Positions 1 through 64,000 of a DNA stretch of 64,000 nt are shown here, piece after piece. Under the pieces are notes generated by a model that saw only the letters and a program-made list of their open reading frames with translations, did no database searches and had not been told where the DNA came from. Origin of the DNA: Nitrospira lenta (GTDB lineage Bacteria > Nitrospirota > Nitrospiria > Nitrospirales > Nitrospiraceae). The stretch lies in assembly GCA_945905765.1 (NCBI GenBank), contig CAMDPZ010000002.1, positions 3,123-67,122 of the forward strand, written 5' to 3'. The translations under genes and the position numbers were made by a program. Position 1 is the stretch's first letter. Each line of letters starts with the position of its first letter.

Positions 1-422
1 CGCATTTCCTGGTCGTGCATCTTCCTGAGGCTGGCCGAGCTGGCATCGCTCAGGGTTGGACATCGAAGGAATATCGCGAAGCCCTTCGCTCGGTGGATAA
101 GGCGATCAATTCCGTATTGGATCTCTATAAAGAAAAAGGACTGATCAAGGGAACGACCCTGTTCGTGACCTCGCTCAGCGCTGAGGGCCGGGATCCTGGC
201 CAGGACCAGGCTGACGCAGCCGTGCCGATGGTGCCCTGGATCGCCTCGGGGGTGGGGATCAAGCATGGTTATGCGATCCACCAGCCTGTCTCTATTTTAG
301 ATACGGGCGCGACCGTGATGCGGACGCTGGGATTGCAGACCCATACAGAATGGGAAAGCCATGCCGTGGAAGAAATCTTTCAGGCGGACTTTGTCGCATC
401 TCCCAAAGTATCCCTGGAGTAG
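1..422 (+). CDS. alkaline-phosphatase-superfamily (ENPP/sulfatase-like) protein, C-terminal fragment; 5' end outside the window
   Basis: The frame is open from the window edge to TAG at 420-422. The tail ...TTLFVTSLSAEGRD...VPMVPWIASGVGIKHGY...ILDTGATVMRTLGL resembles the C-terminal part of phosphodiesterase/phosphatase folds. The family call is by eye only. Confidence 0.4.
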   Translation, partial: HFLVVHLPEAGRAGIAQGWTSKEYREALRSVDKAINSVLDLYKEKGLIKGTTLFVTSLSAEGRDPGQDQADAAVPMVPWIASGVGIKHGYAIHQPVSILDTGATVMRTLGLQTHTEWESHAVEEIFQADFVASPKVSLE

Positions 423-430
423 GTCTCAGC

Positions 431-865
431 ATGCAGAATGTAAAACGGTACATGATGGGTTGTCTGGCGGGAGGGTTGCTGAGCTCCGCGACGGTCTTTT
501 CGGCCATCGCGGCCGGTCCTCCTGCTGCCTATACGCAGGAACATGTCATCACCGTCGACGCGACGAAGATTAATCCTCAGACTTGGTGGTATGTGCCAGG
601 CGTCACTCCACCCATCCAGGCCTCGGACCCCGAGTCTATGGATGCCTACAGAACGACCGAGTCCCGCGCGCTCAAATTGAAGCCGGGCAAATATAAGTTC
701 ATCAGTTTCACTTTCGATTTTCCCTTTACGGTGAATCTGGAGGGAAAGTTGGAGATTGCCCAGTCCCTCGACCAATGTGTGGAGGGACGAGGGACCCAGA
801 CCTTAACCATCCGTTGCAGCCGGACCTATCCGCACGGCGGCCAGCGCGATAACTACTATCCGTAG
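431..865 (+). CDS. secreted hypothetical protein (signal peptide)
   Basis: ATG at 431. The N-terminus MQNVKRYMMGCLAGGLLSSATVFSAIAAGPPA looks like a signal peptide. Only 13 nt (containing AGGAG) separate it from the next gene. Confidence 0.55.
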   Translation: MQNVKRYMMGCLAGGLLSSATVFSAIAAGPPAAYTQEHVITVDATKINPQTWWYVPGVTPPIQASDPESMDAYRTTESRALKLKPGKYKFISFTFDFPFTVNLEGKLEIAQSLDQCVEGRGTQTLTIRCSRTYPHGGQRDNYYP

Positions 866-878
866 AGGAGCGGCACCC

Positions 879-2243
879 ATGGCCCAGGCGCTTGATGATC
901 TCTTAGAAGCACTCGAGGATGCCGACGATGCCACCCGCGAAGAGGCGGCCAAGGCCCTCGCCGAACTGGCAAATCCCGCCACGTTGGACGCGCTGATCGG
1001 CGCCTGCGGGGACGAGTATTGGACCGTGCGGGCCCATGCGGGCCGTGGCGCGGCCAAGATCGGCGGGCCCAAAGCCGTGGAAGCGCTTATCGTCCTGTTC
1101 AACGACTCCACCATGGATGTGCGGAACGATGCCGTCGAGGCCATGGCCTCGATGGGAGCCGTGACGGTCGATCGCCTGATCGCCGCATTGAAGGACGAGC
1201 GGTGGCGCGTCCGTGAACATGCCGCGAAAACCTGCGGCGAAATCAAAGACCCGAAAGCCGTCGAGGCCCTCATGCTCGTCTGTCGCGATCGCGACGGCGC
1301 CGTGAAGAGCGCGGCGGCAGAGGCGCTGGGCAAGATTCGCGATCCCAAAGCGATCCCGGCCCTGACCAAACTATTCCGCGATCCCTCGAAAACCGTGCGA
1401 GAAACAGCCGGGACCGCCCTCATCTCGATCGGCCAGCCTTCCGTCGATCCGCTGATGGAATGTCTCACGGATAAAGATTTTATCGTCCGGTGCCATGCAG
1501 CCCGCGCGCTCGGCGGGATGACCACCGACTATCAAATCGGCCGGACCTGGGTGCGGGACTCCAAGGTCGTCGACATTCTGATTGCCACGTTGAAAGATCC
1601 GGACCGGGCCGTCCGCGAAGATGCCACGATCGCTCTGGGCCAGATCGGCGATCCGCGGGCCATCGATGCGTTGATTGAAGCGATGAAGGACGGGGTCGTG
1701 AAACGGCATGCCATTGCCTCGCTCGGCATGATCGGCGATCCTCGCGCCCTGCCTCCGGTGCTGGATGCGTTGAAGGGGAAGGGCATTCGCCAGGATGGAA
1801 CCCCGACTCCCGGCTGTATCGTCAGTGAGGACGCCTTTATCAAGGAAGCGGCGGCGACGGCGTTGGGTCAGTTCCGCGATCCGCGCGTCATTCCCGATTT
1901 GATCATGCTCTTGAAGGATGGAGTCTTGCGTGAAAAGGCCAGCGCCGCCCTGGCGACCATCGGCGATACGGCGATCGAGCCATTGATTGCCTTTTTGTAT
2001 GATCCGAAAGCCTCTGAAGTGATTAAAGAAGGAGAGCGAGTGCTGTCCTACGCGTCGGTCCGACTCACGGCGAAAGATGCGTTGCGGCAATTGACGCTGG
2101 AGACTCTTGAGAAATTGGGCTGGATGCCGGCGCCGGAAGACATCACCGTCAATTCGAGCGTGGTCGACAATGCCCGGGTGGACATGCCCCTCGGCGATAC
2201 GGGCCGATTCGGTCCGTCGGGAGATTTTGCTCAACGAGGTTAG
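879..2243 (+). CDS. HEAT / PBS-lyase-like repeat protein (454 aa)
   Basis: Reiterated units of about 31 aa such as D.D..VR..AA.ALG.IGDPRA...LI.AL.D run through the whole protein. Confidence 0.85.
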   Translation: MAQALDDLLEALEDADDATREEAAKALAELANPATLDALIGACGDEYWTVRAHAGRGAAKIGGPKAVEALIVLFNDSTMDVRNDAVEAMASMGAVTVDRLIAALKDERWRVREHAAKTCGEIKDPKAVEALMLVCRDRDGAVKSAAAEALGKIRDPKAIPALTKLFRDPSKTVRETAGTALISIGQPSVDPLMECLTDKDFIVRCHAARALGGMTTDYQIGRTWVRDSKVVDILIATLKDPDRAVREDATIALGQIGDPRAIDALIEAMKDGVVKRHAIASLGMIGDPRALPPVLDALKGKGIRQDGTPTPGCIVSEDAFIKEAAATALGQFRDPRVIPDLIMLLKDGVLREKASAALATIGDTAIEPLIAFLYDPKASEVIKEGERVLSYASVRLTAKDALRQLTLETLEKLGWMPAPEDITVNSSVVDNARVDMPLGDTGRFGPSGDFAQRG

Positions 2244-2258
2244 CAGGCTACGAACGAT

Positions 2259-3341
2259 ATGGCAGACGCAGTAGCCGAACAGATCGCGGCGCTCAAGGAC
2301 GAAGATTGGGCGATTCGTGAAGAGGCCGCCACGATGCTGGGACGGCTGCGTGATCCGAGGGCGGTGGCGCCGTTGGTTTCTGTGTTGCGTGACGGTGATC
2401 GCGCGGTGCGCGATGCGGCGACTGGCGCCCTCTTATCTATCGGAGAGCCGGCCGTGACGACGTTGGGGGCTTGCCTCTCCGATCCGGTGCTCACAGTTCA
2501 GGAGTTGGCCTCGTCGGTGCTGGCCGCTATTGCCGATGTGCGGGTGCTCGCGCCACTCATCAAGGCGCTCAAGAGCCCCGACTGGATCGTGCGGATGCAT
2601 GCGGCCAAAGCGTTAGGGCGGATTCAAGATCCTGGATCGGTGGCGCCGCTGGTGCCGTTGTTACAGGACAAGGTGAAGGCCGTGCGCGAGGAAACCTCGA
2701 CGGCCCTTGCGGCGATCGGGGAGGCGGCCCTCTCGTCACTGCTCGATGCGCTGACCCATACGGAATGGCTCGTGCGGTTGCATGCGGTCGAGGCCTTGGG
2801 AAAAACCAGGTCTCCGGAGGCGGTGGACCCTCTGCTATCGGTGCTCTTCAACGATCGGGACCGGGCAGTTCGCGAGGATGCAGTCCGCGCATTGGGTCAG
2901 ATCGGGGATGCGCGAGCCGTCGAGTTTCTGGTGACGGCGATGAACACAACCGGGCTGCGGCCTCTGGCGGTTGAGGCGTTGGGCCGGATCGGTCACCGTT
3001 CTGCGGTGCCAATGTTGATTGCGGTCATTGAGCGAGTGGATCAACCGGAGGCGGCGCGCCCGATCGATGGCTGCGGCGATCAGTGGGATGAAGAAATCCT
3101 GACGATGGGCGCGGCGGTCAGGGCCTTGGGCACGATCCGGGACGAAGCGGCCATCCCGTCGCTCATGAAGGCGCTCCGCTATACGGTGACGCGGGCGGAA
3201 GCAGCGGAGGCGCTGACCCGATTCGGGGATGTCGTGATTGCGCCGTTGCTGGCCGTGCTGACCCGTGAGTCGGATGACAATATTCTCTACCATGTCAAAG
3301 ATACCCTGGCCAGAGTGGGCTGGCGGGCTGGGCGGGTGTAG
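2259..3341 (+). CDS. HEAT / PBS-lyase-like repeat protein (360 aa)
   Basis: Same repeat (LKDEDWAIREEAATMLGRLRDPRAVAPLV...). The gap to the upstream gene is 15 nt. Confidence 0.85.
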   Translation: MADAVAEQIAALKDEDWAIREEAATMLGRLRDPRAVAPLVSVLRDGDRAVRDAATGALLSIGEPAVTTLGACLSDPVLTVQELASSVLAAIADVRVLAPLIKALKSPDWIVRMHAAKALGRIQDPGSVAPLVPLLQDKVKAVREETSTALAAIGEAALSSLLDALTHTEWLVRLHAVEALGKTRSPEAVDPLLSVLFNDRDRAVREDAVRALGQIGDARAVEFLVTAMNTTGLRPLAVEALGRIGHRSAVPMLIAVIERVDQPEAARPIDGCGDQWDEEILTMGAAVRALGTIRDEAAIPSLMKALRYTVTRAEAAEALTRFGDVVIAPLLAVLTRESDDNILYHVKDTLARVGWRAGRV

Positions 3342-3358
3342 CGGGCCGCGGAAATATT

Positions 3359-4459
3359 ATGGCGAAAGAAACAATTGAAACGCTGGTATCCGAGCTCGTC
3401 CATGAAGAGGATTGGCGACGGATGAGAGCGACGGCGGCCTGCCTGTCCGGCGGCCCCCGCGCGGTGCAGGCGTTGGTCGAGGTGCTGGCGACCGGTGCGC
3501 CGGCGCTGAAAGCCGAAGTGGCTGCGATGTTGGCTCGCGTGAACGATCCGCAAGCCGGTGTGCCTCTGGTCGGTTTGCTCCGCGATGAAGATGCCGCGGT
3601 CCGCAAGGCCGGCGCATCGGCGCTGGAACATATGGCCGGTGTGCTGGACGAGACGACCGCCGCGGCTCTGACCTCCCTGCTCTATGAATCGAAGGATGAG
3701 GAGACTCGCCTGGTGGCCTCGCAGTTGTTGGGGGTGATTCCCAATGCCATCGGGCCATTGAGCGCGCTGCTGACCCATCAAGATCCAGAAGCGCAGATCA
3801 TGGCCGCGACGATGTTGGAGCGTCTGCTCGACCCCCGGTCGTCGGATGCCTTTATCGCGGCCATGGGGCAGCCGGCCATTCGCGACATTGCCGTGCGGAC
3901 GCTGAAGAAGTTGACCGCCATTCGTGAGCGCATCAACGAGGTCTTCGACAATCTTCGCGAGATTGAAGAGCTGAGCGAACGGGAAGAGGCTCGCATGAGT
4001 ACCGTGATCAATCTGCTGGCCATCGGCCGTCCGAGCGTGGAGATCTTAATCGAGTATCTTGAGGACGATGATTGGGTCATCCGTGAAGCCGCGGCCGACT
4101 TGCTGGGTAAGATCGGCGATGTGCGCGCGGTGGAGCCGTTGATGGAGCGGCTGCGGAGCGATAAGGATACGGGCGTGAAGGAACTGGCGATGAAGTCGCT
4201 GGGCTTGATCGGCGATGCCAGGCCGGCGCAACTCTATATCGAGGCCATTCCCATTCGCCCCCTGCGGGTCTTTGCCATGGAAGCCTTGGCCAAAGTGAAG
4301 GATGTGGAAGTGCTGCGTCCGTACAAAGAATTGTTCGACCGGTTGAGGACAGACCGGGATGGCCTTGTCGCGTACAATTCAGGCTTGATTGCCGATAAAC
4401 TGGAAGCGCTCGACGGGACGCCTGTCGGGAGTCAGGGAGGGCAGGACGACGATGAGTGA
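3359..4459 (+). CDS. HEAT-repeat protein (366 aa), more divergent repeats
   Basis: Repeats such as LEDDDWVIREAAADLLGKIGDVRAVEPLMERLRSDKD. The gap to the upstream gene is 17 nt. Confidence 0.8.
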   Translation: MAKETIETLVSELVHEEDWRRMRATAACLSGGPRAVQALVEVLATGAPALKAEVAAMLARVNDPQAGVPLVGLLRDEDAAVRKAGASALEHMAGVLDETTAAALTSLLYESKDEETRLVASQLLGVIPNAIGPLSALLTHQDPEAQIMAATMLERLLDPRSSDAFIAAMGQPAIRDIAVRTLKKLTAIRERINEVFDNLREIEELSEREEARMSTVINLLAIGRPSVEILIEYLEDDDWVIREAAADLLGKIGDVRAVEPLMERLRSDKDTGVKELAMKSLGLIGDARPAQLYIEAIPIRPLRVFAMEALAKVKDVEVLRPYKELFDRLRTDRDGLVAYNSGLIADKLEALDGTPVGSQGGQDDDE

Positions 4460-5216
4460 CCATGTGCAGGCGGAACGGATCGAACAACTGATCGGAGCTC
4501 TTCGGGACGACAACGAAGCGCTTCGTGACCATGCGATTGCCAGTTTGAGTCAGGTGGGTGAGGACGCAGTGGGGCCGCTGATCGCGCTCATGGCGGACGA
4601 AGATGTGTTGATCAGGGAAGCGGCGACTAGCGCGATCGTGCGAATCGGTCCCACCGTCGTCGATCCCTTGATCGAGGCGCTGACGGACGATGAATGGGCG
4701 ATTCGCGAACAGGCGGCGGCCGGGTTGGGGAAGCTGAAAGATCCGCGGGGTATCGATCCCCTCGTGAAGGCGCTCAAGGACAAAGATGGCGCGGTGCGGA
4801 CCGCTGCCGTGTGGGCGCTGGAGCGTATTGGCGATGCCCGGGCGGTGCCGGGGTTGATCGAGGCGCTGACCGATAACACGGTGCGCGAGGACGTGGCGCG
4901 GGTGCTGAAAAAGATCGGCGATGCGCGGGCCGTAGACGCTTTGATCGAGGGACTCTTGGGCAATAATTGGATGGTGCGGCGCCATGCGGCCGAAGCCCTG
5001 GGTAAGATCGGCGATGCGCGCGGAGTCGGCCCCTTGATCGAATCGCTCAAGGATGAAGATTGGCTCGTGCGGCGGAATGCGGCGGAGTCGCTTGCGCGGC
5101 TCGGGGCGAAGGAAGCGATCGATCCCTTGCTCCCGCTGCTCGAAGATGAGAACACGATGGTGCAGGAAACGGTCGAGGGTGTCTTGGCAAGTTTCGGATG
5201 GAAAGCAAAGCCGTAA
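4452..5216 (+). CDS. HEAT / PBS-lyase-like repeat protein (about 254 aa)
   Basis: ATG at 4452 overlaps the stop of the previous gene (4457-4459). About eight canonical repeats (LTDDEWAIREQAAAGLGKLKDPRGIDPLVKALKDKD...). Confidence 0.8.
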   Translation: MSDHVQAERIEQLIGALRDDNEALRDHAIASLSQVGEDAVGPLIALMADEDVLIREAATSAIVRIGPTVVDPLIEALTDDEWAIREQAAAGLGKLKDPRGIDPLVKALKDKDGAVRTAAVWALERIGDARAVPGLIEALTDNTVREDVARVLKKIGDARAVDALIEGLLGNNWMVRRHAAEALGKIGDARGVGPLIESLKDEDWLVRRNAAESLARLGAKEAIDPLLPLLEDENTMVQETVEGVLASFGWKAKP

Positions 5217-5245
5217 TCTTTATTTCGAGGTAAAGGATATACATC

Positions 5246-5956
5246 ATGGCGGATGAAGCTCCTCCAAAGTTGATTCAGATCGGTCCGAAGGGCGGCGTGA
5301 AGAAGGACGGGTTTAACCTCGTGACGGAACGGGTCGTCGCGGTGAACCCTGAGACGAAGCAGATCGAAGTCGAACTGTTGGCCTACGACGGCAAGACGGT
5401 GGTGCTGGATGTGGACGACGAGGCGCTTGAAGAGCTGAAGAAGCTCAAGGTCGGGGATGGCGCCACGATCCGCGTCGTTGAAGAAGGCGGCAAGCGGGTT
5501 GCCAAGAGTTTCCGGATTCGCGCGAAGGATCCCAATGCGGCGCGCGCTGACGCGATGCTGCTGGATCTGAAAGACAGCCATTGGCTCAATCGGAAATATG
5601 CGGCGGAAGTGTTAGGTGAACTGAAAGAAGTGCGCGCCGTGCGGCCCCTGGTCGATGCCTTGGCCGATGAAGTCGGCGATGTCCGGCAGCGCGCCTACGA
5701 TTCCTTGATCAAAATTGGCGGGCCGGCTGTGGCCTCGCTCGTGCCCCTGCTGGTGTCGGAGGAAGATGAGCTCCGGCAATCCGTGACGGAAATCATCCGG
5801 AAGATTGGCAAGCCAGCCGTCGAGCCCTTGGCCACCGCGCTGGCCGATGCAGACGATCGCTTGAAGACGCGGGTGATGAAGGTCTTGGACCGGATGGGCT
5901 ATAAGCCGAAAACGAAAGAGGAAGCCAAAGAAGCTGAAGCGCCGCGACTGACCTAA
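5246..5956 (+). CDS. protein with a unique N-terminal domain of about 95 aa plus C-terminal HEAT repeats
   Basis: The N-terminus has no repeat character (PKLIQIGPKGGVKKDGFNLV...GATIRVVEEGGKRVAKSFRI). The C-terminus is LKDSHWLNRKYAAEVLGELKEVRAVRPLVDALADEVGDVRQRA... Confidence 0.75.
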   Translation: MADEAPPKLIQIGPKGGVKKDGFNLVTERVVAVNPETKQIEVELLAYDGKTVVLDVDDEALEELKKLKVGDGATIRVVEEGGKRVAKSFRIRAKDPNAARADAMLLDLKDSHWLNRKYAAEVLGELKEVRAVRPLVDALADEVGDVRQRAYDSLIKIGGPAVASLVPLLVSEEDELRQSVTEIIRKIGKPAVEPLATALADADDRLKTRVMKVLDRMGYKPKTKEEAKEAEAPRLT

Positions 5957-5963
5957 CGCATTG

Positions 5964-7289
5964 CTACTTGGCCTGCGAAGGCGCCTTGCTGGGTCTCCCG
6001 ACCGAAATATGCCGGAAGCCGAAGCCCGCGATTCGGTCGGGATCATAGACATTGCGCAGGTCGAAGAAGAGGGGCTGCCGCAAGAGGGTCTTCAGTCTGT
6101 CGAAATCGAGGGTCCGGAACTGATTCCATTCGGTCATGAGAATCAAGGCATCCGCTCCCTCTGCTGTCTCGTACGCGTCTTTGCAGGGGACGAGGACTGT
6201 CACGATCTGGCAGGCTTCCTCCAGCGCGGCAGGATCGTAGGCGCGAACCGTGGCGCCCTGTTTGATGAGTTCCTGCGCAATGGCCAAGGCCGGCGCATCC
6301 CGTAAATCGTTGGTGTTGGGCTTGAAGGAGAGGCCCAGCATCGCGAAGGTCTTGCCCTTGAGCCCCCCCGTTTCCTTCGTAATCTTTTCAATCATCCTGG
6401 TCCGCTGTTGCTCGTTGACGAGGGCTGCGGCTCCTGCGATCTGCATGGGGTAGCCGACTCGTTCCCCCGTCTGGACGAGCGCGGCCAGATCTTTTGGAAA
6501 ACAGGATCCACCGAATCCCGGTCCTGCATGGAGAAATTTCGACCCGATCCGGTTGTCGAGGCCCATCCCTTTCGCCACCATCTGCACGTCGGCGCCGACC
6601 CGTTCACAGACGGTCGCGATTTCGTTGATGAAGGAAATTTTGGTGGCGAGGAAGGCGTTAGAGGCGTACTTGATCATTTCGGCCGTCGGGATATCGGTCA
6701 CGACGAAGGGCGTTTCGATAAGGTAGAGCGGACGATAGAGATCTTTCATGATCGCAATGGCCTGCTCGCTGTCTGCGCCGATGACGACCCGGTTCGGCCT
6801 CATGAAGTCTTCGATGGCGGACCCTTCACGGAGGAACTCAGGGTTGGAGACGATGTCGAAGCGGAACTTGCCCGATTGGTTGGCGTTGATCACTTCGCGC
6901 AGCTTTTCGCCTGTTCCCACCGGGACGGTCGATTTGGTAACGATGACTTTGTAGCCGGTCATGTTTCTGGCGATGCCGCGGCCCACTTCTTCGACGTAGG
7001 AGAGATCGGCCGACCCGTCCGCTCGCGGCGGGGTGCCGACTGCAATGAAGATGACCAGGGCCTTGTCGACGGCCTTGGCAACGTCGGTGGTAAAGCTGAT
7101 CCGGTTTTCTCTGATGCCTTTGGCGACGAGCTCTGAGATTCCCGGTTCATAGAAGGGCACATCGCCCTTCTCCAGTCTGGCGATCCGCTTGGCATCTGTG
7201 TCCATACAGGTCACGGTCACGCCGAATTCCGAAAAACAGGCTCCTGTGACTAGTCCGACGTAGCCGGTTCCAATGACACTGATATGCAT
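5964..7289 (-). CDS. ugd: UDP-glucose 6-dehydrogenase
   Basis: Rossmann N-terminus MHISVIGTGYVGLVTGACF and catalytic-Cys motif GGSCFPKD. ATG at 7289 is preceded by AGGAGG. The track ORF extends to 7337, but that start lacks these features. Confidence 0.9.
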   Translation of the reverse strand: MHISVIGTGYVGLVTGACFSEFGVTVTCMDTDAKRIARLEKGDVPFYEPGISELVAKGIRENRISFTTDVAKAVDKALVIFIAVGTPPRADGSADLSYVEEVGRGIARNMTGYKVIVTKSTVPVGTGEKLREVINANQSGKFRFDIVSNPEFLREGSAIEDFMRPNRVVIGADSEQAIAIMKDLYRPLYLIETPFVVTDIPTAEMIKYASNAFLATKISFINEIATVCERVGADVQMVAKGMGLDNRIGSKFLHAGPGFGGSCFPKDLAALVQTGERVGYPMQIAGAAALVNEQQRTRMIEKITKETGGLKGKTFAMLGLSFKPNTNDLRDAPALAIAQELIKQGATVRAYDPAALEEACQIVTVLVPCKDAYETAEGADALILMTEWNQFRTLDFDRLKTLLRQPLFFDLRNVYDPDRIAGFGFRHISVGRPSKAPSQAK

Positions 7290-7455
7290 GGGTTGCGGGC
7301 CTCCTGTAACAAGAACGGTCGGGGGCGAGTATAGCAATGGGATCGGGGGCGAGCAACGACGTTATTGCCGCTCCCGCCCATCGGGAGGAACCGTTCGTTG
7401 ACAGCTGTTCGGGGGCTGAGTAGTATTTGCCCCCTCAATCGGATGGACCAACCGT

Positions 7456-7866
7456 ATGGCGAATCAGAACGGACCGTTGCAGCGACCTCTTGTCGTGATG
7501 ATGTGCCGGACCTTGCGCACGATCGGTCCTGATGCGACCTTGCTGGAAGCGGCCCGGGCGATGCGTGAGGCGAAGGTCGGCGCTTTGTTGGTGTGCGAGG
7601 CAGGCCGGTACAGTGGTCTGGTCAGCGAGTCTGATTTGGTGCGCAAGGGGATGGCCGAGGCCCAGTCGGCGGAACAGACGCTGGTCCGTGCCGTGATGAG
7701 CAGTCCGCTGCTGTCGATCGATAGCGCCAGTTCGGCCCATGCGGCGAGTGAAATCATGGCGGAGCAGGGGATTCGGCATCTGGCAGTTTCCGATGAGGGG
7801 CAGATCGTCGGGATCATCTCGATTCGAGATCTATTGCGGTATTTTAAGAACTGGGGCGGTCTGTGA
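7456..7866 (+). CDS. CBS-domain pair protein
   Basis: Two CBS-like units (TIGPDATLLEAARAMREAKVGALLV... and IRHLAVSDEGQIVGIISIRDLL). Confidence 0.8.
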   Translation: MANQNGPLQRPLVVMMCRTLRTIGPDATLLEAARAMREAKVGALLVCEAGRYSGLVSESDLVRKGMAEAQSAEQTLVRAVMSSPLLSIDSASSAHAASEIMAEQGIRHLAVSDEGQIVGIISIRDLLRYFKNWGGL

Positions 7867-7915
7867 CCGCGCCGGAGGATGTTTTTCTCTCACCTGTTCG
7901 TTCTATTTGAGGCCT

Positions 7916-9478
7916 ATGAATCGATCCACGCACATTCCTCGCTGGTTTTTGTTGACGACGGCATTGGTGACCGGCGCCGTCGTCATGGCGCTTGAAATTC
8001 TTGGCAGCCGGCTCCTGGCACCGGTTTTCGGAAATTCATTGTTCGTCTGGGGGGCGTTGATCGGAGTGATCCTTGCCGCTATGAGCGGCGGCTATGCCTT
8101 TGGCGGCTGGGTCTCCGATCGCTATCGCGGGGCGCAGGTGCTGGCAGGCTTGCTGTTGTTCTCCGGATCCTGGACCTTTTTAATCGCCTGGCTCGGCCAG
8201 CCTGTACTCTTTTCTGTGGCGGCGGCCATTGAGGATCCCCGGTGGGGTCCCTGCGTGGCGGCGGCTCTGCTCCTGGGCCCGCCGGCCTTCGGTCTGAGCG
8301 GCGTGCTGCCGGCCATGTTGCGATTGGCTGTGTCGGATCTTGAATATTTCGGCCGGCATACAGGCCGGATGATCGCGCTCTCGACGATGGGGAGTTTGCT
8401 GGGAACCTGGGGAACGGCATTTTTCTTTTTATCCTGGCTCGGTAGCCAGGCGCTCGTTGCCTGGCTTGGCGCCATTCAAGTGGGGCTCGGTCTCTGGTGG
8501 TTGATCCGGGGGACGACCGCCCGGCCCGTCGTGATCGGTCTACTCATCCTCTGTGTCGGAGGCTTGGGGGCCGGAGCCCTGTCGCCGATTCAGAAATTGA
8601 AGCTGCCGGTCTATCAGGAAGACAGCCCCTACCAGCAAGTCAGAATCCGTGATGATGATCTGTTCCGTTATCTCGTTCTGGATCGGACGTTTCATGCGGT
8701 CATGTGGAAGGCGGACCCGGCCACGTTGTTCCTCCCGTACAGTCAGTTGATGGTCGCGTCGCTGGCCTTGGTGCCGGAGCCGAAGCAGGGCTTGATCTTA
8801 GGCCATGGAGGCGGATCGCTGGCCAAGTGGCTTGCGCAGCGGTGGCCTGAACTTGAAATGGATGTGGTCGAGTTCGATCCAGTGGTCGTCCGTATGGCTG
8901 AAGAGTATTTTTCCTATCAGCCCCCTCCACAGCATCATGTGCATGTTCGGGACGCCAGGGTCTTCCTGAATTCTACAGAGCGGCGGTACGATTTTATTTG
9001 GGTCGATGCCTTCGCGCGGCACATGATTCCTTTTCATCTCACGACTGTAGAGTTCTTCGCCGAGTTGCGCGCCCATCTGACGCCGAACGGAATCCTCGCG
9101 GTGAATCTCGCGTCATCCGGCGAGGGAGGAGATCTGTCGCGGGCCAATGCAGTCGTGCAGACGATGAAACGGTCGTTTCCTTCTATCGAGTCTTTTGCCG
9201 TCAAGGGGCCTTGGAAATCGGCTCAGACGAAATCGGAGAATCTGATTTTTTTCGCCGGGGCGCCGATCGAGCAGCATAACCTCACCACCATTGCGGATCA
9301 GGTGAACCGATTGGTTGAGCAACAGCGGCTTCCGTTCGAGGCCCTTGCCTTGCTGTCGGGCCATCGCGCGCAGCCCTGGGGGGCTGGCATCGTGCTCACT
9401 GACGACTATGCGCCGTACGATCTCTTGATGGGGTCCGCAGTTCAAGAAGCGCCTCCTGAAGTAGGGGCCGTGAACTAA
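7916..9478 (+). CDS. fused polytopic membrane domain / spermidine-synthase-like methyltransferase-fold protein
   Basis: ATG at 7916 (MNRSTHIPRWFLL...). The N-terminal half has multiple hydrophobic spans. The C-terminal half has GLILGHGGGSLAKWL and YDFIWVDAF, typical of spermidine-synthase-family folds. Confidence 0.7.
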   Translation: MNRSTHIPRWFLLTTALVTGAVVMALEILGSRLLAPVFGNSLFVWGALIGVILAAMSGGYAFGGWVSDRYRGAQVLAGLLLFSGSWTFLIAWLGQPVLFSVAAAIEDPRWGPCVAAALLLGPPAFGLSGVLPAMLRLAVSDLEYFGRHTGRMIALSTMGSLLGTWGTAFFFLSWLGSQALVAWLGAIQVGLGLWWLIRGTTARPVVIGLLILCVGGLGAGALSPIQKLKLPVYQEDSPYQQVRIRDDDLFRYLVLDRTFHAVMWKADPATLFLPYSQLMVASLALVPEPKQGLILGHGGGSLAKWLAQRWPELEMDVVEFDPVVVRMAEEYFSYQPPPQHHVHVRDARVFLNSTERRYDFIWVDAFARHMIPFHLTTVEFFAELRAHLTPNGILAVNLASSGEGGDLSRANAVVQTMKRSFPSIESFAVKGPWKSAQTKSENLIFFAGAPIEQHNLTTIADQVNRLVEQQRLPFEALALLSGHRAQPWGAGIVLTDDYAPYDLLMGSAVQEAPPEVGAVN

Positions 9479-9739
9479 GCTATTGAAATGGCTCAGAATA
9501 TTTACGTATTCGACCGTCTCGGTTGAGCAGCGGCCACCTGGAAATAGCTAGATTAACCTTCTTGCTTCCGTTTTCGTCGCTGTGCTATAAGGTTGCCTCT
9601 CGACGAGCGCAGAAGCGGGTACGAGAATGATTCGTAGATACAGATAAGTCGTTGTCAGCAAGGTCAAGGCTACGTGGGCTTGGCGGTAGGTATTTACCAA
9701 GCCTAATCACTCTCTTCTTCTTTCTTAAGGAGGTAGGTC

Positions 9740-10219
9740 ATGGGCAAGACGATGTTAGGGGTCTTCTTCGGCCTCGTGATGGTCGCGACTGGGGCATCCA
9801 CCGCGTTTGCGCTCCAGGCTGGTGGAGTCGAAGTCGGGGATCTGGAGACTGGCTCCGTGGTCGGTCAGGCGTTCAAGGAGCTGGACGTCGATGCCCAGCT
9901 GTTCGCAATCGAGATCGGCAACTTGAAGACGTGGTATCCGCCCGTCACGATCATCGATTTCAAAGTTCGGCCTGGTCGTCCAGTTTTGCTCAAGGTGACG
10001 AACAATTCTACCGCTGACCATGGATTTCAGATGACCGATGCGACGAACGCCGGTTCGCCGTTTGTCATGAAGGCGGAAGTGGTCTTGAAGCCTGGCGAAA
10101 CGAAGTACATTGGTATTCCGACCAGCGACATGTTCTATGCGACGCAGGGCAACACCCTGACCTATCGCTGCCAGCTGCATGCAGGGCATGTCGGTGGCAA
10201 GATTTTGATGATCAAGTAA
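9740..10219 (+). CDS. secreted cupredoxin-like (blue-copper-type) protein
   Basis: Signal peptide MGKTMLGVFFGLVMVATGASTAFA. Candidate Cu ligands are H in TADHGF and C/H/M in YRCQLHAGHVGGKILM. AAGGAGG lies upstream of the ATG. Confidence 0.6.
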   Translation: MGKTMLGVFFGLVMVATGASTAFALQAGGVEVGDLETGSVVGQAFKELDVDAQLFAIEIGNLKTWYPPVTIIDFKVRPGRPVLLKVTNNSTADHGFQMTDATNAGSPFVMKAEVVLKPGETKYIGIPTSDMFYATQGNTLTYRCQLHAGHVGGKILMIK

Positions 10220-10245
10220 GAGTTTTCGAGAGCTGATTCATGAGC

Positions 10246-10287
10246 ATCGCCCGCTCCGCGACAACGCGGAGCGGGCGATGGCTTTTT
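10246..10287. terminator. strong hairpin terminator between convergent genes
   Basis: A 15-bp perfect stem atcgcccgctccgcg / cgcggagcgggcgat with loop acaa, followed by ggcttttt. Confidence 0.8.
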
Positions 10288-10294
10288 GCGGTTC

Positions 10295-10627
10295 TTACAC
10301 GTCTTTTTCCGCGCGACAGTCCGCGCCCGGTTCGAGTGGAAGATTCTGAATTCCCCTGATCTCTCCCGCTACGATCAATAATAAGAAATGGTTTACGGTG
10401 GGTTCTGCTTCGCGAGGCCGGCTCACGATGGTGTGCATGTCTACGACCATTTCATCTCCCTCCCACTGGGTATCGTTGATTACCCAATAGTGGCCTCGCG
10501 CATCGGGAAATTGGCGCACGACAAACGCTTCAATGATGGTGCCCAGATCGCCCGGACTGGCCCGCGTGAGCGAGGGGAGGGTGAGGATGCCGCAGAGCAG
10601 GGCGACGATGATCCAGTGAGGCCGCAT
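10295..10627 (-). CDS. secreted hypothetical protein
   Basis: Internal ATG at 10627 gives MRPHWIIVALLCGILTLPSLTRASP, a signal-peptide-like N-terminus. The ORF is open to 10702. Confidence 0.5.
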   Translation of the reverse strand: MRPHWIIVALLCGILTLPSLTRASPGDLGTIIEAFVVRQFPDARGHYWVINDTQWEGDEMVVDMHTIVSRPREAEPTVNHFLLLIVAGEIRGIQNLPLEPGADCRAEKDV

Positions 10628-10780
10628 GTTGCACCTCCGCGCGAGGGAGTGAGAAGCATGGGCGGCTCCATCGAGAAAAGAGAGAGCCGGACGGTCCGCC
10701 AACGATCAATGCGACGGTACTCTGAGACGGGAAGGAAGTCCAGATGAGAGGGCGGTTTCTGACGTGATCCGTTAGAAGAG

Positions 10781-10816
10781 AAAGGCCCTGCTTCTCAGGA
10801 GAAAAGCAGGGCCTTT
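10781..10816 (-). terminator. hairpin downstream of the ferredoxin gene
   Basis: aaaggccctgct / agcagggccttt stem (12 bp). A T-rich tract follows on the minus strand. Confidence 0.6.
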
Positions 10817-10838
10817 GCGATTGAACGATGCGCGATGA

Positions 10839-11186
10839 TTAGTTGCGCACGCCGCTCCAGATCTTCGTCGGATCGATCGTCTTGTCCGGATTCAGTGCCT
10901 TCACCTTCTCCAGCAGGACTTCCGTCGTTTCCGGATAGAGCGGATCGGCAATGCAGCAATTGTCGACTGGGCAAACGGCCGCGCATTGCGGTTCGTCGAA
11001 GTGTCCGACGCACTCGGTGCAGCGGTCGTGCGTAATGATATAGATACTATCGCCGACTCCCTGGCCGTCGCCGACATGATGGCCCTTCGCTTCCGCGTCG
11101 CTGCGAGTTTCGAAAATCGCCTCGTTCGGACATTCGGGCAGGCAAGCTCCACAAGAGATACATTCATCGGTAATCAGCAGCGCCAT
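10839..11186 (-). CDS. YfhL-type 4Fe-4S ferredoxin
   Basis: MALLITDECISCGACLPECPNEAI ... CTECVGHFDEPQCAAVCPVDNC. ATG at 11186 follows GGAGG. Confidence 0.85.
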   Translation of the reverse strand: MALLITDECISCGACLPECPNEAIFETRSDAEAKGHHVGDGQGVGDSIYIITHDRCTECVGHFDEPQCAAVCPVDNCCIADPLYPETTEVLLEKVKALNPDKTIDPTKIWSGVRN

Positions 11187-11407
11187 GACCCTCGCCTCCT
11201 TCTCACCACAATGAGACACAGATGGTTGACAAGCCCGTCTCGCCACGACATAGTGCGTGACGCGACGCGAGGCCCATTCTAGTCCGTCGTTCTTTTCTAA
11301 GTCAACAGAACGGTCCTTGCTCAGAAGGCCTAGACGACCTGTTTTATGGGCCGTTTTATGGGCCTTTGGGCCCAGTGAACCATTACAAGTCGTGAGAGAG
11401 AATATCT

Positions 11408-11902
11408 ATGGCCATTCCATCGGTAAGCGATCGGGAGCAGAAAAGGAAGCGCATTATCACGCTCGTGCTTATGGCGATTTTTCTGATGAGCGCCTCGTTT
11501 TTCCTGATCGATCGCAAAGACGAGACCATCATTGTCGTGTCCTTTCCGAATGGCCGTACGCTCGAGACGGAGGTGGCGGATACGCCGGAGAAACTGCTCT
11601 TCGGTCTCGCTTTTCGGGAGACGTTGCCGGCGAACAGTGGAATGCTTTATATCTTTGAGTCGACCGGCCAGAACCATATCTGGACGAGAGGCTATCGGTT
11701 TCCGGTGGACATGATATGGATCGATGAAAGCCATCATATCGTGGGGCTGAAAGAGCATGTCGCGCCCTGCGTGGAAGATGTCTGCCCTCAATATAGTTCC
11801 GCCCCTGATGCGGTCCGTTACGCGATTCAAACGGAAGCCGGTTTCATCGAGCGGGAAGGGGTCACGGTCGGACTGGAATTAAAATATACGCTGCGGATGT
11901 AA
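11408..11902 (+). CDS. DUF192-family protein (COG1430-like)
   Basis: N-terminal membrane anchor, then ...GMLYIFE...IWTRGYRFPVDMIWIDESHHIVG..., typical of DUF192. Confidence 0.65.
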   Translation: MAIPSVSDREQKRKRIITLVLMAIFLMSASFFLIDRKDETIIVVSFPNGRTLETEVADTPEKLLFGLAFRETLPANSGMLYIFESTGQNHIWTRGYRFPVDMIWIDESHHIVGLKEHVAPCVEDVCPQYSSAPDAVRYAIQTEAGFIEREGVTVGLELKYTLRM

Positions 11903-11946
11903 GGTCTGCGGCGTGGAAAAGATCTAGAAAGAGGAGTCGGTGTCGC

Positions 11947-12267
11947 ATGTTAGAGGGATTTCAATCCGTCGCCCGCGTTGAAGAGCTGCAACCCGGGCAA
12001 TCAAAAGTCGTGACAGTCCAGAATCGCGAGCTGGCTCTGTTTAATATCCAGGGGACGTATTTCGCGATTCATAACCTCTGCCCTCATGAGGGTGGTCCCT
12101 TGAGCGAAGGGCGCGTGAAGGGGTTTGTCGTGGCCTGTCCCTGGCACGATCTGGCTTTCGATATTCGAAACGGGCAAGGAACGGACGGGGGCGGGTATTG
12201 CGTGGGCAGTTATGACGTGCGGGTGGAGGGCGCGGAGATTTTCGTCGGGCCCAGGAAGAAAACATAG
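11947..12267 (+). CDS. Rieske [2Fe-2S] ferredoxin (NirD-like small subunit type)
   Basis: CPHEGGPL ... CPWHDLAFD Rieske ligand boxes. Confidence 0.85.
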   Translation: MLEGFQSVARVEELQPGQSKVVTVQNRELALFNIQGTYFAIHNLCPHEGGPLSEGRVKGFVVACPWHDLAFDIRNGQGTDGGGYCVGSYDVRVEGAEIFVGPRKKT

Positions 12268-12308
12268 AAGATCAGGCGGAGAGGGAGCGGATTGCCGCGT
12301 AATTCACG

Positions 12309-12665
12309 ATGAGTATGACGTCCAGCCAGGACCATGACGGCTTTAAGTTATCAGACGGGGCCAAGGTCATTCAGGCGACCCTTGAGCAGCCCATCCGGAT
12401 TCATCTCTGGGAAGATCGGACGAGAGGAGAGCTCTGGGTTCCGACCTACGATCCGGTGGGGCTGTCAATGCTGGCAGACGATTACCTGCGCATTGCCGGG
12501 AATAATGCCGTCGATAACGGACGGAGGACTTTTGAGTTTCAGGCGATCAAGCCGGGAATCCATCGGGTGCTGTTCGAGAAACGCATGGGGTGGAAATTCA
12601 CCGCCGAAGACCGGCGCGTCTTCGAGGTGACCGTTTCCGATTCCTCGTCCTGCGGGAGTGCGTAA
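12309..12665 (+). CDS. small chagasin/ICP-like (inhibitor I42-like) domain protein, tentative
   Basis: The size and motif spacing (IRIHLWEDRTRGELW ... DNGRRTFEFQAIKPGIHRVLFEKRMGW) recall the chagasin layout NPTTGYxW...GxGGxxxFxF...RPW. The motifs are degenerate. Confidence 0.35.
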   Translation: MSMTSSQDHDGFKLSDGAKVIQATLEQPIRIHLWEDRTRGELWVPTYDPVGLSMLADDYLRIAGNNAVDNGRRTFEFQAIKPGIHRVLFEKRMGWKFTAEDRRVFEVTVSDSSSCGSA

Positions 12666-12667
12666 CC

Positions 12668-13507
12668 GTGCCGGATGTGGCTTTCGTCAATGGAGCGTTT
12701 GTGTCGCCGGCCGACGCCAAGGTTTCGATCGACGATCGAGGCTTTCAGTTCGGCGACGGTATCTATGAAGTGATCCGCACGTACGGGGGGCGGCCCTTCG
12801 AGCTCGACGCTCATCTGGCTCGTCTTGACCGTAGCGCTGCGGCGCTCGATCTGACTCAGCCCTATTCCCGCGCCGAATGGACCAATCGTATCCTGGAAGG
12901 GATCAGGCGGGCGGCCTACCCCGAAGCCAAAATTTACATTCAGCTGACCAGGGGTGTCGCGCCCCGTGACCATGCCTACGAGGCTGATCTGGCGCCCACG
13001 GTCGTCATGACGGTGCGTGAGCTTCACCCGCTCAGCCGATCGGTGCAGGCGGCCGGCGTGGAGGCGATGACGATCGAGGACATCAGGTGGGGCCGTTGCG
13101 ATATTAAGAGCGTGAATCTATTGGGTAATGTGCTCGCGCGTCAGCAGGCTAAGCGGGCTCAGGTCTTTGAAGCCATTTTGGTCAAAGAGGGCTCGATTAC
13201 CGAGGGGGCTGTCAGCAACGTGATGGTTGTCCGTGGAGGCACGGTCATGACTGCTCCGGAAGGGCCGCGGATTTTGTCCGGGGTCACGAGGGCCGTCGTG
13301 TTAGGGCTGGCCAGGAAAGAAGGGCTGCCGGTTCAGGAATGTTGCATTACTCAGGCGGACCTCTATGGCGCGGACGAGGTGCTTCTCACCGGCACCACCG
13401 TCGAGGTGCTCGCCGTCGTTCGGGTGGACGGAAAGGTCATTAAGGACGGGCGTCCCGGACCGATTACCCAACGACTTGCCGCAGGCTTTACGGGCCTGGT
13501 TGGCTAG
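12668..13507 (+). CDS. class IV aminotransferase (D-amino-acid / branched-chain type)
   Basis: VSIDDRGFQFGDGIYEVIR, ...CDIKSVNLLGNVLA..., ITEGAVSNVMVV. GTG at 12668 lies just after the upstream stop. The track ORF from 12590 would overlap the upstream gene. Confidence 0.85.
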   Translation: MPDVAFVNGAFVSPADAKVSIDDRGFQFGDGIYEVIRTYGGRPFELDAHLARLDRSAAALDLTQPYSRAEWTNRILEGIRRAAYPEAKIYIQLTRGVAPRDHAYEADLAPTVVMTVRELHPLSRSVQAAGVEAMTIEDIRWGRCDIKSVNLLGNVLARQQAKRAQVFEAILVKEGSITEGAVSNVMVVRGGTVMTAPEGPRILSGVTRAVVLGLARKEGLPVQECCITQADLYGADEVLLTGTTVEVLAVVRVDGKVIKDGRPGPITQRLAAGFTGLVG

Positions 13508-13556
13508 CTCTCCCCTTGCTTTGGCCTAGGGGGCATGCTATGGTTCCGCTATTGGA

Positions 13557-13580
13557 AGTGGGCTCAGGCCCACTTTTTTG
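13557..13580 (+). terminator. rho-independent terminator after the aminotransferase gene
   Basis: agtgggc-tcag-gcccact followed by TTTTT. Confidence 0.7.
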
Positions 13581-13622
13581 TTTGATCACTTGAATGTGTT
13601 ATCCAAAGAAGCAGGGCTAGGG

Positions 13623-14105
13623 GTGCCGGTGAAGGAGTCCCGACCGGTCGTCGACCGCATCAGCGAGGTAGTATCGCCTATCCTATGGGCCTTGGGCTTG
13701 GAATTGGTCGATGTCGTCTGTGTGGGGCAAGGTCCGCGGTCAGTCGTGCGTGTGTATATCGATAAGCCGGACGGCGTCACGGTAGAAGATTGCGGGCGTG
13801 CCCATCTCGCGATCAGTCCGGCCTTGGATGTGGCTGATCCCTTCCCCCATGCCTATACGCTGGAAGTCTCCTCGCCCGGTCTGGATCGGGCCTTCAGACG
13901 GATTCAGGATTATCGCCGGGCCGTGGGGAAGCAAGTGAGCGTGAAGCTCCGGCAGCCGACTGACGGGCAGTGGCGTGTGGTCGGGTTGTTGACGGAAGTG
14001 AATGAGCAGGGAGTGACGGTCGTGGTAAGCGATCCGCGCCCTGAGCGGACGGTTATCCTGGGGTTCGACTCGATCGCTGAAGCGCGTCGCGTCGTCACGT
14101 TTTAG
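13623..14105 (+). CDS. rimP: ribosome maturation factor RimP
   Basis: ...ISEVVSPILWALGLELVDVVC...VRVYIDKPDGVTVEDC...LEVSSPGLDR. The start is uncertain: GTG at 13623 or 13629. The TTG at 13578 sits inside the terminator. Confidence 0.85.
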   Translation: MPVKESRPVVDRISEVVSPILWALGLELVDVVCVGQGPRSVVRVYIDKPDGVTVEDCGRAHLAISPALDVADPFPHAYTLEVSSPGLDRAFRRIQDYRRAVGKQVSVKLRQPTDGQWRVVGLLTEVNEQGVTVVVSDPRPERTVILGFDSIAEARRVVTF

Positions 14106-14189
14106 GCCGTACCGAAGTCGATCACCGCGGTAGCCGCCTACCGCCGTATTGAGAGGGTGGCTGCAGGGGCAGTCGCCGGAGAGTAAATT

Positions 14190-15353
14190 ATGAATCGTGA
14201 ATTAATTTCCGTCATCGACGAACTTGGCCGGTCGAAGGGCATCGAGAAGAGCCGCGTGATCGGCGCGATCGAAGCCGCCTTGCTCATGGCCGCCAAGAAG
14301 CGTTTCGGGCAGGCTGAAAACATCCAGGTCGAGATCGACTCGAAGACCGGTGAGATTTCTGTCGTATCGAAGAAGACCATCGTTGACACGGTCACCAATC
14401 CGAAAACCGAGGTCTCGCTTCAGGAAGCACGCCAGTTCGACAGCGAGGCGGAGGTCGGGGACGAAATCGGGTCGCTGATCGAGATGAACGACTTGGGTCG
14501 GATTGCCGCTCAAACCGCCAAGCAGGTGATTTTCCAGAAGGTCCGCGAGGCCGAATGGGAAGCGGTTCAAAAAGAATATTCGACGAGACAGGGCGATTTG
14601 GTCAACGGCATCATTCTCGGAATGGAGCGCCGGAACTACCTGGTGGATCTAGGCAAGACCGAGGCGGTCCTGCCGGTTCAGGAGCAGATCCCGCGGGAAA
14701 CCTATCGGCGCGGTGATCGGGTCAAGGCCATGCTTCTGGAAGTGCGCCGGACCCCGAAGGATGTGCAGGTTATTTTGACGCGGAGCCATCCGCAGTTTGT
14801 CGCGAAGCTGTTCGAGTTGGAAGTGCCGGAAGTGCTCGAGAAAATCGTCGAGATCAAGTCCATCGTGCGGGAGCCTGGCGATCGGACGAAGATCGCCGTG
14901 ACGTCGCGCGAAAAAGCGGTCGATCCGGTCGGGGCCTGCGTGGGCATCAAGGGTTCGCGGGTTCAAGCGGTGGTGCGTGAGCTGCGCGGCGAGAAAATCG
15001 ACATCATTACCTGGACCTCCGACCCGCGCGTCTTCATCGCGGAAGCGTTGAACCCTGCGAGCATCGAGAAGGTCGGCGTCGACGAAGAGAAGAAGTCGGC
15101 GTTGGTCGTGGTGGCGGATTCCCAGCTGTCGCTCGCGATCGGCAAAAACGGCCAGAACGTGCGGTTAGCGGTCCGTCTGACCGGCTGGAAGATCGACATC
15201 ATCAGCGCGACGGAATACGAAAAAGAAAAAGCCGAGCGGGATAAAGATATCAAGGCGGCGTTTGCAGAGGAAGCCGAGGCGCTGCACCAGCAACAAGAAG
15301 CCCGGGAACAGGAATTACAGGCCCGGGCAGAGTCGGAGTCGGATGCCGGGTAA
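14190..15353 (+). CDS. nusA: transcription termination/antitermination factor NusA
   Basis: N-terminal domain, S1 and two KH domains ([25 protein letters not shown]; [23 protein letters not shown]). Confidence 0.95.
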
Positions 15354-15376
15354 AGAAGAACAGGTGTCAAATCCTC

Positions 15377-17887
15377 ATGCGCGTTTACGAATTGGCTAAG
15401 CAGCTCGGAATGGAAAATCGCGAACTCATTCCTGAATTGAAGCGGATGGGTGTCGCCGTCACATCGCACAGCAGTGCGTTGGATGACGACGTGGTGCAAA
15501 AGGCGCTGGCAAAGCTCAGCTCGAAAGCGAAGGCTCCCGCGAAAGCGACGGGCAAGGCCACGGCAGGAGGCAAGGCTGGGGCGGCCCATGCCGCTCCGGT
15601 GGTTGAGGATGCCAAGGCTGATAAGCGCCGCATTTTGATCAAGCGCAAGCGCGACGATGAGGCTCCAGCCGAAGAGCCTGCATCCCTGCCAGCCGCGGAA
15701 ACGGCCGAGACGAGCGGAGCGGCTGTCGATACCCTTCACGTCAGCCCGCCTTCCGCGCATCCGGAAGTTGAGGCCCAGCGCGCGCCGCATCCTGAATTGA
15801 CGGTGATGACGGCGCCGGAGCCCTTCGTCGGGACTGCGACCGTTCCGCCTTCACTGACTGCCGCCAAGCCCGCCATCGCGCCCAGCATCGATCTGACCGC
15901 CGGAAAAAAGAAAGCGCTCTCCCTTGAAGAGATTCAAGCCGAGGGTTTGAAGGAAAAGGCGAAGAAGGCGAAGAAGCCAGGCCGCACGCGGGAAGAGGAA
16001 GAGCTTCGTCTTCGCGAGGATGCCGCTCGTTGGCAGGACCTGCGCGCGATTCCCTTACAGCAACGACGCGACGATCGCAGCAAGCATGTGCATCACGCCA
16101 TGCCAGGGGAAGTCACGAAGCCGCGCCGGAAGGGCTTCAAGTTTGCGCCTGGCATGACAGTGAAGGAGTTTGCCGAGCTGATCGGCCAACGTCCGGCCGA
16201 CATTATGCGCAAGTTGATGGATATGGGCCAGATGCTCACGTTCAATCAGACGATGAATGTGGACGCGGCCGTGATGATTGCAGAAGAGAACGGGATTAAG
16301 CTCGACCTTTCGACGGAGAAGGTGGGGGAAGAGTTGTTGGAGTCCGTCGTGCAGACGGAGGAAGATGCCCAGCTGGAGTCGCGGCCTCCGGTCGTGACGA
16401 TCATGGGCCACGTCGACCACGGCAAGACCTCGCTGCTCGATGCCATCAGGCAGACGAAGGTGGCGGAAGGCGAGGCCGGCGGAATTACGCAGCACATCGG
16501 CGCCTACACGGTGACGGTCCGCGGGAAGCAGGTCACGTTCCTGGATACGCCGGGTCACGAAGCCTTTACCGCCATGCGCGGTCGCGGCGCCAAGATTACC
16601 GACATCGTCATCCTGGTCGTGGCAGCGGACGATGGCGTGATGCCGCAAACGATTGAAGCCATCAACCACGCCAAGGCCGCATCTGTTCCGATGATTGTGG
16701 CCATCAATAAGATCGATAAGCCCGGCGCAAACGTCGACCGTGTCAAGAACGCCCTGTCCGAACATGGACTCATTTCCGAGTCGTGGGGCGGCGACACGAT
16801 CATGGTTGAAGTGTCGGCCAAGGAAAAGACCGGCCTGGATACGTTGCTGGAAATGATTCTGTTGCAGTCCGAAGTGCTGGAGCTCAAGGCGGACCCGCAT
16901 CGGATGGCCAAGGGCGTTGTGGTGGAAGCCAAGCTGGAGCGAGGCCGTGGCCCGGTGGCGACGGTGCTGGTTCAGAGCGGGACCTTGCGCGTCGGCGATG
17001 TGTTCGTCGTCGGAGTATTTAGCGGCAAAGTGCGCGCGCTCATTACGCATACGGGCGCTAAGGTAATGGAGGCCGGTCCTTCCATTCCTGTTGAAGTGGC
17101 CGGTCTTCCCGGTGTGCCCTCTGCTGGCGATGTCTTTCAAGTTGTGAAGGACGAGCGGGTTGCGCGAGAGATTGCGGAAGATCGCGCCCATAAGCAGCGC
17201 ACGACTGATTTGTCCGGGTCGGCGAAAGTCACCCTCGACGATCTGTTTGCCAAGATCAAAGAAGGCTCCGTGAAGGAGCTGGCATTGGTGATCAAGTCCG
17301 ACGTTCAGGGGTCGGCTGAAGCCTTGACCGCGAGCGTCGAAAAACTGGCGACCCCCGCAGTCAAGCTGCGCGTTATTCACAGCGGTGTGGGCGGGATCAC
17401 GGAATCCGACGTGTTGCTGGCTTCCGCGTCGAACGCCATTGTGATCGGGTTCAATGTCAGGCCGGAGCCAAAGGCGTCCGCCCTGGCCGAGCAGCAAGGC
17501 GTGGATGTCCGGCAGTACAGCATTATTTACGATGCGATGACCGAGATTAAGGCCGCGATGGAAGGGCTGCTTGAGCCGACGCTTAAGGAGCGGATTCTGG
17601 GACGGGCCGAGGTGCGGCAGGTCTTCACGGTGTCCAAGGCCGGCGTCATTGCCGGAGCCTATGTGGTGGACGGCACGATCAGCCGCGCGGCGGTCGGGGT
17701 CCGGGTGCTTCGCGACAATGTGGTGGTCTACGAAGGCAAGCTCGGGTCGTTGCGCCGCTTCAAGGACGATGTCCGCGAAGTGCAGCAAGGCTACGAATGC
17801 GGAATCAGCGTCGAGAATTTCAACGATATCAAGGCCGGGGACATCATCGAAGCCTATGCGGTCGATAAGATCGCCGCAAAGCTCTAA
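15377..17887 (+). CDS. infB: translation initiation factor IF-2
   Basis: GTPase motifs [27 protein letters not shown]. Typical Ala/Lys/Pro-rich N-terminal region. Confidence 0.97.
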
Positions 17888-17903
17888 GGCGTGAGTCTGC
17901 CCT

Positions 17904-18191
17904 GTGAGTATGATCGTCGGGCTCTGTACGGTCGAGTTGTTCCTTCCGGAAAGTCAGTCGCTGAAGGACAAGCGGCAGGTCCTGTTGAGTCTGAAAGATC
18001 GCTTGCGGGAGAAGTTCAACCTGTCCGTCGCCGAGGTGGATGAACAGGACCTGTGGCAGAAGGCCGTGCTGGGGCTAGCCTGCGTGGCCAACGACGGACG
18101 ATACGTCAATCAAGTCTGTGACCAGGCGCTGAATCTGATTCGGAGCGTCTCGACGGTGGAAGTCGTTCAGTCGAGAGTGGAACTGTTGTGA
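17904..18191 (+). CDS. DUF503 (YlxP-like) protein
   Basis: The small protein in the conserved infB-rbfA slot: ...LPESQSLKDKRQVLLSLKDRLREKFNLSVAEVDEQDLWQ... Confidence 0.8.
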   Translation: MSMIVGLCTVELFLPESQSLKDKRQVLLSLKDRLREKFNLSVAEVDEQDLWQKAVLGLACVANDGRYVNQVCDQALNLIRSVSTVEVVQSRVELL

Positions 18192-18613
18192 CGGCGGCAT
18201 GCCCGGTGGAGTGCACGGTGGCCAAGACGGGATATAATCGGGCCGATCGTGTGGCGGATCAGGTTCGCATGGAAGTGGCCGACATCCTCATGCGGAAGAT
18301 CAAGGATCCGCGCGTGCAGGCTGTGACGGTGACCGACGTCAAGTTGACGAGCGATTTGCGGATCGCCCGGGTGTACGTGACGACCATGGGCACGAAAGAA
18401 GAAGAGAAGCAGGTCCTCGTCGGGCTGGAGCAGGCTAGCGGGTTTATTCGCGGCGAGCTCGGTCGGCGGCTTTCGCTCCGGTATCTGCCGGAGATCGTGT
18501 TTACGATGGATGTCAGCGGGCCGAGGGGCGATCGCGTGTTGAAATTGTTAGACGAACTTCACGAGAAGACGGAGGCCGAGGGCGGCTCGTCCGACGAGCG
18601 GCCGGCTTCGTAG
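18188..18613 (+). CDS. rbfA: ribosome-binding factor A
   Basis: RADRVADQVRMEVADILMRKIKDPR...VTDVKLTSDLRIARVY. GTG at 18218 (VAKTGYNRADRV) is an equally plausible start. Confidence 0.9.
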   Translation: MTAACPVECTVAKTGYNRADRVADQVRMEVADILMRKIKDPRVQAVTVTDVKLTSDLRIARVYVTTMGTKEEEKQVLVGLEQASGFIRGELGRRLSLRYLPEIVFTMDVSGPRGDRVLKLLDELHEKTEAEGGSSDERPAS

Positions 18614-18623
18614 CGTCGGGGAC

Positions 18624-19583
18624 GTGATGATGGATCTCGCACAGAGCTGCGCCGTTGCCGATGGCGTGTTGATCATCAAGAAGGAAGCGGGTTGGACCTC
18701 CCACGATGTCGTGGCAAAGGTGCGGCATCTTCTCGGTGGTGTGAAGGTCGGTCATGCCGGGACCCTCGATCCTGCCGCAACGGGCGTATTGCCCGTGCTC
18801 ATCGGCAAGGGAACCCGCATTGCTGAATATCTGGTGGAGTGGGACAAGGAATATCGCGCGGTGCTGCGCCTCGGTGACACTACCGACACGCAGGATGCGA
18901 CGGGGACGGTTCTGGCGAGTCATGCGACCGATCAGGTGACGGAGGCGGCGATCCATGAGGCGGTCGGCCGGTTTCGCGGACCGATCGAGCAAATGCCCCC
19001 GATGTATTCCGCGGTGAAAATCGCCGGGGTCCCTTTATACAAGTCCGCTCGCGCGGGCAAAACGATTGCACGGGACGCGCGAACCATTGTCATCCATACC
19101 CTTGAGGTGATGGCGATCGAGGGGCGGGATGTGACGTTGCGCGTCGTCTGCTCCAAGGGAACCTATATCCGGACGCTTTGCGCGGACATAGGCGAAACGC
19201 TTGGTGTGGGCGGCCACATGCTGGCGTTGGAACGAAGGCGCGTCGGTCCCTTGACGATTGAGCAGGCCCTGACGGTGGATGAGGTGGTCGCCCGTCATGC
19301 CCTCGGCCGGCTGGGAGACGATCTGTTGTCGATGGATTTGGCGCTGAGCCAGCTGCCGGTTGCGGTGGTGGATGAACAGACGGCCGATCGTGTCGGGCAT
19401 GGGGCTCCAGTGCCTCTTGCGAAAATTCTTCGGTGGGAAGGGGCGGCCGCTGGCGAGCGTCGCTCACACGAGCCGGTCCGTATCCACGATAGCGCCGGAC
19501 GGTTGGTCGCGATCGGGAAATGTCCGGAAGTTTCGGGAGATGCGCTCAAGGTTGAGAAGGTGTTCAGCGATCAAGTTGTATGA
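18624..19583 (+). CDS. truB: tRNA pseudouridine-55 synthase TruB
   Basis: GVLIIKKEAGWTSHDVV...GHAGTLDPAATGVLPV (catalytic Asp motif) and ...YSAVKIAGVPLYKSAR. Confidence 0.95.
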   Translation: MMMDLAQSCAVADGVLIIKKEAGWTSHDVVAKVRHLLGGVKVGHAGTLDPAATGVLPVLIGKGTRIAEYLVEWDKEYRAVLRLGDTTDTQDATGTVLASHATDQVTEAAIHEAVGRFRGPIEQMPPMYSAVKIAGVPLYKSARAGKTIARDARTIVIHTLEVMAIEGRDVTLRVVCSKGTYIRTLCADIGETLGVGGHMLALERRRVGPLTIEQALTVDEVVARHALGRLGDDLLSMDLALSQLPVAVVDEQTADRVGHGAPVPLAKILRWEGAAAGERRSHEPVRIHDSAGRLVAIGKCPEVSGDALKVEKVFSDQVV

Positions 19584-19627
19584 TCCTCCGTTGCGGATGA
19601 AGGAAAGGAATAGGAAGGAAGGAACCC

Positions 19628-19897
19628 ATGGCATTACTTAAAGAAGCAAAGACTGAATTGATCAAGCAGTATCGGCAGCATGAGACGGATTCCGGTTCGC
19701 CGGAAGTCCAGATCGCGGTGCTTACCACCCGGATCACGTATTTGACGGAGCATTTCAAGCTCCACAAGAAAGATCACCATTCGCGACGTGGCCTCCTGCT
19801 GTTGGTCGGCCGCCGTCGTCGTTTGCTCGACTATCTTCGTGGTGTCAGCGATGCCCGGTACCGTGCGGTGATCGAGCGATTGGGCATCAGAAAGTAG
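19628..19897 (+). CDS. rpsO: 30S ribosomal protein S15
   Basis: ...[37 protein letters not shown]... Confidence 0.97.
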
Positions 19898-20052
19898 TAT
19901 CCCGTCTCGCTGTCGCGCCAGGGGGCGCTACAGCGGGCAGTAGTCGTCAGTTGTCAGTCGCACAGGTGAACACGGACAGAGGCTTGGAGTGTCCCGTATC
20001 GCTCGAGTCTCTCTCTGTGGGCATCTGTGGGGCCTAACCAGAGGAGAGACAG

Positions 20053-22170
20053 ATGGTACACACAGTTGAAATAGAGGTTGCCGGTCGCATCCTGCGGCTT
20101 GAGACCGGTCGTGTCGCGCGACAAGCAGACGGTTCGATTTGGGCGACGTATGGCGATACCGTTGTGTTGGCGACAGCCGTTGCCTCACAGGTCGCCAAGC
20201 CCGGCATCGATTTCCTGCCCCTCACCGTCGATTATCAGGAAAAATCCTTCGCAGCAGGAAAGATCCCCGGCGGATATTTCAAGCGGGAAGCGCGTCCGTC
20301 CGAAAAGGCCGTGCTGACCAGCCGGCAGATCGATCGGGGGCTCCGTCCGCTATTTCCCGAAGGTTATTACTTCGAGACCCAAGTTATCGCGTCAGTCCTT
20401 TCCGCAGATCAGACCGGCTCATCAGACATCCTCGCCATCATCGCATCTTCTGCAGCCCTGACCGTTTCGAACATCCCCTTCGACAATCCGATCGCCGGCG
20501 TGAGGATCGGTCGGCTGGACGGCAAGTTCGTGGTCAATCCCGATCTCGAAACGGTGGCGAAGAGCGAGCTGCACCTCGTCGTGGCGGGAACGGCCGATGC
20601 GGTCATGATGGTCGAAGCAGGGGCGAATGAATTGTCCGAAGCCATCATGCTGGAAGCGATCGAACTGGCCCATGCCGAGATTAAGAAGATTGTGGCCAAG
20701 ATTCGCGAGCTACAAACCCTCGCCGGCAAGCCCAAGCGGAAAGTGGTGAAGGAGCAGATTGACGAGGCTTTGGCCGCTCAGGTGAAGGCGTTGGTGGCGC
20801 AGGGGATCCGCGATGCCATCATGATTCCGAACAAAGCGGCCCGGCAGGAGAAGTTGGACGAGGTCAAGGGCAACGCCGTTCAAAAATTGAAGAATGCGGA
20901 AGATCCCAATCGGGAGCGGCACGTCAAGCTGGTGTTCCATGAATTGGAATATACGGAAGTCCGGAACATGATCCTGGAGAAGGGGTCGCGGGCGGATGGA
21001 CGGGGCCCGGCCGATATTCGTCAGATCACCTGCGAAGTCAGCGCGTTGCCACGGACCCATGGTTCTGCGATCTTCACCAGAGGCGAGACCCAGAGTTTAG
21101 CCGTGGTTACATTGGGAACCGCGGACGACGAACAGCGGATCGATGCGTTGGAAGGGGAGTACATGAGAACCTTCATGCTCCATTACAACTTTCCGCCGTT
21201 CAGCGTCGGCGAGGCGCGGCCGCTTCGCTCACCGGGACGCAGGGAAGTGGGCCATGGAGCCTTGGCGGAACGGGCATTGGCCCCGGTGATTCCGAGCAAG
21301 GACGCCTTCCCTTATACGCTTCGCATCGTGTCAGATATTCTCGAATCCAACGGGTCCTCGTCGATGGCGACCGTCTGCGGCGGCAGTCTCGCATTGATGG
21401 ATGCCGGCGTGCCGGTCAGCAAGGCCGTGGCCGGGATTGCGATGGGATTGATCAAGGAAGGCGACCGGGTCATGATCCTCTCCGATATTCTCGGACTGGA
21501 AGACCACCTGGGCGACATGGACTTCAAGGTTTGCGGCACCAGACAGGGCGTGACCGCCTTGCAGATGGATATTAAAATCGGCGGCATTACGTCGGCCCTG
21601 ATGCAGAAGGCATTGGAGCAGGCGAAGGCCGGTCGGTTGCACATTCTGGGTTGCATGGAGAAAGCGCTTCAAGCGCCGAGGACGACTCTGTCGGCCTATG
21701 CCCCCAGGATTTTCACGATGAAGGTGAAGCAGGACAAGATTCGCGAGATCATCGGGCCGGGCGGTAAAACGATCCGCGGGATCATTGCCGATTGCGGAGT
21801 CAAAATTAACGTCGATGACAGCGGCACCGTGACGATCGCGTCGGTCGACGGCGCTTCGGCCGAAAAGGCCAAGGGCATGATCAACCGGATTACCGAAGAA
21901 GTCGAGATCGGAAAGATCTACATGGGCACGGTCCGGAAGATCATGGACTTCGGCGCCTTTGTCGAGGTGCTTCCAGGAACCGACGGATTAGTGCATATCT
22001 CGCAACTGGCGCATCATCGGGTCCAAGCGGTATCCGACGAGGTGAAAGAAGGAGATCAAATCCTGGTGAAGGTCATGGAAGTGGACCGTCAAGGGAAGAT
22101 TCGCCTTAGCCGCAAGGAAGCCATGCCGGCTCCGGCCGAGGGCGAGACCTCCGGTCCGTCTGCCGGGTAA
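20053..22170 (+). CDS. pnp: polyribonucleotide nucleotidyltransferase (PNPase)
   Basis: Two RNase PH domains, then KH ([10 protein letters not shown]) and S1 ([28 protein letters not shown]). Confidence 0.97.
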
Positions 22171-22175
22171 CTGTC

Positions 22176-23429
22176 TTGTATCGCAAGCTCGTCCTGGACA
22201 ACGGGGTGCGGGTCGTCACTGAACGGATGCCGACGTTGAAGTCGGTCACTGTCGGTGTATGGGTCAACACCGGGTCGCGGGACGAGCAGCCTTCCCAAGC
22301 AGGCTATTCACACTTTATCGAGCATATGCTCTTTAAGGGAACGCGCAAACGTTCCTCCGCCGAGATCTCGCGTGAAATCGACGCGCTCGGCGGAGAGATG
22401 AATGCCTTCACGTCGCGGGAGACGACGACCTATTACGTGAAGGTGCTGGACCAGCAACTGCACCGTGCGCTCGAACTTCTCTCCGATCTGTTCCACCATT
22501 CTCGTTTCGCCCCCAAAGATATCGAAAAAGAAAAACAGGTCGTTCTGGAAGAGATCCGCATGGTCCAGGACGATCCCGAAGATCTCGTGCAAGAGCTTCA
22601 TATGGGCCAAGTGCTGGGGCGTCATCCGCTTGGCCGGTCGATTCTCGGTCGCGAGAAGACGATCCGTGGGCTGCGCCGCCAGGATCTGCTGGACTATAGA
22701 GAGACCTACTACGAGCCAGGCCAGACTGTGCTGTCGATTGCCGGAAACTTTAAGCAGACCGAGCTGGATGGCCTGGTCGCGAAGTATTTCGGCAAGGGCC
22801 GCGCCGCAAAGGCACCCCACGCCAATGGCCGTCGCCCGCCTGAGGTGCATGGCGGTGTCGTGCTGAAGAAGAAAAAGCTGGAGCAGGTCCATCTTTGTCT
22901 CGGGCTCAAGGGTGTGCCAGCCGGACATCGTGATAGGTACGCCCTGTACGCGCTCAACAGCGTGCTGGGCGGCAGTGTGAGTTCGCGACTATTCCAGGAA
23001 GTCCGGGAAAAGCGGGGACTCGTCTATTCGATCTACTCCTATCTGGCCGGCTATTCGGACGGCGGCATGATCACCGTCTATGCGGCGACCAGACCCAAGG
23101 AGGTGGACCGTGTTGTAGATCTCGTCTGCCGTGAAATTAGGCGGATCGGGAGCAAGGGCATCGGGGGAAAAGAACTTGAGCGGGCGAAGACCCAGATGAA
23201 GGGGAGCCTGATGTTGAGTCTGGAGAGTTCGCACAGCCGCATGAGCAAATTGGCGAAGGACGAGCTCATTTACGGAAAACATACGTCGCTGGACGACATG
23301 CTGGCTCATATTGATCGCGTGAGCGAGGAGCAGATGTTCAATGTCGGGCGTCAATTTTTCAAGCTGGACTCGCTTGCAATCACCGGATTGGGACCTCTCG
23401 CGCCCCGCACACTTCAGTCCTGCAGATGA
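22176..23429 (+). CDS. M16-family zinc peptidase (insulinase-like)
   Basis: Inverted zinc motif HFIEHMLFKGT, with downstream E in ...EISREIDALGGEMNAFTS. Conserved position after pnp. Confidence 0.9.
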   Translation: MYRKLVLDNGVRVVTERMPTLKSVTVGVWVNTGSRDEQPSQAGYSHFIEHMLFKGTRKRSSAEISREIDALGGEMNAFTSRETTTYYVKVLDQQLHRALELLSDLFHHSRFAPKDIEKEKQVVLEEIRMVQDDPEDLVQELHMGQVLGRHPLGRSILGREKTIRGLRRQDLLDYRETYYEPGQTVLSIAGNFKQTELDGLVAKYFGKGRAAKAPHANGRRPPEVHGGVVLKKKKLEQVHLCLGLKGVPAGHRDRYALYALNSVLGGSVSSRLFQEVREKRGLVYSIYSYLAGYSDGGMITVYAATRPKEVDRVVDLVCREIRRIGSKGIGGKELERAKTQMKGSLMLSLESSHSRMSKLAKDELIYGKHTSLDDMLAHIDRVSEEQMFNVGRQFFKLDSLAITGLGPLAPRTLQSCR

Positions 23430-23560
23430 GAATTTTCTAATAGACGACCGTGCGGCGCTAGAAATTACGGAAAAGTTAAAGCCGTATAATGATCGCAACT
23501 AATTGATATAGCTTTTAATTTAACGATAAATTTAAAGTTATCAACAGGGAAAACATTTCC

Positions 23561-23589
23561 TTGACAGGTTTTCGTGGTTTCAGTACCAT
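23561..23589 (+). promoter_or_regulatory. sigma-70-like promoter in an AT-rich intergenic region
   Basis: TTGACA (23561-23566), a 17-nt spacer, then TACCAT (23584-23589), about 170 nt upstream of the 23760 start. Confidence 0.35.
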
Positions 23590-23759
23590 GACCGAGCTTT
23601 TTGACAACGATTCTCAGCCGAGAGATTCAACGAGATAGCAGAGTCCATTGCTCGTGGTTGACTGAAGAATCTCTGAAATAGTTTTTACGGTGTCATTGGT
23701 TTTAACGAGTGTTCATCGGTTTTTGTGGTTGTTACTTTTTACGTAAGGAGGGACTAGGT

Positions 23760-24269
23760 ATGAAAAGGGTTGCAGTTTTAGCCTCCGTGGCAATGTTGTC
23801 CATGTTCGGTATGTTGACGGCGGAATTTGCCGTTGCGGCCGATGCGCCTAGCGTCGCTGGCCCAACCGACAATGTTGTCGGTGGCAAGCCGATGAAGGGT
23901 GAAGTCACCAAGACCCTCAAGGGTCGCGTCTGGTCGCAGTGGGCAGACAATCCAGATGGCGAGTTGCTGTTTGGCATTCAATATTGGAACACCGGTGAGC
24001 CAGCCTCAGGCACCCCGAACGGCCGTTCCTCTTCCGATCTCGATGTGAAGCCGCCGGATCCATTGTTCAGCTGCTGCGGCTGGGGCTTTGTGGGCGGGAC
24101 CGATAAGAACAGCCCCTATTCCGGTTGGTACCATGCTGCTACGACTGTCCGGTTGGCTGTGAAGGATAAGGCCCTTATGGACCAGATCATCAAGGCCTCC
24201 CAGGAACTCGTGGCCATGGAAGTGAGTTTGGATGGTCGGACGATCACCGGATTTAAGGTTATTAAGTAA
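23760..24269 (+). CDS. secreted hypothetical protein
   Basis: ATG at 23760 follows AAGGAGG. Signal peptide MKRVAVLASVAMLSMFGMLTAEFAVAADA. No recognisable motifs. Confidence 0.6.
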   Translation: MKRVAVLASVAMLSMFGMLTAEFAVAADAPSVAGPTDNVVGGKPMKGEVTKTLKGRVWSQWADNPDGELLFGIQYWNTGEPASGTPNGRSSSDLDVKPPDPLFSCCGWGFVGGTDKNSPYSGWYHAATTVRLAVKDKALMDQIIKASQELVAMEVSLDGRTITGFKVIK

Positions 24270-24320
24270 TCGACCTCGACAAGATTTAATTCTTTTATGT
24301 CCAGCAAGGAGGACGCGATT

Positions 24321-24980
24321 ATGAAGTTTCATGGGAAAGGTTGGGCCGTGGTGGCCGCTGTAGCGCTGGGGGTCTCCATTGCCTCCACCGCATTGGCCAT
24401 CGAGTCATTTCAGGAGCGTTTCGAGTGGGGAGATTTGAGCAAGCCCACGACCCTTCAGGGTCGCGTGATCGTGCTCGATCACTACGATGAAGCGGTCTGG
24501 ATCAACGTGGCCGTGTTCGGCGGGAACGCCGAAAGCGGTTTTTTCTGGCAGAAGATTCACCCGGGCAAGACCTTGAAGTTCTACGCGGACAGAGGCGCCT
24601 GGGATGATTTGAAAAAGATGGGCCGTCCCCATGCAGGACCGGCTGCCGCGAAGGAAGTGCCGCCCTCCAGCACGACCGATTTGATCGAGTTCACCGTGAC
24701 GGAGCCCGAGCAGAATCACCGGGTTATTTCCTCGGTCAAGAAGCTTCCGGAAGTGGCCGGTTCCATGGGGAAGCCGCTTAGCATCTCCGGTTTGCGCTTG
24801 AAGGACTGTGCGGGGAAGAGCGAAGTTGAGGCTGGTTGCGCCGCTGCGAAGCAGGCGCTCAACACCTCGCCGAAGGCGGTTCCTCCCATGCTGTACGATG
24901 TATTGATTCCTGGCGGTCAGCCGGTTGGAGGCCTGATCCCTTGGACCGCGGAGTACAACAAGGCTGGGGCTCATCACTGA
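24321..24980 (+). CDS. secreted hypothetical protein
   Basis: ATG at 24321 follows AAGGAGG. Signal peptide MKFHGKGWAVVAAVALGVSIASTALA. Confidence 0.6.
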   Translation: MKFHGKGWAVVAAVALGVSIASTALAIESFQERFEWGDLSKPTTLQGRVIVLDHYDEAVWINVAVFGGNAESGFFWQKIHPGKTLKFYADRGAWDDLKKMGRPHAGPAAAKEVPPSSTTDLIEFTVTEPEQNHRVISSVKKLPEVAGSMGKPLSISGLRLKDCAGKSEVEAGCAAAKQALNTSPKAVPPMLYDVLIPGGQPVGGLIPWTAEYNKAGAHH

Positions 24981-25004
24981 GTTGAGCTAGTTTGTGTTTA
25001 GAAG

Positions 25005-25037
25005 GGCGGCATCTCCGAAAGGGATGCCGCCTTTTTA
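25005..25037. terminator. bidirectional hairpin terminator
   Basis: ggcggcatc / gatgccgcc stem followed by TTTTT. It lies between convergent genes and touches the mutS stop codon. Confidence 0.7.
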
Positions 25038-27689
25038 TTTGTCTCGATCGTCTGGGCCGATTCGGCGCTGCAGATCGGCCAGGCGGTTGAGCGCATCGAG
25101 CGGGGTCATGGAAAAGAGGTCGATCTGTCTGACTTCATCGATGAGCGGATGGGGCTTGGGGAGCGACGTCTTGGGGGCCTCCCTCTCTAACGAGACGGGC
25201 GCGCCTTCGATAGTGTGATCCGGCTGTTCCAGTTGGGCCAAGACTTGTTTCGCCCGCTCTATGACGGCTGGGGGCAGCCCTGCCAATTTCGCCACATGGA
25301 TTCCGTAGCTGCGGTCCGCGCCGCCAGGAATGATCTTGCGTAAGAAGACCACGTCTCCATCCCGTTCCTGGACCGCCACGCAGTAGTTTTTGATCCCCTC
25401 CCGCAACCCTTCCAGCTGTGTCATCTCATGATAATGCGTGGCGAAGAGGGTTCTGGCCCCGACGTGCCGGCGGTCCTGAATATGTTCCGCAATGGCCCAG
25501 GCGATGCTCAATCCGTCGTAGGTGCTGGTGCCTCTGCCGATTTCATCTAGGAGAATCAGGCTGCGGGATGTCGCACTGTTCAAGATGTGAGCGGACTCGA
25601 TCATCTCCACCATGAAGGTACTTTGGCCCGCGGCCAGGTTGTCCGAGGCGCCGACGCGGGTGAAGATCCGATCGACCAGTCCGATGTGAGCTTCGGCCGC
25701 AGGCACGAAGCTCCCGATCTGCGCCAGCAGCACGATCAGCGCGACCTGGCGGAGATAGGTGCTCTTTCCCGCCATGTTGGGCCCTGTGAGGATCACCAGC
25801 CGCTGGCCCTCACAGTCGAGGGCTGTGTCGTTGGGCACGAAGGTGAGATCGCTGCTGAGCTGCTCGACCACTGGATGCCGGCCGTCTCGAATGAGGATCG
25901 TGCTGCTCTCGTCGACGAGGGGTTTGACATAGCGCTGCAATGCCGCGGTTTCCGCCAGACCGGCGAGGACGTCGAGTAACGCGACGGTCCTGGCCATGGT
26001 CTGAAGGCGCGGCACCTCGTTGGCTAAACGGCTGCGCAATTGATCGAACAGTTCCTGCTCTAAGGCCAGTAGCTTGGCTTCCGCTCCCGTGACCTTTTCT
26101 TCCAGTTCTTTTAGCTCTGCTGTCATGAAGCGTTCGGCATTGACCAAGGTCTGTTTGCGAATGTAATCGGGCGGGACGCGCGACAGATTGGTTTTGGTAA
26201 TTTCGATGTAGTAGCCGAAGATCTGGTTGTAGCGTACTTTGAGCGATTCGATTCCCGTTCGCTCCCGCTCCTTGGCTTCCAGTGAGGCGATCCAGCCCTT
26301 GCCCTCCGTGCTGGCCTTGCGCAGCTCGTCGACTCCCGCATGGTAGCCCTCCCGAATGACGCCTCCGTCGCGGAGGGCCATAGGCGCATCCTGCTTGATG
26401 GCCTGTTCGATCGCATCATGCACGTCGCGGCAGTCGTCCCACGAGTCGCGAAGATCGGCCAGCAACGAGGCGGTGAATGGCTGGAGATGGGACCGGAGCT
26501 CCGGCAGGGCGCTCACGGATTGTTTCAATGCGAGCAGTTCGCGCGGTCCTGCGACGCCGAGCGTCACGCGGCTGCTCAACCGGGCAATGTCTTGAATATC
26601 GCGGAGCGTGGCCCTGAGCGAGACCCGTTGTTGAATCAAATTCTTTAATTCGCCGACTGATTCGAGTCTGGCATGAATGGCGTCACAATTAAGCAGCGGC
26701 CTGACGAGCCAATCTCGCAGCAGACGGCTGCCCATGGCGGTTGCTGTCCGGTCCAGCACAGACAGGACCGTCGGCTGGTCCTGTCCCGATCGATCGCTTG
26801 CGCCAAACGGCCGCACGAGTTCGAGATTGCGAATCGTCGCGCTATCCAGATGCATGGAGTCTCCGCTCCAGCGTGTGTGCAGGCGGCGGAGGTGCGCGAG
26901 CGACGCGGTCGGTTGGGTTTCGCGGACATATCGCAGGACCGCTCCGGCTGCTCCGATTCCGGCGGTCAGGCCACGGCAGCCGAATCCATCGAGCGAATGT
27001 ACGGCAAATTGCGTCTGGAGCAGTTGCGCTGCATCTTTGGGATCGAAGGAGGCCGATGGTTGGGCGCAGAGGCGGGGCCCTCGCAGGTCCGCCAGACAGG
27101 ACAGGGCCTTCGCATTGGTATCCTGATGCAGGACTTCTCGAGGTTCCAACCTGGCCAATTCATCCATGAGCTGGGTGTCAGCCTGTGCCCCCTGGAATTC
27201 TGTAATCCAAAAGTCTCCGGTGGAGACATCCAGGCAGGCCAGTCCAATGATGGATTGGCCCTTGGCAGAGGAGGCTGTCGCGTCGGAGAAGGCCACGGCG
27301 ACTAGGAAATGCGATTCGCCCGGCGAGAGGAATTCTGTATCGACCAATGTGCCGGGTGTATAGAGGCGGACGACTTCCCTGCGCACCAGACCCTTCGCTA
27401 GTTTCGGGTCTTCGACCTGTTCGCAGAGGGCTACGGTCCGCCCTGCCTTGAGTAACTTGGCGATATAGCCCTGGGCCGCATGGTAAGGCACGCCACATAA
27501 GGGAATGGGGTTGGCGCTGGACTTGTCGCGAGAGGTCAGGGCGATGGAGAGCAGCTTGGCGGCGGTCTGCGCATCCTCGTAAAACATCTCATAGAAGTCG
27601 CCGACGCGGAACAGGAGGATCGCGTCGGGATAGCCGCGCTTGACCTCGCGGTATTGCCGCATGAGGGGTGAGGCGTCTGCGTCACTCAT
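25035..27689 (-). CDS. mutS: DNA mismatch repair protein MutS
   Basis: N-terminal MRQYREVK...FRVGDFYEMF; Walker A GPNMAGKSTYLRQ; DEIGRGTSTYDGLSIAWA. Confidence 0.97.
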   Translation of the reverse strand: MSDADASPLMRQYREVKRGYPDAILLFRVGDFYEMFYEDAQTAAKLLSIALTSRDKSSANPIPLCGVPYHAAQGYIAKLLKAGRTVALCEQVEDPKLAKGLVRREVVRLYTPGTLVDTEFLSPGESHFLVAVAFSDATASSAKGQSIIGLACLDVSTGDFWITEFQGAQADTQLMDELARLEPREVLHQDTNAKALSCLADLRGPRLCAQPSASFDPKDAAQLLQTQFAVHSLDGFGCRGLTAGIGAAGAVLRYVRETQPTASLAHLRRLHTRWSGDSMHLDSATIRNLELVRPFGASDRSGQDQPTVLSVLDRTATAMGSRLLRDWLVRPLLNCDAIHARLESVGELKNLIQQRVSLRATLRDIQDIARLSSRVTLGVAGPRELLALKQSVSALPELRSHLQPFTASLLADLRDSWDDCRDVHDAIEQAIKQDAPMALRDGGVIREGYHAGVDELRKASTEGKGWIASLEAKERERTGIESLKVRYNQIFGYYIEITKTNLSRVPPDYIRKQTLVNAERFMTAELKELEEKVTGAEAKLLALEQELFDQLRSRLANEVPRLQTMARTVALLDVLAGLAETAALQRYVKPLVDESSTILIRDGRHPVVEQLSSDLTFVPNDTALDCEGQRLVILTGPNMAGKSTYLRQVALIVLLAQIGSFVPAAEAHIGLVDRIFTRVGASDNLAAGQSTFMVEMIESAHILNSATSRSLILLDEIGRGTSTYDGLSIAWAIAEHIQDRRHVGARTLFATHYHEMTQLEGLREGIKNYCVAVQERDGDVVFLRKIIPGGADRSYGIHVAKLAGLPPAVIERAKQVLAQLEQPDHTIEGAPVSLEREAPKTSLPKPHPLIDEVRQIDLFSMTPLDALNRLADLQRRIGPDDRDK

Positions 27690-28026
27690 CGTGACGGTCC
27701 CGATGGGATTCGTCGGTGACGGTATGGGAAATCCGGCCTGTGACTTTTTCGAGCGAGTGGCGCAATCGCTCCAAGTCTACTTCGGCATCCTGCAGGGCTT
27801 TGGTCTTTCGGCGAAGTTCGATCCGGCCCCGCACCCAGGGGGGGAACAGCAGAATGCCCGAGACCAGCAGTCCCACGGCGAATCCTGCCAGGATGGGTTT
27901 ATAGATCGGCGTCGAGGATTCGAGCAGACCGAAGAAATAGCGAAGCGTGACTTCCTGTTCCTGGTTTTGAAGGAAGAATGCCAGAGAGAGGAGCAGCAGG
28001 ACTCCGACTAAAATCAATCGAATCAT
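27682..28026 (-). CDS. LapA-domain (DUF1049-like) small membrane protein
   Basis: ATG at 28026 gives MIRLILVGVLLLLSLAFFLQNQ..., with a second TM span PILAGFAVGLLVSGILLF and then a coiled C-terminus. It overlaps the mutS start by 8 nt. Confidence 0.6.
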   Translation of the reverse strand: MIRLILVGVLLLLSLAFFLQNQEQEVTLRYFFGLLESSTPIYKPILAGFAVGLLVSGILLFPPWVRGRIELRRKTKALQDAEVDLERLRHSLEKVTGRISHTVTDESHRDRHDE

Positions 28027-28625
28027 GACTTCGTGATCCTCTTCTTGTTCGAAGCTGTATTCGGCATTCTTCGATGGGCCTGGCGCGTGAGCGCGAGGAC
28101 TTTGCCGGACATCGGCCCTGTTGCGTTCAGCTGAATCGCCCGGCTCTGCTCGGCCCGATGGCTCAGGGTAATCTCGATCCGGTCCTGCGGCAGCAGGGCC
28201 AGGCCCTTGTCGGCCCATTCGATAGCCGTGATCGTCTGGCCAGAGAAATACTCGATTACGCCGGTCGATTCAAGCTCGCGGAGCGAGGTGATGCGATACC
28301 AATCCATGTGGGCCAGAGGCAGGCGGCCTTGGTATTCATGAATAACGACGAAGGTCGGACTGGTCACGGCTTCAGGCGCTGCGCCCAGGCCCTGTGCGAT
28401 GCCGCGCACGAGCGCGGTCTTGCCGGCGCCGAGCGGCCCGTAGAGCGCGATCGTTTCTCCTCCGCGCAGCGTCCGGCCGAGCGCTTGGCCTAAGAGGTCG
28501 GTCTGTTGGCTCGATGAAGACAGGAGTGTCCACGGCAGGACCGCTGCGGCGCTACGTTTGGCACCAGGCGGTTGTGTCTTGGCTGGCTTCGTGCCGTTAG
28601 GCTGTAGTGATTTGTTGGAGCGCAT
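28023..28625 (-). CDS. tsaE: tRNA t6A biosynthesis ATPase TsaE (YjeE)
   Basis: LYGPLGAGKTALVRGI, ...TSPTFVVIHEY..., ...HMDWYRI. The long N-terminal extension makes the start uncertain. Confidence 0.85.
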   Translation of the reverse strand: MRSNKSLQPNGTKPAKTQPPGAKRSAAAVLPWTLLSSSSQQTDLLGQALGRTLRGGETIALYGPLGAGKTALVRGIAQGLGAAPEAVTSPTFVVIHEYQGRLPLAHMDWYRITSLRELESTGVIEYFSGQTITAIEWADKGLALLPQDRIEITLSHRAEQSRAIQLNATGPMSGKVLALTRQAHRRMPNTASNKKRITKS

Positions 28626-30150
28626 AAGGGATTTGAGCGATCAGATCGCTGGCGATCATTCCTGCCTGTCCGAGTTGTTTGGCTGCCAAGTCGCCGGCTG
28701 ATCCGTGAAGATAGGTTGCGGCGCAAGCCGCTTCCCATGATGGGACCCCTTGCGCCAGAAGGCCGACGATCATACCGGTTAAGACATCGCCGGTTCCGGC
28801 CGTGGCCATGCCGGGATTCCCGGTGGGACAGATGGCGACCAGTCCATCGGGGCGGGCGATGACAGTTCGCGCGCCTTTTAACACAACAAACACGCCTCGT
28901 TCTCTGGCAAACCGTCTGGCCGTGCCGATGCGGTCTGCATTGATGCTCTGCGTTGTGGCATCGACTTCCAGCCTGGCCATTTCACCGGGATGCGGAGTTA
29001 GAACGGGCGGAATTTTGCATTCGGTCAGCAGTGAGGCTCGTCCTGCTAAAGCATTGAGGGCATCGGCATCGAGGACGGAGGGCCGATCCAGATGCTTCAT
29101 GAGCGACTGCACCAATTCGACGGTTTCGTGATGGGTCGAGAGGCCCGGGCCGATGGCAATGGCCGTGCGAGCCTGGATAAAGGCGAGGATGCGATCGAGT
29201 CCCGAGCGGGCCAAGGTCCGCGCCTTCGTTTCCGGCAGCGGCAGCGTCATCGCTTCCAGTAGTTTGGACTCCAGCACATCGTTGACGCTGCTGGGGGTAG
29301 CCACGGTGACGAGGCCTGCTCCGACGCGGAGCGCTGCCTGAGCCGCGAGAGCTGCTGCGCCGGTTTTCCCCACGGACCCGGCAATAATCCCCGCATGGCC
29401 GAACGTGCCTTTATGGGAGGAGGGCCGCCGTTCCGGCAGCATGGTGACGATGTCGTCGCTGGTCAGGAGCAAAGTTCTGCTTTCGAGCTTGTCCACATAG
29501 GCTGGGGGAATGCCGATATCGACGATGCGGATGATTCCCGCCCGATCAATTCCCGCCCCGACGTGGAGGCCGAGTTTCGGGAGGCCGAGGGTGACGGTGA
29601 GCGAGGCGCGGACCGCTTGCCCTAGAATGGCCCCTGTATCAGCGTGAATGCCGGATGGCAGATCGACTGAAATGACCGGATTTCCCGCATCGTTGATGAG
29701 GTCGATGGCCTCACGATAGGGTCCGGTGACTTCTGAGGATAAGCCTGTACCCAGGAGGGCATCGATGAGGATATCGCTGGAGGCGAGCAGGGGCCGAACC
29801 TGCTCGGCAGACCGGAATCGAAGGATCTTGGCATTCCCTGCTGCTTTTGCGAACCGGCGATACATGGCTGCGGCATCGCGGCTTAGGTCGGCAACCGGTG
29901 TCAGGAGCAGCACTCGGACCTTGGCTCGTTGGCGGTGCAGCAGGCGGGCCACCACCAATCCATCTCCTCCGTTGTTTCCTTTGCCGCAGAGGATGGTCAC
30001 GGTCTTGCCGCGCATTGGCCCGTACTGTGTTTCCAGCTGGCTGACGATTCCCTCGCCGGCCCGTTCCATCAAGGTGGCGCTAGGGATCTTCGCCTCAGTG
30101 ATCGTGCGGCGATCGAGCAGTTGCATCTCGGCTCCGGTCACGATGTTCAT
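28597..30150 (-). CDS. nnr: bifunctional NAD(P)H-hydrate repair enzyme Nnr (epimerase/dehydratase)
   Basis: N-terminal YjeF_N (CGKGNNGGDGLVVAR). C-terminal carbohydrate-kinase domain (GTGDVLTGMIVGLLAQG). Confidence 0.92.
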   Translation of the reverse strand: MNIVTGAEMQLLDRRTITEAKIPSATLMERAGEGIVSQLETQYGPMRGKTVTILCGKGNNGGDGLVVARLLHRQRAKVRVLLLTPVADLSRDAAAMYRRFAKAAGNAKILRFRSAEQVRPLLASSDILIDALLGTGLSSEVTGPYREAIDLINDAGNPVISVDLPSGIHADTGAILGQAVRASLTVTLGLPKLGLHVGAGIDRAGIIRIVDIGIPPAYVDKLESRTLLLTSDDIVTMLPERRPSSHKGTFGHAGIIAGSVGKTGAAALAAQAALRVGAGLVTVATPSSVNDVLESKLLEAMTLPLPETKARTLARSGLDRILAFIQARTAIAIGPGLSTHHETVELVQSLMKHLDRPSVLDADALNALAGRASLLTECKIPPVLTPHPGEMARLEVDATTQSINADRIGTARRFARERGVFVVLKGARTVIARPDGLVAICPTGNPGMATAGTGDVLTGMIVGLLAQGVPSWEAACAATYLHGSAGDLAAKQLGQAGMIASDLIAQIPYALQQITTA

Positions 30151-30239
30151 CGGTGGCCTTGTATGGGAAATCGAGAGGTCTGTGGCCTACGTCGCAATGT
30201 CATGGCAAGGGAGAGTCACGTTGTCCTTGGAGGAGACGG

Positions 30240-30953
30240 TTACCCCAGCAAGGTTTTCATTTCCCTGACAGCTTGGTCGAGGCCCACCAGGACTGCCCGG
30301 GCAATGATGCTGTGGCCGATGTTGTATTCGACGATTTCAGGAATATTTAGCAACCGTGCGATGTTGCGATAGTCCAATCCATGTCCGGCATTGACGCCCA
30401 TGCCCAGCTTGTAGGAGAGTTTGGCGGCCTGCGTAATGGCCTCCACTTCCGCATCGGCTTCTTTGGAGCGTTTGGCATTCGCATAGCGGCCCGTATGGAG
30501 TTCGACGAAATCGGCTGAAACTCTGTGCGCCGCTTTGACTTGGGCCAAATCCGGTTCAATAAAGAGACTGACGGGAATACCGCCATCGTGGAGCATGCCC
30601 ACGATTTGCTGAATACGGTCTCTGTGGCCTGCCACATCCAGGCCGCCTTCGGTCGTAAGTTCCTGTCGATGTTCCGGGACGAGCGTGACCATGTCCGGTT
30701 TGATGGTCAGGGCAATTTTGGCCATGGTCTCATCGGCGGCCATTTCCAGATCGAGCTTGGTGCGGATGAGTTCCCGCAAGAGACGAAGATCGCGGTCCTG
30801 AATATGCCGACGATCCTCTCTGAGGTGGACGACAATGCCGTCGGCGCCAGCCAGTTCCACCAGTACGGAGGCAGTCAGAGGGTCCGGGTCTGTTCCACCG
30901 CGGGCTTGCCGCAACGTGGCCACATGGTCGATATTCACCCCAAGTCGTGGCAC
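30240..30953 (-). CDS. pdxJ: pyridoxine 5'-phosphate synthase
   Basis: [16 protein letters not shown], ...[10 protein letters not shown]..., ...ELHTGRYA..., ...NAGHGL. GTG at 30953 follows GGAGG. The track ORF to 31118 adds a non-homologous-looking extension. Confidence 0.9.
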
Positions 30954-31234
30954 GGATCCTCCGTTCTGGCTATGTGAAGCAAGGAGAAGCTGGGTTGCGT
31001 GATGAGTCGAAAGACGTTTTAGTTGTAACAGAAATTGGCCGGGATGGGCAAGGACTGGGAGGGGGAGGCTCGGTCTGGCTGGCTCAGTCTCTTGGAAGGG
31101 CCGAATGTCGAACCCCACAGAATCACGGGATAATTTGACTCGACGAGTCCCCCGCCATTAGAATAGGCCCCCTGATAGGGAGGCGGGTGGTTTCTCTACG
31201 CCTCCTACGCAGGGGAATTGTCGACAGGGGATAC

Positions 31235-32431
31235 ATGGGATTAGGCGACGGATTTTATCGCATCAAACGGCTACCGCCTTATGTCTTTGCTCAAGTGCAG
31301 AGTCTCAAGCTTGAGGCTCGTCAACAGGGCGAAGACATTATCGATTTTGGAATGGGCAATCCCGACCAACCGACGCCGAGCCATATCGTCGAAAAGATGA
31401 TCGAGGCGGCGCGGAAGGGGAAGAACCATCGCTACTCGGCCTCGCGCGGCATTACCAAGCTGCGACATGCGATCACTGGCTGGTATAAACGCAATTATGA
31501 CGTCGATCTGGATCCTGAGACCGAGACGATCGTCACGATCGGCTCCAAGGAAGGGTTGGCGCATCTGGCCTTGGCTTTGATCGGCCCGGGCGACGTGGTG
31601 CTGACGCCGACGCCGACCTATCCCATCCATATGTACAGTTTTATCATTGCGGGCGGCGAAGTTCGCGGGATCGAGTTGCGCCCGGACAGTGACTTTTTTG
31701 AAGAGCTCCAGAAGGTCTATCGCCAAACGTTTCCACGGCCGAAGATTTTGGTGATCAATTTCCCGCACAATCCCACCACCGCCGTGGTGGATCTCGAATT
31801 TTTCAAGAAGATCGTCGCCTTTGCCAAAGAGCACAACGTGATCGTCATTCACGACCTGGCCTATGCGGACCTGGTGTTCGACGGCTATAAGGCGCCGAGC
31901 TTCTTGCAAGCTCCCGGCGCCAAAGATGTCGGCGTGGAGTTCTATACGCTGTCCAAGGCTTACAATATGCCGGGCTGGCGCGTGGGCTTCTGTTGCGGTA
32001 ATCGCGAAGTCGTCGGAGCCCTGGCCAAGATCAAGAGTTATCTTGACTACGGTATTTTTCAGCCGCTTCAGATCGCCAGTGTCATTGCCCTCAATGGGCC
32101 GCAAGACTGCGTCAAGGAGACAGTGTTGCGTTATCAGAAGCGGCGGGACGTGTTGGTGGGCGGCCTGAATCGCATCGGGTGGCAGGTGACGAAGCCTGTG
32201 GCGACCATGTTCGTCTGGGCTAGGATTCCCCTGCCCTATCGGTCGATGGGCTCGTTGGAGTTTTCCAAGCTCCTGCTCCGCGAGGCCAAAGTTGCTGTGT
32301 CTCCCGGAATCGGATTCGGCGAAGGCGGGGACGAGTATGTGCGGTTCGGCCTGGTTGAAAATGAACATCGCACGAGGCAAGCCGTGCGCGGCATTCGCAA
32401 GGCTCTGAAGCTGGAGGGGTCTGAAGAATGA
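31235..32431 (+). CDS. class I/II PLP aminotransferase (alanine/aspartate-type)
   Basis: [11 protein letters not shown]..., ...IDFGMGNPD..., ...[10 protein letters not shown]..., ...[13 protein letters not shown] (PLP lysine). Confidence 0.88.
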
Positions 32432-33741
32432 TCTCGCGCGTGGGCGTCGGCATCATCGGGCTCGGCACGGTGGGAACGGGGGTCGCGAAGATCCTCCTGG
32501 AGAATGCGGCTGTGATCAGCCGCCGCGTCGGAGTGCCGATTGAAATTGTCCGGATTGCGGACCTGGATGTGACGAAGGATCGGGGTCTGGCCTTGCAACC
32601 CGGCGTCCTTACGACCGATGCGAAGCAGATTCTCAACGATCCGTCGATCGACATCGTGGTCGAGTTGGTTGGGGGCTGCGATTTCGCCAAACGCATCATT
32701 CTGGACGCCATTGCGGCAGGCAAACAAGTGGTCACCGCCAACAAGGCCCTGCTCGCATTGCATGGAGAAGAAATTTTTGCCGCGGCCTCCCGCAAGGGCG
32801 TCGACATCGGTTTCGAAGCGAGTGTGGGAGGAGGGATTCCCGTCATCCAGGCCCTGAGGGAAGGACTGGCGGCTAACACTATCCAATCCATTTACGGGAT
32901 CATCAACGGGACGGCCAATTACATCCTCTCGCGCATGACCAGTGAAGGCCAGAGTTTCGATTCGGTGCTCGGCGACGCCAAGCAGGCCGGCTATGCCGAA
33001 GCGGATCCGACCTTCGATGTGGCCGGGATCGATTCGGCGCATAAGCTGGCGATCCTCGTGGCGTTGGCCTATGGCACGCCGGTCAACTTTAAAGATGTGT
33101 ACACCGAGGGCATCACCCACATTACGCCGCTTGATATCGCCTACGCCAAAGAGTTCGGTTGCACGATCAAGCTGTTGGGCATTGCCAAGCTGGTGGGCAA
33201 CGAAGTCGAAGCCCGCGTGCATCCCACGATGCTGCCCTCTTCGTCTCCGCTCGCCCAGGTCGAAGGGGTCTACAACGCGATTCAATTTGTGGGCGATGCC
33301 GTGGGCGATGTGGTGCTCTATGGCAGGGGCGCCGGGTCTATGCCGACCGGCAGCGCGGTGGTCAGCGACCTCATTGCCATTTCGCGCAATCTGCTGAAGG
33401 GCGCGGTGGGGCGAGTGCCGCCCGCTTCGTTCCAGCAGGAGCAGCGCCGTCCGCTTCGCATGAGGCCGATGGAAGAGATCAGCTCGCTCTATTATCTCCG
33501 CTTTATGGTGCTGGACCGTCCCGGTGTCCTGTCGCAGATCGCGGGGGAGCTGGGCCGGTGCGGCATCAGTATTTCGTCCGTCCTTCAACAGGGCCGGCGT
33601 GACGGGCAGACGGTGCCGGTCGTGATCAAGACCCATATGGCCATGGAGCGCGATGTCCAGGCGGCCTTGCGCGCAATCAACCAGATGGCCTTTATTTCCG
33701 AGCCGACGACGCTGATTCGCGTCGAGGGTAAGGACGAGTGA
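32428..33741 (+). CDS. hom: homoserine dehydrogenase
   Basis: [16 protein letters not shown]-binding site, ...ANKALLA..., ...INGTANYIL..., C-terminal ACT domain. It overlaps the upstream stop by 4 nt. Confidence 0.95.
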
Positions 33742-33745
33742 TGTC

Positions 33746-34804
33746 ATGATTCGTTGGCGCGGCCTGATCGAAGAGTATCGCAAGTTTCTTCCTGTGACCG
33801 ACCGTACCCCCGTGGTGACGTTGTGCGAAGGCAATACCCCGCTCATTAGGGCGACGCGCCTGGCTCAGCAGATCGCACCAGGCATCGATCTCTATCTCAA
33901 AATCGAAGGCGCGAATCCCACTGGATCGTTCAAGGACCGCGGCATGACGATGGCCATCTCGAAGGCTGTTGAGGCTGGCGCTAAGGCGGTCATCTGCGCC
34001 TCCACAGGGAATACCTCTGCTTCTGCCGCAGCCTATGGGGCGCGGGCCGGGCTGGCGGTCTATGTGCTGATTCCTGCCGGGAAAATTGCCATGGGCAAAC
34101 TGTCTCAGGCCATGATGCACCAGGCCACGGTCATTCAGATCGAAGGAAATTTCGACCAGGCCCTGACCATCGTGAAGGAATTGTCGGTGAGCCACCACAT
34201 CGAGCTGGTCAACTCACTCAATCCCTATCGGATCGAGGGGCAGAAGACCGCCGCGATGGAAGTTTGCGATCAGCTCGGCGATGCGCCGACCATCCATGTC
34301 CTGCCGGTCGGGAATGCCGGCAACATTACGGCCTATTGGAAGGGCTATCAGGAATATCGTGCGGCCAATCAATCCACGAAGCTTCCGCGTATGATCGGTT
34401 TTCAGGCCTCCGGCGCGGCGCCGATCGTGCTGGGCCATATCGTAGAGAATCCGCAGACCGTGGCCACGGCGATCAGAATCGGCAATCCGGCCAGTTGGCA
34501 AGCTGCGTTGAATGCCGTGAAGGAATCGTCCGGGGCGATCGACTCGGTGACGGATGAAGAAATTTTGCAGGCCTATCGGACGGTGGCGGCGACGGAAGGC
34601 GTGTTTTGCGAACCGGCCTCCGCTGCATCGGTGGCCGGCGTGATGAAGTTGAGCAAGCAGGGCGGGCTTCGCGAAGGCGAGACGGTGGTCTGTACCTTGA
34701 CAGGCCATGGGTTGAAAGATGCCGATACGGCGATTAGTGTATCGGTTCAACCGAAAACCGTTAGAGCGACGCGGGAGGATGTCGCTCGTCTTTTAAGGGT
34801 GTAG
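33746..34804 (+). CDS. thrC: threonine synthase
   Basis: LCEGNTPL..., ...[12 protein letters not shown] (PLP lysine), ...STGNTSAS..., ...PVGNAGNI. Confidence 0.95.
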
Positions 34805-34826
34805 ATACAATGAGCGCAGGGCTTCG

Positions 34827-36065
34827 ATGAAATATGTGATGCTCCATGCCGACGGGATGGCAGACCTTCCCCGGCAGGAATTGGGCGGACAGACTCCTCT
34901 GCAGGCGGCCTCGACTCCTCATCTCGATCGTCTTGCGAAAGAGGGAGAGTTGGGGATCTTAGCGGCGGCGCCTGAGGGCGTGCGGAGGGGGAGCGGGTTG
35001 ATGGGGACGGCCATCCTCGGCTACGATCTTAAGAAATATTATCAGGGCCCCGGTCCATTCGAAGCCGCCAGCCTGGGCGTCGCTGTCGGCGAGCATGACG
35101 TGGTTTATCGTTGCACGATGGTCACGTTGCGGGCAGCCGCGTCCGCGGGCAAAGGCGGATTGGATGAAATTAAGAAGCTGGGGCCGCATGTGGTCATGGA
35201 CGATGCGACCGCCGGTTTGATTTCGACGGAAGAGGCCCGTGAATTGATCGAGGCGATCAATGAACAGCTCGGGTCTGAGATGATTCAGTTCTATCCAGGC
35301 TTAGGCCACCGCCACCTCATGGTGTGGGTCAACGGGAAGGTGCGCGCGGTTTGTCAGGATCCGCAATCGCTGGTCGGCCGGCCGATCGCCGAGGCTATGC
35401 CGACGGGCGAGGGGGCGGACCATTTGTGGAAGTTGATGGACGCGTCATTTCAAATCTTGCGCGACCATCCCCTTAATGAGGAGCGCAGCAAGGCGGGGCA
35501 GAAGCAAGCCAATTGTCTCTGGCTTTGGGGCCAGGGCCGGGCCGTGTTCTGGCCCAGTCTGGCGGAACGTTTCAAGATGGCCGGTACGGTGGTGTCGCAG
35601 AGCGATGTCCATCGGGGGCTCGGTATGATGGCAGGGCTCGAGGCGGTGGATAGCGCACGGTTGGCCGAGGGGGATCTGCGCGCCCAGGCGGCGGTGGCGT
35701 TGGAGGACCTCAAGAAAAAAGATTTTGCCTACGTGCATGTGGAGTTGCCGGACGAGGTTGTCTATGGATCGGACGTCGCGGCCAAGGTGAAGGCGATCGA
35801 AGCGGTCGATCGCGAACTGGTCGGGCCGTTGCTTGAAGGGCTGGCCAAATCCGGTCCCTATCGCCTTGCGGCTTTCTGCGATGCGGGCAACGTGCATCAG
35901 GGCCAGGCGGCGGAGGGGCCGGGTTTCTTCGCCTATCGTGATAGTGCCGTCGATCCCTCAGCCGGAAGCGGACGAAAATTCACCGAAGCCGATGCCCAGG
36001 CGTCGACTGTGCCTCCACGTGACGCGACGAAGTTCGTCGTGCGATTGTTCGCAAAAGGATCCTGA
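34827..36065 (+). CDS. cofactor-independent phosphoglycerate mutase (ApgM)-like protein; proposed non-canonical homoserine kinase
   Basis: Alkaline-phosphatase-like metalloenzyme N-terminus [15 protein letters not shown]. Size about 410 aa. It sits between thrC and lysC in an operon that has no thrB. Confidence 0.7.
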
Positions 36066-36070
36066 CGGTC

Positions 36071-37312
36071 GTGGCGCTGATTGTTCAGAAATATGGCGGA
36101 ACATCCGTCGGCACCATCGAGCGGATCCGTTGCGTCGCCGAACGGGTCGAGAAGGCCCATAAAGAGGGCCATCGAGTCGTTGTCGTCCTCTCTGCGATGA
36201 GCGGGGAAACGGATCGGCTGCTCAAGCTGGCCCACGAGGTGACATCGCTTCCGGACGATCGCGAACTGGACATGCTCTTGTCGACGGGAGAGCGGGTGAC
36301 TATCTCCTTGCTGGCGATGGCCTTGCGGGCCCGCGGGCTCGATGCCAAATCGTTCACGGGCCGTCAAGTCGGGATCATGACCGACAGCGCCCATACGAAA
36401 GCGCGGATTACCAAGGTGGCGGCTGAGCGCATCCGTGACGCCCTGTCCAAAGGGGTGATCCCGGTGGTGGCCGGGTTTCAAGGAATCAACGAACAGTCGG
36501 ATGTCACGACGCTGGGGCGCGGAGGTTCCGATCTGACGGCGGTGGCGCTGGCGGCGGCCTTGAAGGCCGATCGCTGCATCATTTTTACCGACGTCGACGG
36601 TGTCTACACCTCGGACCCCAATATTGTGCCGGCGGCGCGACGCATCGACAAGATTTCCTATGAGGAAATGCTGGAGATGGCCAGTCTGGGCGCCAAAGTG
36701 CTGCAGAGCCGCTCGGTCGAATTTGCCGCGAAGTTCAATGTGCCGGTGGAGGTGAACTCCAGTTTCAAAGAAGGAAAGGGGACGCTCGTGACGCGTGAAG
36801 ATGAGGATATGGAGGCGGTCGCGGTGTCGGGAGTCACCGGGGATCGGAATCAGGCCAAAATCACGATCGTGGGCGTGCCGGACAAGCCGGGCATTGCATC
36901 AAAAATTTTCGGGCCGGTGGCCAAGGCCAATATCAACGTCGATATGATCATTCAGAATATGAGCCAGTCCGGCCTGACGGATATGTCCTTTACGATTCCA
37001 CGGGTGGACATCTCGAAGGCCATGCCGATCATTCAGGATGTGGCGAAGGGGATCGAGGCGAAATCGGTGGCCGTGACCGAGGCGATCGCCAAGGTCTCGC
37101 TGGTCGGCGTCGGGATGCGTTCCCATTCCGGGGTTGCGGCCAAGATGTTCGAGGTCCTGTCGCGGGAAGGCGTAAACATCCTCATGATCAGCACGTCGGA
37201 GATCAAGATCTCCTGCGTCATCGATGAAAAGTATGTGGAGCTCGCGATGCGTTCGCTCCATACCGCGTTCGGGCTGGATCAAGCGACGGCCGGGAGCCGA
37301 CCAGCAAAGTAA
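36071..37312 (+). CDS. lysC: aspartate kinase
   Basis: GTG start gives [13 protein letters not shown]. Then ...[12 protein letters not shown]... and two C-terminal ACT domains. Confidence 0.95.
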
Positions 37313-37367
37313 CGACTATTGACGATGTGAGTTTCGGCAACATTGTCTACTCACGGTATAGTTTTCT

Positions 37368-39017
37368 ATGACTCGAAAAACATCCCAATCAGGATCTTCT
37401 CAAGGCAAGCAGGCCGCGGCGTCAGCGCCAGGCACGTCTGCTCCTGCCGTGAAGCCGGCATTGGAAATCTACGACACGACCCTGCGCGATGGAGCCCAGG
37501 CCGAGGACGTCAGTTTTTCGGTGGAAGACAAGGTGCGGGTTGCGCAACAGTTGGACGGGCTGGGCGTGCAGTTCATCGAGGGCGGGTGGCCCGGCGCGAA
37601 TCCCAAAGATATCGAGTTCTTCCGGATGATCAAGACGGTCCCGCTGCAGACGGCGACGGTCGTGGCCTTCGGCTCGACGAGAAAAGCCAGCAATGCGGTA
37701 CAGAACGATCAGAACATTAAATCGCTGCTGGATGCCGAGACTCAGGTGATCACGCTTTTCGGAAAGAGCTGGTCGCTGCACGTCACCGACGCGCTCAACA
37801 TTTCCCTCGCGAAAAATCTCGAACTCATCAGCGACTCCATCGCCCATCTCCGCTCGAAAGGCCGGAGACTGTTTTACGATGCGGAACATTTTTTCGACGG
37901 CTACAAAACGAATCCCGACTACGCATTGGAGACTATTCGTCAGGCCGTCGCCGCCGGCGCTGAACGGGTCATTCTGTGCGACACCAATGGCGGGACGATG
38001 CCCTGGGAAATCAAAGAGATTTGCGAGGTCGTGCGGCGTGAATGTGCCGTGCCCTTGGGGATCCATGCCCACAACGATTGTGAAATGGCCGTCGCCAATT
38101 CATTGATGGCGATCGAGACCGGCATCCTGCAAGTGCAAGGGACGATCAATGGGATTGGTGAGCGGTGCGGCAATGCCAATCTCTGCTCCATCATTCCCAA
38201 TCTTGAACTGAAGATGAAACGGCCGGTGTTGGGCGATCGCTTGAGCCATCTCAAGCGGGTGTCAGGATTCGTGACCGAGATCGCGAACCTCATGCCTAAT
38301 ACGCATCAGCCCTATGTGGGCGACTCGGCCTTCGCCCATAAGGGCGGGGTCCATATCCATGCGGTGCTGAAGAATGCTGCGACCTATGAACATGTGATTC
38401 CGTCGTTAGTCGGGAACCGCCAGCGGATGTTGCTCTCGGATGCGGCAGGCCGGAGCGGGTTGATGGAAAAGGTCGAGGCCTACGGGATCAAATTAGACAA
38501 GGATCACGCCAAACTACAAGAATTGATCGATGTGCTGAAGGAGCGTGAAAGCCAGGGCTACCAATTTGAGGCGGCGGAAGGCTCCTTCGAGTTGCTCATG
38601 CGGAAAGCCATGGGGACCCATAAGCCCTCTTTTCAACTTCTGGGGTTCCGGGTGATCGTCGAGAAAAAGCAGGACCAGGGCGCCATGTTGTCGGAGGCCA
38701 CGGTCATGGTGAAGGTCGGCGATGTGGTGGAACATGCCGCAGCGTCAGGAGCCGGCCCGGTCAATGCGCTCGACCATGCTTTGCGGAAAGCCTTGGAGAA
38801 GTTTTATCCCCAGCTTAAAGAAGTCAAACTGCTCGATTATAAAGTGCGGGTCTTGTCGGCCGATCGCGGGACTGAGTCGAAGGTCCGGGTTTTGATTGAA
38901 TCGGGCGATCACAAGGATAAATGGGGCACGGTCGGCGTCTCCGAGAACATCATGGAGGCGAGCTGGCAAGCGCTGGCAGACAGTATTGAGTACAAATTGC
39001 TCGCCAAAGACCACTGA
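37368..39017 (+). CDS. cimA: citramalate synthase / long-form 2-isopropylmalate-synthase-family protein
   Basis: IYDTTLRDGAQ, HAHNDCEMAVANSL, GGVHIHA, and a C-terminal LeuA-dimer-type regulatory domain. The cimA versus leuA call rests on length and architecture only. Confidence 0.8.
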   Translation: MTRKTSQSGSSQGKQAAASAPGTSAPAVKPALEIYDTTLRDGAQAEDVSFSVEDKVRVAQQLDGLGVQFIEGGWPGANPKDIEFFRMIKTVPLQTATVVAFGSTRKASNAVQNDQNIKSLLDAETQVITLFGKSWSLHVTDALNISLAKNLELISDSIAHLRSKGRRLFYDAEHFFDGYKTNPDYALETIRQAVAAGAERVILCDTNGGTMPWEIKEICEVVRRECAVPLGIHAHNDCEMAVANSLMAIETGILQVQGTINGIGERCGNANLCSIIPNLELKMKRPVLGDRLSHLKRVSGFVTEIANLMPNTHQPYVGDSAFAHKGGVHIHAVLKNAATYEHVIPSLVGNRQRMLLSDAAGRSGLMEKVEAYGIKLDKDHAKLQELIDVLKERESQGYQFEAAEGSFELLMRKAMGTHKPSFQLLGFRVIVEKKQDQGAMLSEATVMVKVGDVVEHAAASGAGPVNALDHALRKALEKFYPQLKEVKLLDYKVRVLSADRGTESKVRVLIESGDHKDKWGTVGVSENIMEASWQALADSIEYKLLAKDH

Positions 39018-39044
39018 GCCTGAGCGAATCTTGCATATTTACCC

Positions 39045-39073
39045 TTGACAGTCCCTCTAACCTCACGTAACTT
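39045..39073 (+). promoter_or_regulatory. sigma-70-like promoter upstream of ihfA
   Basis: TTGACA (39045-39050), a 17-nt spacer, then TAACTT (39068-39073). Confidence 0.45.
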
Positions 39074-39152
39074 ATGGCGAAACTGCCCATTGGGCGAGTC
39101 GGCTTGAGAGACGACCGTTCGGAAAGTGTGCAGCGGCATCGGAGGGGGAAGC

Positions 39153-39428
39153 ATGAGGAAGGCGGATATCGCGAACGAAATCTACAAGCAGGTTGGTATT
39201 TCGAAGAACGAAGCCGCCGATATCGTTGAACTTGTGCTGAACATGCTGAAAGAAGTGCTGCATAAGGGCGAGTCGGTCAAGATTGCCGGATTTGGAAATT
39301 TTGTGGTGCGGAGTAAAGGGGCGCGGAAGGGCCGGAATCCCAGGACCGGCGAAGAAATCGGGATCACGCCCCGTCGAGTCGTGACCTTTCGCCCTAGCCA
39401 AGTATTTAAAAAATACGTCAATTCATAA
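39153..39428 (+). CDS. ihfA: integration host factor alpha / HU-family DNA-bending protein
   Basis: MRKADIANEIY...GFGNFVVRSKGARKGRNPRTGEEIGITPRRVVTFRPS. Confidence 0.9.
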   Translation: MRKADIANEIYKQVGISKNEAADIVELVLNMLKEVLHKGESVKIAGFGNFVVRSKGARKGRNPRTGEEIGITPRRVVTFRPSQVFKKYVNS

Positions 39429-39470
39429 GACGTTCACTCACCTTAACTCATCCCACCACGAGGACCGGTC

Positions 39471-39815
39471 ATGGGGAACGAGCCCAGGCTGGGCAGCAAG
39501 GTTTTTTATAAGATCGGCGAAGTCAGCCAGATCGCCAAGCTGCCGGCTTATGTGCTGCGATTCTGGGAATCGGAATTCCCGTTTCTCAAGCCCAAGAAAA
39601 GTCGTGGGAATCAGCGGCTTTATGTTAGGCGTGAAATCGAAACAGTGTTGGAAATCAAGCGGATGCTGTATGAAGAGGGCCATACCCTCGCAGGCGTCAA
39701 GCGTTATTGGGCCAGGCGCGGGCGGGTAGCGAGCCAACGGATCCGCCCCAAAGAACTGGCGCAGAAGCTGCGGGGGAATCTCCAGGCGATTCTCAAAATC
39801 CTGGAATCGTATTAA
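39471..39815 (+). CDS. MerR-family transcriptional regulator
   Basis: YKIGEVSQIAKLPAYVLRFWESEFPFLKPKKSRGNQRLY, a MerR HTH. Confidence 0.85.
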   Translation: MGNEPRLGSKVFYKIGEVSQIAKLPAYVLRFWESEFPFLKPKKSRGNQRLYVRREIETVLEIKRMLYEEGHTLAGVKRYWARRGRVASQRIRPKELAQKLRGNLQAILKILESY

Positions 39816-39912
39816 GCCCACGTCGGTCCTGATTCGTTGTTCCCTGGCCGGTTGCATTCCGGGCGCTTCCAGAGAGACAATGCAGGAGACGGTGTAATTG
39901 AATAGAGCGTGT

Positions 39913-39989
39913 CGGGGCGTGGCGCAGCCCGGTAGCGTACTCGCTTGGGGTGCGAGTGGTCGGCCGTTCAAATCGGCTCGCCCCGACCA
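39913..39989 (+). tRNA. tRNA-Pro (anticodon GGG), CCA encoded
   Basis: Acceptor arms CGGGGCG/CGCCCCG, D-arm GCGCAGCCCGGTAGCGT, anticodon stem CTCGC/GCGAG with loop TTGGGGT, T-arm GGCCGTTCAAATCGGCT, then ACCA. Confidence 0.9.
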
Positions 39990-40063
39990 AAATACAGAGT
40001 GCTGAGGACTGAGACGAACAGGATAGCCGCGGACTCGGTTCCCAGCACTCAGCATTACAACAG

Positions 40064-40090
40064 AGAGCTGCCGCCGGCAGCTCTTTTTGT
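40064..40090 (+). terminator. rho-independent terminator after tRNA-Pro
   Basis: agagctgcc-gcc-ggcagctct followed by TTTTGTTT. Confidence 0.75.
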
Positions 40091-40103
40091 TTCTGAAAGA
40101 CCG

Positions 40104-40892
40104 ATGCGAATTTTAGTGACCAACGATGACGGGGTTCTTTCGCCTGGATTGACGGCGCTGGCCAAGGCCTTAGCCAAAATCGGCGAGGTTTGGGTGGTGG
40201 CGCCGGATCGCGAGAGGACCGCCGCGGCCCATGCGGTGACGCTCCATAAACCGCTGCGCGTGCAGGAGTTGGGGAAGCGGATCTATGCTGTGAGCGGCAC
40301 GCCGGTCGATTGTGTGAATTTGGCCGTGCTGAAGCTTTTGCCTGCGCCGCCCGATCTCCTCGTGTCCGGTATCAATAAAGGCGTCAATCTCGGCGACGAC
40401 GTCTTATATTCCGGGACCGTGTCGGCGGCGATGGAAGGGACGATCCTCGGTATTCCCTCCATGGCTGTCTCGCAGGAGGGGCAGGAGCGGTTTCATTTCG
40501 ACGCGGGAGCCCGCTATGCCGTTCGTATCGCTCGATTGATTCTCAAAGATGGTTTGCCGGACGAAACATTGGTCAATCTGAATATTCCCGATCGGCCCTT
40601 CTCGGCCATCACGGGCGTGCGCGTGACCTGCCTTAGCCGCAGGCGCTTCGACAATCCGATCATCGAAAAGGTCGATCCTCGAGGCCGGACCTACTATTGG
40701 ATTGCCGGGACCCGTATATCCTGGAGCCGGAGCAAGGATGCCGACCACGAGGCGTTGGAGCAGGGGGCCGTCTCGCTCACGCCTGTGCATCTCGATACGA
40801 CGAATCACCGCGCGTTAGAGCGATTCCGCAAATGGGAAATGGGACGCCGGCCGGTTGCGGCGACGAAGCCCAAGAGCAAGAAGAGGAGCTAG
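40104..40892 (+). CDS. surE: 5'/3'-nucleotidase SurE
   Basis: MRILVTNDDGV, GTPVDCV, SGINKGVNLGDDVLYSGTVSAAMEG. Confidence 0.95.
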   Translation: MRILVTNDDGVLSPGLTALAKALAKIGEVWVVAPDRERTAAAHAVTLHKPLRVQELGKRIYAVSGTPVDCVNLAVLKLLPAPPDLLVSGINKGVNLGDDVLYSGTVSAAMEGTILGIPSMAVSQEGQERFHFDAGARYAVRIARLILKDGLPDETLVNLNIPDRPFSAITGVRVTCLSRRRFDNPIIEKVDPRGRTYYWIAGTRISWSRSKDADHEALEQGAVSLTPVHLDTTNHRALERFRKWEMGRRPVAATKPKSKKRS

Positions 40893-40897
40893 GGTCT

Positions 40898-41536
40898 GTG
40901 GGCAATCTGATCGAAGCGATCATTACGGTGCTGAGCCGATTTATTGTGTCGATGATTTCGACGTTCGGCTACACCGGTATTTTCGTGACCATGGCCATTG
41001 AAAGCGCCTGCATCCCCTTGCCTAGCGAGATCATCATGCCCTTTGCCGGCTATCTCGTATCGTCGGGCCAGTTCACGATGTTGGGTGTGACCTTGGCCGG
41101 CGCCATTGGAAACGTCGCTGGTTCGATTGTCGCCTACTATGCCGGGGTCTGGGGCGGCCGGCCCTTCGTCGAACGATATGGTCCCTATATGCTGGTGTCG
41201 CGAACGGATATTGCGACGGCGGATCGCTGGTTTGCCAAGTATGGAGAGGCGGCGGTCTTTTTCGGCCGAATGCTTCCTGTCGTCCGGACTTTCATTTCGC
41301 TGCCGGCCGGCATTGCCGGCATGAATATCTATCGGTTCATCCTCTTCACCTTTCTTGGTGCTCTGCCCTGGTGTTATCTCTTGGCCTATATCGGCGTGAA
41401 AATGGGAGAAGAGTGGGAGCACCTGCGCGACTATTTCCATCAGTTCGACGTCGTGATCGGCTTGAGCTTGGCGTTTGGATTGGGTTATTTTCTCTGGTCC
41501 CATTGGCCGAAGCGCCGCGTGAATCCGGAGCTGTAA
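40898..41536 (+). CDS. dedA: DedA-family (SNARE-associated) membrane protein
   Basis: GTG at 40898. FGYTGIFVTMAIESACIPLPSEIIMPFAGYL and FFGRMLPVVRTFISLPAG. Confidence 0.85.
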   Translation: MGNLIEAIITVLSRFIVSMISTFGYTGIFVTMAIESACIPLPSEIIMPFAGYLVSSGQFTMLGVTLAGAIGNVAGSIVAYYAGVWGGRPFVERYGPYMLVSRTDIATADRWFAKYGEAAVFFGRMLPVVRTFISLPAGIAGMNIYRFILFTFLGALPWCYLLAYIGVKMGEEWEHLRDYFHQFDVVIGLSLAFGLGYFLWSHWPKRRVNPEL

Positions 41537-41542
41537 CCGACT

Positions 41543-42994
41543 ATGCTCTCGCTCTACAACACGCTGACCGGAAAGAAAGAGCCGTTCCATCCGCTTCAGC
41601 CGAAGCACGTCAGGATGTATGTCTGCGGCGTGACCGTCTACGACTATTGCCATATTGGCCATGCGCGGAGCGCACTCGTGTTCGATGTGCTCCGGCGCTA
41701 TCTGGAGTTCAGCGGCTACGAGGTTGAATTCGTCAAGAACTTCACCGATGTGGATGACAAGATCATCAAGCGGGCGAATGAGCGGGGCGTCTCCTGCGAG
41801 ACGATTACGGCAGAGTTTATCGAAGCCTACTACCAGGACATGGGAAAGCTCGGAGTCAGGCGGGCGACGAATGAGCCGAAAGCCACAGAACATATGGCCG
41901 AGATCATCGAGCTGGTTAAGACGCTGATTCAGAAGGGCCTTGCCTATCCAGTAGCGGGGGATGTCTATTTCCAAGTCGAAAAATATCGGGACTATGGGCG
42001 CCTCTCGAAACGGAAGCTCGAAGATCTGCAGGCTGGCGCGCGAGTGGATGTGGATGAACGGAAGCGCCATCCGATGGATTTCGCGCTCTGGAAGAGCAGC
42101 AAGCCCGGTGAGCCGTCCTGGGAGAGTCCCTGGGGGCCAGGGCGTCCCGGCTGGCATATCGAATGTTCCGCCATGGCAATGCGCCATTTGGGCGAGACCT
42201 TCGATATTCACGGGGGGGGGATGGATCTCATTTTTCCCCATCATGAGAATGAAATCGCCCAGTCCTGCGGCGCCACCGGGAAAGAATTTGCGCGCTACTG
42301 GATCCATAACGGATTTGTGCAGATCAATCAGGAGAAGATGTCCAAGTCCCTGGGGAACTTCTTCACGATCCGCGAGATCTTTGAAAAGTCTGAGTGGCCG
42401 GAGGATATTACCGGAGAGATGCTGCGGTATTTTCTGCTCGCGACCCAATATCGAGGCCCGCTCGATTTTTCCGATCACGCGATCAAGGAAGCTAAGCAGG
42501 CCTTGGACGGATTCTACGATCTCTTTCAGCGCTTGCAGGAGGCGGGAGATCGTGCCGCGGGTGAGTCGGAGTTGGCTCCTGCGATCGATCGCGCACAGGA
42601 GGCATTCCGGCAGGCGATGGACGACGATGTCAATACGCCCATGGCGATGGCTGCGCTTCAAAAGCTCCGCAGTGATGTGAATAAGTTTCTGGAGCAGGGC
42701 CTTTCGACCGAGGGACGGAAGTTGGCCAGTACGGCTTTCCGGTCGCTGGGAGCCGTGCTCGGCCTGTTTCAATTGGAGACATGGCAGTTTAAACTTGCAG
42801 CAGGTGTTTCATCGGACAGGGACGGCTCGCAGGCTGTTCTGGCGGACCATGACATAGAAAGTAAGTTGGTTGAACGAAATGAAGCCAGGAAACAGAAAGA
42901 TTTCAAGAAGGCCGACGAGATTCGTCAGTTCCTCGCCTCCCGCGGTATCGTCATTGAAGATAAGCCCGACGGCACCAGTCGCTGGAAGCGATAG
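41543..42994 (+). CDS. cysS: cysteinyl-tRNA synthetase
   Basis: HIGH-type motif CHIGHARS, KMSKS motif KMSKSLGN, Zn/Cys-binding GWHIECS. Confidence 0.97.
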   Translation: MLSLYNTLTGKKEPFHPLQPKHVRMYVCGVTVYDYCHIGHARSALVFDVLRRYLEFSGYEVEFVKNFTDVDDKIIKRANERGVSCETITAEFIEAYYQDMGKLGVRRATNEPKATEHMAEIIELVKTLIQKGLAYPVAGDVYFQVEKYRDYGRLSKRKLEDLQAGARVDVDERKRHPMDFALWKSSKPGEPSWESPWGPGRPGWHIECSAMAMRHLGETFDIHGGGMDLIFPHHENEIAQSCGATGKEFARYWIHNGFVQINQEKMSKSLGNFFTIREIFEKSEWPEDITGEMLRYFLLATQYRGPLDFSDHAIKEAKQALDGFYDLFQRLQEAGDRAAGESELAPAIDRAQEAFRQAMDDDVNTPMAMAALQKLRSDVNKFLEQGLSTEGRKLASTAFRSLGAVLGLFQLETWQFKLAAGVSSDRDGSQAVLADHDIESKLVERNEARKQKDFKKADEIRQFLASRGIVIEDKPDGTSRWKR

Positions 42995-43760
42995 CCCTCC
43001 GGATCTGATCTACGGGCTGCATGCGGTGCGCGAAGCGTTGCGCGCCGGCACGCGGCCATTGCAGCGGCTGATCCTGATGCGAACCGATCGGCAATTTGCC
43101 GATCTCGTGCAGCTGGCGAAGGTTAAGCGAGTTCCCGTTCATATCGAGCCCCCTCCGGCCTTTGCGCGATTGGTGCCGACCGGGAATCATCAAGGCGTCA
43201 TCGCCTACATTGCGGCCAAGTCGTTCAGCACGACGGAGGATATCCTCGGCCTGGCGAAGACGCGAGGCGAGAAACCCTTCCTGGTGCTTCTCGACGGAGT
43301 CGAAGACCCTCACAATTTGGGCGCGGTCTTGCGGACGGCTGAAGCGGCCGGCGTCCATGGGGTCTTTATTCCGGAACGTCGCGCCGTCGGTCTGACGCCG
43401 GTGGTGGCAAAGGTCTCAGCCGGGGCGATCGATCACATCCATGTCGGCTGTGTGGCCAATCTGATCCGTCTGATCCAGGATTTGAAAGAGGAAGGCCTCT
43501 GGGTCTATGGCGTCGATCCGCAGGCGGAGAAGCTCCACACCGACATCGACATGACCGGACCGATTGCGCTGGTGTTGGGAGGAGAGGGAGAAGGGATTCG
43601 TCCCGGTGTGCTGGGGGCTTGCGACGACCGGATCAGAATTCCGATGTTGGGGAAGGTGCAGTCGCTCAATGTCTCGGCTGCCGCAGCCGTTACTTTGTTC
43701 GAAGCGGTCCGCCAGCGCCGCAGAATCGCAGCGCCGGCGGTGAAGCCTACCGAATCTTGA
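42954..43760 (+). CDS. rlmB: SpoU/TrmH-family rRNA 2'-O-methyltransferase (RlmB-like)
   Basis: IYGLHAVREAL..., LDGVEDPHNLGAVLRTAEAAG, IPMLGKVQSLNVSAAAAV. The start is unresolved: TTG at 42954 is a guess, and the track start at 42870 would overlap cysS by 125 nt. Confidence 0.8.
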   Translation: MKISPTAPVAGSDSPPDLIYGLHAVREALRAGTRPLQRLILMRTDRQFADLVQLAKVKRVPVHIEPPPAFARLVPTGNHQGVIAYIAAKSFSTTEDILGLAKTRGEKPFLVLLDGVEDPHNLGAVLRTAEAAGVHGVFIPERRAVGLTPVVAKVSAGAIDHIHVGCVANLIRLIQDLKEEGLWVYGVDPQAEKLHTDIDMTGPIALVLGGEGEGIRPGVLGACDDRIRIPMLGKVQSLNVSAAAAVTLFEAVRQRRRIAAPAVKPTES

Positions 43761-44061
43761 TCGTTCCGTCCTGGATTGCCGTCTTCAGCAGCTGAGCGGT
43801 GTTCGACACCCGCATCTTTTTCATCATATTGGCCCGATGCGCCTCGACGGTCTTGACGCTGATCTTGAGCCTCTCTCCGACTTCCTTATTCTTAAACCCG
43901 GCCCAGATCAGTTCGAGGATCTCCTGCTCCCGGCTCGTCAGCGATTCAGGCCGCTTCTTGCGGGGTGGCGGAGCGACATTCGTCCAGGAAGGGCTGGCTT
44001 TCGTTTTGGCTTTGGCTTTTATTTTCGGCTTCGGTTTTGTAGTCGGTGCAGTTCGTGCCAT
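43747..44061 (-). CDS. small LuxR/FixJ-type HTH protein with a Lys/Pro-rich N-terminal tail and no receiver or ligand domain
   Basis: LTSREQEILELIWAGFKNKEVGERLKISVKTVEAHRANMMKKM. The N-terminus is TTKPKPKIKAKAKTKA. Confidence 0.75.
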   Translation of the reverse strand: MARTAPTTKPKPKIKAKAKTKASPSWTNVAPPPRKKRPESLTSREQEILELIWAGFKNKEVGERLKISVKTVEAHRANMMKKMRVSNTAQLLKTAIQDGTIKIR

Positions 44062-44074
44062 TATTGCATTCTCC

Positions 44075-44102
44075 TTTGACGGGCGACATATTGCCGTATA
44101 AT
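44075..44102 (+). promoter_or_regulatory. sigma-70-like promoter upstream of pilD
   Basis: TTTGAC/TTGACG at 44075-44081, a 15-16-nt spacer, then a perfect TATAAT at 44097-44102. Confidence 0.4.
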
Positions 44103-44277
44103 AAACTTACTGGAATACCTCGCAAGGACAAACCCTTGCCAAGCACACGAGAATTATAAGGGACGCTTGCCATGGAAGTAAACCGCAGGATATTGGCCCT
44201 AGCACAACTACCTAGTAGTGTTTATTTTGAATGTGCGGTAAGTGAATCATCGTGGGCGGTGTTCGGTGGTTGAGCCG

Positions 44278-45063
44278 ATGCTGCCGGCATGGTTTATTTA
44301 TTCTGCGACCGGAGTCCTCGGCGCGCTGATCGGCAGTTTTCTGAATGTCTGTATCTTCAGGTTGCCGCGAGGCGAATCGATTGCCTGGCCCGGTTCCCAT
44401 TGCCCTTCCTGCGCTCATTCCATCGAGTCCTACGATAATATTCCGCTGGTGAGCTATCTGTGGCTTGGGGGACGCTGCCGGTCTTGCCGCGCGCCAATTT
44501 CAGTGAGGTATCCCCTTGTTGAGGCGGCCAATGCGCTGGGCTATCTCACCATTGTCTGGTTCTTCGGGCCCGGTTGGACAGCGGCCCTCTATGCTTTGTT
44601 GTTTTCAGCGCTGGTCGTGGTGACGGGGACCGATCTTTCCCATAAAATTATTCCCAACGTCATTACTGTGCCGGGAACGGTGATCGGACTTCTTGGAGCA
44701 GCCACGGTGTTGCCGGTGGGTTTGCTCAATGCGGTGCTGGGTATGACGATTGGAAGCGGCATCCTCTGGCTCCTGGCCTGGGTGAGCCCCTATGTCTTCG
44801 GTAAGGAGGGAATGGGAGGTGGCGACATAAAACTCCTGGCTATGATCGGTGTATTTCTCGGCTGGAAGCCTGCCTTGCTGACGATCATGATCGGTTCGCT
44901 CGCTGGCTCCGTCATCGGCATCAGCTTAATAGCGTTACGCATTATGAAACGTGACGACTATATCCCCTTCGGCCCATTTCTCGTGTTGGGCGCCCTTCTC
45001 TCTATGTTTTTTGCCCAGCCGCTTTTCGATTGGTATCAAATCCTCCTCGGGCCTGGTTACTAA
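44278..45063 (+). CDS. pilD: prepilin peptidase / N-methyltransferase (A24 family)
   Basis: CPSCAHSI...CRSCRAPIS zinc cluster. Active-site Asp contexts VVVTGTDLSHKIIP and GGGDIKLLAMIG. GTG at 44242 is an alternative start. Confidence 0.92.
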   Translation: MLPAWFIYSATGVLGALIGSFLNVCIFRLPRGESIAWPGSHCPSCAHSIESYDNIPLVSYLWLGGRCRSCRAPISVRYPLVEAANALGYLTIVWFFGPGWTAALYALLFSALVVVTGTDLSHKIIPNVITVPGTVIGLLGAATVLPVGLLNAVLGMTIGSGILWLLAWVSPYVFGKEGMGGGDIKLLAMIGVFLGWKPALLTIMIGSLAGSVIGISLIALRIMKRDDYIPFGPFLVLGALLSMFFAQPLFDWYQILLGPGY

Positions 45064-45305
45064 CCAATACTGCCCCCTGTATCCCTTCAGAGGAAGTGCT
45101 GTATCTAAACAGCAGAGCCTTTCTTTAGGGCTCCGCTGTCCTATTTCTTTATGATTTTTCGCGACCGCGAGAAACCTTGCGGACTTGCGGCTCATTTCTC
45201 ATTCATTCCGGACGAGCGCTATTGCGTTTGGATGCCGGTCCGCTCGGGCATGGGTCTTGGAGTTCTGCGCATTCCTGTAAGTGGAATTTTTCTGTGAGCG
45301 GGATC

Positions 45306-45755
45306 ATGGCGAAAAAATTACAGAACGGGGAGCAAGGTTGGAGTTTGACGGAGCTCCTCATCGTGTTGGCGATTACGGGCATGCTGGCTGCCCTGGCTGG
45401 GCCGAGTTATCAGGCCATGACGGCCAGGGTTCAGGCGCGGAGCGTCACTGTCGAAATTGCGTCGGAGCTCCGGCTGGCCAGACAATTGGCGATGGCTAGG
45501 CGAGAGCGTATGCGGGTCGTATTCGATCGCGCGAGTCGCACCATTACACTTCAACGTGCTGATGCCGAGGGCCTTCTTCATGTCTATCAGTATGGCGAGA
45601 CGGGAGTGGTGGTGGAGGAGCCAACCGCCGGGCCCGAGCTCCTGTTTCAGCCCAGTGGTCGGGTCGCGACCCCTGCCACCATTCGTGTGCGAGACAGGCA
45701 GGGGCGTGAAACGATATTCACCGTCAGCATCACGGGAAGAGTCTCTGTCTCATGA
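45306..45755 (+). CDS. GspH/FimT-like minor (pseudo)pilin
   Basis: Prepilin leader plus GWSLTELLIVLAITGMLAALAGPSY. Size about 150 aa. Confidence 0.75.
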   Translation: MAKKLQNGEQGWSLTELLIVLAITGMLAALAGPSYQAMTARVQARSVTVEIASELRLARQLAMARRERMRVVFDRASRTITLQRADAEGLLHVYQYGETGVVVEEPTAGPELLFQPSGRVATPATIRVRDRQGRETIFTVSITGRVSVS

Positions 45756-46243
45756 CGAGGGATCGGTGGCTTCAGACAGAGGGCGGGGCCAGTTTCGCCG
45801 AAGTGCTCGTGGCCCTGACGCTGACCTTGATCGGGTTGGCCGGGGCGATGGGATCCTTTCAGGCGGCCGAACGGAACCTCCGAAACGGGACCTGGGCGAC
45901 GCGAGCTCTGGCGATGGCGGAATCGCGGCTCGAAGCCAAGCGATCGGTGCGGTGGGATCGTCTCTTGCTGGACGATCTGAACCATGACGGTGTCACAGAT
46001 CTTGTCATGCGTGACGATGGAGCAGAGGGTGATGTGCTGGCTGGTGATGGAGTCTATTCTGGGAGGTGGGATCAGGATGGTATCCATCTCTTCTGGACCG
46101 TAACGCCAAGCCGGTCCGGTTCGCTGTCGGATTCAGGCCATGCGTTTCTCGAAGCACGCGCGGTCTATTCAGACGGTGCGGGTCAGCGTGAGGTGCGAGT
46201 CGGCATTCTGCGAGCCAATCCATCGTTCGTCGGACATCAATAA
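45752..46243 (+). CDS. PilV-like minor pilin
   Basis: GGASFAEVLVALTLTLIGLAGAM is a prepilin-type N-terminus. It overlaps the upstream stop by 4 nt. Confidence 0.65.
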   Translation: MTRDRWLQTEGGASFAEVLVALTLTLIGLAGAMGSFQAAERNLRNGTWATRALAMAESRLEAKRSVRWDRLLLDDLNHDGVTDLVMRDDGAEGDVLAGDGVYSGRWDQDGIHLFWTVTPSRSGSLSDSGHAFLEARAVYSDGAGQREVRVGILRANPSFVGHQ

Positions 46244-46279
46244 TAGGTTGCTGCTTGAAGCAGAGAGGATGTCGCTAGG

Positions 46280-47005
46280 ATGACGGACAAGAGGCATCGA
46301 TCAAGTAGGGCGGAGGCGGGGACGAGCCTGAACGAACTGTTGTTTGCCATGGCGGCTGGGCTGGTCATCCTCGGCGCTACGCTCCAGGGTTTGTCCTATT
46401 TCCAGCAACAGTTTCTGACGCAACAGCGTGGGGTCGCGCAGCAGCAAGATCTTCGCCTCGGACTGGAAGTGCTTGAGCAGGAGTTACGGCTTGCAGGGCC
46501 CGGTTCTTTCGCCATGATAGCGCAGGACTCAGTGGATTTTTCCGCGAACCTGCAGGGCCTCTCGACCACGGTCACAGCAGCGATCGGGATCGGCCAAACG
46601 GCTTTGCCGGTCGAAGATGGGCGGGGGTGGGATAGCAGAAAAACTGTGGCTGTCTGTTGGATGGATCGTTGCGAGGGGCTCACGCTGGCCCGTGATGGGC
46701 AGCGGCATGTGCTGACGGTGACGCAGCCTCTGACTCAGGCGATTCCAGCCGGAGCCAATGTGTCCCTTCAAAATCGTATCCGCTACTACAGCCGCCGCGA
46801 TGACCATGGGATTTTGAGGTTGATGCGGCAGGTGGATGGTGGCGCTGGTGTGTTGGTGGGGGATATCACGGAGGCGCGGTTTTCCTATTGGGATGAGCAG
46901 GGACAGGCCGCAACAGAGCCGGCGCTGGTGAAATTGGTTGTTGTCGAAGTGAGCCTGTCCGGGCAAGGGCCTCGCGCGATTCGAGCCATTAGTCTCCGGA
47001 CATAA
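46280..47005 (+). CDS. PilW-like minor pilin
   Basis: AGTSLNELLFAMAAGLVILGATLQGLSYF is a prepilin-type N-terminus. Size and gene order fit PilW. Confidence 0.6.
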   Translation: MTDKRHRSSRAEAGTSLNELLFAMAAGLVILGATLQGLSYFQQQFLTQQRGVAQQQDLRLGLEVLEQELRLAGPGSFAMIAQDSVDFSANLQGLSTTVTAAIGIGQTALPVEDGRGWDSRKTVAVCWMDRCEGLTLARDGQRHVLTVTQPLTQAIPAGANVSLQNRIRYYSRRDDHGILRLMRQVDGGAGVLVGDITEARFSYWDEQGQAATEPALVKLVVVEVSLSGQGPRAIRAISLRT

Positions 47006-47052
47006 CGGAGGCGTCTCCAATCAATGGGGTGGCTATGGGCGGGGGAGCAGGT

Positions 47053-48501
47053 ATGAGCCGGAGCGAGAAAGGTCATGTGCTTCTCGCGTCACTTATGCTG
47101 ATCGTTCTACTGGGCATCGCGAGTATGACGGCGTTGTATCTGGCCAGCCAGGATGGGTCTGGCGTCAGCGCCATGAAAGAGGACAAGGTGGCGCAACAGG
47201 TGGCTGACGCGGGAGCGGATTTTGTGATGAGCTGGTTCCACGATCCGGTTGCTGCGCCGGACTCGGTTGCCGGATTGCTCGTGAAGCGCCAGGGAGATTC
47301 CATCAGCGGGCCGTCGTTCTTCGATGGAGCAGGACGTTCGCAGTTCATCGGGACGGTTGATCGTCCCGATGTCTTCTTCGATGCGGCAAATCAAGCGGAC
47401 AATCAGGCGGTCAACGATTCGCCTGGCGGCTTCTCCCATGTCATGAGAGGACTTGGCCGCATCCTGAAGGTCAAAATGTATGGCCCGTTGCAGCCTGGCT
47501 TGCTGAGTACGGTCGAGGTGACGGCTACGACGTCCGATCGCAGATCTATCGCGCGAACGGTGCAGCTTCAGTTCGGAGCCGTGACGATTCCATCAGTTCG
47601 TGCGGCGGTGCAGGTTGGCCAGACTCTCGGAGCCAAGCAGGCCGGTGCTGAATCTCCGGTCCTGGCACATTGGGGAGATCTGAGAGTGATGGGGGATCTT
47701 TTGGTGAAGCGAGTCGAGGACTTGGTGGCGAAGAGTCATGCGGCTCCGGTCACTGGCCAATCCTATGGCGAGATGCTGTCTGCGCAGGATCGATGGAGCG
47801 ACTACTGGATCGGCGGTACGGTCTTCGTCACCTCTCCATCGCCCGGGCAGGAAGTGAGCGCTCCTCTCCCGTCGAATATCCATACGCATCAAGAGCCGAC
47901 GTCCGGTGTCCGGCTCGACCGATGGGACTATGAGCCGCTGAAGAAACTGGCGCGTCAAATCGGCCGCTACTATCGACTTGATGGTTTCGGGAGACTCCAT
48001 CCGCTTGGGGCGAAGGACTCTGAGCAGGGATTGGCACCGGCGGACGTTCTCGAGTCTCTCTCGGTCGGCAGCCATCAGGGGCTGGTGTTCATCGATACCC
48101 TCGACGGGGAGGCCCCGCGTCAAGACAATCTGGGCACGCTGGTGCTGGATACGGACTATTTCGAAGGGGTTCTTGTCGTGCAAGGTCATGTGGTGCTCAA
48201 GCCCCGTGGGAGCGGGAAATCTGTTCCGGCCTTGAGCCCAGCGCCGGAAGGGACGAATTCGTTGGGCGCGAGAGTGCCGGTGCAACTGTCCGGCATTCAC
48301 ATGAACGGAGTGCTCTGCGCCGCTGGCACTATCATGCTCGAACGGTCTACCCGTGCTTATGGCGCACTCATCGTAGGAAACACCGTGACGGCAGCTGGAG
48401 CGATGGTGGAGGTTTGGTACAACGCCGATCTGGCGCAGGGACTTTTCAAAGGACTTCCGGTCGTATACCGTGCGCCGGGAACGTGGCTGGCAAAATATTA
48501 G
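47053..48501 (+). CDS. PilX-N-domain protein (large, about 480 aa)
   Basis: MSRSEKGHVLLASLMLIVLLGIASMTALYLASQD is a PilX-type N-terminal helix. GTG at 47029 is an alternative start. Confidence 0.6.
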   Translation: MSRSEKGHVLLASLMLIVLLGIASMTALYLASQDGSGVSAMKEDKVAQQVADAGADFVMSWFHDPVAAPDSVAGLLVKRQGDSISGPSFFDGAGRSQFIGTVDRPDVFFDAANQADNQAVNDSPGGFSHVMRGLGRILKVKMYGPLQPGLLSTVEVTATTSDRRSIARTVQLQFGAVTIPSVRAAVQVGQTLGAKQAGAESPVLAHWGDLRVMGDLLVKRVEDLVAKSHAAPVTGQSYGEMLSAQDRWSDYWIGGTVFVTSPSPGQEVSAPLPSNIHTHQEPTSGVRLDRWDYEPLKKLARQIGRYYRLDGFGRLHPLGAKDSEQGLAPADVLESLSVGSHQGLVFIDTLDGEAPRQDNLGTLVLDTDYFEGVLVVQGHVVLKPRGSGKSVPALSPAPEGTNSLGARVPVQLSGIHMNGVLCAAGTIMLERSTRAYGALIVGNTVTAAGAMVEVWYNADLAQGLFKGLPVVYRAPGTWLAKY

Positions 48502-48522
48502 GCTGGTGGTGAGAGGTCTGGC

Positions 48523-50331
48523 ATGACCGTCGGGATCGATACTGTGAGCGGGAGAAGGGGCAGCGGGGCGGAGGGGAGTCGCGGAATCAAACCTTCTCGT
48601 ACGATCGAGCAGAACGTGCTGGACTGGCTGGTCTGTCGCGGCATCGTCAGCCAAGACGATGTGCTGGCGGCGCTCGACGACGCGAAAGCCGGCAGCCTCG
48701 ATCTCGAAACGCTGCTGCTTGACCGGTACCATGTGTCGAAGGACGGATTGGGTATGGCGTTGAGCGACTTCTATCAATGTCCCTATCTGCCGTATGACGA
48801 ACGAACGGTCATCGACACCGATCTGCTGAAAACGCTGAACTTCGATTATCTCAAGAAGAATCTCTGGCTGCCGATTGCGCGTCGGGGCTCGCTCATCGAT
48901 GTGCTGACCAGCGATCCGCACGATCTCGACAAGGGCTGGGACGTGCGGCGCACATTTCCCGGTATGACTATTCGCTATTCGGTGGGACTGCGCCGGGACA
49001 TTGAACAGTTCCTCCATCTGGCGACAGGGCAGGGCATAAGCGGATCTATCGGCGCCATCCTCGGTGAGTTGACCCATGACATTCCTGGTGAGCCCGTGGC
49101 CGAGTCCCTCTTCGGCGGGATCGACGAGAACGACTCAGCCATTGTGCGGTTGACGAATCAAGTGATTGTTGAAGCCGACCGCCTCGGCGCGTCGGACATT
49201 CACATCGAGCCCTATGCGGATCGGAAAGATGTGGCGGTGCGTCTGCGCGTCGACGGGACCTGTTTTACCTATATGAGGATCCCCGCAGCCTATCGGCGGG
49301 CCATCGTGTCGCGCATCAAGGTCATGGCCCATCTCGATATTGCGGAACGGCGTAAACCTCAAGACGGCAAGATCCGGTACCGGCTGCCGAAGGAGCGAGA
49401 GATTGAGCTTCGCGTCGCCACCCTGCCCACGTCGGGACAGGACGAAGATGTTGTGTTGCGCCTCCTTACAGCCAAGCAGCCGATGTCGCTTGAAGCGATG
49501 GAGTTCGCCCCATCCACGGTGCAGGCTATTCGAACCCTCGCGGAGAAGCCGCACGGGATCATCCTCTGCGTCGGACCGACCGGATCCGGCAAAACGACGA
49601 CCCTGCATGCCATCCTCAAACATATCAATACCGACGAACGGAAAATTTGGACGGCTGAAGATCCCATCGAGATCACTCAGGAGGGGCTCCGGCAGGTGCA
49701 GGTCCATCCGAAGATCGATCTGACCTTCGCGGCTGCGATGCGTTCGTTTTTGCGCGCCGATCCCGACGTTATCATGATCGGTGAGATGCGGGATAAGGAA
49801 ACGGCCGACATTGCCATCGAGGCCTCCCTCACGGGCCACTTGGTGCTGAGTACGCTCCATACGAACAGCGCCGTCGAGACGGTGATCCGCTTGCTGGATC
49901 TCGGCTGCGACCCCTTCAACTTTGCCGACGCGATGCTGGGAGTCCTCGCTCAGCGCCTCTGTAAACGGATTTGCAGCCAATGCAAGGAGGCCTATCATCC
50001 GAGCCGGCAGGAGTATGACGAACTGGTGCAGGGATATGGAGCGCAGGACTGGCCCAGGCTTGGCATCGAGTACCGACCTGATTGGAGTCTGTACCGTGGC
50101 CGAGGCTGCGAGTCCTGCAATCGAACCGGCTTCAAAGGGCGAGTGCCGATCCACGAACTCTTGATCGGCTCGGACGAGATGAGGAGCCGCATTCAGTCCA
50201 AGGCCCGCCCTGTCGAGATGCTGAGCCTGGCGATGCAGGAAGGCATGACCACCTTGGTTCAGGATGGTATTCGGAAGGTGTCCCAGGGCCTGACGACCTA
50301 TCGCCAGGTCCGTGCTGCCGCTATGAAATAA
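48523..50331 (+). CDS. pilB: GspE/PilB-family type IV pilus / type II secretion assembly ATPase
   Basis: GspE_N-type N-terminal domain, Walker A GPTGSGKTTT, Asp/His boxes, tetracysteine CKRICSQC...CESCNRTGFKGR. Confidence 0.9.
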   Translation: MTVGIDTVSGRRGSGAEGSRGIKPSRTIEQNVLDWLVCRGIVSQDDVLAALDDAKAGSLDLETLLLDRYHVSKDGLGMALSDFYQCPYLPYDERTVIDTDLLKTLNFDYLKKNLWLPIARRGSLIDVLTSDPHDLDKGWDVRRTFPGMTIRYSVGLRRDIEQFLHLATGQGISGSIGAILGELTHDIPGEPVAESLFGGIDENDSAIVRLTNQVIVEADRLGASDIHIEPYADRKDVAVRLRVDGTCFTYMRIPAAYRRAIVSRIKVMAHLDIAERRKPQDGKIRYRLPKEREIELRVATLPTSGQDEDVVLRLLTAKQPMSLEAMEFAPSTVQAIRTLAEKPHGIILCVGPTGSGKTTTLHAILKHINTDERKIWTAEDPIEITQEGLRQVQVHPKIDLTFAAAMRSFLRADPDVIMIGEMRDKETADIAIEASLTGHLVLSTLHTNSAVETVIRLLDLGCDPFNFADAMLGVLAQRLCKRICSQCKEAYHPSRQEYDELVQGYGAQDWPRLGIEYRPDWSLYRGRGCESCNRTGFKGRVPIHELLIGSDEMRSRIQSKARPVEMLSLAMQEGMTTLVQDGIRKVSQGLTTYRQVRAAAMK

Positions 50332-50513
50332 GCAGTCCCACCTACGCGTCATTCAAGTTCATCTCATTCCAGATCGCCAGCCTGTCCGTTGTCTCTCTCC
50401 ATAGGATGCCGGCCCGTGCACGAACGGCCTGTGTCGAGCGCCACTACTCAATAACCGCGTAGGTCACGCGAGAACCGAGCGCAACCGCCAGTCTCGCCGG
50501 ACGGCGATCGTTT

Positions 50514-50548
50514 GCGGTGGACAGAAAGCGTCCGGCGGTGGACGGAAA
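50514..50548 (+). promoter_or_regulatory. two direct 14-nt repeats, candidate enhancer-binding-protein (PilR-type) sites
   Basis: GCGGTGGACAGAAA (50514-50527) and GCGGTGGACGGAAA (50535-50548). Spacing is 21 nt centre to centre, about 85-115 nt upstream of the sigma-54-like element. Confidence 0.4.
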
Positions 50549-50628
50549 AACGGCCGAATCGCTTTTCGCCTATCGATAGGACGGCCTGCCAAAACAACCG
50601 GTTAAGAGCTGGAGTGCCATATTTCAGG

Positions 50629-50644
50629 CGGCATGCCCCTTGCT
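50629..50644 (+). promoter_or_regulatory. sigma-54 (-24/-12) type promoter upstream of the pilin gene
   Basis: cGGCAtG-cccc-TTGCt matches TGGCACG-N4-TTGCW with the exact GG-N10-GC spacing. Confidence 0.55.
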
Positions 50645-50713
50645 CACCATTACAGGCTTGCCATGTATAACTTTTCAATCCCAAAGCCGCTCCATGGGCC
50701 CAAGGCAAGCCTG

Positions 50714-51175
50714 GTGCGCCATGAGGCAGGCTTCACGCTTATCGAGATGATGATCGTCTGCGCGATCATCGGCATTAGTTCGGCGATCGCGGTGACGAAT
50801 TTTTCCGTCTGGCATGCGCAGTATCAATTGAAGCAGGCGGTGACGGAAATCCAAAGTCAGCTGAATATGTCCCGCATCGCTGCGATGAATCGAAACGCTG
50901 TGGTTACTGTGAATTTGACGTTGAGCGGCGGGCTCGTCGAACTTTCCGCGAGCGATGTCTCGGGCTCGGTTATTGGTTCGACCAAAATGATGGGGAGTGT
51001 GACAGGGCTGAATCCCGCACCGGCGGCCGTGGCGTTTTCTCCGCTTGGAATTAGATCGGGAGGGGGAGTCGGCAACCAGCAGATCGTCCTCTCGAATAAC
51101 CGCGGACTCTCCTATGCGGTGAGGATCACTCCGCGAGGGAAAATCACCTGGTGCCCCGATTCAACCTGTCCGTAA
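50714..51175 (+). CDS. pilA: type IV pilin (major-pilin candidate)
   Basis: GTG at 50714 gives the leader VRHEAG followed by FTLIEMMIVCAIIGISSAIAV (class III signal). The track ORF starts at 50633, and ATG at 50663 is another possible start. Confidence 0.8.
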   Translation: MRHEAGFTLIEMMIVCAIIGISSAIAVTNFSVWHAQYQLKQAVTEIQSQLNMSRIAAMNRNAVVTVNLTLSGGLVELSASDVSGSVIGSTKMMGSVTGLNPAPAAVAFSPLGIRSGGGVGNQQIVLSNNRGLSYAVRITPRGKITWCPDSTCP

Positions 51176-51194
51176 ATTTTACGATTGAGGCTGC

Positions 51195-51701
51195 ATGGTT
51201 TTGGAAACACAGATAATGCGGGAACGGAGCGAGGGCGGGTTTTCCCTGATCGAGGGCATGCTGGCCAGCGTGATTCTGGCCATCGGCGTGCTGGCCCTGT
51301 CGACCATGCAAATGTTCTCGCTGGGCCGTAATGTCGATGCGAATGAAATGACGCGCGTGACGAATTTCGCCGCCGACATGATGGAGCGGATTCAATCCAA
51401 TCGGCGCAATGTCACAGCCTATAACGGGATCGATACGTCCGTGGCCTGTACGATCGATTCAGTGGCGCAGCCGACTGCGCGGGGCGATTGTGACCAATGG
51501 AGCGCGTTGCTCACCGGGAGTTTTGCCTCAGGGGTGGGAGGGCTCCGCGGCCAGGTTGCGGTGACGCCGACCGGCCCGACGAATCCTTCATTGAATATGA
51601 GTAGCGTTGTCGTGACTGTGACATGGAGCGGAGCTGCCGGAGTCGGCAAGATCGCCCGGCAACGGCAGGTCGTGACCACGACCGTGGTCGCTCCTGAATG
51701 A
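51195..51701 (+). CDS. pilV: PilV-like minor pilin
   Basis: ...RERSEGGFSLIEGMLASVILAIGVLALSTMQ. ATG at 51216 is a plausible alternative start. Confidence 0.7.
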   Translation: MVLETQIMRERSEGGFSLIEGMLASVILAIGVLALSTMQMFSLGRNVDANEMTRVTNFAADMMERIQSNRRNVTAYNGIDTSVACTIDSVAQPTARGDCDQWSALLTGSFASGVGGLRGQVAVTPTGPTNPSLNMSSVVVTVTWSGAAGVGKIARQRQVVTTTVVAPE

Positions 51702-52816
51702 CCCTGAATGTAGGGATTATGATGAATGTGATGCTGGCAAAAAAATGCGAACGATATGCTGGTTCACCCCTGGCGCCGGAGCAGGGGATGACGCTGATTG
51801 AATTGATGGTGGGGCTGGTGGTGGCCATGGTGGTGACCGCCGCGGCCTTCACGATGTTGATTACAACCCAAAAGGCCACGAAGGCCAATGATCAAGTGGT
51901 TGAAACGCAGCAAAACTCACGCATCGCGATGGACCTGCTATCCCGCGATATCAAACTTGCCGGATTCGGCATGACGGGGCCGGTCGGAGCTTGCGCGACG
52001 GCCATCGTTCCGATGGACCAGACGCCCGCCGGTGTTGACGGGGGCCCCGATTCTATTCGGCTGTTGGTGCCGGTCGGTAAGTCGAGCGCTCCCGCCTGGA
52101 GTCTTGAGAATGCGGTCGGGGGCACAGCCAGCTTCAACCAGATTACGCTGCCGGTCGGCGCCGTGGCAGATATGGCGACGGAGGCAGGCGGAAGTTTGAC
52201 CGGCGCGGTGGTGACGATCGGAGGCGTCGCCACGGTTTCCGTCACCTCCGTCACCGGCAACAGTCTGAACTTTGCGTCGATCCCTGCGCCGACAGCCTTT
52301 CCTGCCGGTATGCCGGTGTATCTGTTGCAATGCGTGACCTACTCGATCGGAACGACGACGGCGATTTGCAGCGGCGACGCCCCCTGTCTGCTCAGAAACG
52401 GCGTGTCCGTTGCCGACGGAGTCGAGGACATTCAATTCGCCTATGCCTGCGACGGCTGCAATAACGCGGTCAATGGGGGGGCCGCGGACCGGATCATCGA
52501 CAATCAGGGGGGCGCAGCCGGCTTCGATCAGGCGGATTTCATCACCGATAATGCGTGGAACATTGCGCCCATGACACCGGACACGATCCGACTGGTGCAG
52601 GTGAGTATCGTCGCGCGGCAAACGGACTCAGACCAGGGACTGGGGGAAGGAATGGGCGCCGCGGCTCTTTCGCCGACCGCCTTGCAGGTGAGCGACCATA
52701 ACCATGCGCAGGGCCTCTTCGCGTCGGGCGATTTCGCCGGCCTGAATCCTCCCTATTCGGACTATCGCCGGCGTGTGTTGACCCGAACGGTTGAAACGCG
52801 CAATCAGCGGATGTGA
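51698..52816 (+). CDS. pilW: PilW-like minor pilin
   Basis: EQGMTLIELMVGLVVAMVVTAAAFTML. It overlaps the upstream stop by 4 nt. The true start is probably internal to the track ORF. Confidence 0.7.
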   Translation: MTLNVGIMMNVMLAKKCERYAGSPLAPEQGMTLIELMVGLVVAMVVTAAAFTMLITTQKATKANDQVVETQQNSRIAMDLLSRDIKLAGFGMTGPVGACATAIVPMDQTPAGVDGGPDSIRLLVPVGKSSAPAWSLENAVGGTASFNQITLPVGAVADMATEAGGSLTGAVVTIGGVATVSVTSVTGNSLNFASIPAPTAFPAGMPVYLLQCVTYSIGTTTAICSGDAPCLLRNGVSVADGVEDIQFAYACDGCNNAVNGGAADRIIDNQGGAAGFDQADFITDNAWNIAPMTPDTIRLVQVSIVARQTDSDQGLGEGMGAAALSPTALQVSDHNHAQGLFASGDFAGLNPPYSDYRRRVLTRTVETRNQRM

Positions 52817-52835
52817 GATGTGAAGGGATCACGGC

Positions 52836-53474
52836 ATGAGGGCCAGTAACATGTTGGACAACAGCAGAAACCGTGTGGCGAATGAGCAAGGGGTCGCCAT
52901 GCTCACCGTTCTGCTCATCATGCTGATGATGACGGTACTGGGTGTCGCAGCCCTGACCGTGACCGGATTCGAAAGCCGGATGGCTGGTTTCGTGACCTCG
53001 ACGGAATCCGCCACGACTGCGGCAGAGGCCTGCACCGGGACCGCCGTCAACGTGCTGCAGCAGACGATCGATCCCTATGTGGGAGGCGGTATCGTGCCGG
53101 CGGCTTTTTTGAGCAATGCGACTCCCGCCGGGCCTGTTCCCCAAGCGAATGCCACGGTGTTGGGTCAGGAAATCATGGGCCAGTCCGACAATAACCTCGA
53201 TGTGCCGGTCGGCACAGGTGCGGCGCCAAATTTAGATCAGACGGTAGGAGCCTATCGGGTGAGAGGCGATATCGACCGGCTCTATTTGAAAGGCAAGGCA
53301 GGGTCCGGTATGCAGCAGTTCGCGGGCTATGAGGGCACGGGAAATTCCGCCGTCGGGTCTTCTGATATCTATTACCGGGTCGATTGTATTGCGGAGAACA
53401 CGGCGACGGGGACCTCTGCGCGAGTCACAGCGGTCTATGCCTGCACGCTCACCGGCGAGACCTGTCAGAAATGA
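52836..53474 (+). CDS. pilX: PilX-like minor pilin
   Basis: NEQGVAMLTVLLIMLMMTVLGVAALTVTGFESRMAG, a PilX N-terminal domain signature. Confidence 0.7.
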   Translation: MRASNMLDNSRNRVANEQGVAMLTVLLIMLMMTVLGVAALTVTGFESRMAGFVTSTESATTAAEACTGTAVNVLQQTIDPYVGGGIVPAAFLSNATPAGPVPQANATVLGQEIMGQSDNNLDVPVGTGAAPNLDQTVGAYRVRGDIDRLYLKGKAGSGMQQFAGYEGTGNSAVGSSDIYYRVDCIAENTATGTSARVTAVYACTLTGETCQK

Positions 53475-53845
53475 GGCGCGACATGGATGGCAATAAAGCG
53501 ATGGATTTCAGGCAAGTGAGCATCGGCGTTGCGAGGCGAAACAAGGCAATGTGCGTGCTATGCGTAATCCTTCTGGCTGCGGCGCCGGAACTTCTTGCGC
53601 CGGTTGCTTGGGCTGAATCGTCGAATGCCGAGTTCCGCGGTTCTTTAGAGGAAGGCGAAATCACCGGAGTCGGTCAGACCACGCTCGATGTGAAGGGCAC
53701 GACCTATCGCCTGCACCAGAAAATGACTCTGTTGGATGACGAAGGTCGTCTGATGGAGTGGAGTCAGCTTAGGCCCGGGCTGATCGTGCAGTACCAGCTC
53801 AAGGACGGGGCTCTATACAAGATCATCGTGATCATCCCGAGGTAA
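53471..53845 (+). CDS. small secreted hypothetical protein within the pilus operon
   Basis: ATG at 53471 overlaps the pilX stop (ATGA). Signal-like segment MCVLCVILLAAAPELLAPVAWA. Confidence 0.5.
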   Translation: MRRDMDGNKAMDFRQVSIGVARRNKAMCVLCVILLAAAPELLAPVAWAESSNAEFRGSLEEGEITGVGQTTLDVKGTTYRLHQKMTLLDDEGRLMEWSQLRPGLIVQYQLKDGALYKIIVIIPR

Positions 53846-53931
53846 GAGAAATCAGCGAGCCGTGCCTGTCAGCCTCAATCAGGCGGATGAGCCGATTGGG
53901 TGCATGACCGATAGGAGGCGGAAGTGCAATT

Positions 53932-56469
53932 ATGAAAACACGACACGACAATTTCGGCGCGAAAATTATTTGGGCGGGACTTTGTGTCCTGGGAATGATG
54001 CCGCTCTGTTTTCCCTTGGAAGCCCAGGCGCAGGCGATGGCGGATTACACGTCCATCCCTCCGTTCATTGCCGACGCGGTTCCTCCGAACGTCCTCTTGT
54101 TGATGGATAACAGCGGCAGTATGAATAGTTCGGCCTACCACAATGCCAATGAGGCCTATGATTCGACAAAGTCCTATAACGGTTATTTCTCTCCCACGAA
54201 ATGCTACAGCTACGCTTCCAATAAATTCACTCCCGGCGCAGACAAAGCCGCCAGTGGCAATCCCTGCAGCGCTGGCGCTCCTTGGTTAGGGAGTTTTTTG
54301 AACTACCTGATGATGACCAGGCTGGAGATTACCAAGTGGGTCATGATGGGAGGCAAATGCGCCCCGCGGGCTGTCGCTGGGACTTGTTTCCCCGGGGGCA
54401 CCCTGACGCTGGAGACGACTGCATCGGTAAACTCCATCGATGTGGATGGGACCGGTATCAGCCCCTATACATCTGTGAAGTGTTTTGACCGGTCTGGCAA
54501 TAGTCTCACGGTTAAGAATGGCGCAGGCTGCGGAGGCACGGCTGACTCCTATACGCTTAAGGCCGAGATTGCGGCGGAGCCTGACGGGATCATTCAGGCT
54601 GTGGGGAATAAGGCTCGTTTCGGCCTCATGCAATTTAAGGGGGCGGGAGATGGAGGCCAGGTCTTGGCCGATGTCGGCGGCAATATCACCACGCTGGTCA
54701 ACCAGATCGAAAATACCAACGCTGCAACCTATACGCCATTGGCCGAATCGCTCTATGAGGCCACGCGCTACTTTGCGCAGATTGCTCCGGCCTTTGCCAA
54801 TTCCGATTATTCTTACACTGTCACCAGCCGCGACCCCTATTACTTCAAGTCTCCTGATTGGAGCTCCACTCCGCCGGGCAACTATGTAACGTGCTGTAAA
54901 AGTTTCGTCATGATCTTTACCGATGGCGAGCCGACGCAGGACGTGAATGTTCCGGCGAGCCTGCAGGACTATGCCCACTCCTATCACGCCGCGCATTGTA
55001 CCAGCACGACGTCGACCACCTGCGTGGGGCATAAGACCGATTATGCGTCCGGCGGGAAACACTATCTGGATGATGTGGCCTATTACGCCCACACGACGGA
55101 TCTTCGTCAGGCGACCTTGCCGGTACTCAATGAGGCGGGGAAAGATCTGACGGGGTTCCAGAACCTCACGGTCTATACCTTTTACGCGTTCGGTCAGGCG
55201 ATCGGGCGGGAGATTTTGCAGACGTCGGCCAAGACCGGAGGGTTTGAAGACCGGAACGGGAACAATCAGCCGGACTTAGTCGAAGAATATGACAAGGTGA
55301 ACAACTATACCGGGGCGCAGGGCGCTGACGGCCTTCCCGATACCTATTTCGAATCGGCCGATGCCGACGACCTTAGGGACAAACTCCTCTCCGCCATCAC
55401 CAGTATCCTCCAGCGTAGCGCCTCCGGAACGGCCGTTTCGGTGCTCGCGACCTCATCTACCGGCGACGGGTCCCTCTACCAATCGTTTTTCTATCCCCTC
55501 ACCTACGAAGGGGTCAGGGATGTGAAATGGACCGGTTATACCCAGGGCCTCTTCCTGGACACTTACGGAAATCTTCGCGAGGATACGAACGCCGATGGGC
55601 GGCTGGTCTATAGCGACGATAAGATTGTGCGGACCAGATTCGATGTGGCGACCAACACCGTGTTTGTCGATCGCTATCACGACAGCAACGGCGACGGGAA
55701 GGCGGACAGCGTGACCGCCTATGAATCGATTGCCTTGCGCGATATGAAGCCGGTCTGGGAGGCAGGCAAACGTCTGGCCTTGACCGATCCGGCGAATCGA
55801 ACGGTCCTCACCTGGGTGGATCTCAATAATAATGGCCTGGTCGATGCAGGGGAGCAGCTCCCGTTCACGACGGCCAACTCCGCCACCTTGAGCCCTTATC
55901 TCAGGGCCGGCGCGTCCCCCTATACGGCCGACAACATCATCAATTTCATTCGCGGCACCCAGGTCAGTGGTTTGCGCGACCGGCAATTGACCGTGGGAGC
56001 TACGCTTGCCGTGTGGAAGTATGGAGATCCGATCCATTCGACGCCGACGGTGATCGGGCCGCCGAAAGAACGGTTCGATCTATTGTATGGCGACTCCACC
56101 TATACGGCGTTTTTTCAGCAATATAAGAATCGCCGTTTGGTCGCCTACATTGGCTCGAACGACGGGATGATGCATGCCTTCAACGGCGGGTTCTATCATC
56201 GGGGTGACGACCCCTCCACCGGGTCGTCTGTCGAACATGGTTGGTTCACGAAAAATCAAACGGACAATACGAGCGGCCAGGCCTTGGGGGACGAGTTGTG
56301 GGGGTTCATCCCCTATCAGCTGCTTCCCCATCTGAAGTGGCTGACCCAGTCGGATTATACCCATGTCTATTACGTCGATCTCAAGCCGAAGGTAACCGAC
56401 GCCAGGATTTTCACCTCCCTTGCTAGACTCGACTTCACTTTAAAAACAAGAGGTTGTACCCCCGACTGA
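53932..56469 (+). CDS. pilY1: vWA-domain PilY1-like pilus tip adhesin, apparently 3'-truncated at the composition break
   Basis: Signal peptide. The vWA MIDAS motif is LLLMDNSGSM, then ...TPLAESLYEA... and ...MIFTDGEPT. PilY1-type C-terminal region (IGSNDGMMHAFNGG..., ...HVYYVDLKPKVTDARIF). The last 15-20 codons are AT-rich and look unrelated. Confidence 0.8.
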   Translation: MKTRHDNFGAKIIWAGLCVLGMMPLCFPLEAQAQAMADYTSIPPFIADAVPPNVLLLMDNSGSMNSSAYHNANEAYDSTKSYNGYFSPTKCYSYASNKFTPGADKAASGNPCSAGAPWLGSFLNYLMMTRLEITKWVMMGGKCAPRAVAGTCFPGGTLTLETTASVNSIDVDGTGISPYTSVKCFDRSGNSLTVKNGAGCGGTADSYTLKAEIAAEPDGIIQAVGNKARFGLMQFKGAGDGGQVLADVGGNITTLVNQIENTNAATYTPLAESLYEATRYFAQIAPAFANSDYSYTVTSRDPYYFKSPDWSSTPPGNYVTCCKSFVMIFTDGEPTQDVNVPASLQDYAHSYHAAHCTSTTSTTCVGHKTDYASGGKHYLDDVAYYAHTTDLRQATLPVLNEAGKDLTGFQNLTVYTFYAFGQAIGREILQTSAKTGGFEDRNGNNQPDLVEEYDKVNNYTGAQGADGLPDTYFESADADDLRDKLLSAITSILQRSASGTAVSVLATSSTGDGSLYQSFFYPLTYEGVRDVKWTGYTQGLFLDTYGNLREDTNADGRLVYSDDKIVRTRFDVATNTVFVDRYHDSNGDGKADSVTAYESIALRDMKPVWEAGKRLALTDPANRTVLTWVDLNNNGLVDAGEQLPFTTANSATLSPYLRAGASPYTADNIINFIRGTQVSGLRDRQLTVGATLAVWKYGDPIHSTPTVIGPPKERFDLLYGDSTYTAFFQQYKNRRLVAYIGSNDGMMHAFNGGFYHRGDDPSTGSSVEHGWFTKNQTDNTSGQALGDELWGFIPYQLLPHLKWLTQSDYTHVYYVDLKPKVTDARIFTSLARLDFTLKTRGCTPD

Positions 56470-56547
56470 AAACTTTGTGCACAGTTTGCGGAGTACAGAA
56501 CGCTTTTGTTTTTCGTGCCAAGCGTAAATTCTACAGTAGAAATCATT

Positions 56548-56952
56548 TTAGCTATACCTGTCTTCCTTGCCGTCTAACTTTTCTACTGGCGTATTTCTCT
56601 GCTGTGAAAACCCGTCTTTTGAGTCATTAGACGCTTTTTGAAGCGTAGGCAAAGTCTTGTCGAGGGTAGCTACTCTAGCCTGTTGGGTTGTGCGTGCTGG
56701 CAATGGCTTTTGTATGTGAGGCACTTTTGCTTGCACTACTGTCTTGTGAGGACTTGGTAATTTTGGCGGCGGCGGGGCATATGGCGCCTTGGGGTTGCGG
56801 GGCTTTGCTGTACGGGGCTTAGAAGCCGCCTTCTGTTGTGCTTGCTGTGCCTGTTGGCGCTGTTGGGTTGTTATAGCTTCCCACGTCTTATCCATAATTA
56901 TTTTTAAAAGTCCGACTTGTTCCTCTGCATTTGCTATTTCACTAATTCTCAT
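56548..56952 (-). CDS. hypothetical protein with a Gln/Pro/Lys-rich low-complexity core
   Basis: 134-aa ORF: ...TTQQRQQAQQAQQKAASKPRTAKPRNPKAPYAPPPPKLPSP... It is co-oriented with the upstream gene. Confidence 0.45.
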   Translation of the reverse strand: MRISEIANAEEQVGLLKIIMDKTWEAITTQQRQQAQQAQQKAASKPRTAKPRNPKAPYAPPPPKLPSPHKTVVQAKVPHIQKPLPARTTQQARVATLDKTLPTLQKASNDSKDGFSQQRNTPVEKLDGKEDRYS

Positions 56953-57068
56953 GGCTTTCTCCTATTCTTATATTTAGCGAGGTTGTTTTGAAAGAGTCCA
57001 TTTAATAGACACTCAGTCCACAAGAAGAAGCAGGACTAACACTCCTAAAAGTATTAGTCCCACTTCAT

Positions 57069-57506
57069 TCATTTGCCGAACCTTGCACGGACTGCGCCGC
57101 TTGCCGCTTCGATTTGACTGTCTAACTCTCCGCCTTCAACAGCACGTTTAATAATTTCTAAAGTCCCAATTAATTCGGCGGCACTAGCAATTTCAATACT
57201 TGGCTTTCCTTTTGAAATTTCTAAAATTTTTGTGCCGTACTTAACGTTGAGGCAAACCTTGCCGCCTTCCGAAACAAACCACCAAGGACGGACACGCTTT
57301 TGCATTTCAATTGTTTTCGTAGCACCGTCAATGTCGCGTACCGTTTTAAAACGTTTCGTGTTGAATGTCTCGCCTGCTTGCTGTGCTTTTGCCAACTGCA
57401 TTTGTTCCCACAGCTTCGTAGACAACTTGTTGCGTCTATGTTGAATGGGCGGCATAGCTGTAGGACGCTTTGCTGTGCTGAGTTTCAAACTGCTTAATGT
57501 ACTCAT
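57069..57506 (-). CDS. hypothetical protein (145 aa)
   Basis: Clean ORF preceded by AAGGAGAAA on the minus strand. No motif recognised. Confidence 0.55.
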   Translation of the reverse strand: MSTLSSLKLSTAKRPTAMPPIQHRRNKLSTKLWEQMQLAKAQQAGETFNTKRFKTVRDIDGATKTIEMQKRVRPWWFVSEGGKVCLNVKYGTKILEISKGKPSIEIASAAELIGTLEIIKRAVEGGELDSQIEAASGAVRARFGK

Positions 57507-57552
57507 TCGTTTCTCCTTTGTGCGTTGAGTACATGCACGTTAATTTCACTCT

Positions 57553-57568
57553 TTTGGTTTGGACAACC
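57553..57568. repeat. left arm of a 16-bp inverted repeat (15/16 match)
   Basis: tttggtttggacaacc. Its reverse complement ggttgTccaaaccaaa matches ggttgCccaaaccaaa at 58495-58510. Confidence 0.6.
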
Positions 57569-58494
57569 TCTTTTTGCCATTAGCAGTCTTAACCTAATAA
57601 TTCTTGCCACATTTAGCATTCTTTTATTAGGTTTAGCTAAATAAATGTAGCAAACAGAAAAGAAGAAAAGTCTGTTGTTGCTAAAAATCACTACTGATTA
57701 TGAGTTGTGGCACTCAGTCGTTATGCCACCCTAAACCTGGACATTGGTGTTCGCAGGGACGGAAATTCTGTGCAGTAGCAGAGACTTTCATTCACTATCC
57801 TTTACAGGACGCTATTGGAATTTGCTAGCCAATTGAATAAAGAATATCTAACAGCACAAAGTCGACAGCCCAATAGCTGTGCGTCACGAGAAAGCCCTGC
57901 CTACACAGCAACTTTCAAACACTACAAATAGTTGGCACTTCGGCATTTGTAGTTTGCGTTTTATTTCAACCGCATATAAAAGGAGACAGCAAAACCGCCC
58001 TTACCTTTTCAAAGGTTATGCCAGAAGTGCTGTGGTAACGAACTCAGCAAAATTTCCGAACCCAAACATTGAGCCTTTTTACTAAGGCTCAGTGTGGGTT
58101 GAATCTTGCAAAATATCACAAATAAATTCTAAGAAAAAAGAAATGTGTGAGTGACAACGAAACACAAGGGAGTGTTAACTCCCTTTCAAGTGCTAGCTGT
58201 ATCCATAAGGGTATAGGTAGAAAATCAAGCCCGAGAAAGCGTAAGTAACTGACTACAATTTTTGGTAGCGCAGAAAATACAGGGCTGTATACCCAATTCT
58301 GGTTCAAATTATTCGTGTAAGCGGCGCAAAGCTAGAAGTGAATGCCCAAGTAGTAGCGTCCTTTAAATAGACGCTTGCAGGGCTTTTAAATACGTCGTGG
58401 CTTTTCTGCCACGATAAATATAAGAGAACTCTACTTCTCTTATATTTTTTAGCTAAGTCTTTGAATTTTAATGTCTCTTTGTTTTGCCTTTTTC

Positions 58495-58510
58495 GGTTGC
58501 CCAAACCAAA
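58495..58510. repeat. right arm of the 16-bp inverted repeat
   Basis: ggttgcccaaaccaaa, about 50 nt upstream of the recombinase start codon. Confidence 0.6.
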
Positions 58511-58560
58511 TATATGAAAACATAATTTAACTCTGTATTTATTACTTTATGGAGAGAGTT

Positions 58561-59127
58561 ATGTCACAAGCAAGAGTTTTAAACCCAACTGAATTACTCC
58601 GCGTACTGGACTACGTTGCTACACGCAGGCACAGCGCACGTAACCGCGCCTCACTGCTTTTAACGCATTACGCTGGTATGCGTGTAGCTGAAGTAGCCGC
58701 ACTACGCATAAACGACGTTTTGAACGGCGACAACACTATTAAAGCTGAAATTCGTTTAATGCCGAACCAAACCAAGGGCAAACATGCACGTACTGTTTAC
58801 CTCAATGAAAGAATGCAAAAGGAATTAGCCCAGTACATTAAGTGTCTAAAAATCAAAGACGTTACCAAGCCTTTGTTTTATACACAGAAACGCGAAGGCT
58901 TTAGTCCCAACACACTCACCCAGTACTTCTTCTTTCTTTACCGCAAGGTTGGTTTGACGGGGTGTAGCAGTCATAGCGGAAGACGTAGCTTCTTAACCGG
59001 ACTTGCCAACAAAGGCACAGCCATTCACATTCTCAAGTCCCTCGCGGGGCATAGAAATATTTCGACAACTGCTTCCTACCTCTACTCAAGTCCAACTCAA
59101 CTTAAGGCGGCTGTTGAGTTAGTCTAA
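58561..59127 (+). CDS. catalytic-domain-only tyrosine recombinase, FimB/FimE-like (about 188 aa)
   Basis: Catalytic residues in context: GMRVAEV (R), TKGKHARTV (K), HSGRRSF (HxxR), GHRNISTTASYLY (H...Y). By-eye parallels to FimB: HSARN, ALRINDV, GHRNI. ATG at 58561 follows GGAGAGAG, and ATG at 58549 is an alternative start. Confidence 0.85.
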   Translation: MSQARVLNPTELLRVLDYVATRRHSARNRASLLLTHYAGMRVAEVAALRINDVLNGDNTIKAEIRLMPNQTKGKHARTVYLNERMQKELAQYIKCLKIKDVTKPLFYTQKREGFSPNTLTQYFFFLYRKVGLTGCSSHSGRRSFLTGLANKGTAIHILKSLAGHRNISTTASYLYSSPTQLKAAVELV

Positions 59128-59135
59128 GCGTCCAT

Positions 59136-59894
59136 TTAATCGACAGTACTCTTTGGGAAAACACCCAAAGACGTATTGGCAATAATTGTTTGTGCTTGCT
59201 TAACGTACCGACTCATTGCAACTGTCATTGTGTTGTGTCGCATTTTCACGTTGTCCTGTAGTTGAAAGTCCTTATGCGTTGGCGGCATTGCTACTGGCAC
59301 AAGCCTAATACTCTCGCCTAACTCCCACATGGTTTTTCTCTCTGTCTTTGGTAGGGTTTCATTCGTAACCCAAGCGTCATAGGCTTCAAGCATTTTCTTT
59401 AAGTTACTCACGCTGTAATTTCTATATAGCTTGTAGCGTGCTGTAGTTGCAGTACCACCCATTGACTTGCGCCCACGCTTGCCTTTGTGAATTGTTTCAA
59501 GTTGTGCGGCAAAGTATTGCTGTAGCTTTCGCCTGCCAATAGATAAGTTAACAGCGAAGACGGCAATGTTTTCATTCCAGTCTTCACTCCACTCACTCTT
59601 ATCTTTGAGTTGCTTAAGGTTTATGTCATTTGGTGTTTCTCCAAATAGGTAGCCGCCTTTTTGACTGCTACCACCCCACCACTCGGCAAAGTCTTCACTG
59701 CGTATGTCGCCAAAGTCTTTGTACAGCTTGGCTAGCTTGCCTGCGCCATTGTTGTCACAGCACTTTAGGTATTCCTTGTTGCGGCGCATATAAGCCCAAA
59801 ACCAGTAGTAAGGACTTTTCTCCAACTCCTTAACGGAAGTGCGCTTGTTTTTTGTGCCAACGCGCGGGTAGGCGGCTAAGAAGGTTTGTTTCAT
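59136..59894 (-). CDS. hypothetical protein, possible DUF6499/DUF2285-like element regulator
   Basis: 252-aa ORF. SPYYWFWAYMRRNKEYLKCC resembles the ...AWEFLRRNPxY... motif of ICE-associated regulator-domain proteins. This is a by-eye comparison only. Confidence 0.5.
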   Translation of the reverse strand: MKQTFLAAYPRVGTKNKRTSVKELEKSPYYWFWAYMRRNKEYLKCCDNNGAGKLAKLYKDFGDIRSEDFAEWWGGSSQKGGYLFGETPNDINLKQLKDKSEWSEDWNENIAVFAVNLSIGRRKLQQYFAAQLETIHKGKRGRKSMGGTATTARYKLYRNYSVSNLKKMLEAYDAWVTNETLPKTERKTMWELGESIRLVPVAMPPTHKDFQLQDNVKMRHNTMTVAMSRYVKQAQTIIANTSLGVFPKSTVD

Positions 59895-60036
59895 AGCACA
59901 TATCTTATCAAGTAATTCGCAACCAATTACTTTTCGTCGTCATTTTAGGGCAGAAGTGATAAAGTCATACCTGTGCTAAGGCATTGTTTCTTAACAAGTT
60001 TTAGCCATTTTTTAACATAAATTGAAAGGTAATTAA

Positions 60037-60846
60037 ATGACACAAATTAACAACAAAACTGTAGAAGTTAAAGCAAACGCCGTTGTAGCGCCTACAACAG
60101 AAGCCGTAATTAAGAAGGCTAATGAGTTAGTAGCCGCACGTGAAAAGTTTGAAACAACAATTTTGGCACGTAGCAACAAGGAGTTGTATGGAATTTTGGG
60201 GCAAGTACACGACTTGTTTCTTACTGCCTGCGACAGTACTGAGTGCTTAAAGGAAACAGTCAAGCAAATGAAGGCTGTGCTGGCCAAGCGCAAAGTCAAA
60301 GTGCAAAGCAACTCTCCCGCACTAACTGTATTTGTCCGCTATGTGTTTAACAGCGACAGAAAGCGTGCCTATAACTACACACGCACTCTAATGGCGGCTA
60401 TTAAAGACAAAAGCGAAAACGAAACCCTAGCTGAGTTTATTGAAAGCAAAGGCGGCGTAGAGGAGTGCAAGAAGAACTTCGCTAAGAAACCTGAAACACT
60501 AGCAAAGGAAATTGCACTTAAAGACGCTATTGCTGACTCCTTTATGGCACTTGAAGGCTTAATGCCAAAAGAAACAGTAGCGCTACCTAACTCTAGTGTC
60601 CATTTTAACGACGGTTGCACATACGCCTTTGTATTGGCGCGACAAAACGCTAATAACGAATTGGAGTTATTGCGGACTGTGCCAACAACTACTAAGGCTA
60701 TGGAAAATGCCGCTTTGAAAGAAGTTGCTAAGGACTTGTTAAAGCGACGTGAAGCCGCCAACGACTCTAGCAAAGAGAAAGACAAACTCAAAGCCAGTGC
60801 CATTGCTGTAGCCAGTATGTCGGTAAAAGAATTAGAAGCGGCTTAA
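60037..60846 (+). CDS. hypothetical, predicted mostly helical protein (269 aa)
   Basis: Clean ORF rich in Lys/Glu/Ala. No motif recognised. It lies 64 nt upstream of the AAA+ gene. Confidence 0.55.
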   Translation: MTQINNKTVEVKANAVVAPTTEAVIKKANELVAAREKFETTILARSNKELYGILGQVHDLFLTACDSTECLKETVKQMKAVLAKRKVKVQSNSPALTVFVRYVFNSDRKRAYNYTRTLMAAIKDKSENETLAEFIESKGGVEECKKNFAKKPETLAKEIALKDAIADSFMALEGLMPKETVALPNSSVHFNDGCTYAFVLARQNANNELELLRTVPTTTKAMENAALKEVAKDLLKRREAANDSSKEKDKLKASAIAVASMSVKELEAA

Positions 60847-60910
60847 TTTTTTTTATTAGGGGCTGGCAACCCCTACCCATTTAACTCAAAACCAAATTAA
60901 AGGAATTTTT

Positions 60911-61624
60911 ATGTACAAACCTAATAACTATGGCAAGTTTATTGACACAGAAAGAAAATATTCGCCAGCATTCATTGGCGACTTTATTTTTCCTAATGCC
61001 CATGTCAAAAGTGTCATTACAGCCTATGCAAGCGGAGAAGTAACCCGCCCCTTAATTCTTTGCGGCAGGAATGGCACAGGCAAGTCACTTATTGCCAAGC
61101 TACTTCCAAAAGCAATTGAAGGTATGGAGAAGGTAGTTACAAGTTATATCAAGCCCTATGAATTGAATAGCGACAAAGAGGTTGACAAACTAATTTCACG
61201 TAACAAGTTGTTTGACACTTTTTTTTCAACCAATGGACAACGTTATAGCTATTACATTATTGAGGAAATGAATTTCCGCATTGGCGGGCATAACTCGTTT
61301 CGTACTGCTATAGACAATTACGCAGGCATTGACTTAACCATTATTACAACGAATGAAATTGCCCAAATTGACAAAGGCATTAGAAGTCGCTGTGAAGTTC
61401 TTGAAGTACCTGCCTGTACTCCCGCAGTCTTTTTCCCTCACGCAAAACGCATTATGGAAAAAGAAGGCATTGGAATTGAAGACAACGCACTCTTGGCGGC
61501 ACTAGAAACTAGCTATGTCATAGCGGCTGATAACAGAGGCTATTACAAAGTGCTGGACGGCTTGTTTAGAGACTTCAATTTGGCACAGGAAGACAGGAAG
61601 CAAATGCAAGAAACTTTGGCATAA
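60911..61624 (+). CDS. clamp-loader-like (T4 gp44 / RFC small-subunit-like) AAA+ ATPase, short form (237 aa)
   Basis: RFC box II-like ERKYSPAFIGDFIFP, Walker A GRNGTGKS, Walker B YYIIEEMN, sensor-1 IITTN, SRC motif IRSRCEVLEV. Confidence 0.7.
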   Translation: MYKPNNYGKFIDTERKYSPAFIGDFIFPNAHVKSVITAYASGEVTRPLILCGRNGTGKSLIAKLLPKAIEGMEKVVTSYIKPYELNSDKEVDKLISRNKLFDTFFSTNGQRYSYYIIEEMNFRIGGHNSFRTAIDNYAGIDLTIITTNEIAQIDKGIRSRCEVLEVPACTPAVFFPHAKRIMEKEGIGIEDNALLAALETSYVIAADNRGYYKVLDGLFRDFNLAQEDRKQMQETLA

Positions 61625-61663
61625 ACGCCTACATTTCTTTCCCTCTATAGCAACAGCAAGTTG

Positions 61664-61692
61664 AAGCCTACCCTATGCGGTAGGCTTTTTTT
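61664..61692 (+). terminator. rho-independent terminator after the AAA+ gene
   Basis: aagcctacc-ctatgc-ggtaggctt followed by a T tract. Confidence 0.8.
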
Positions 61693-61733
61693 CGACTACC
61701 ATTAATGTAACTTTTAGCACTAACGGGGACTTT

Positions 61734-62057
61734 ATGGCAGGCGAGTACAACAATGACTGGAATAGCGTGCCAAACACGCACCCGAATGCCAAGCCAGAGT
61801 CTTACAGGCAAGTTAAGAACGTGCTTGCTGTACTCATACACGAGGGCTTTCTGCGTGGTAGCACGTTTAGAGACTGCTACTTTGAAGTTGCTGACTGCCA
61901 ACAACCTTTTGACACATTTGACGGCAAGACAAGGGTAGAAGTACAAGTCTTATGGTTTGGTAGAAAGCCAGCTACAACTTGGGCGCACATAACTCTTAAT
62001 AACAAATATGAATTACTTCGCAACTATAGCGGTGAAGTAGTAAATAACATTTCATAA
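61734..62057 (+). CDS. hypothetical small protein (107 aa) immediately upstream of the nuclease gene
   Basis: ORF preceded by GGGGA. Its stop is 6 nt before the next ATG. There is no HTH-like segment, so it does not look like a classical C (controller) protein. Confidence 0.5.
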   Translation: MAGEYNNDWNSVPNTHPNAKPESYRQVKNVLAVLIHEGFLRGSTFRDCYFEVADCQQPFDTFDGKTRVEVQVLWFGRKPATTWAHITLNNKYELLRNYSGEVVNNIS

Positions 62058-62063
62058 ATTACC

Positions 62064-63053
62064 ATGACAAAACAAACAAAAAAAAGACTACCTTCACTAC
62101 CTAGCCTACTTGATAGAAAAATATATAAAACAGGGCAAACTAGAGGCGCTGACGACGACGAGATTTTTCAAAATCGAGTATCGAGAAATGGTACCGTCTT
62201 AATTCCCTACAGCGTTGTTAAACAAGTATTCGCTTCCTTGCCAAAGGGTGAAAGTTTTGAAAAGGGATATATCGTCCTCATTTCTCCAAAACAGTATTTT
62301 GAAAATAAAAATATCGCTATAGAGTTGAAGCAATTAGATTTGTCTTTAGGAGTAAATCTACTAATTTTTTACGAAGTGCGAGAGGACTGGAATTTATATT
62401 CTCCAGATACTAAAGGCCTGTCGCCTGCTACAAGCAGGACTCAACCTCTTGGCGGAGAATTTGTTGCAAGAATTCCAGCCACTACCTCAACGGGTAATGG
62501 ACAAAAAATTTCATTAGGTTTTCATACAACAAAACCCAAAGGCGCTGGCATTAGATTTTATGAGTACGCCACTGAAAAAATGACAACTGACTGTCGGATA
62601 CAGTTGGAAACATTATTTTGGCTATGTTATGACTCAAAAAATGTTTCATTAGCGAATGGTATGACAGAAGAAAACTCCAATCTTCGTAGAGAAAGCATAT
62701 TAGGCATTGCTACAGCTAATGGCTTGCTTGATTATAAAAAACTTATTTCCTCCAGAATTATTGATAGAGAACACAAAACAATTTGCCCATTGTGTCTTGA
62801 AAAACTTTCTTCAACAGGTTTTTTTAATAAAATGGAACAGGCCGAAGGAAGGGAAGTATCGGATTTAACAATTACCCAATTAAATCTTTTCCATATTAAT
62901 GAACTACGACTTGGGGAGTTAAATCACACCACGTACAACTTAGGCTGGGGGCATCACCACTGTAACGTAGTTGTTAAAGATGCTGGAATAATTCCTACAC
63001 TTGAATGGATGGATAAAGTTGTTAGAAAAAATAAAGAGTCTGGCTATTTGTAA
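62064..63053 (+). CDS. putative type II restriction endonuclease with a C-terminal Cys/His beta-beta-alpha-Me (HNH-like) motif
   Basis: C-terminal ...HKTICPLCLEKL...LFHINELRLGELNHTTYNLGWGHHHCNVVV... It is convergent with a DNA methyltransferase gene and overlaps it by 10 nt. Confidence 0.55.
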   Translation: MTKQTKKRLPSLPSLLDRKIYKTGQTRGADDDEIFQNRVSRNGTVLIPYSVVKQVFASLPKGESFEKGYIVLISPKQYFENKNIAIELKQLDLSLGVNLLIFYEVREDWNLYSPDTKGLSPATSRTQPLGGEFVARIPATTSTGNGQKISLGFHTTKPKGAGIRFYEYATEKMTTDCRIQLETLFWLCYDSKNVSLANGMTEENSNLRRESILGIATANGLLDYKKLISSRIIDREHKTICPLCLEKLSSTGFFNKMEQAEGREVSDLTITQLNLFHINELRLGELNHTTYNLGWGHHHCNVVVKDAGIIPTLEWMDKVVRKNKESGYL

Positions 63054-64000
63054 GCTAATGCCATTTGTAATTTTTCTTCTTTCTTAATTTTTTTAACTTC
63101 TTCTTTTGTTTCTTTTTGTATCTTTTCCATAGTTATTGAAGAAATTCGTTCTGCCCATACTGAATCCAACTCTATAGAAATACACTTCCGTTTAGTTTTT
63201 AATGCGGCAATTTGCGTTGAACCCGAACCTGCAAAGCAATCTAAAACTATATCGTCTTCGTAGGTTGTCGCTTCAATTGCATGTACAAGCATCGAAATTG
63301 GTTTTTCTGCTGGGTGCTTACCGCTATATGGCCTTACTGTTGGAAAATTCCAAACATCTGTAAACTCGATTTGTCCATTGACATTAAATGGGCGTATTAA
63401 ATCTTCATACGGAAGCATTGAGGTTACTTTTCCACTGTCCAATATTGCCGCACATATTTTTTCATACTGTTCTTTGCTGGGAACATTTCTGCCTGCCTCC
63501 CAATTCGATACTGCACCGCCATGGTTTACCTTTCCATAAGCGCCTGTTAACTCAGTAAGCTGGTGTCCACTCAGCCCAGCCTGCTTTCGTTTTTCTTTTA
63601 AATAAAGTCCATACCAAGATTTAAATATATTTCCTTCGAATGAAGGTTCTGCAAAAATAATTCTTTCGGTATGTTCATACCACTGTCTCAACGACTCCTT
63701 TTTCATTTTTTGTTTCCAGCCGTCAAAACCTGGTTCATTCGGCTTAGTCCAGACAATATTTGACAAGACATTAAATTCTTTTCTAAACACAACCTCAAGC
63801 CTTGAAGACATTGTTGCAGAACAATAGCAAAAAATTGCGCCATTTTTTTTAAGCACTCTTTTCCATTCCGTTACATACTCTCCCATCCAATTTAAAAAAT
63901 CTATATCTTCATTAAAAGATGTGTCACCTTTAATATTTTTCTTTTTGGTTGAGTGATATGGAGGGTCAGTTAGGACTAATGAAATTGATTCTGAAGGAAT
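63044..64000 (-). CDS. beta-class N6-adenine (or N4-cytosine) DNA methyltransferase with an embedded XRE-type HTH; 5' end outside the window
   Basis: My translation of the reverse complement of 63887-64000 gives IPSESISLVLTDPPYHSTKKKNIKGDTSFNEDIDFLNW in frame with the track ORF (MGEYVTEW...). Motif IV is DPPY and motif I is VLDCFAGSGSTQIAA. The inserted HTH is KRKQAGLSGHQLTELTG...AVSNWEAGRNVPSKEQYEKI. Confidence 0.85.
   Translation of the reverse strand: MPSESISLVLTDPPYHSTKKKNIKGDTSFNEDIDFLNWMGEYVTEWKRVLKKNGAIFCYCSATMSSRLEVVFRKEFNVLSNIVWTKPNEPGFDGWKQKMKKESLRQWYEHTERIIFAEPSFEGNIFKSWYGLYLKEKRKQAGLSGHQLTELTGAYGKVNHGGAVSNWEAGRNVPSKEQYEKICAAILDSGKVTSMLPYEDLIRPFNVNGQIEFTDVWNFPTVRPYSGKHPAEKPISMLVHAIEATTYEDDIVLDCFAGSGSTQIAALKTKRKCISIELDSVWAERISSITMEKIQKETKEEVKKIKKEEKLQMALAYK

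What the first reader, a model, noticed from the sequence alone, without database searches (positions are those of the whole stretch)
60037..61692. Orphan clamp-loader-like AAA+ ATPase paired with an unknown helical protein: candidate uncharacterised two-gene system
The 237-aa ATPase carries the full set of clamp-loader hallmarks: box II-like KYSP..IGDFIFP, GRNGTGKS, YYIIEEMN, IITTN and IRSRCEVLEV with the SRC arginine finger. It parallels T4 gp44 and RFC small subunits, but it is too short to include the usual C-terminal collar. The window contains no sliding clamp, no DNA polymerase and no other clamp-loader subunits. The gene is co-transcribed with a 269-aa protein lacking any motif I recognise, and a strong terminator closes the unit (61664-61692). 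It lies in foreign DNA directly beside an R-M system, a defence-island-like context. I do not recall clamp-loader-type ATPases being components of named anti-phage systems. The cassette could be a new defence or anti-defence module, or a minimal replication or mobilisation helper of the element.
Basis: partly seen in the sequence, partly recalled or inferred. Interest (0 to 1): 0.7.

Follow-up and report, generated by a model that had tools for sequence, protein, structure and literature searches.

The report
Clamp-loader-like ATPase in a mobile island
The two genes are real, but they are not a stand-alone defence cassette: they belong to the conserved core of a small, previously undescribed family of self-integrating DNA islands of freshwater bacteria, in which a shortened clamp-loader-type ATPase with no known function always follows a swappable partner protein.

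Summary
Observation confirmed. ORFs 60037-60846 (269 aa) and 60911-61624 (237 aa) plus the terminator at 61664-61692 are as described. The ATPase is a true clamp-loader-clade AAA+ module (RFC domains I+II) with Walker A/B, sensor 1, the SRC arginine finger and sensor 2 all conserved, and it has no collar.

Interpretation partly supported. The pair is not an orphan cassette and not defence cargo. Across about 110 related loci it sits in a fixed backbone. That backbone is orf134, DUF6641, sometimes a large structured RNA, a ~190-aa tyrosine recombinase, an unknown ~250-aa protein, the partner and the ATPase. It is separated by variable cargo from an inward-facing ~420-aa integrase.

Complete elements are 8.6-13.3 kb and are flanked by 30-49-bp repeats of tRNA 3' ends. 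Cargo varies: R-M systems (BstXI-like here), other nucleases, heavy-metal resistance, or none. The window copy inserted at a secondary site inside pilY1.

About 30% of ATPase-anchored loci carry a second, non-homologous ~300-aa partner. This fits a DNA-specific adaptor plus a conserved ATP-driven loader.

The best guess is a replication or DNA-handling module of the excised element. This is inference only: no origin, circular form or structural match for the partner was found. There is no hit in PADLOC, plasmid, phage or IMG/VR collections.

The parts
56405..56420 (.). Left end of the integrative element, at a junction inside the pilY1-like ORF (secondary attachment site).
   Evidence: Nucleotide similarity to L002-L005 starts at 56405. 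The junction ACGCCAGGATTTTCA|CCTCCCTTGCTAGACTC resembles the tRNA-Phe att core ACGCGGATTTTCAA|ACGCTTGCTAGACTC of L002. GC content drops here.
56548..56952 (-). orf134, a backbone gene of unknown function with a conserved N-terminus and a Q/A/P-rich tail.
   Evidence: Syntenic in type A and type B elements. No family hit.
57069..57506 (-). DUF6641 protein, a backbone gene.
   Evidence: PF20346 1.4e-11 and PHROG 31551 4.2e-27. Syntenic across loci.
57689..58185 (+). Large structured non-coding RNA. Its 5' part is the Rfam Polynucleobacter-1 motif. It is present in only a subset of the element family.
   Evidence: RF01718 at 57702-57840, 98.5 bits against a gathering score of 37. A ~560-nt block is conserved in 17 or more loci. 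RNAalifold predicts 117 pairs, 21 with compensatory changes. The motif is absent from L006, L016, L017, L023, L024, L026, L032 and L073.
58549..59127 (+). Small (192 aa) tyrosine recombinase consisting of the catalytic domain only; a backbone gene.
   Evidence: PF00589 1.5e-24. Xer-like and FimB-size by NCBIfam. Syntenic across loci, although its position relative to the pair flips between architectures.
59136..59894 (-). orf252, an unknown protein transcribed divergently from the pair. It is the pair's most constant neighbour.
   Evidence: Found next to the partner/ATPase in both architectures and with both partner types. It carries a conserved Trp-rich N-terminal motif. No Pfam or PDB match.
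59895..60036 (.). Divergent promoter region containing the palindrome AAGTAATT-N7-AATTACTT (59910-59932).
   Evidence: Read directly from the sequence. A promoter-like site lies at 59991-60018. Function is inferred.
60037..60846 (+). Partner protein (269 aa). It has a helical core, a small beta-sheet, a disordered linker and a conserved C-terminal tail. It is a putative DNA/target adaptor.
   Evidence: AF2 pLDDT 79. No fold match in PDB or BFVD. No Pfam or PDB sequence match. The family has 959 representatives at 50% clustering. It lies directly upstream of the ATPase in 65 of 88 loci.
60911..61624 (+). Collarless clamp-loader-clade AAA+ ATPase (237 aa).
   Evidence: details are given in the observation check.
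61664..61692 (+). Intrinsic terminator that closes the partner-ATPase operon.
61734..62057 (+). orf107, a small backbone gene that occupies different positions in different elements.
62064..63886 (.). Cargo: a BstXI-like type II restriction endonuclease (62064-63053, +) and an N6/N4 methyltransferase with an embedded HTH (63044-63886, -).
   Evidence: PF09552 1.1e-87; PF01555 1.8e-28; PADLOC REase_II and MTase_II. The same slot holds other cargo in related elements.

Best explanation
**Shown**
- The two genes, together with the divergently transcribed orf252, form the conserved ATPase module of the backbone of a family of 8.6-13.3-kb integrative elements.
- These elements occur in freshwater Betaproteobacteria: Polynucleobacter, Limnohabitans, Ca. 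Methylopumilus and Comamonadaceae. One locus is from Methylococcales.
- The elements integrate through a ~420-aa tyrosine integrase into tRNA 3' ends. The window copy used a look-alike site inside pilY1.
- They carry exchangeable cargo; here it is a BstXI-type R-M system.

**Inferred**
- The 269-aa protein is a DNA- or target-specific adaptor. It has a helical core, a flexible linker and a conserved C-terminal docking tail.
- It recruits the 237-aa RFC-like ATPase.
- The ATPase keeps a trans-acting SRC arginine finger but has no collar. It therefore has to oligomerise on DNA or on the adaptor.
- It then uses ATP to load or remodel a host DNA-replication component, such as the beta clamp or the replicative helicase, or to remodel the element's own DNA.
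- The most likely role is replication or maintenance of the excised circular element.
- This would make it a functional analogue of the 'initiator + AAA+ loader' gene pairs of lambdoid phages, PICIs and tycheposon replication modules, built from a different AAA+ clade.

**Confidence**: about 0.9 that this is a backbone module of an integrative element rather than cargo or defence. About 0.35-0.4 for the replication/loader mechanism. The single number given for this explanation refers to the mechanism.
For: **Backbone status**
- Synteny orf134 / DUF6641 / small recombinase / orf252 / partner / ATPase holds in loci where the proteins are only 22-50% identical.
- There are two architectures. In both, the integrase faces inward at one end and cargo lies between it and the backbone.
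- Complete elements are delimited by direct repeats of tRNA 3' ends:
  - L095, 45 bp
  - L081, 37 bp
  - L043, 49 bp
  - L006, L016 and L017, 47-49 bp (tRNA-Pro)
  - L026, 46 bp (tRNA-Gln)
- Elements exist with no cargo between ATPase and integrase (L050, L073, L102).
- Cargo is diverse: D12 methyltransferase R-M, MmeI, HpaII, Mrr, T5orf172+ResIII, heavy-metal genes, an RCC1 giant protein.

**Active oligomeric ATPase**
- K58, E119, N148, R160 (the SRC finger) and R209 are invariant.
- The fold matches RFC domains I+II, for example PDB 2chg with target-normalised TM-score 0.65.

**Adaptor + motor logic**
- Partner and ATPase are co-inherited (r = 0.93).
- In 18 of 60 ATPase-anchored loci the partner is replaced by a non-homologous ~300-aa protein (hhalign probability 0.13). 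It has the same layout: a helical N-domain, a low-complexity linker and a small C-domain.

**Architectural analogy**
- Minimal elements such as L006 contain no other NTPase and no primase, helicase, Rep, relaxase or packaging gene.
- An extra Xer-like small recombinase is what circular replicons use for multimer resolution. This last point rests on established knowledge and inference, not on a test here.
Against: - No cis evidence for an origin in the island: no iterons, no DnaA-box cluster and no outstanding AT-rich block near the pair.
- None of the fully contained contigs is circular, so an extrachromosomal replicating form is unproven.
- The partner has no detectable DNA-binding or initiator fold.
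- Known helicase loaders belong to the DnaA/DnaC clade, not the clamp-loader clade.
- Known clamp loaders need a collar and five subunits, which are absent here.
- No physical-interaction test (co-folding) could be run.
Confidence: 0.4

Rival explanations
1. Recombination accessory. The adaptor + ATPase would control the element's tyrosine recombinases. It could activate or direct the small Xer-like recombinase (as FtsK activates XerCD), or control excision, integration directionality or target choice (as TnsC, MuB and IstB do for transposases).
For: - The pair is tightly linked to a ~190-aa tyrosine recombinase in every architecture, sometimes immediately adjacent (L089, L090).
- Identity of the small recombinase tracks that of the ATPase (r = 0.85).
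- No recognisable excisionase is present in the backbone.
- Adaptor swapping, seen here as two partner families, is also typical of target selectors such as TniQ/TnsD. That comparison rests on established knowledge.
Against: - Integration is classical att-site recombination at tRNA 3' ends with 30-49-bp repeats. That reaction normally needs no ATPase.
- The ATPase gene is never next to the large integrase except when cargo is absent.
- TnsC, MuB and IstB belong to other AAA+ lineages.
- No precedent is known to me for an AAA+ regulator of a tyrosine recombinase.
Confidence: 0.2
2. Phage hijack or interference by a satellite-like island. The collarless gp44/RFC-like ATPase would bind a helper phage's (or the host's) sliding clamp or clamp loader. 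It would do so either to parasitise phage replication for the island or to poison it.
For: - The best phage relatives of the ATPase are T4-like cyanophage gp44 proteins at ~30% identity, and PHROG 168 is its best family hit.
- DUF6641 matches a phage protein family, PHROG 31551. Weinberg et al. 2010 noted possible homology of the RNA-adjacent gene family to cyanophage P-SSM2 locus 218.
- Small integrase-bearing islands that carry defence cargo are typical of satellites. This is established knowledge for P4 and PICIs.
Against: - The elements contain no capsid, terminase or packaging gene.
- Partner, ATPase, DUF6641 and the RNA are all absent from 2.9 million IMG/VR viral contigs.
- They are also absent from 50,697 phage records, apart from true clamp loaders.
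- Affinity to gp44 is no greater than to cellular RFC.
Confidence: 0.15
3. A stand-alone anti-phage or anti-plasmid defence (or anti-defence) system.
For: - It lies beside an R-M system in foreign DNA.
- Many defence systems combine an NTPase with an unknown partner. This is established knowledge.
- The ATPase gives weak PADLOC hits to candidate families PDC-M29A and PDC-M62A, at E ~3e-3 over the P-loop region only.
Against: - The pair never behaves as cargo. It is fixed in the backbone while the neighbouring defence genes are exchanged.
- It is present in elements with metal-resistance cargo or with no cargo.
- There is no significant PADLOC match.
- There is no nuclease, toxin or other effector domain in either protein.
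Confidence: 0.08

Closest known systems
Clamp-loader AAA+ subunits (RFC small subunits, T4 gp44, bacterial gamma/tau and delta')
   Same: - Same fold for domains I+II.
- N-terminal KY(R/S)P box, Walker A/B, sensor 1, SRC arginine finger and sensor 2 are all present.
- Profile E-values of 1e-13 to 1e-8 and Foldseek probability 1.0.
   Different: - No collar domain III: 207-246 aa against about 320-370 aa.
- No companion subunits and no clamp gene.
- Scores are far below the curated family cut-offs (43 bits against 250 for dnaX_nterm).
- The Walker B motif is IIEE rather than hhDE.
- It is encoded in a mobile-element backbone next to an unrelated partner.
Initiator + AAA+ loader replication pairs of lambdoid phages, PICIs and Firmicute phages (lambda O/P; DnaD-like + DnaC/DnaI-like)
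   Same: - Two co-transcribed genes, in the order ~270-330-aa modular protein then ~215-245-aa AAA+ ATPase.
- The upstream protein has an N-domain, a flexible linker and a C-terminal docking piece. It is exchangeable between lineages while the ATPase is kept.
   Different: - The ATPase belongs to the clamp-loader clade, not the DnaA/DnaC clade.
- No origin repeats were found.
- The partner has no recognisable initiator fold.
- The analogy is architectural only.
Tycheposons and PICI-like integrative elements (Hackl et al., bioRxiv 10.1101/2020.12.28.424599)
   Same: - ~10-kb elements at tRNA genes.
- Inward-facing tyrosine integrase at one end, a small conserved module at the other end or next to the integrase, and cargo in between.
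- Tandem accumulation at one tRNA (L013).
   Different: - The hallmark genes differ. There is no primase, helicase, polymerase, terS or capsid gene.
- No RFC-like gene appears in the tycheposon hallmark table.
- This family has an additional small recombinase, DUF6641 and, in a subset, a large structured RNA.
- The hosts are freshwater Betaproteobacteria.
AAA+ regulators of transposition with DNA-binding adaptors (TnsC-TniQ/TnsD, MuB, IstB)
   Same: A mobile-element ATPase working with a target- or DNA-specific adaptor that is swapped between lineages. This is a conceptual similarity only.
   Different: - Different AAA+ lineages.
- Those regulators work with DDE transposases encoded in the same operon.
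- Here the recombinases are tyrosine recombinases that use tRNA att sites.
Polynucleobacter-1 RNA motif (Rfam RF01718; Weinberg et al. 2010, PMC2864571)
   Same: - The window carries a full-length match of 98.5 bits.
- As published, the motif lies downstream of a conserved hypothetical gene, identified here as DUF6641.
   Different: - The motif was not previously tied to a mobile element.
- Here it is the 5' third of a structured RNA of about 420-500 nt.
- That RNA lies inside the element backbone, but it is missing from many elements that carry the ATPase pair.

Membership tests
Clamp-loader clade of AAA+ ATPases | AAA+ alpha/beta domain plus lid, with Walker A, Walker B, sensor 1 and sensor 2 | tested here: met
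   K58, E119, N148 and R209 are invariant in 49 sequences. The AF2 model (pLDDT 89) superposes on RFC, gp44 and gamma subunits.
Clamp-loader clade of AAA+ ATPases | SRC motif with a trans-acting arginine finger, and an RFC box II-like N-terminus | tested here: met
   RSRC has R160 invariant and S159 nearly invariant. KYSP has P19 invariant.
Functional sliding-clamp loader subunit (RFC / gamma complex / gp44-62) | C-terminal collar (domain III) that holds a pentamer together | tested here: not met
   The protein ends 30 residues after the lid with a single helix. All family members are 207-246 aa. Profile matches stop at about residue 200.
Functional sliding-clamp loader subunit (RFC / gamma complex / gp44-62) | Encoded together with a cognate clamp and the other loader subunits, or scoring as an equivalog of them | tested here: not met
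   No clamp, polymerase or second loader subunit occurs in the island or in related elements. NCBIfam scores of 16-43 bits compare with cut-offs of 180-1117.
Functional sliding-clamp loader subunit (RFC / gamma complex / gp44-62) | Binds and opens a sliding clamp and binds primer-template DNA | not testable with these tools
   This needs biochemistry or co-folding with host DnaN. No multimer prediction was available.
Known anti-phage defence systems (PADLOC-DB v2) | Significant match of the component proteins to a defence-system model | tested here: not met
   The partner has no hit. The ATPase has only E ~3e-3 P-loop hits to candidate families.
Known anti-phage defence systems (PADLOC-DB v2) | Behaves as exchangeable cargo in defence islands or hotspots | tested here: not met
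   The pair is invariant in the backbone while adjacent cargo changes. It is also present with non-defence cargo and with none.
Known anti-phage defence systems (PADLOC-DB v2) | Protects against phage or plasmid challenge | not testable with these tools
   This needs an experiment.
Initiator + AAA+ helicase-loader replication module | Co-transcribed modular upstream protein followed by a ~220-250-aa AAA+ ATPase in a mobile-element backbone | tested here: met
Initiator + AAA+ helicase-loader replication module | Loader belongs to the DnaA/DnaC/IstB (initiator) clade | tested here: not met
   All significant matches are to clamp-loader families. There is no DnaC, IstB or Bac_DnaA hit.
Initiator + AAA+ helicase-loader replication module | Origin with iterons or an AT-rich region in or next to the initiator gene, and a replicating extrachromosomal form | tested here: inconclusive
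   No iterons or DnaA-box cluster were found. No circular contigs were found among the loci. Absence in assemblies does not exclude a transient circle.
tRNA-targeting integrative element (genomic island with tyrosine integrase; tycheposon/PICI-like architecture) | Tyrosine integrase at one end, and direct repeats that duplicate a tRNA 3' end at both ends | tested here: met
   Shown in related loci L006, L016, L017, L026, L043, L081 and L095. In the window only the left junction is visible, because the right end lies beyond 64000.
tRNA-targeting integrative element (genomic island with tyrosine integrase; tycheposon/PICI-like architecture) | Tycheposon or PICI hallmark genes (primase/helicase/polymerase; terS or capsid) | tested here: not met
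   None is present in Pfam-annotated elements. The tycheposon hallmark list contains no RFC-like gene.

The most novel reading that the evidence does not exclude
A collarless RFC-type AAA+ ATPase, recruited by interchangeable adaptor proteins, would be a previously unrecognised kind of DNA loader that mobile elements use in place of DnaC-type loaders. It might load the host beta clamp or the DciA-dependent replicative helicase onto the excised island. Alternatively it might act as an ATP-driven activator of a minimal tyrosine recombinase. Either way it would define a new family of integrative elements. A subset of that family also carries a structured RNA of about 450 nt whose function is unknown.
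Probability: 0.25. Interest if true: 0.8.

Novelty: new variant of a known kind. Interest (0 to 1): 0.55.

Why it matters
- **For AAA+ biology:** clamp-loader-clade ATPases are known almost only as pentameric, collar-bearing clamp loaders and their close relatives. A widespread single-gene version with all catalytic residues intact, embedded in a mobile-element backbone and paired with swappable partners, suggests the clamp-loader motor has been adapted to another DNA transaction.
- **For freshwater microbial ecology:** the element family appears to be a main vehicle for R-M systems, other defence genes and metal-resistance genes in abundant streamlined lake bacteria (Polynucleobacter, Limnohabitans, Methylopumilus), where conjugative elements are scarce.
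- **For an orphan RNA:** it gives a genomic home to the Polynucleobacter-1 RNA motif and shows that the motif is part of a much larger RNA.
- **For annotation:** these proteins are currently mislabelled 'DNA polymerase III delta prime subunit' or 'RarA'.

Tried and rejected
1. **Fold and sequence matches for the partner.** Foldseek of the partner model against PDB and BFVD gave no hit better than E = 0.3. Profile searches against PDB and Pfam scans of 46 close and 10 distant members gave nothing. The same was true for orf252 and the alternative partner.
2. **Homology between the two partner families.** hhalign gave probability 0.13, so they are treated as unrelated. They share a layout and a 'REKF...helix' start that I noticed by eye.
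3. **Circular (excised) contigs.** No terminal overlaps were found in 27 loci.
4. **Origin signatures.** No iterons or DnaA-box clusters were found.
5. **The four GTC-N9-GAC dyads as iterons.** In many loci they sit at gene 3' ends. They look like hairpin terminators or REP-like elements, not an origin.
6. **The 25-nt inverted repeat 57544/58495 as arms of an invertible switch next to the FimB-sized recombinase.** It is read more simply as the same 16-nt promoter/operator motif placed in front of two divergent genes. Not pursued.
7. **RNA-primed replication using the conserved RNA.** Rejected as a general mechanism, because the RNA is absent from many elements that carry the pair.
8. **Plasmid, phage or virus origin.** The partner has no homologue in PLSDB or INPHARED, and the ATPase matches only true dnaX/clamp-loader genes there. 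There was nothing in IMG/VR.
9. **Broader metagenome scan with distant partner alignments.** This failed because no stretch was conserved enough.
10. **Literature.** I found no description of this module or element. The only related report is the RNA motif.
Full report
**1. The observation**

The window switches from ~59% GC host DNA to ~41% GC DNA at about 56.4 kb. The unit is closed by a canonical intrinsic terminator at 61664-61692.

All quoted motifs are present. The 237-aa protein matches:
- PHROG 168 'clamp loader of DNA polymerase', 4.8e-16;
- dnaX_nterm at 2.6e-11 and RFC small subunit at 1.2e-7, both far below the curated cut-offs.

A profile of 49 family members hits RFC5 (1.6e-13), archaeal RFC small subunit, T4 gp44 (4.8e-10) and E. 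coli gamma (2.2e-8) in the PDB.

Its AlphaFold model (pLDDT 89, pTM 0.84) has clamp-loader subunits as all of its 50 best Foldseek matches. These include the two-domain RFC fragment 2chg.

Within the family, Walker A K58, Walker B E119 (motif IIEE), sensor 1 N148, the SRC arginine R160 and sensor 2 R209 are invariant. The chain stops one helix after the lid, so there is no collar.

**2. The pair is not orphan: it belongs to a conserved backbone**

Homologues of both proteins are numerous and co-occur on the same contigs: 158 and 175 clusters at 90% identity. An exhaustive profile search finds 959 partner-family representatives at 50% clustering.

Every long contig shows the same neighbourhood:
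- a 134-158-aa protein;
- a DUF6641 protein;
- a variable slot;
- a ~190-aa tyrosine recombinase;
- a divergently transcribed ~250-330-aa unknown protein (orf252);
- the partner;
- the ATPase;
- small ORFs;
- variable genes;
- an inward-facing ~420-aa tyrosine integrase.

This holds for partner relatives only 22-33% identical to the query. It also holds for contexts anchored on divergent ATPases.

Two architectures exist:
- Type A: orf134(-) DUF6641(-) [RNA+] small recombinase(+) orf252(-) partner(+) ATPase(+) [cargo] integrase(-).
- Type B: tRNA, integrase(+), [cargo], orf252(-) partner(+) ATPase(+) small recombinase(-) [RNA-] DUF6641(+) orf134(+).

The trio orf252 / partner / ATPase is the tightest unit.

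**3. These are bona fide integrative elements**

Several loci contain complete elements bounded by direct repeats that duplicate a tRNA 3' end:

| Locus | Repeat | Site | Element size |
|---|---|---|---|
| L095 | 45 bp | tRNA | 10.8 kb |
| L081 | 37 bp | tRNA | 9.9 kb |
| L043 | 49 bp | tRNA | 10.8 kb |
| L006 | 47 bp | tRNA-Pro | 8.6 kb |
| L016 | 49 bp | tRNA-Pro | 10.6 kb |
| L017 | 48 bp | tRNA-Pro | 10.6 kb |
| L026 | 46 bp | tRNA-Gln | 13.3 kb |

L013, from a Polynucleobacter genome, has six tRNA-Phe repeats, indicating tandem islands.

Cargo differs from element to element:
- BstXI-type R-M (this window);
- D12-methylase R-M;
- MmeI;
- HpaII;
- Mrr;
- T5orf172+ResIII;
- a heavy-metal cluster (L023);
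- an RCC1 giant protein (L026);
- nothing at all between ATPase and integrase (L050, L073, L102).

The window's closest relative, L002 (87% nucleotide identity), sits at tRNA-Phe. In the window, similarity to L002 starts at 56405, inside the 3' part of a PilY1-like ORF. The junction there, ACGCCAGGATTTTCA|CC..CTTGCTAGACTC, mimics the tRNA-Phe att core of L002. The element therefore inserted into a secondary site and truncated pilY1. The right end, with the integrase, lies beyond the window.

Hosts identified from genomes are Polynucleobacter, Limnohabitans, Ca. Methylopumilus, a Comamonadaceae MAG and a Methylococcales MAG. Most metagenome contigs carry no habitat information that I could check. 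Weinberg et al. report the associated RNA motif from freshwater and estuary samples.

**4. What the pair is not**

PADLOC gives no hit for the partner and only E ~3e-3 P-loop matches for the ATPase. The partner has no homologue in 72,556 plasmid or 50,697 phage records, and the ATPase matches only bona fide dnaX/clamp-loader genes at 24-31% identity. ATPase, partner, DUF6641 and the RNA are all absent from 2.9 million IMG/VR contigs.

The pair keeps a fixed position while the neighbouring defence genes are exchanged. The 'defence-island context' is therefore explained by the element's cargo slot, not by the pair.

**5. Clues to mechanism**

(a) The ATPase has every catalytic residue, including a trans-acting arginine finger, so it should hydrolyse ATP as an oligomer. 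Lacking a collar, it needs DNA or another protein as scaffold.

(b) The partner model (pLDDT 79) has four parts:
- a disordered, often Lys-rich N-terminus;
- a helical core with a conserved basic motif, VRYVFNSDRKRAYNY;
- a small beta-sheet;
- a disordered linker followed by a conserved C-terminal tail, MTVKELEAA.

This is the layout of an adaptor with a docking peptide. It has no fold match in PDB or BFVD.

(c) The gene directly upstream of the ATPase varies. Among the 60 ATPase-anchored loci with enough upstream sequence:
- 37 have the partner family;
- 18 have a different ~300-aa family;
- 5 have no clear ORF.

The ~300-aa family has a helical N-domain, an acidic low-complexity linker and a small C-domain. 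It has no detectable homology to the partner (hhalign probability 0.13). A conserved motor with exchangeable specificity subunits is the pattern of initiator/loader pairs and of target selectors.

(d) Minimal elements contain no primase, helicase, Rep, relaxase or packaging gene. This ATPase is the only NTPase of the backbone.

(e) The overall layout matches that defined for tycheposons: inward-facing integrase, a small conserved module at the other end or next to the integrase, and cargo between. In tycheposons that module is the replication module. Their hallmark set contains no RFC-like gene.

(f) An additional small Xer-like recombinase is what circular replicons use to resolve multimers. 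This point is inference.

From these I infer that the pair is an adaptor + loader module for the element's own DNA metabolism, most likely replication of the excised circle.

Several results weigh against that inference:
- no iterons, DnaA-box cluster or distinctive AT-rich block;
- no circular contigs;
- no initiator-like fold in the partner;
- no precedent for a collarless clamp-loader protein acting as a loader.

I therefore give about 0.9 to 'backbone module of an integrative element' and only about 0.35-0.4 to the replication/loader mechanism. The rivals are control of the tyrosine recombinases (0.2), a satellite-type phage hijack or interference function (0.15) and a stand-alone defence system (0.08).

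**6. Comparison with known families**

The ATPase is a member of the clamp-loader clade of AAA+ proteins: motifs, fold and profile scores are all met. It fails the defining features of a functional clamp-loader subunit, because it has no collar, no companion subunits or clamp, and falls far below the equivalog cut-offs.

Its resemblance to lambda O/P-type or DnaD/DnaI-type replication pairs is architectural only. The ATPase is from the wrong clade for membership.

The element resembles tycheposons and PICIs in organisation but shares none of their hallmark genes. I found no paper describing the module or the element. Public annotation calls the ATPase 'DNA polymerase III delta prime subunit' or 'RarA', which is misleading.

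**7. Side finding: a large structured RNA in the backbone**

Between DUF6641 and the small recombinase the window carries a full-length Rfam Polynucleobacter-1 RNA (RF01718, 57702-57840, 98.5 bits). The conserved non-coding block is much longer, about 560 nt. It is better conserved than the flanking proteins, even in type B elements whose ATPase is only ~41% identical.

RNAalifold on 12 sequences predicts 117 pairs, 21 of them with compensatory changes. The prediction includes a long-range closing helix, giving a structured RNA of roughly 57689-58106 plus 3' hairpins to 58185.

Weinberg et al. 2010 had noted only that the motif lies downstream of an uncharacterised gene family. The RNA is missing from many elements that have the pair: L006, L016, L017, L023, L024, L026, L032 and L073. 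It is therefore not required for the pair's function.

**8. Verdict**

This is a new variant of a known kind. It is an uncharacterised backbone module containing a new collarless branch of clamp-loader ATPases, in a new family of tRNA-targeting integrative islands.

Interest is moderate to high, at 0.55. The ATPase's role is open and experimentally tractable. The element family links abundant freshwater bacteria, defence-gene traffic and an orphan structured RNA.

Noticed in passing
window 57689-58185 (+); also L008, L014, L034, L038, L066, L081, L084, L085, L094, L095, L102: The Rfam Polynucleobacter-1 RNA (RF01718, 57702-57840) is only the 5' part of a conserved structured RNA of about 420-500 nt. 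RNAalifold predicts 117 pairs, 21 with compensatory changes. The RNA lies inside the element backbone and is better conserved than the neighbouring proteins. It is absent from many elements of the same family. Its function is unknown.
   Followed up: partly
window 53932-56469 and junction ~56405-56420: The PilY1-like ORF is truncated by the element. The junction sequence mimics the tRNA-Phe att core used by the closest relative (L002). The element therefore appears to have integrated at a secondary site inside pilY1, inactivating a type IV pilus gene, which is a possible phage-receptor function.
   Followed up: partly
L054, L063, L064, L068, L072-L076, L083, L091, L096-L099, L108-L110 (e.g. 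L068:4310-5251): In about 30% of ATPase-anchored loci the gene upstream of the ATPase belongs to a second ~280-350-aa family. It has a helical N-domain with an LPNSWTSIYEITQLP motif, an acidic low-complexity linker and a small C-domain. It has no detectable homology to the 269-aa partner.
   Followed up: partly
window 57553-57568 (-) and 58495-58510 (+): The same 16-nt motif, GGTTGYCCAAACCAAA, lies about 40-50 nt upstream of the start codons of the divergent DUF6641 and small-recombinase genes. It forms part of a 25-nt inverted repeat that brackets the RNA region. It is probably a shared promoter or operator; an invertible switch was not excluded.
   Followed up: partly
window 56993-57013, 58355-58375, 59127-59147, 60595-60615; similar sites in L002, L006, L008, L014, L016, L017: A dyad-symmetric motif, (A)GYGTC-N9-GACRC(T) with a central TTTAAA-like core, recurs mostly just after stop codons of backbone genes. 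One copy lies inside the partner ORF. These look like hairpin terminators or REP-like elements. Any protein-binding role is untested.
   Followed up: partly
L013 (Polynucleobacter sp. JS-Fieb-80-E5), 5871-12390: Six direct repeats of the tRNA-Phe 3' end occur within 6.5 kb next to the element. This indicates serial or tandem island insertions at one tRNA, an 'additive' genomic island.
   Followed up: no
window 63044-63886 (-): The cargo methyltransferase carries an HTH_31/HTH_3 domain (residues ~92-147) embedded within the N6_N4_Mtase domain. Its 3' end overlaps the restriction gene's 3' end by 10 nt. This may be a built-in controller function.
   Followed up: no
window 61734-62057 (+); L014, L016, L018, L034, L043, L049-L051, L102: The 107-aa ORF after the terminator is another backbone gene. 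In other elements it sits on the opposite strand between the small recombinase and orf252. It is a candidate small regulator or excisionase, with no family match.
   Followed up: no
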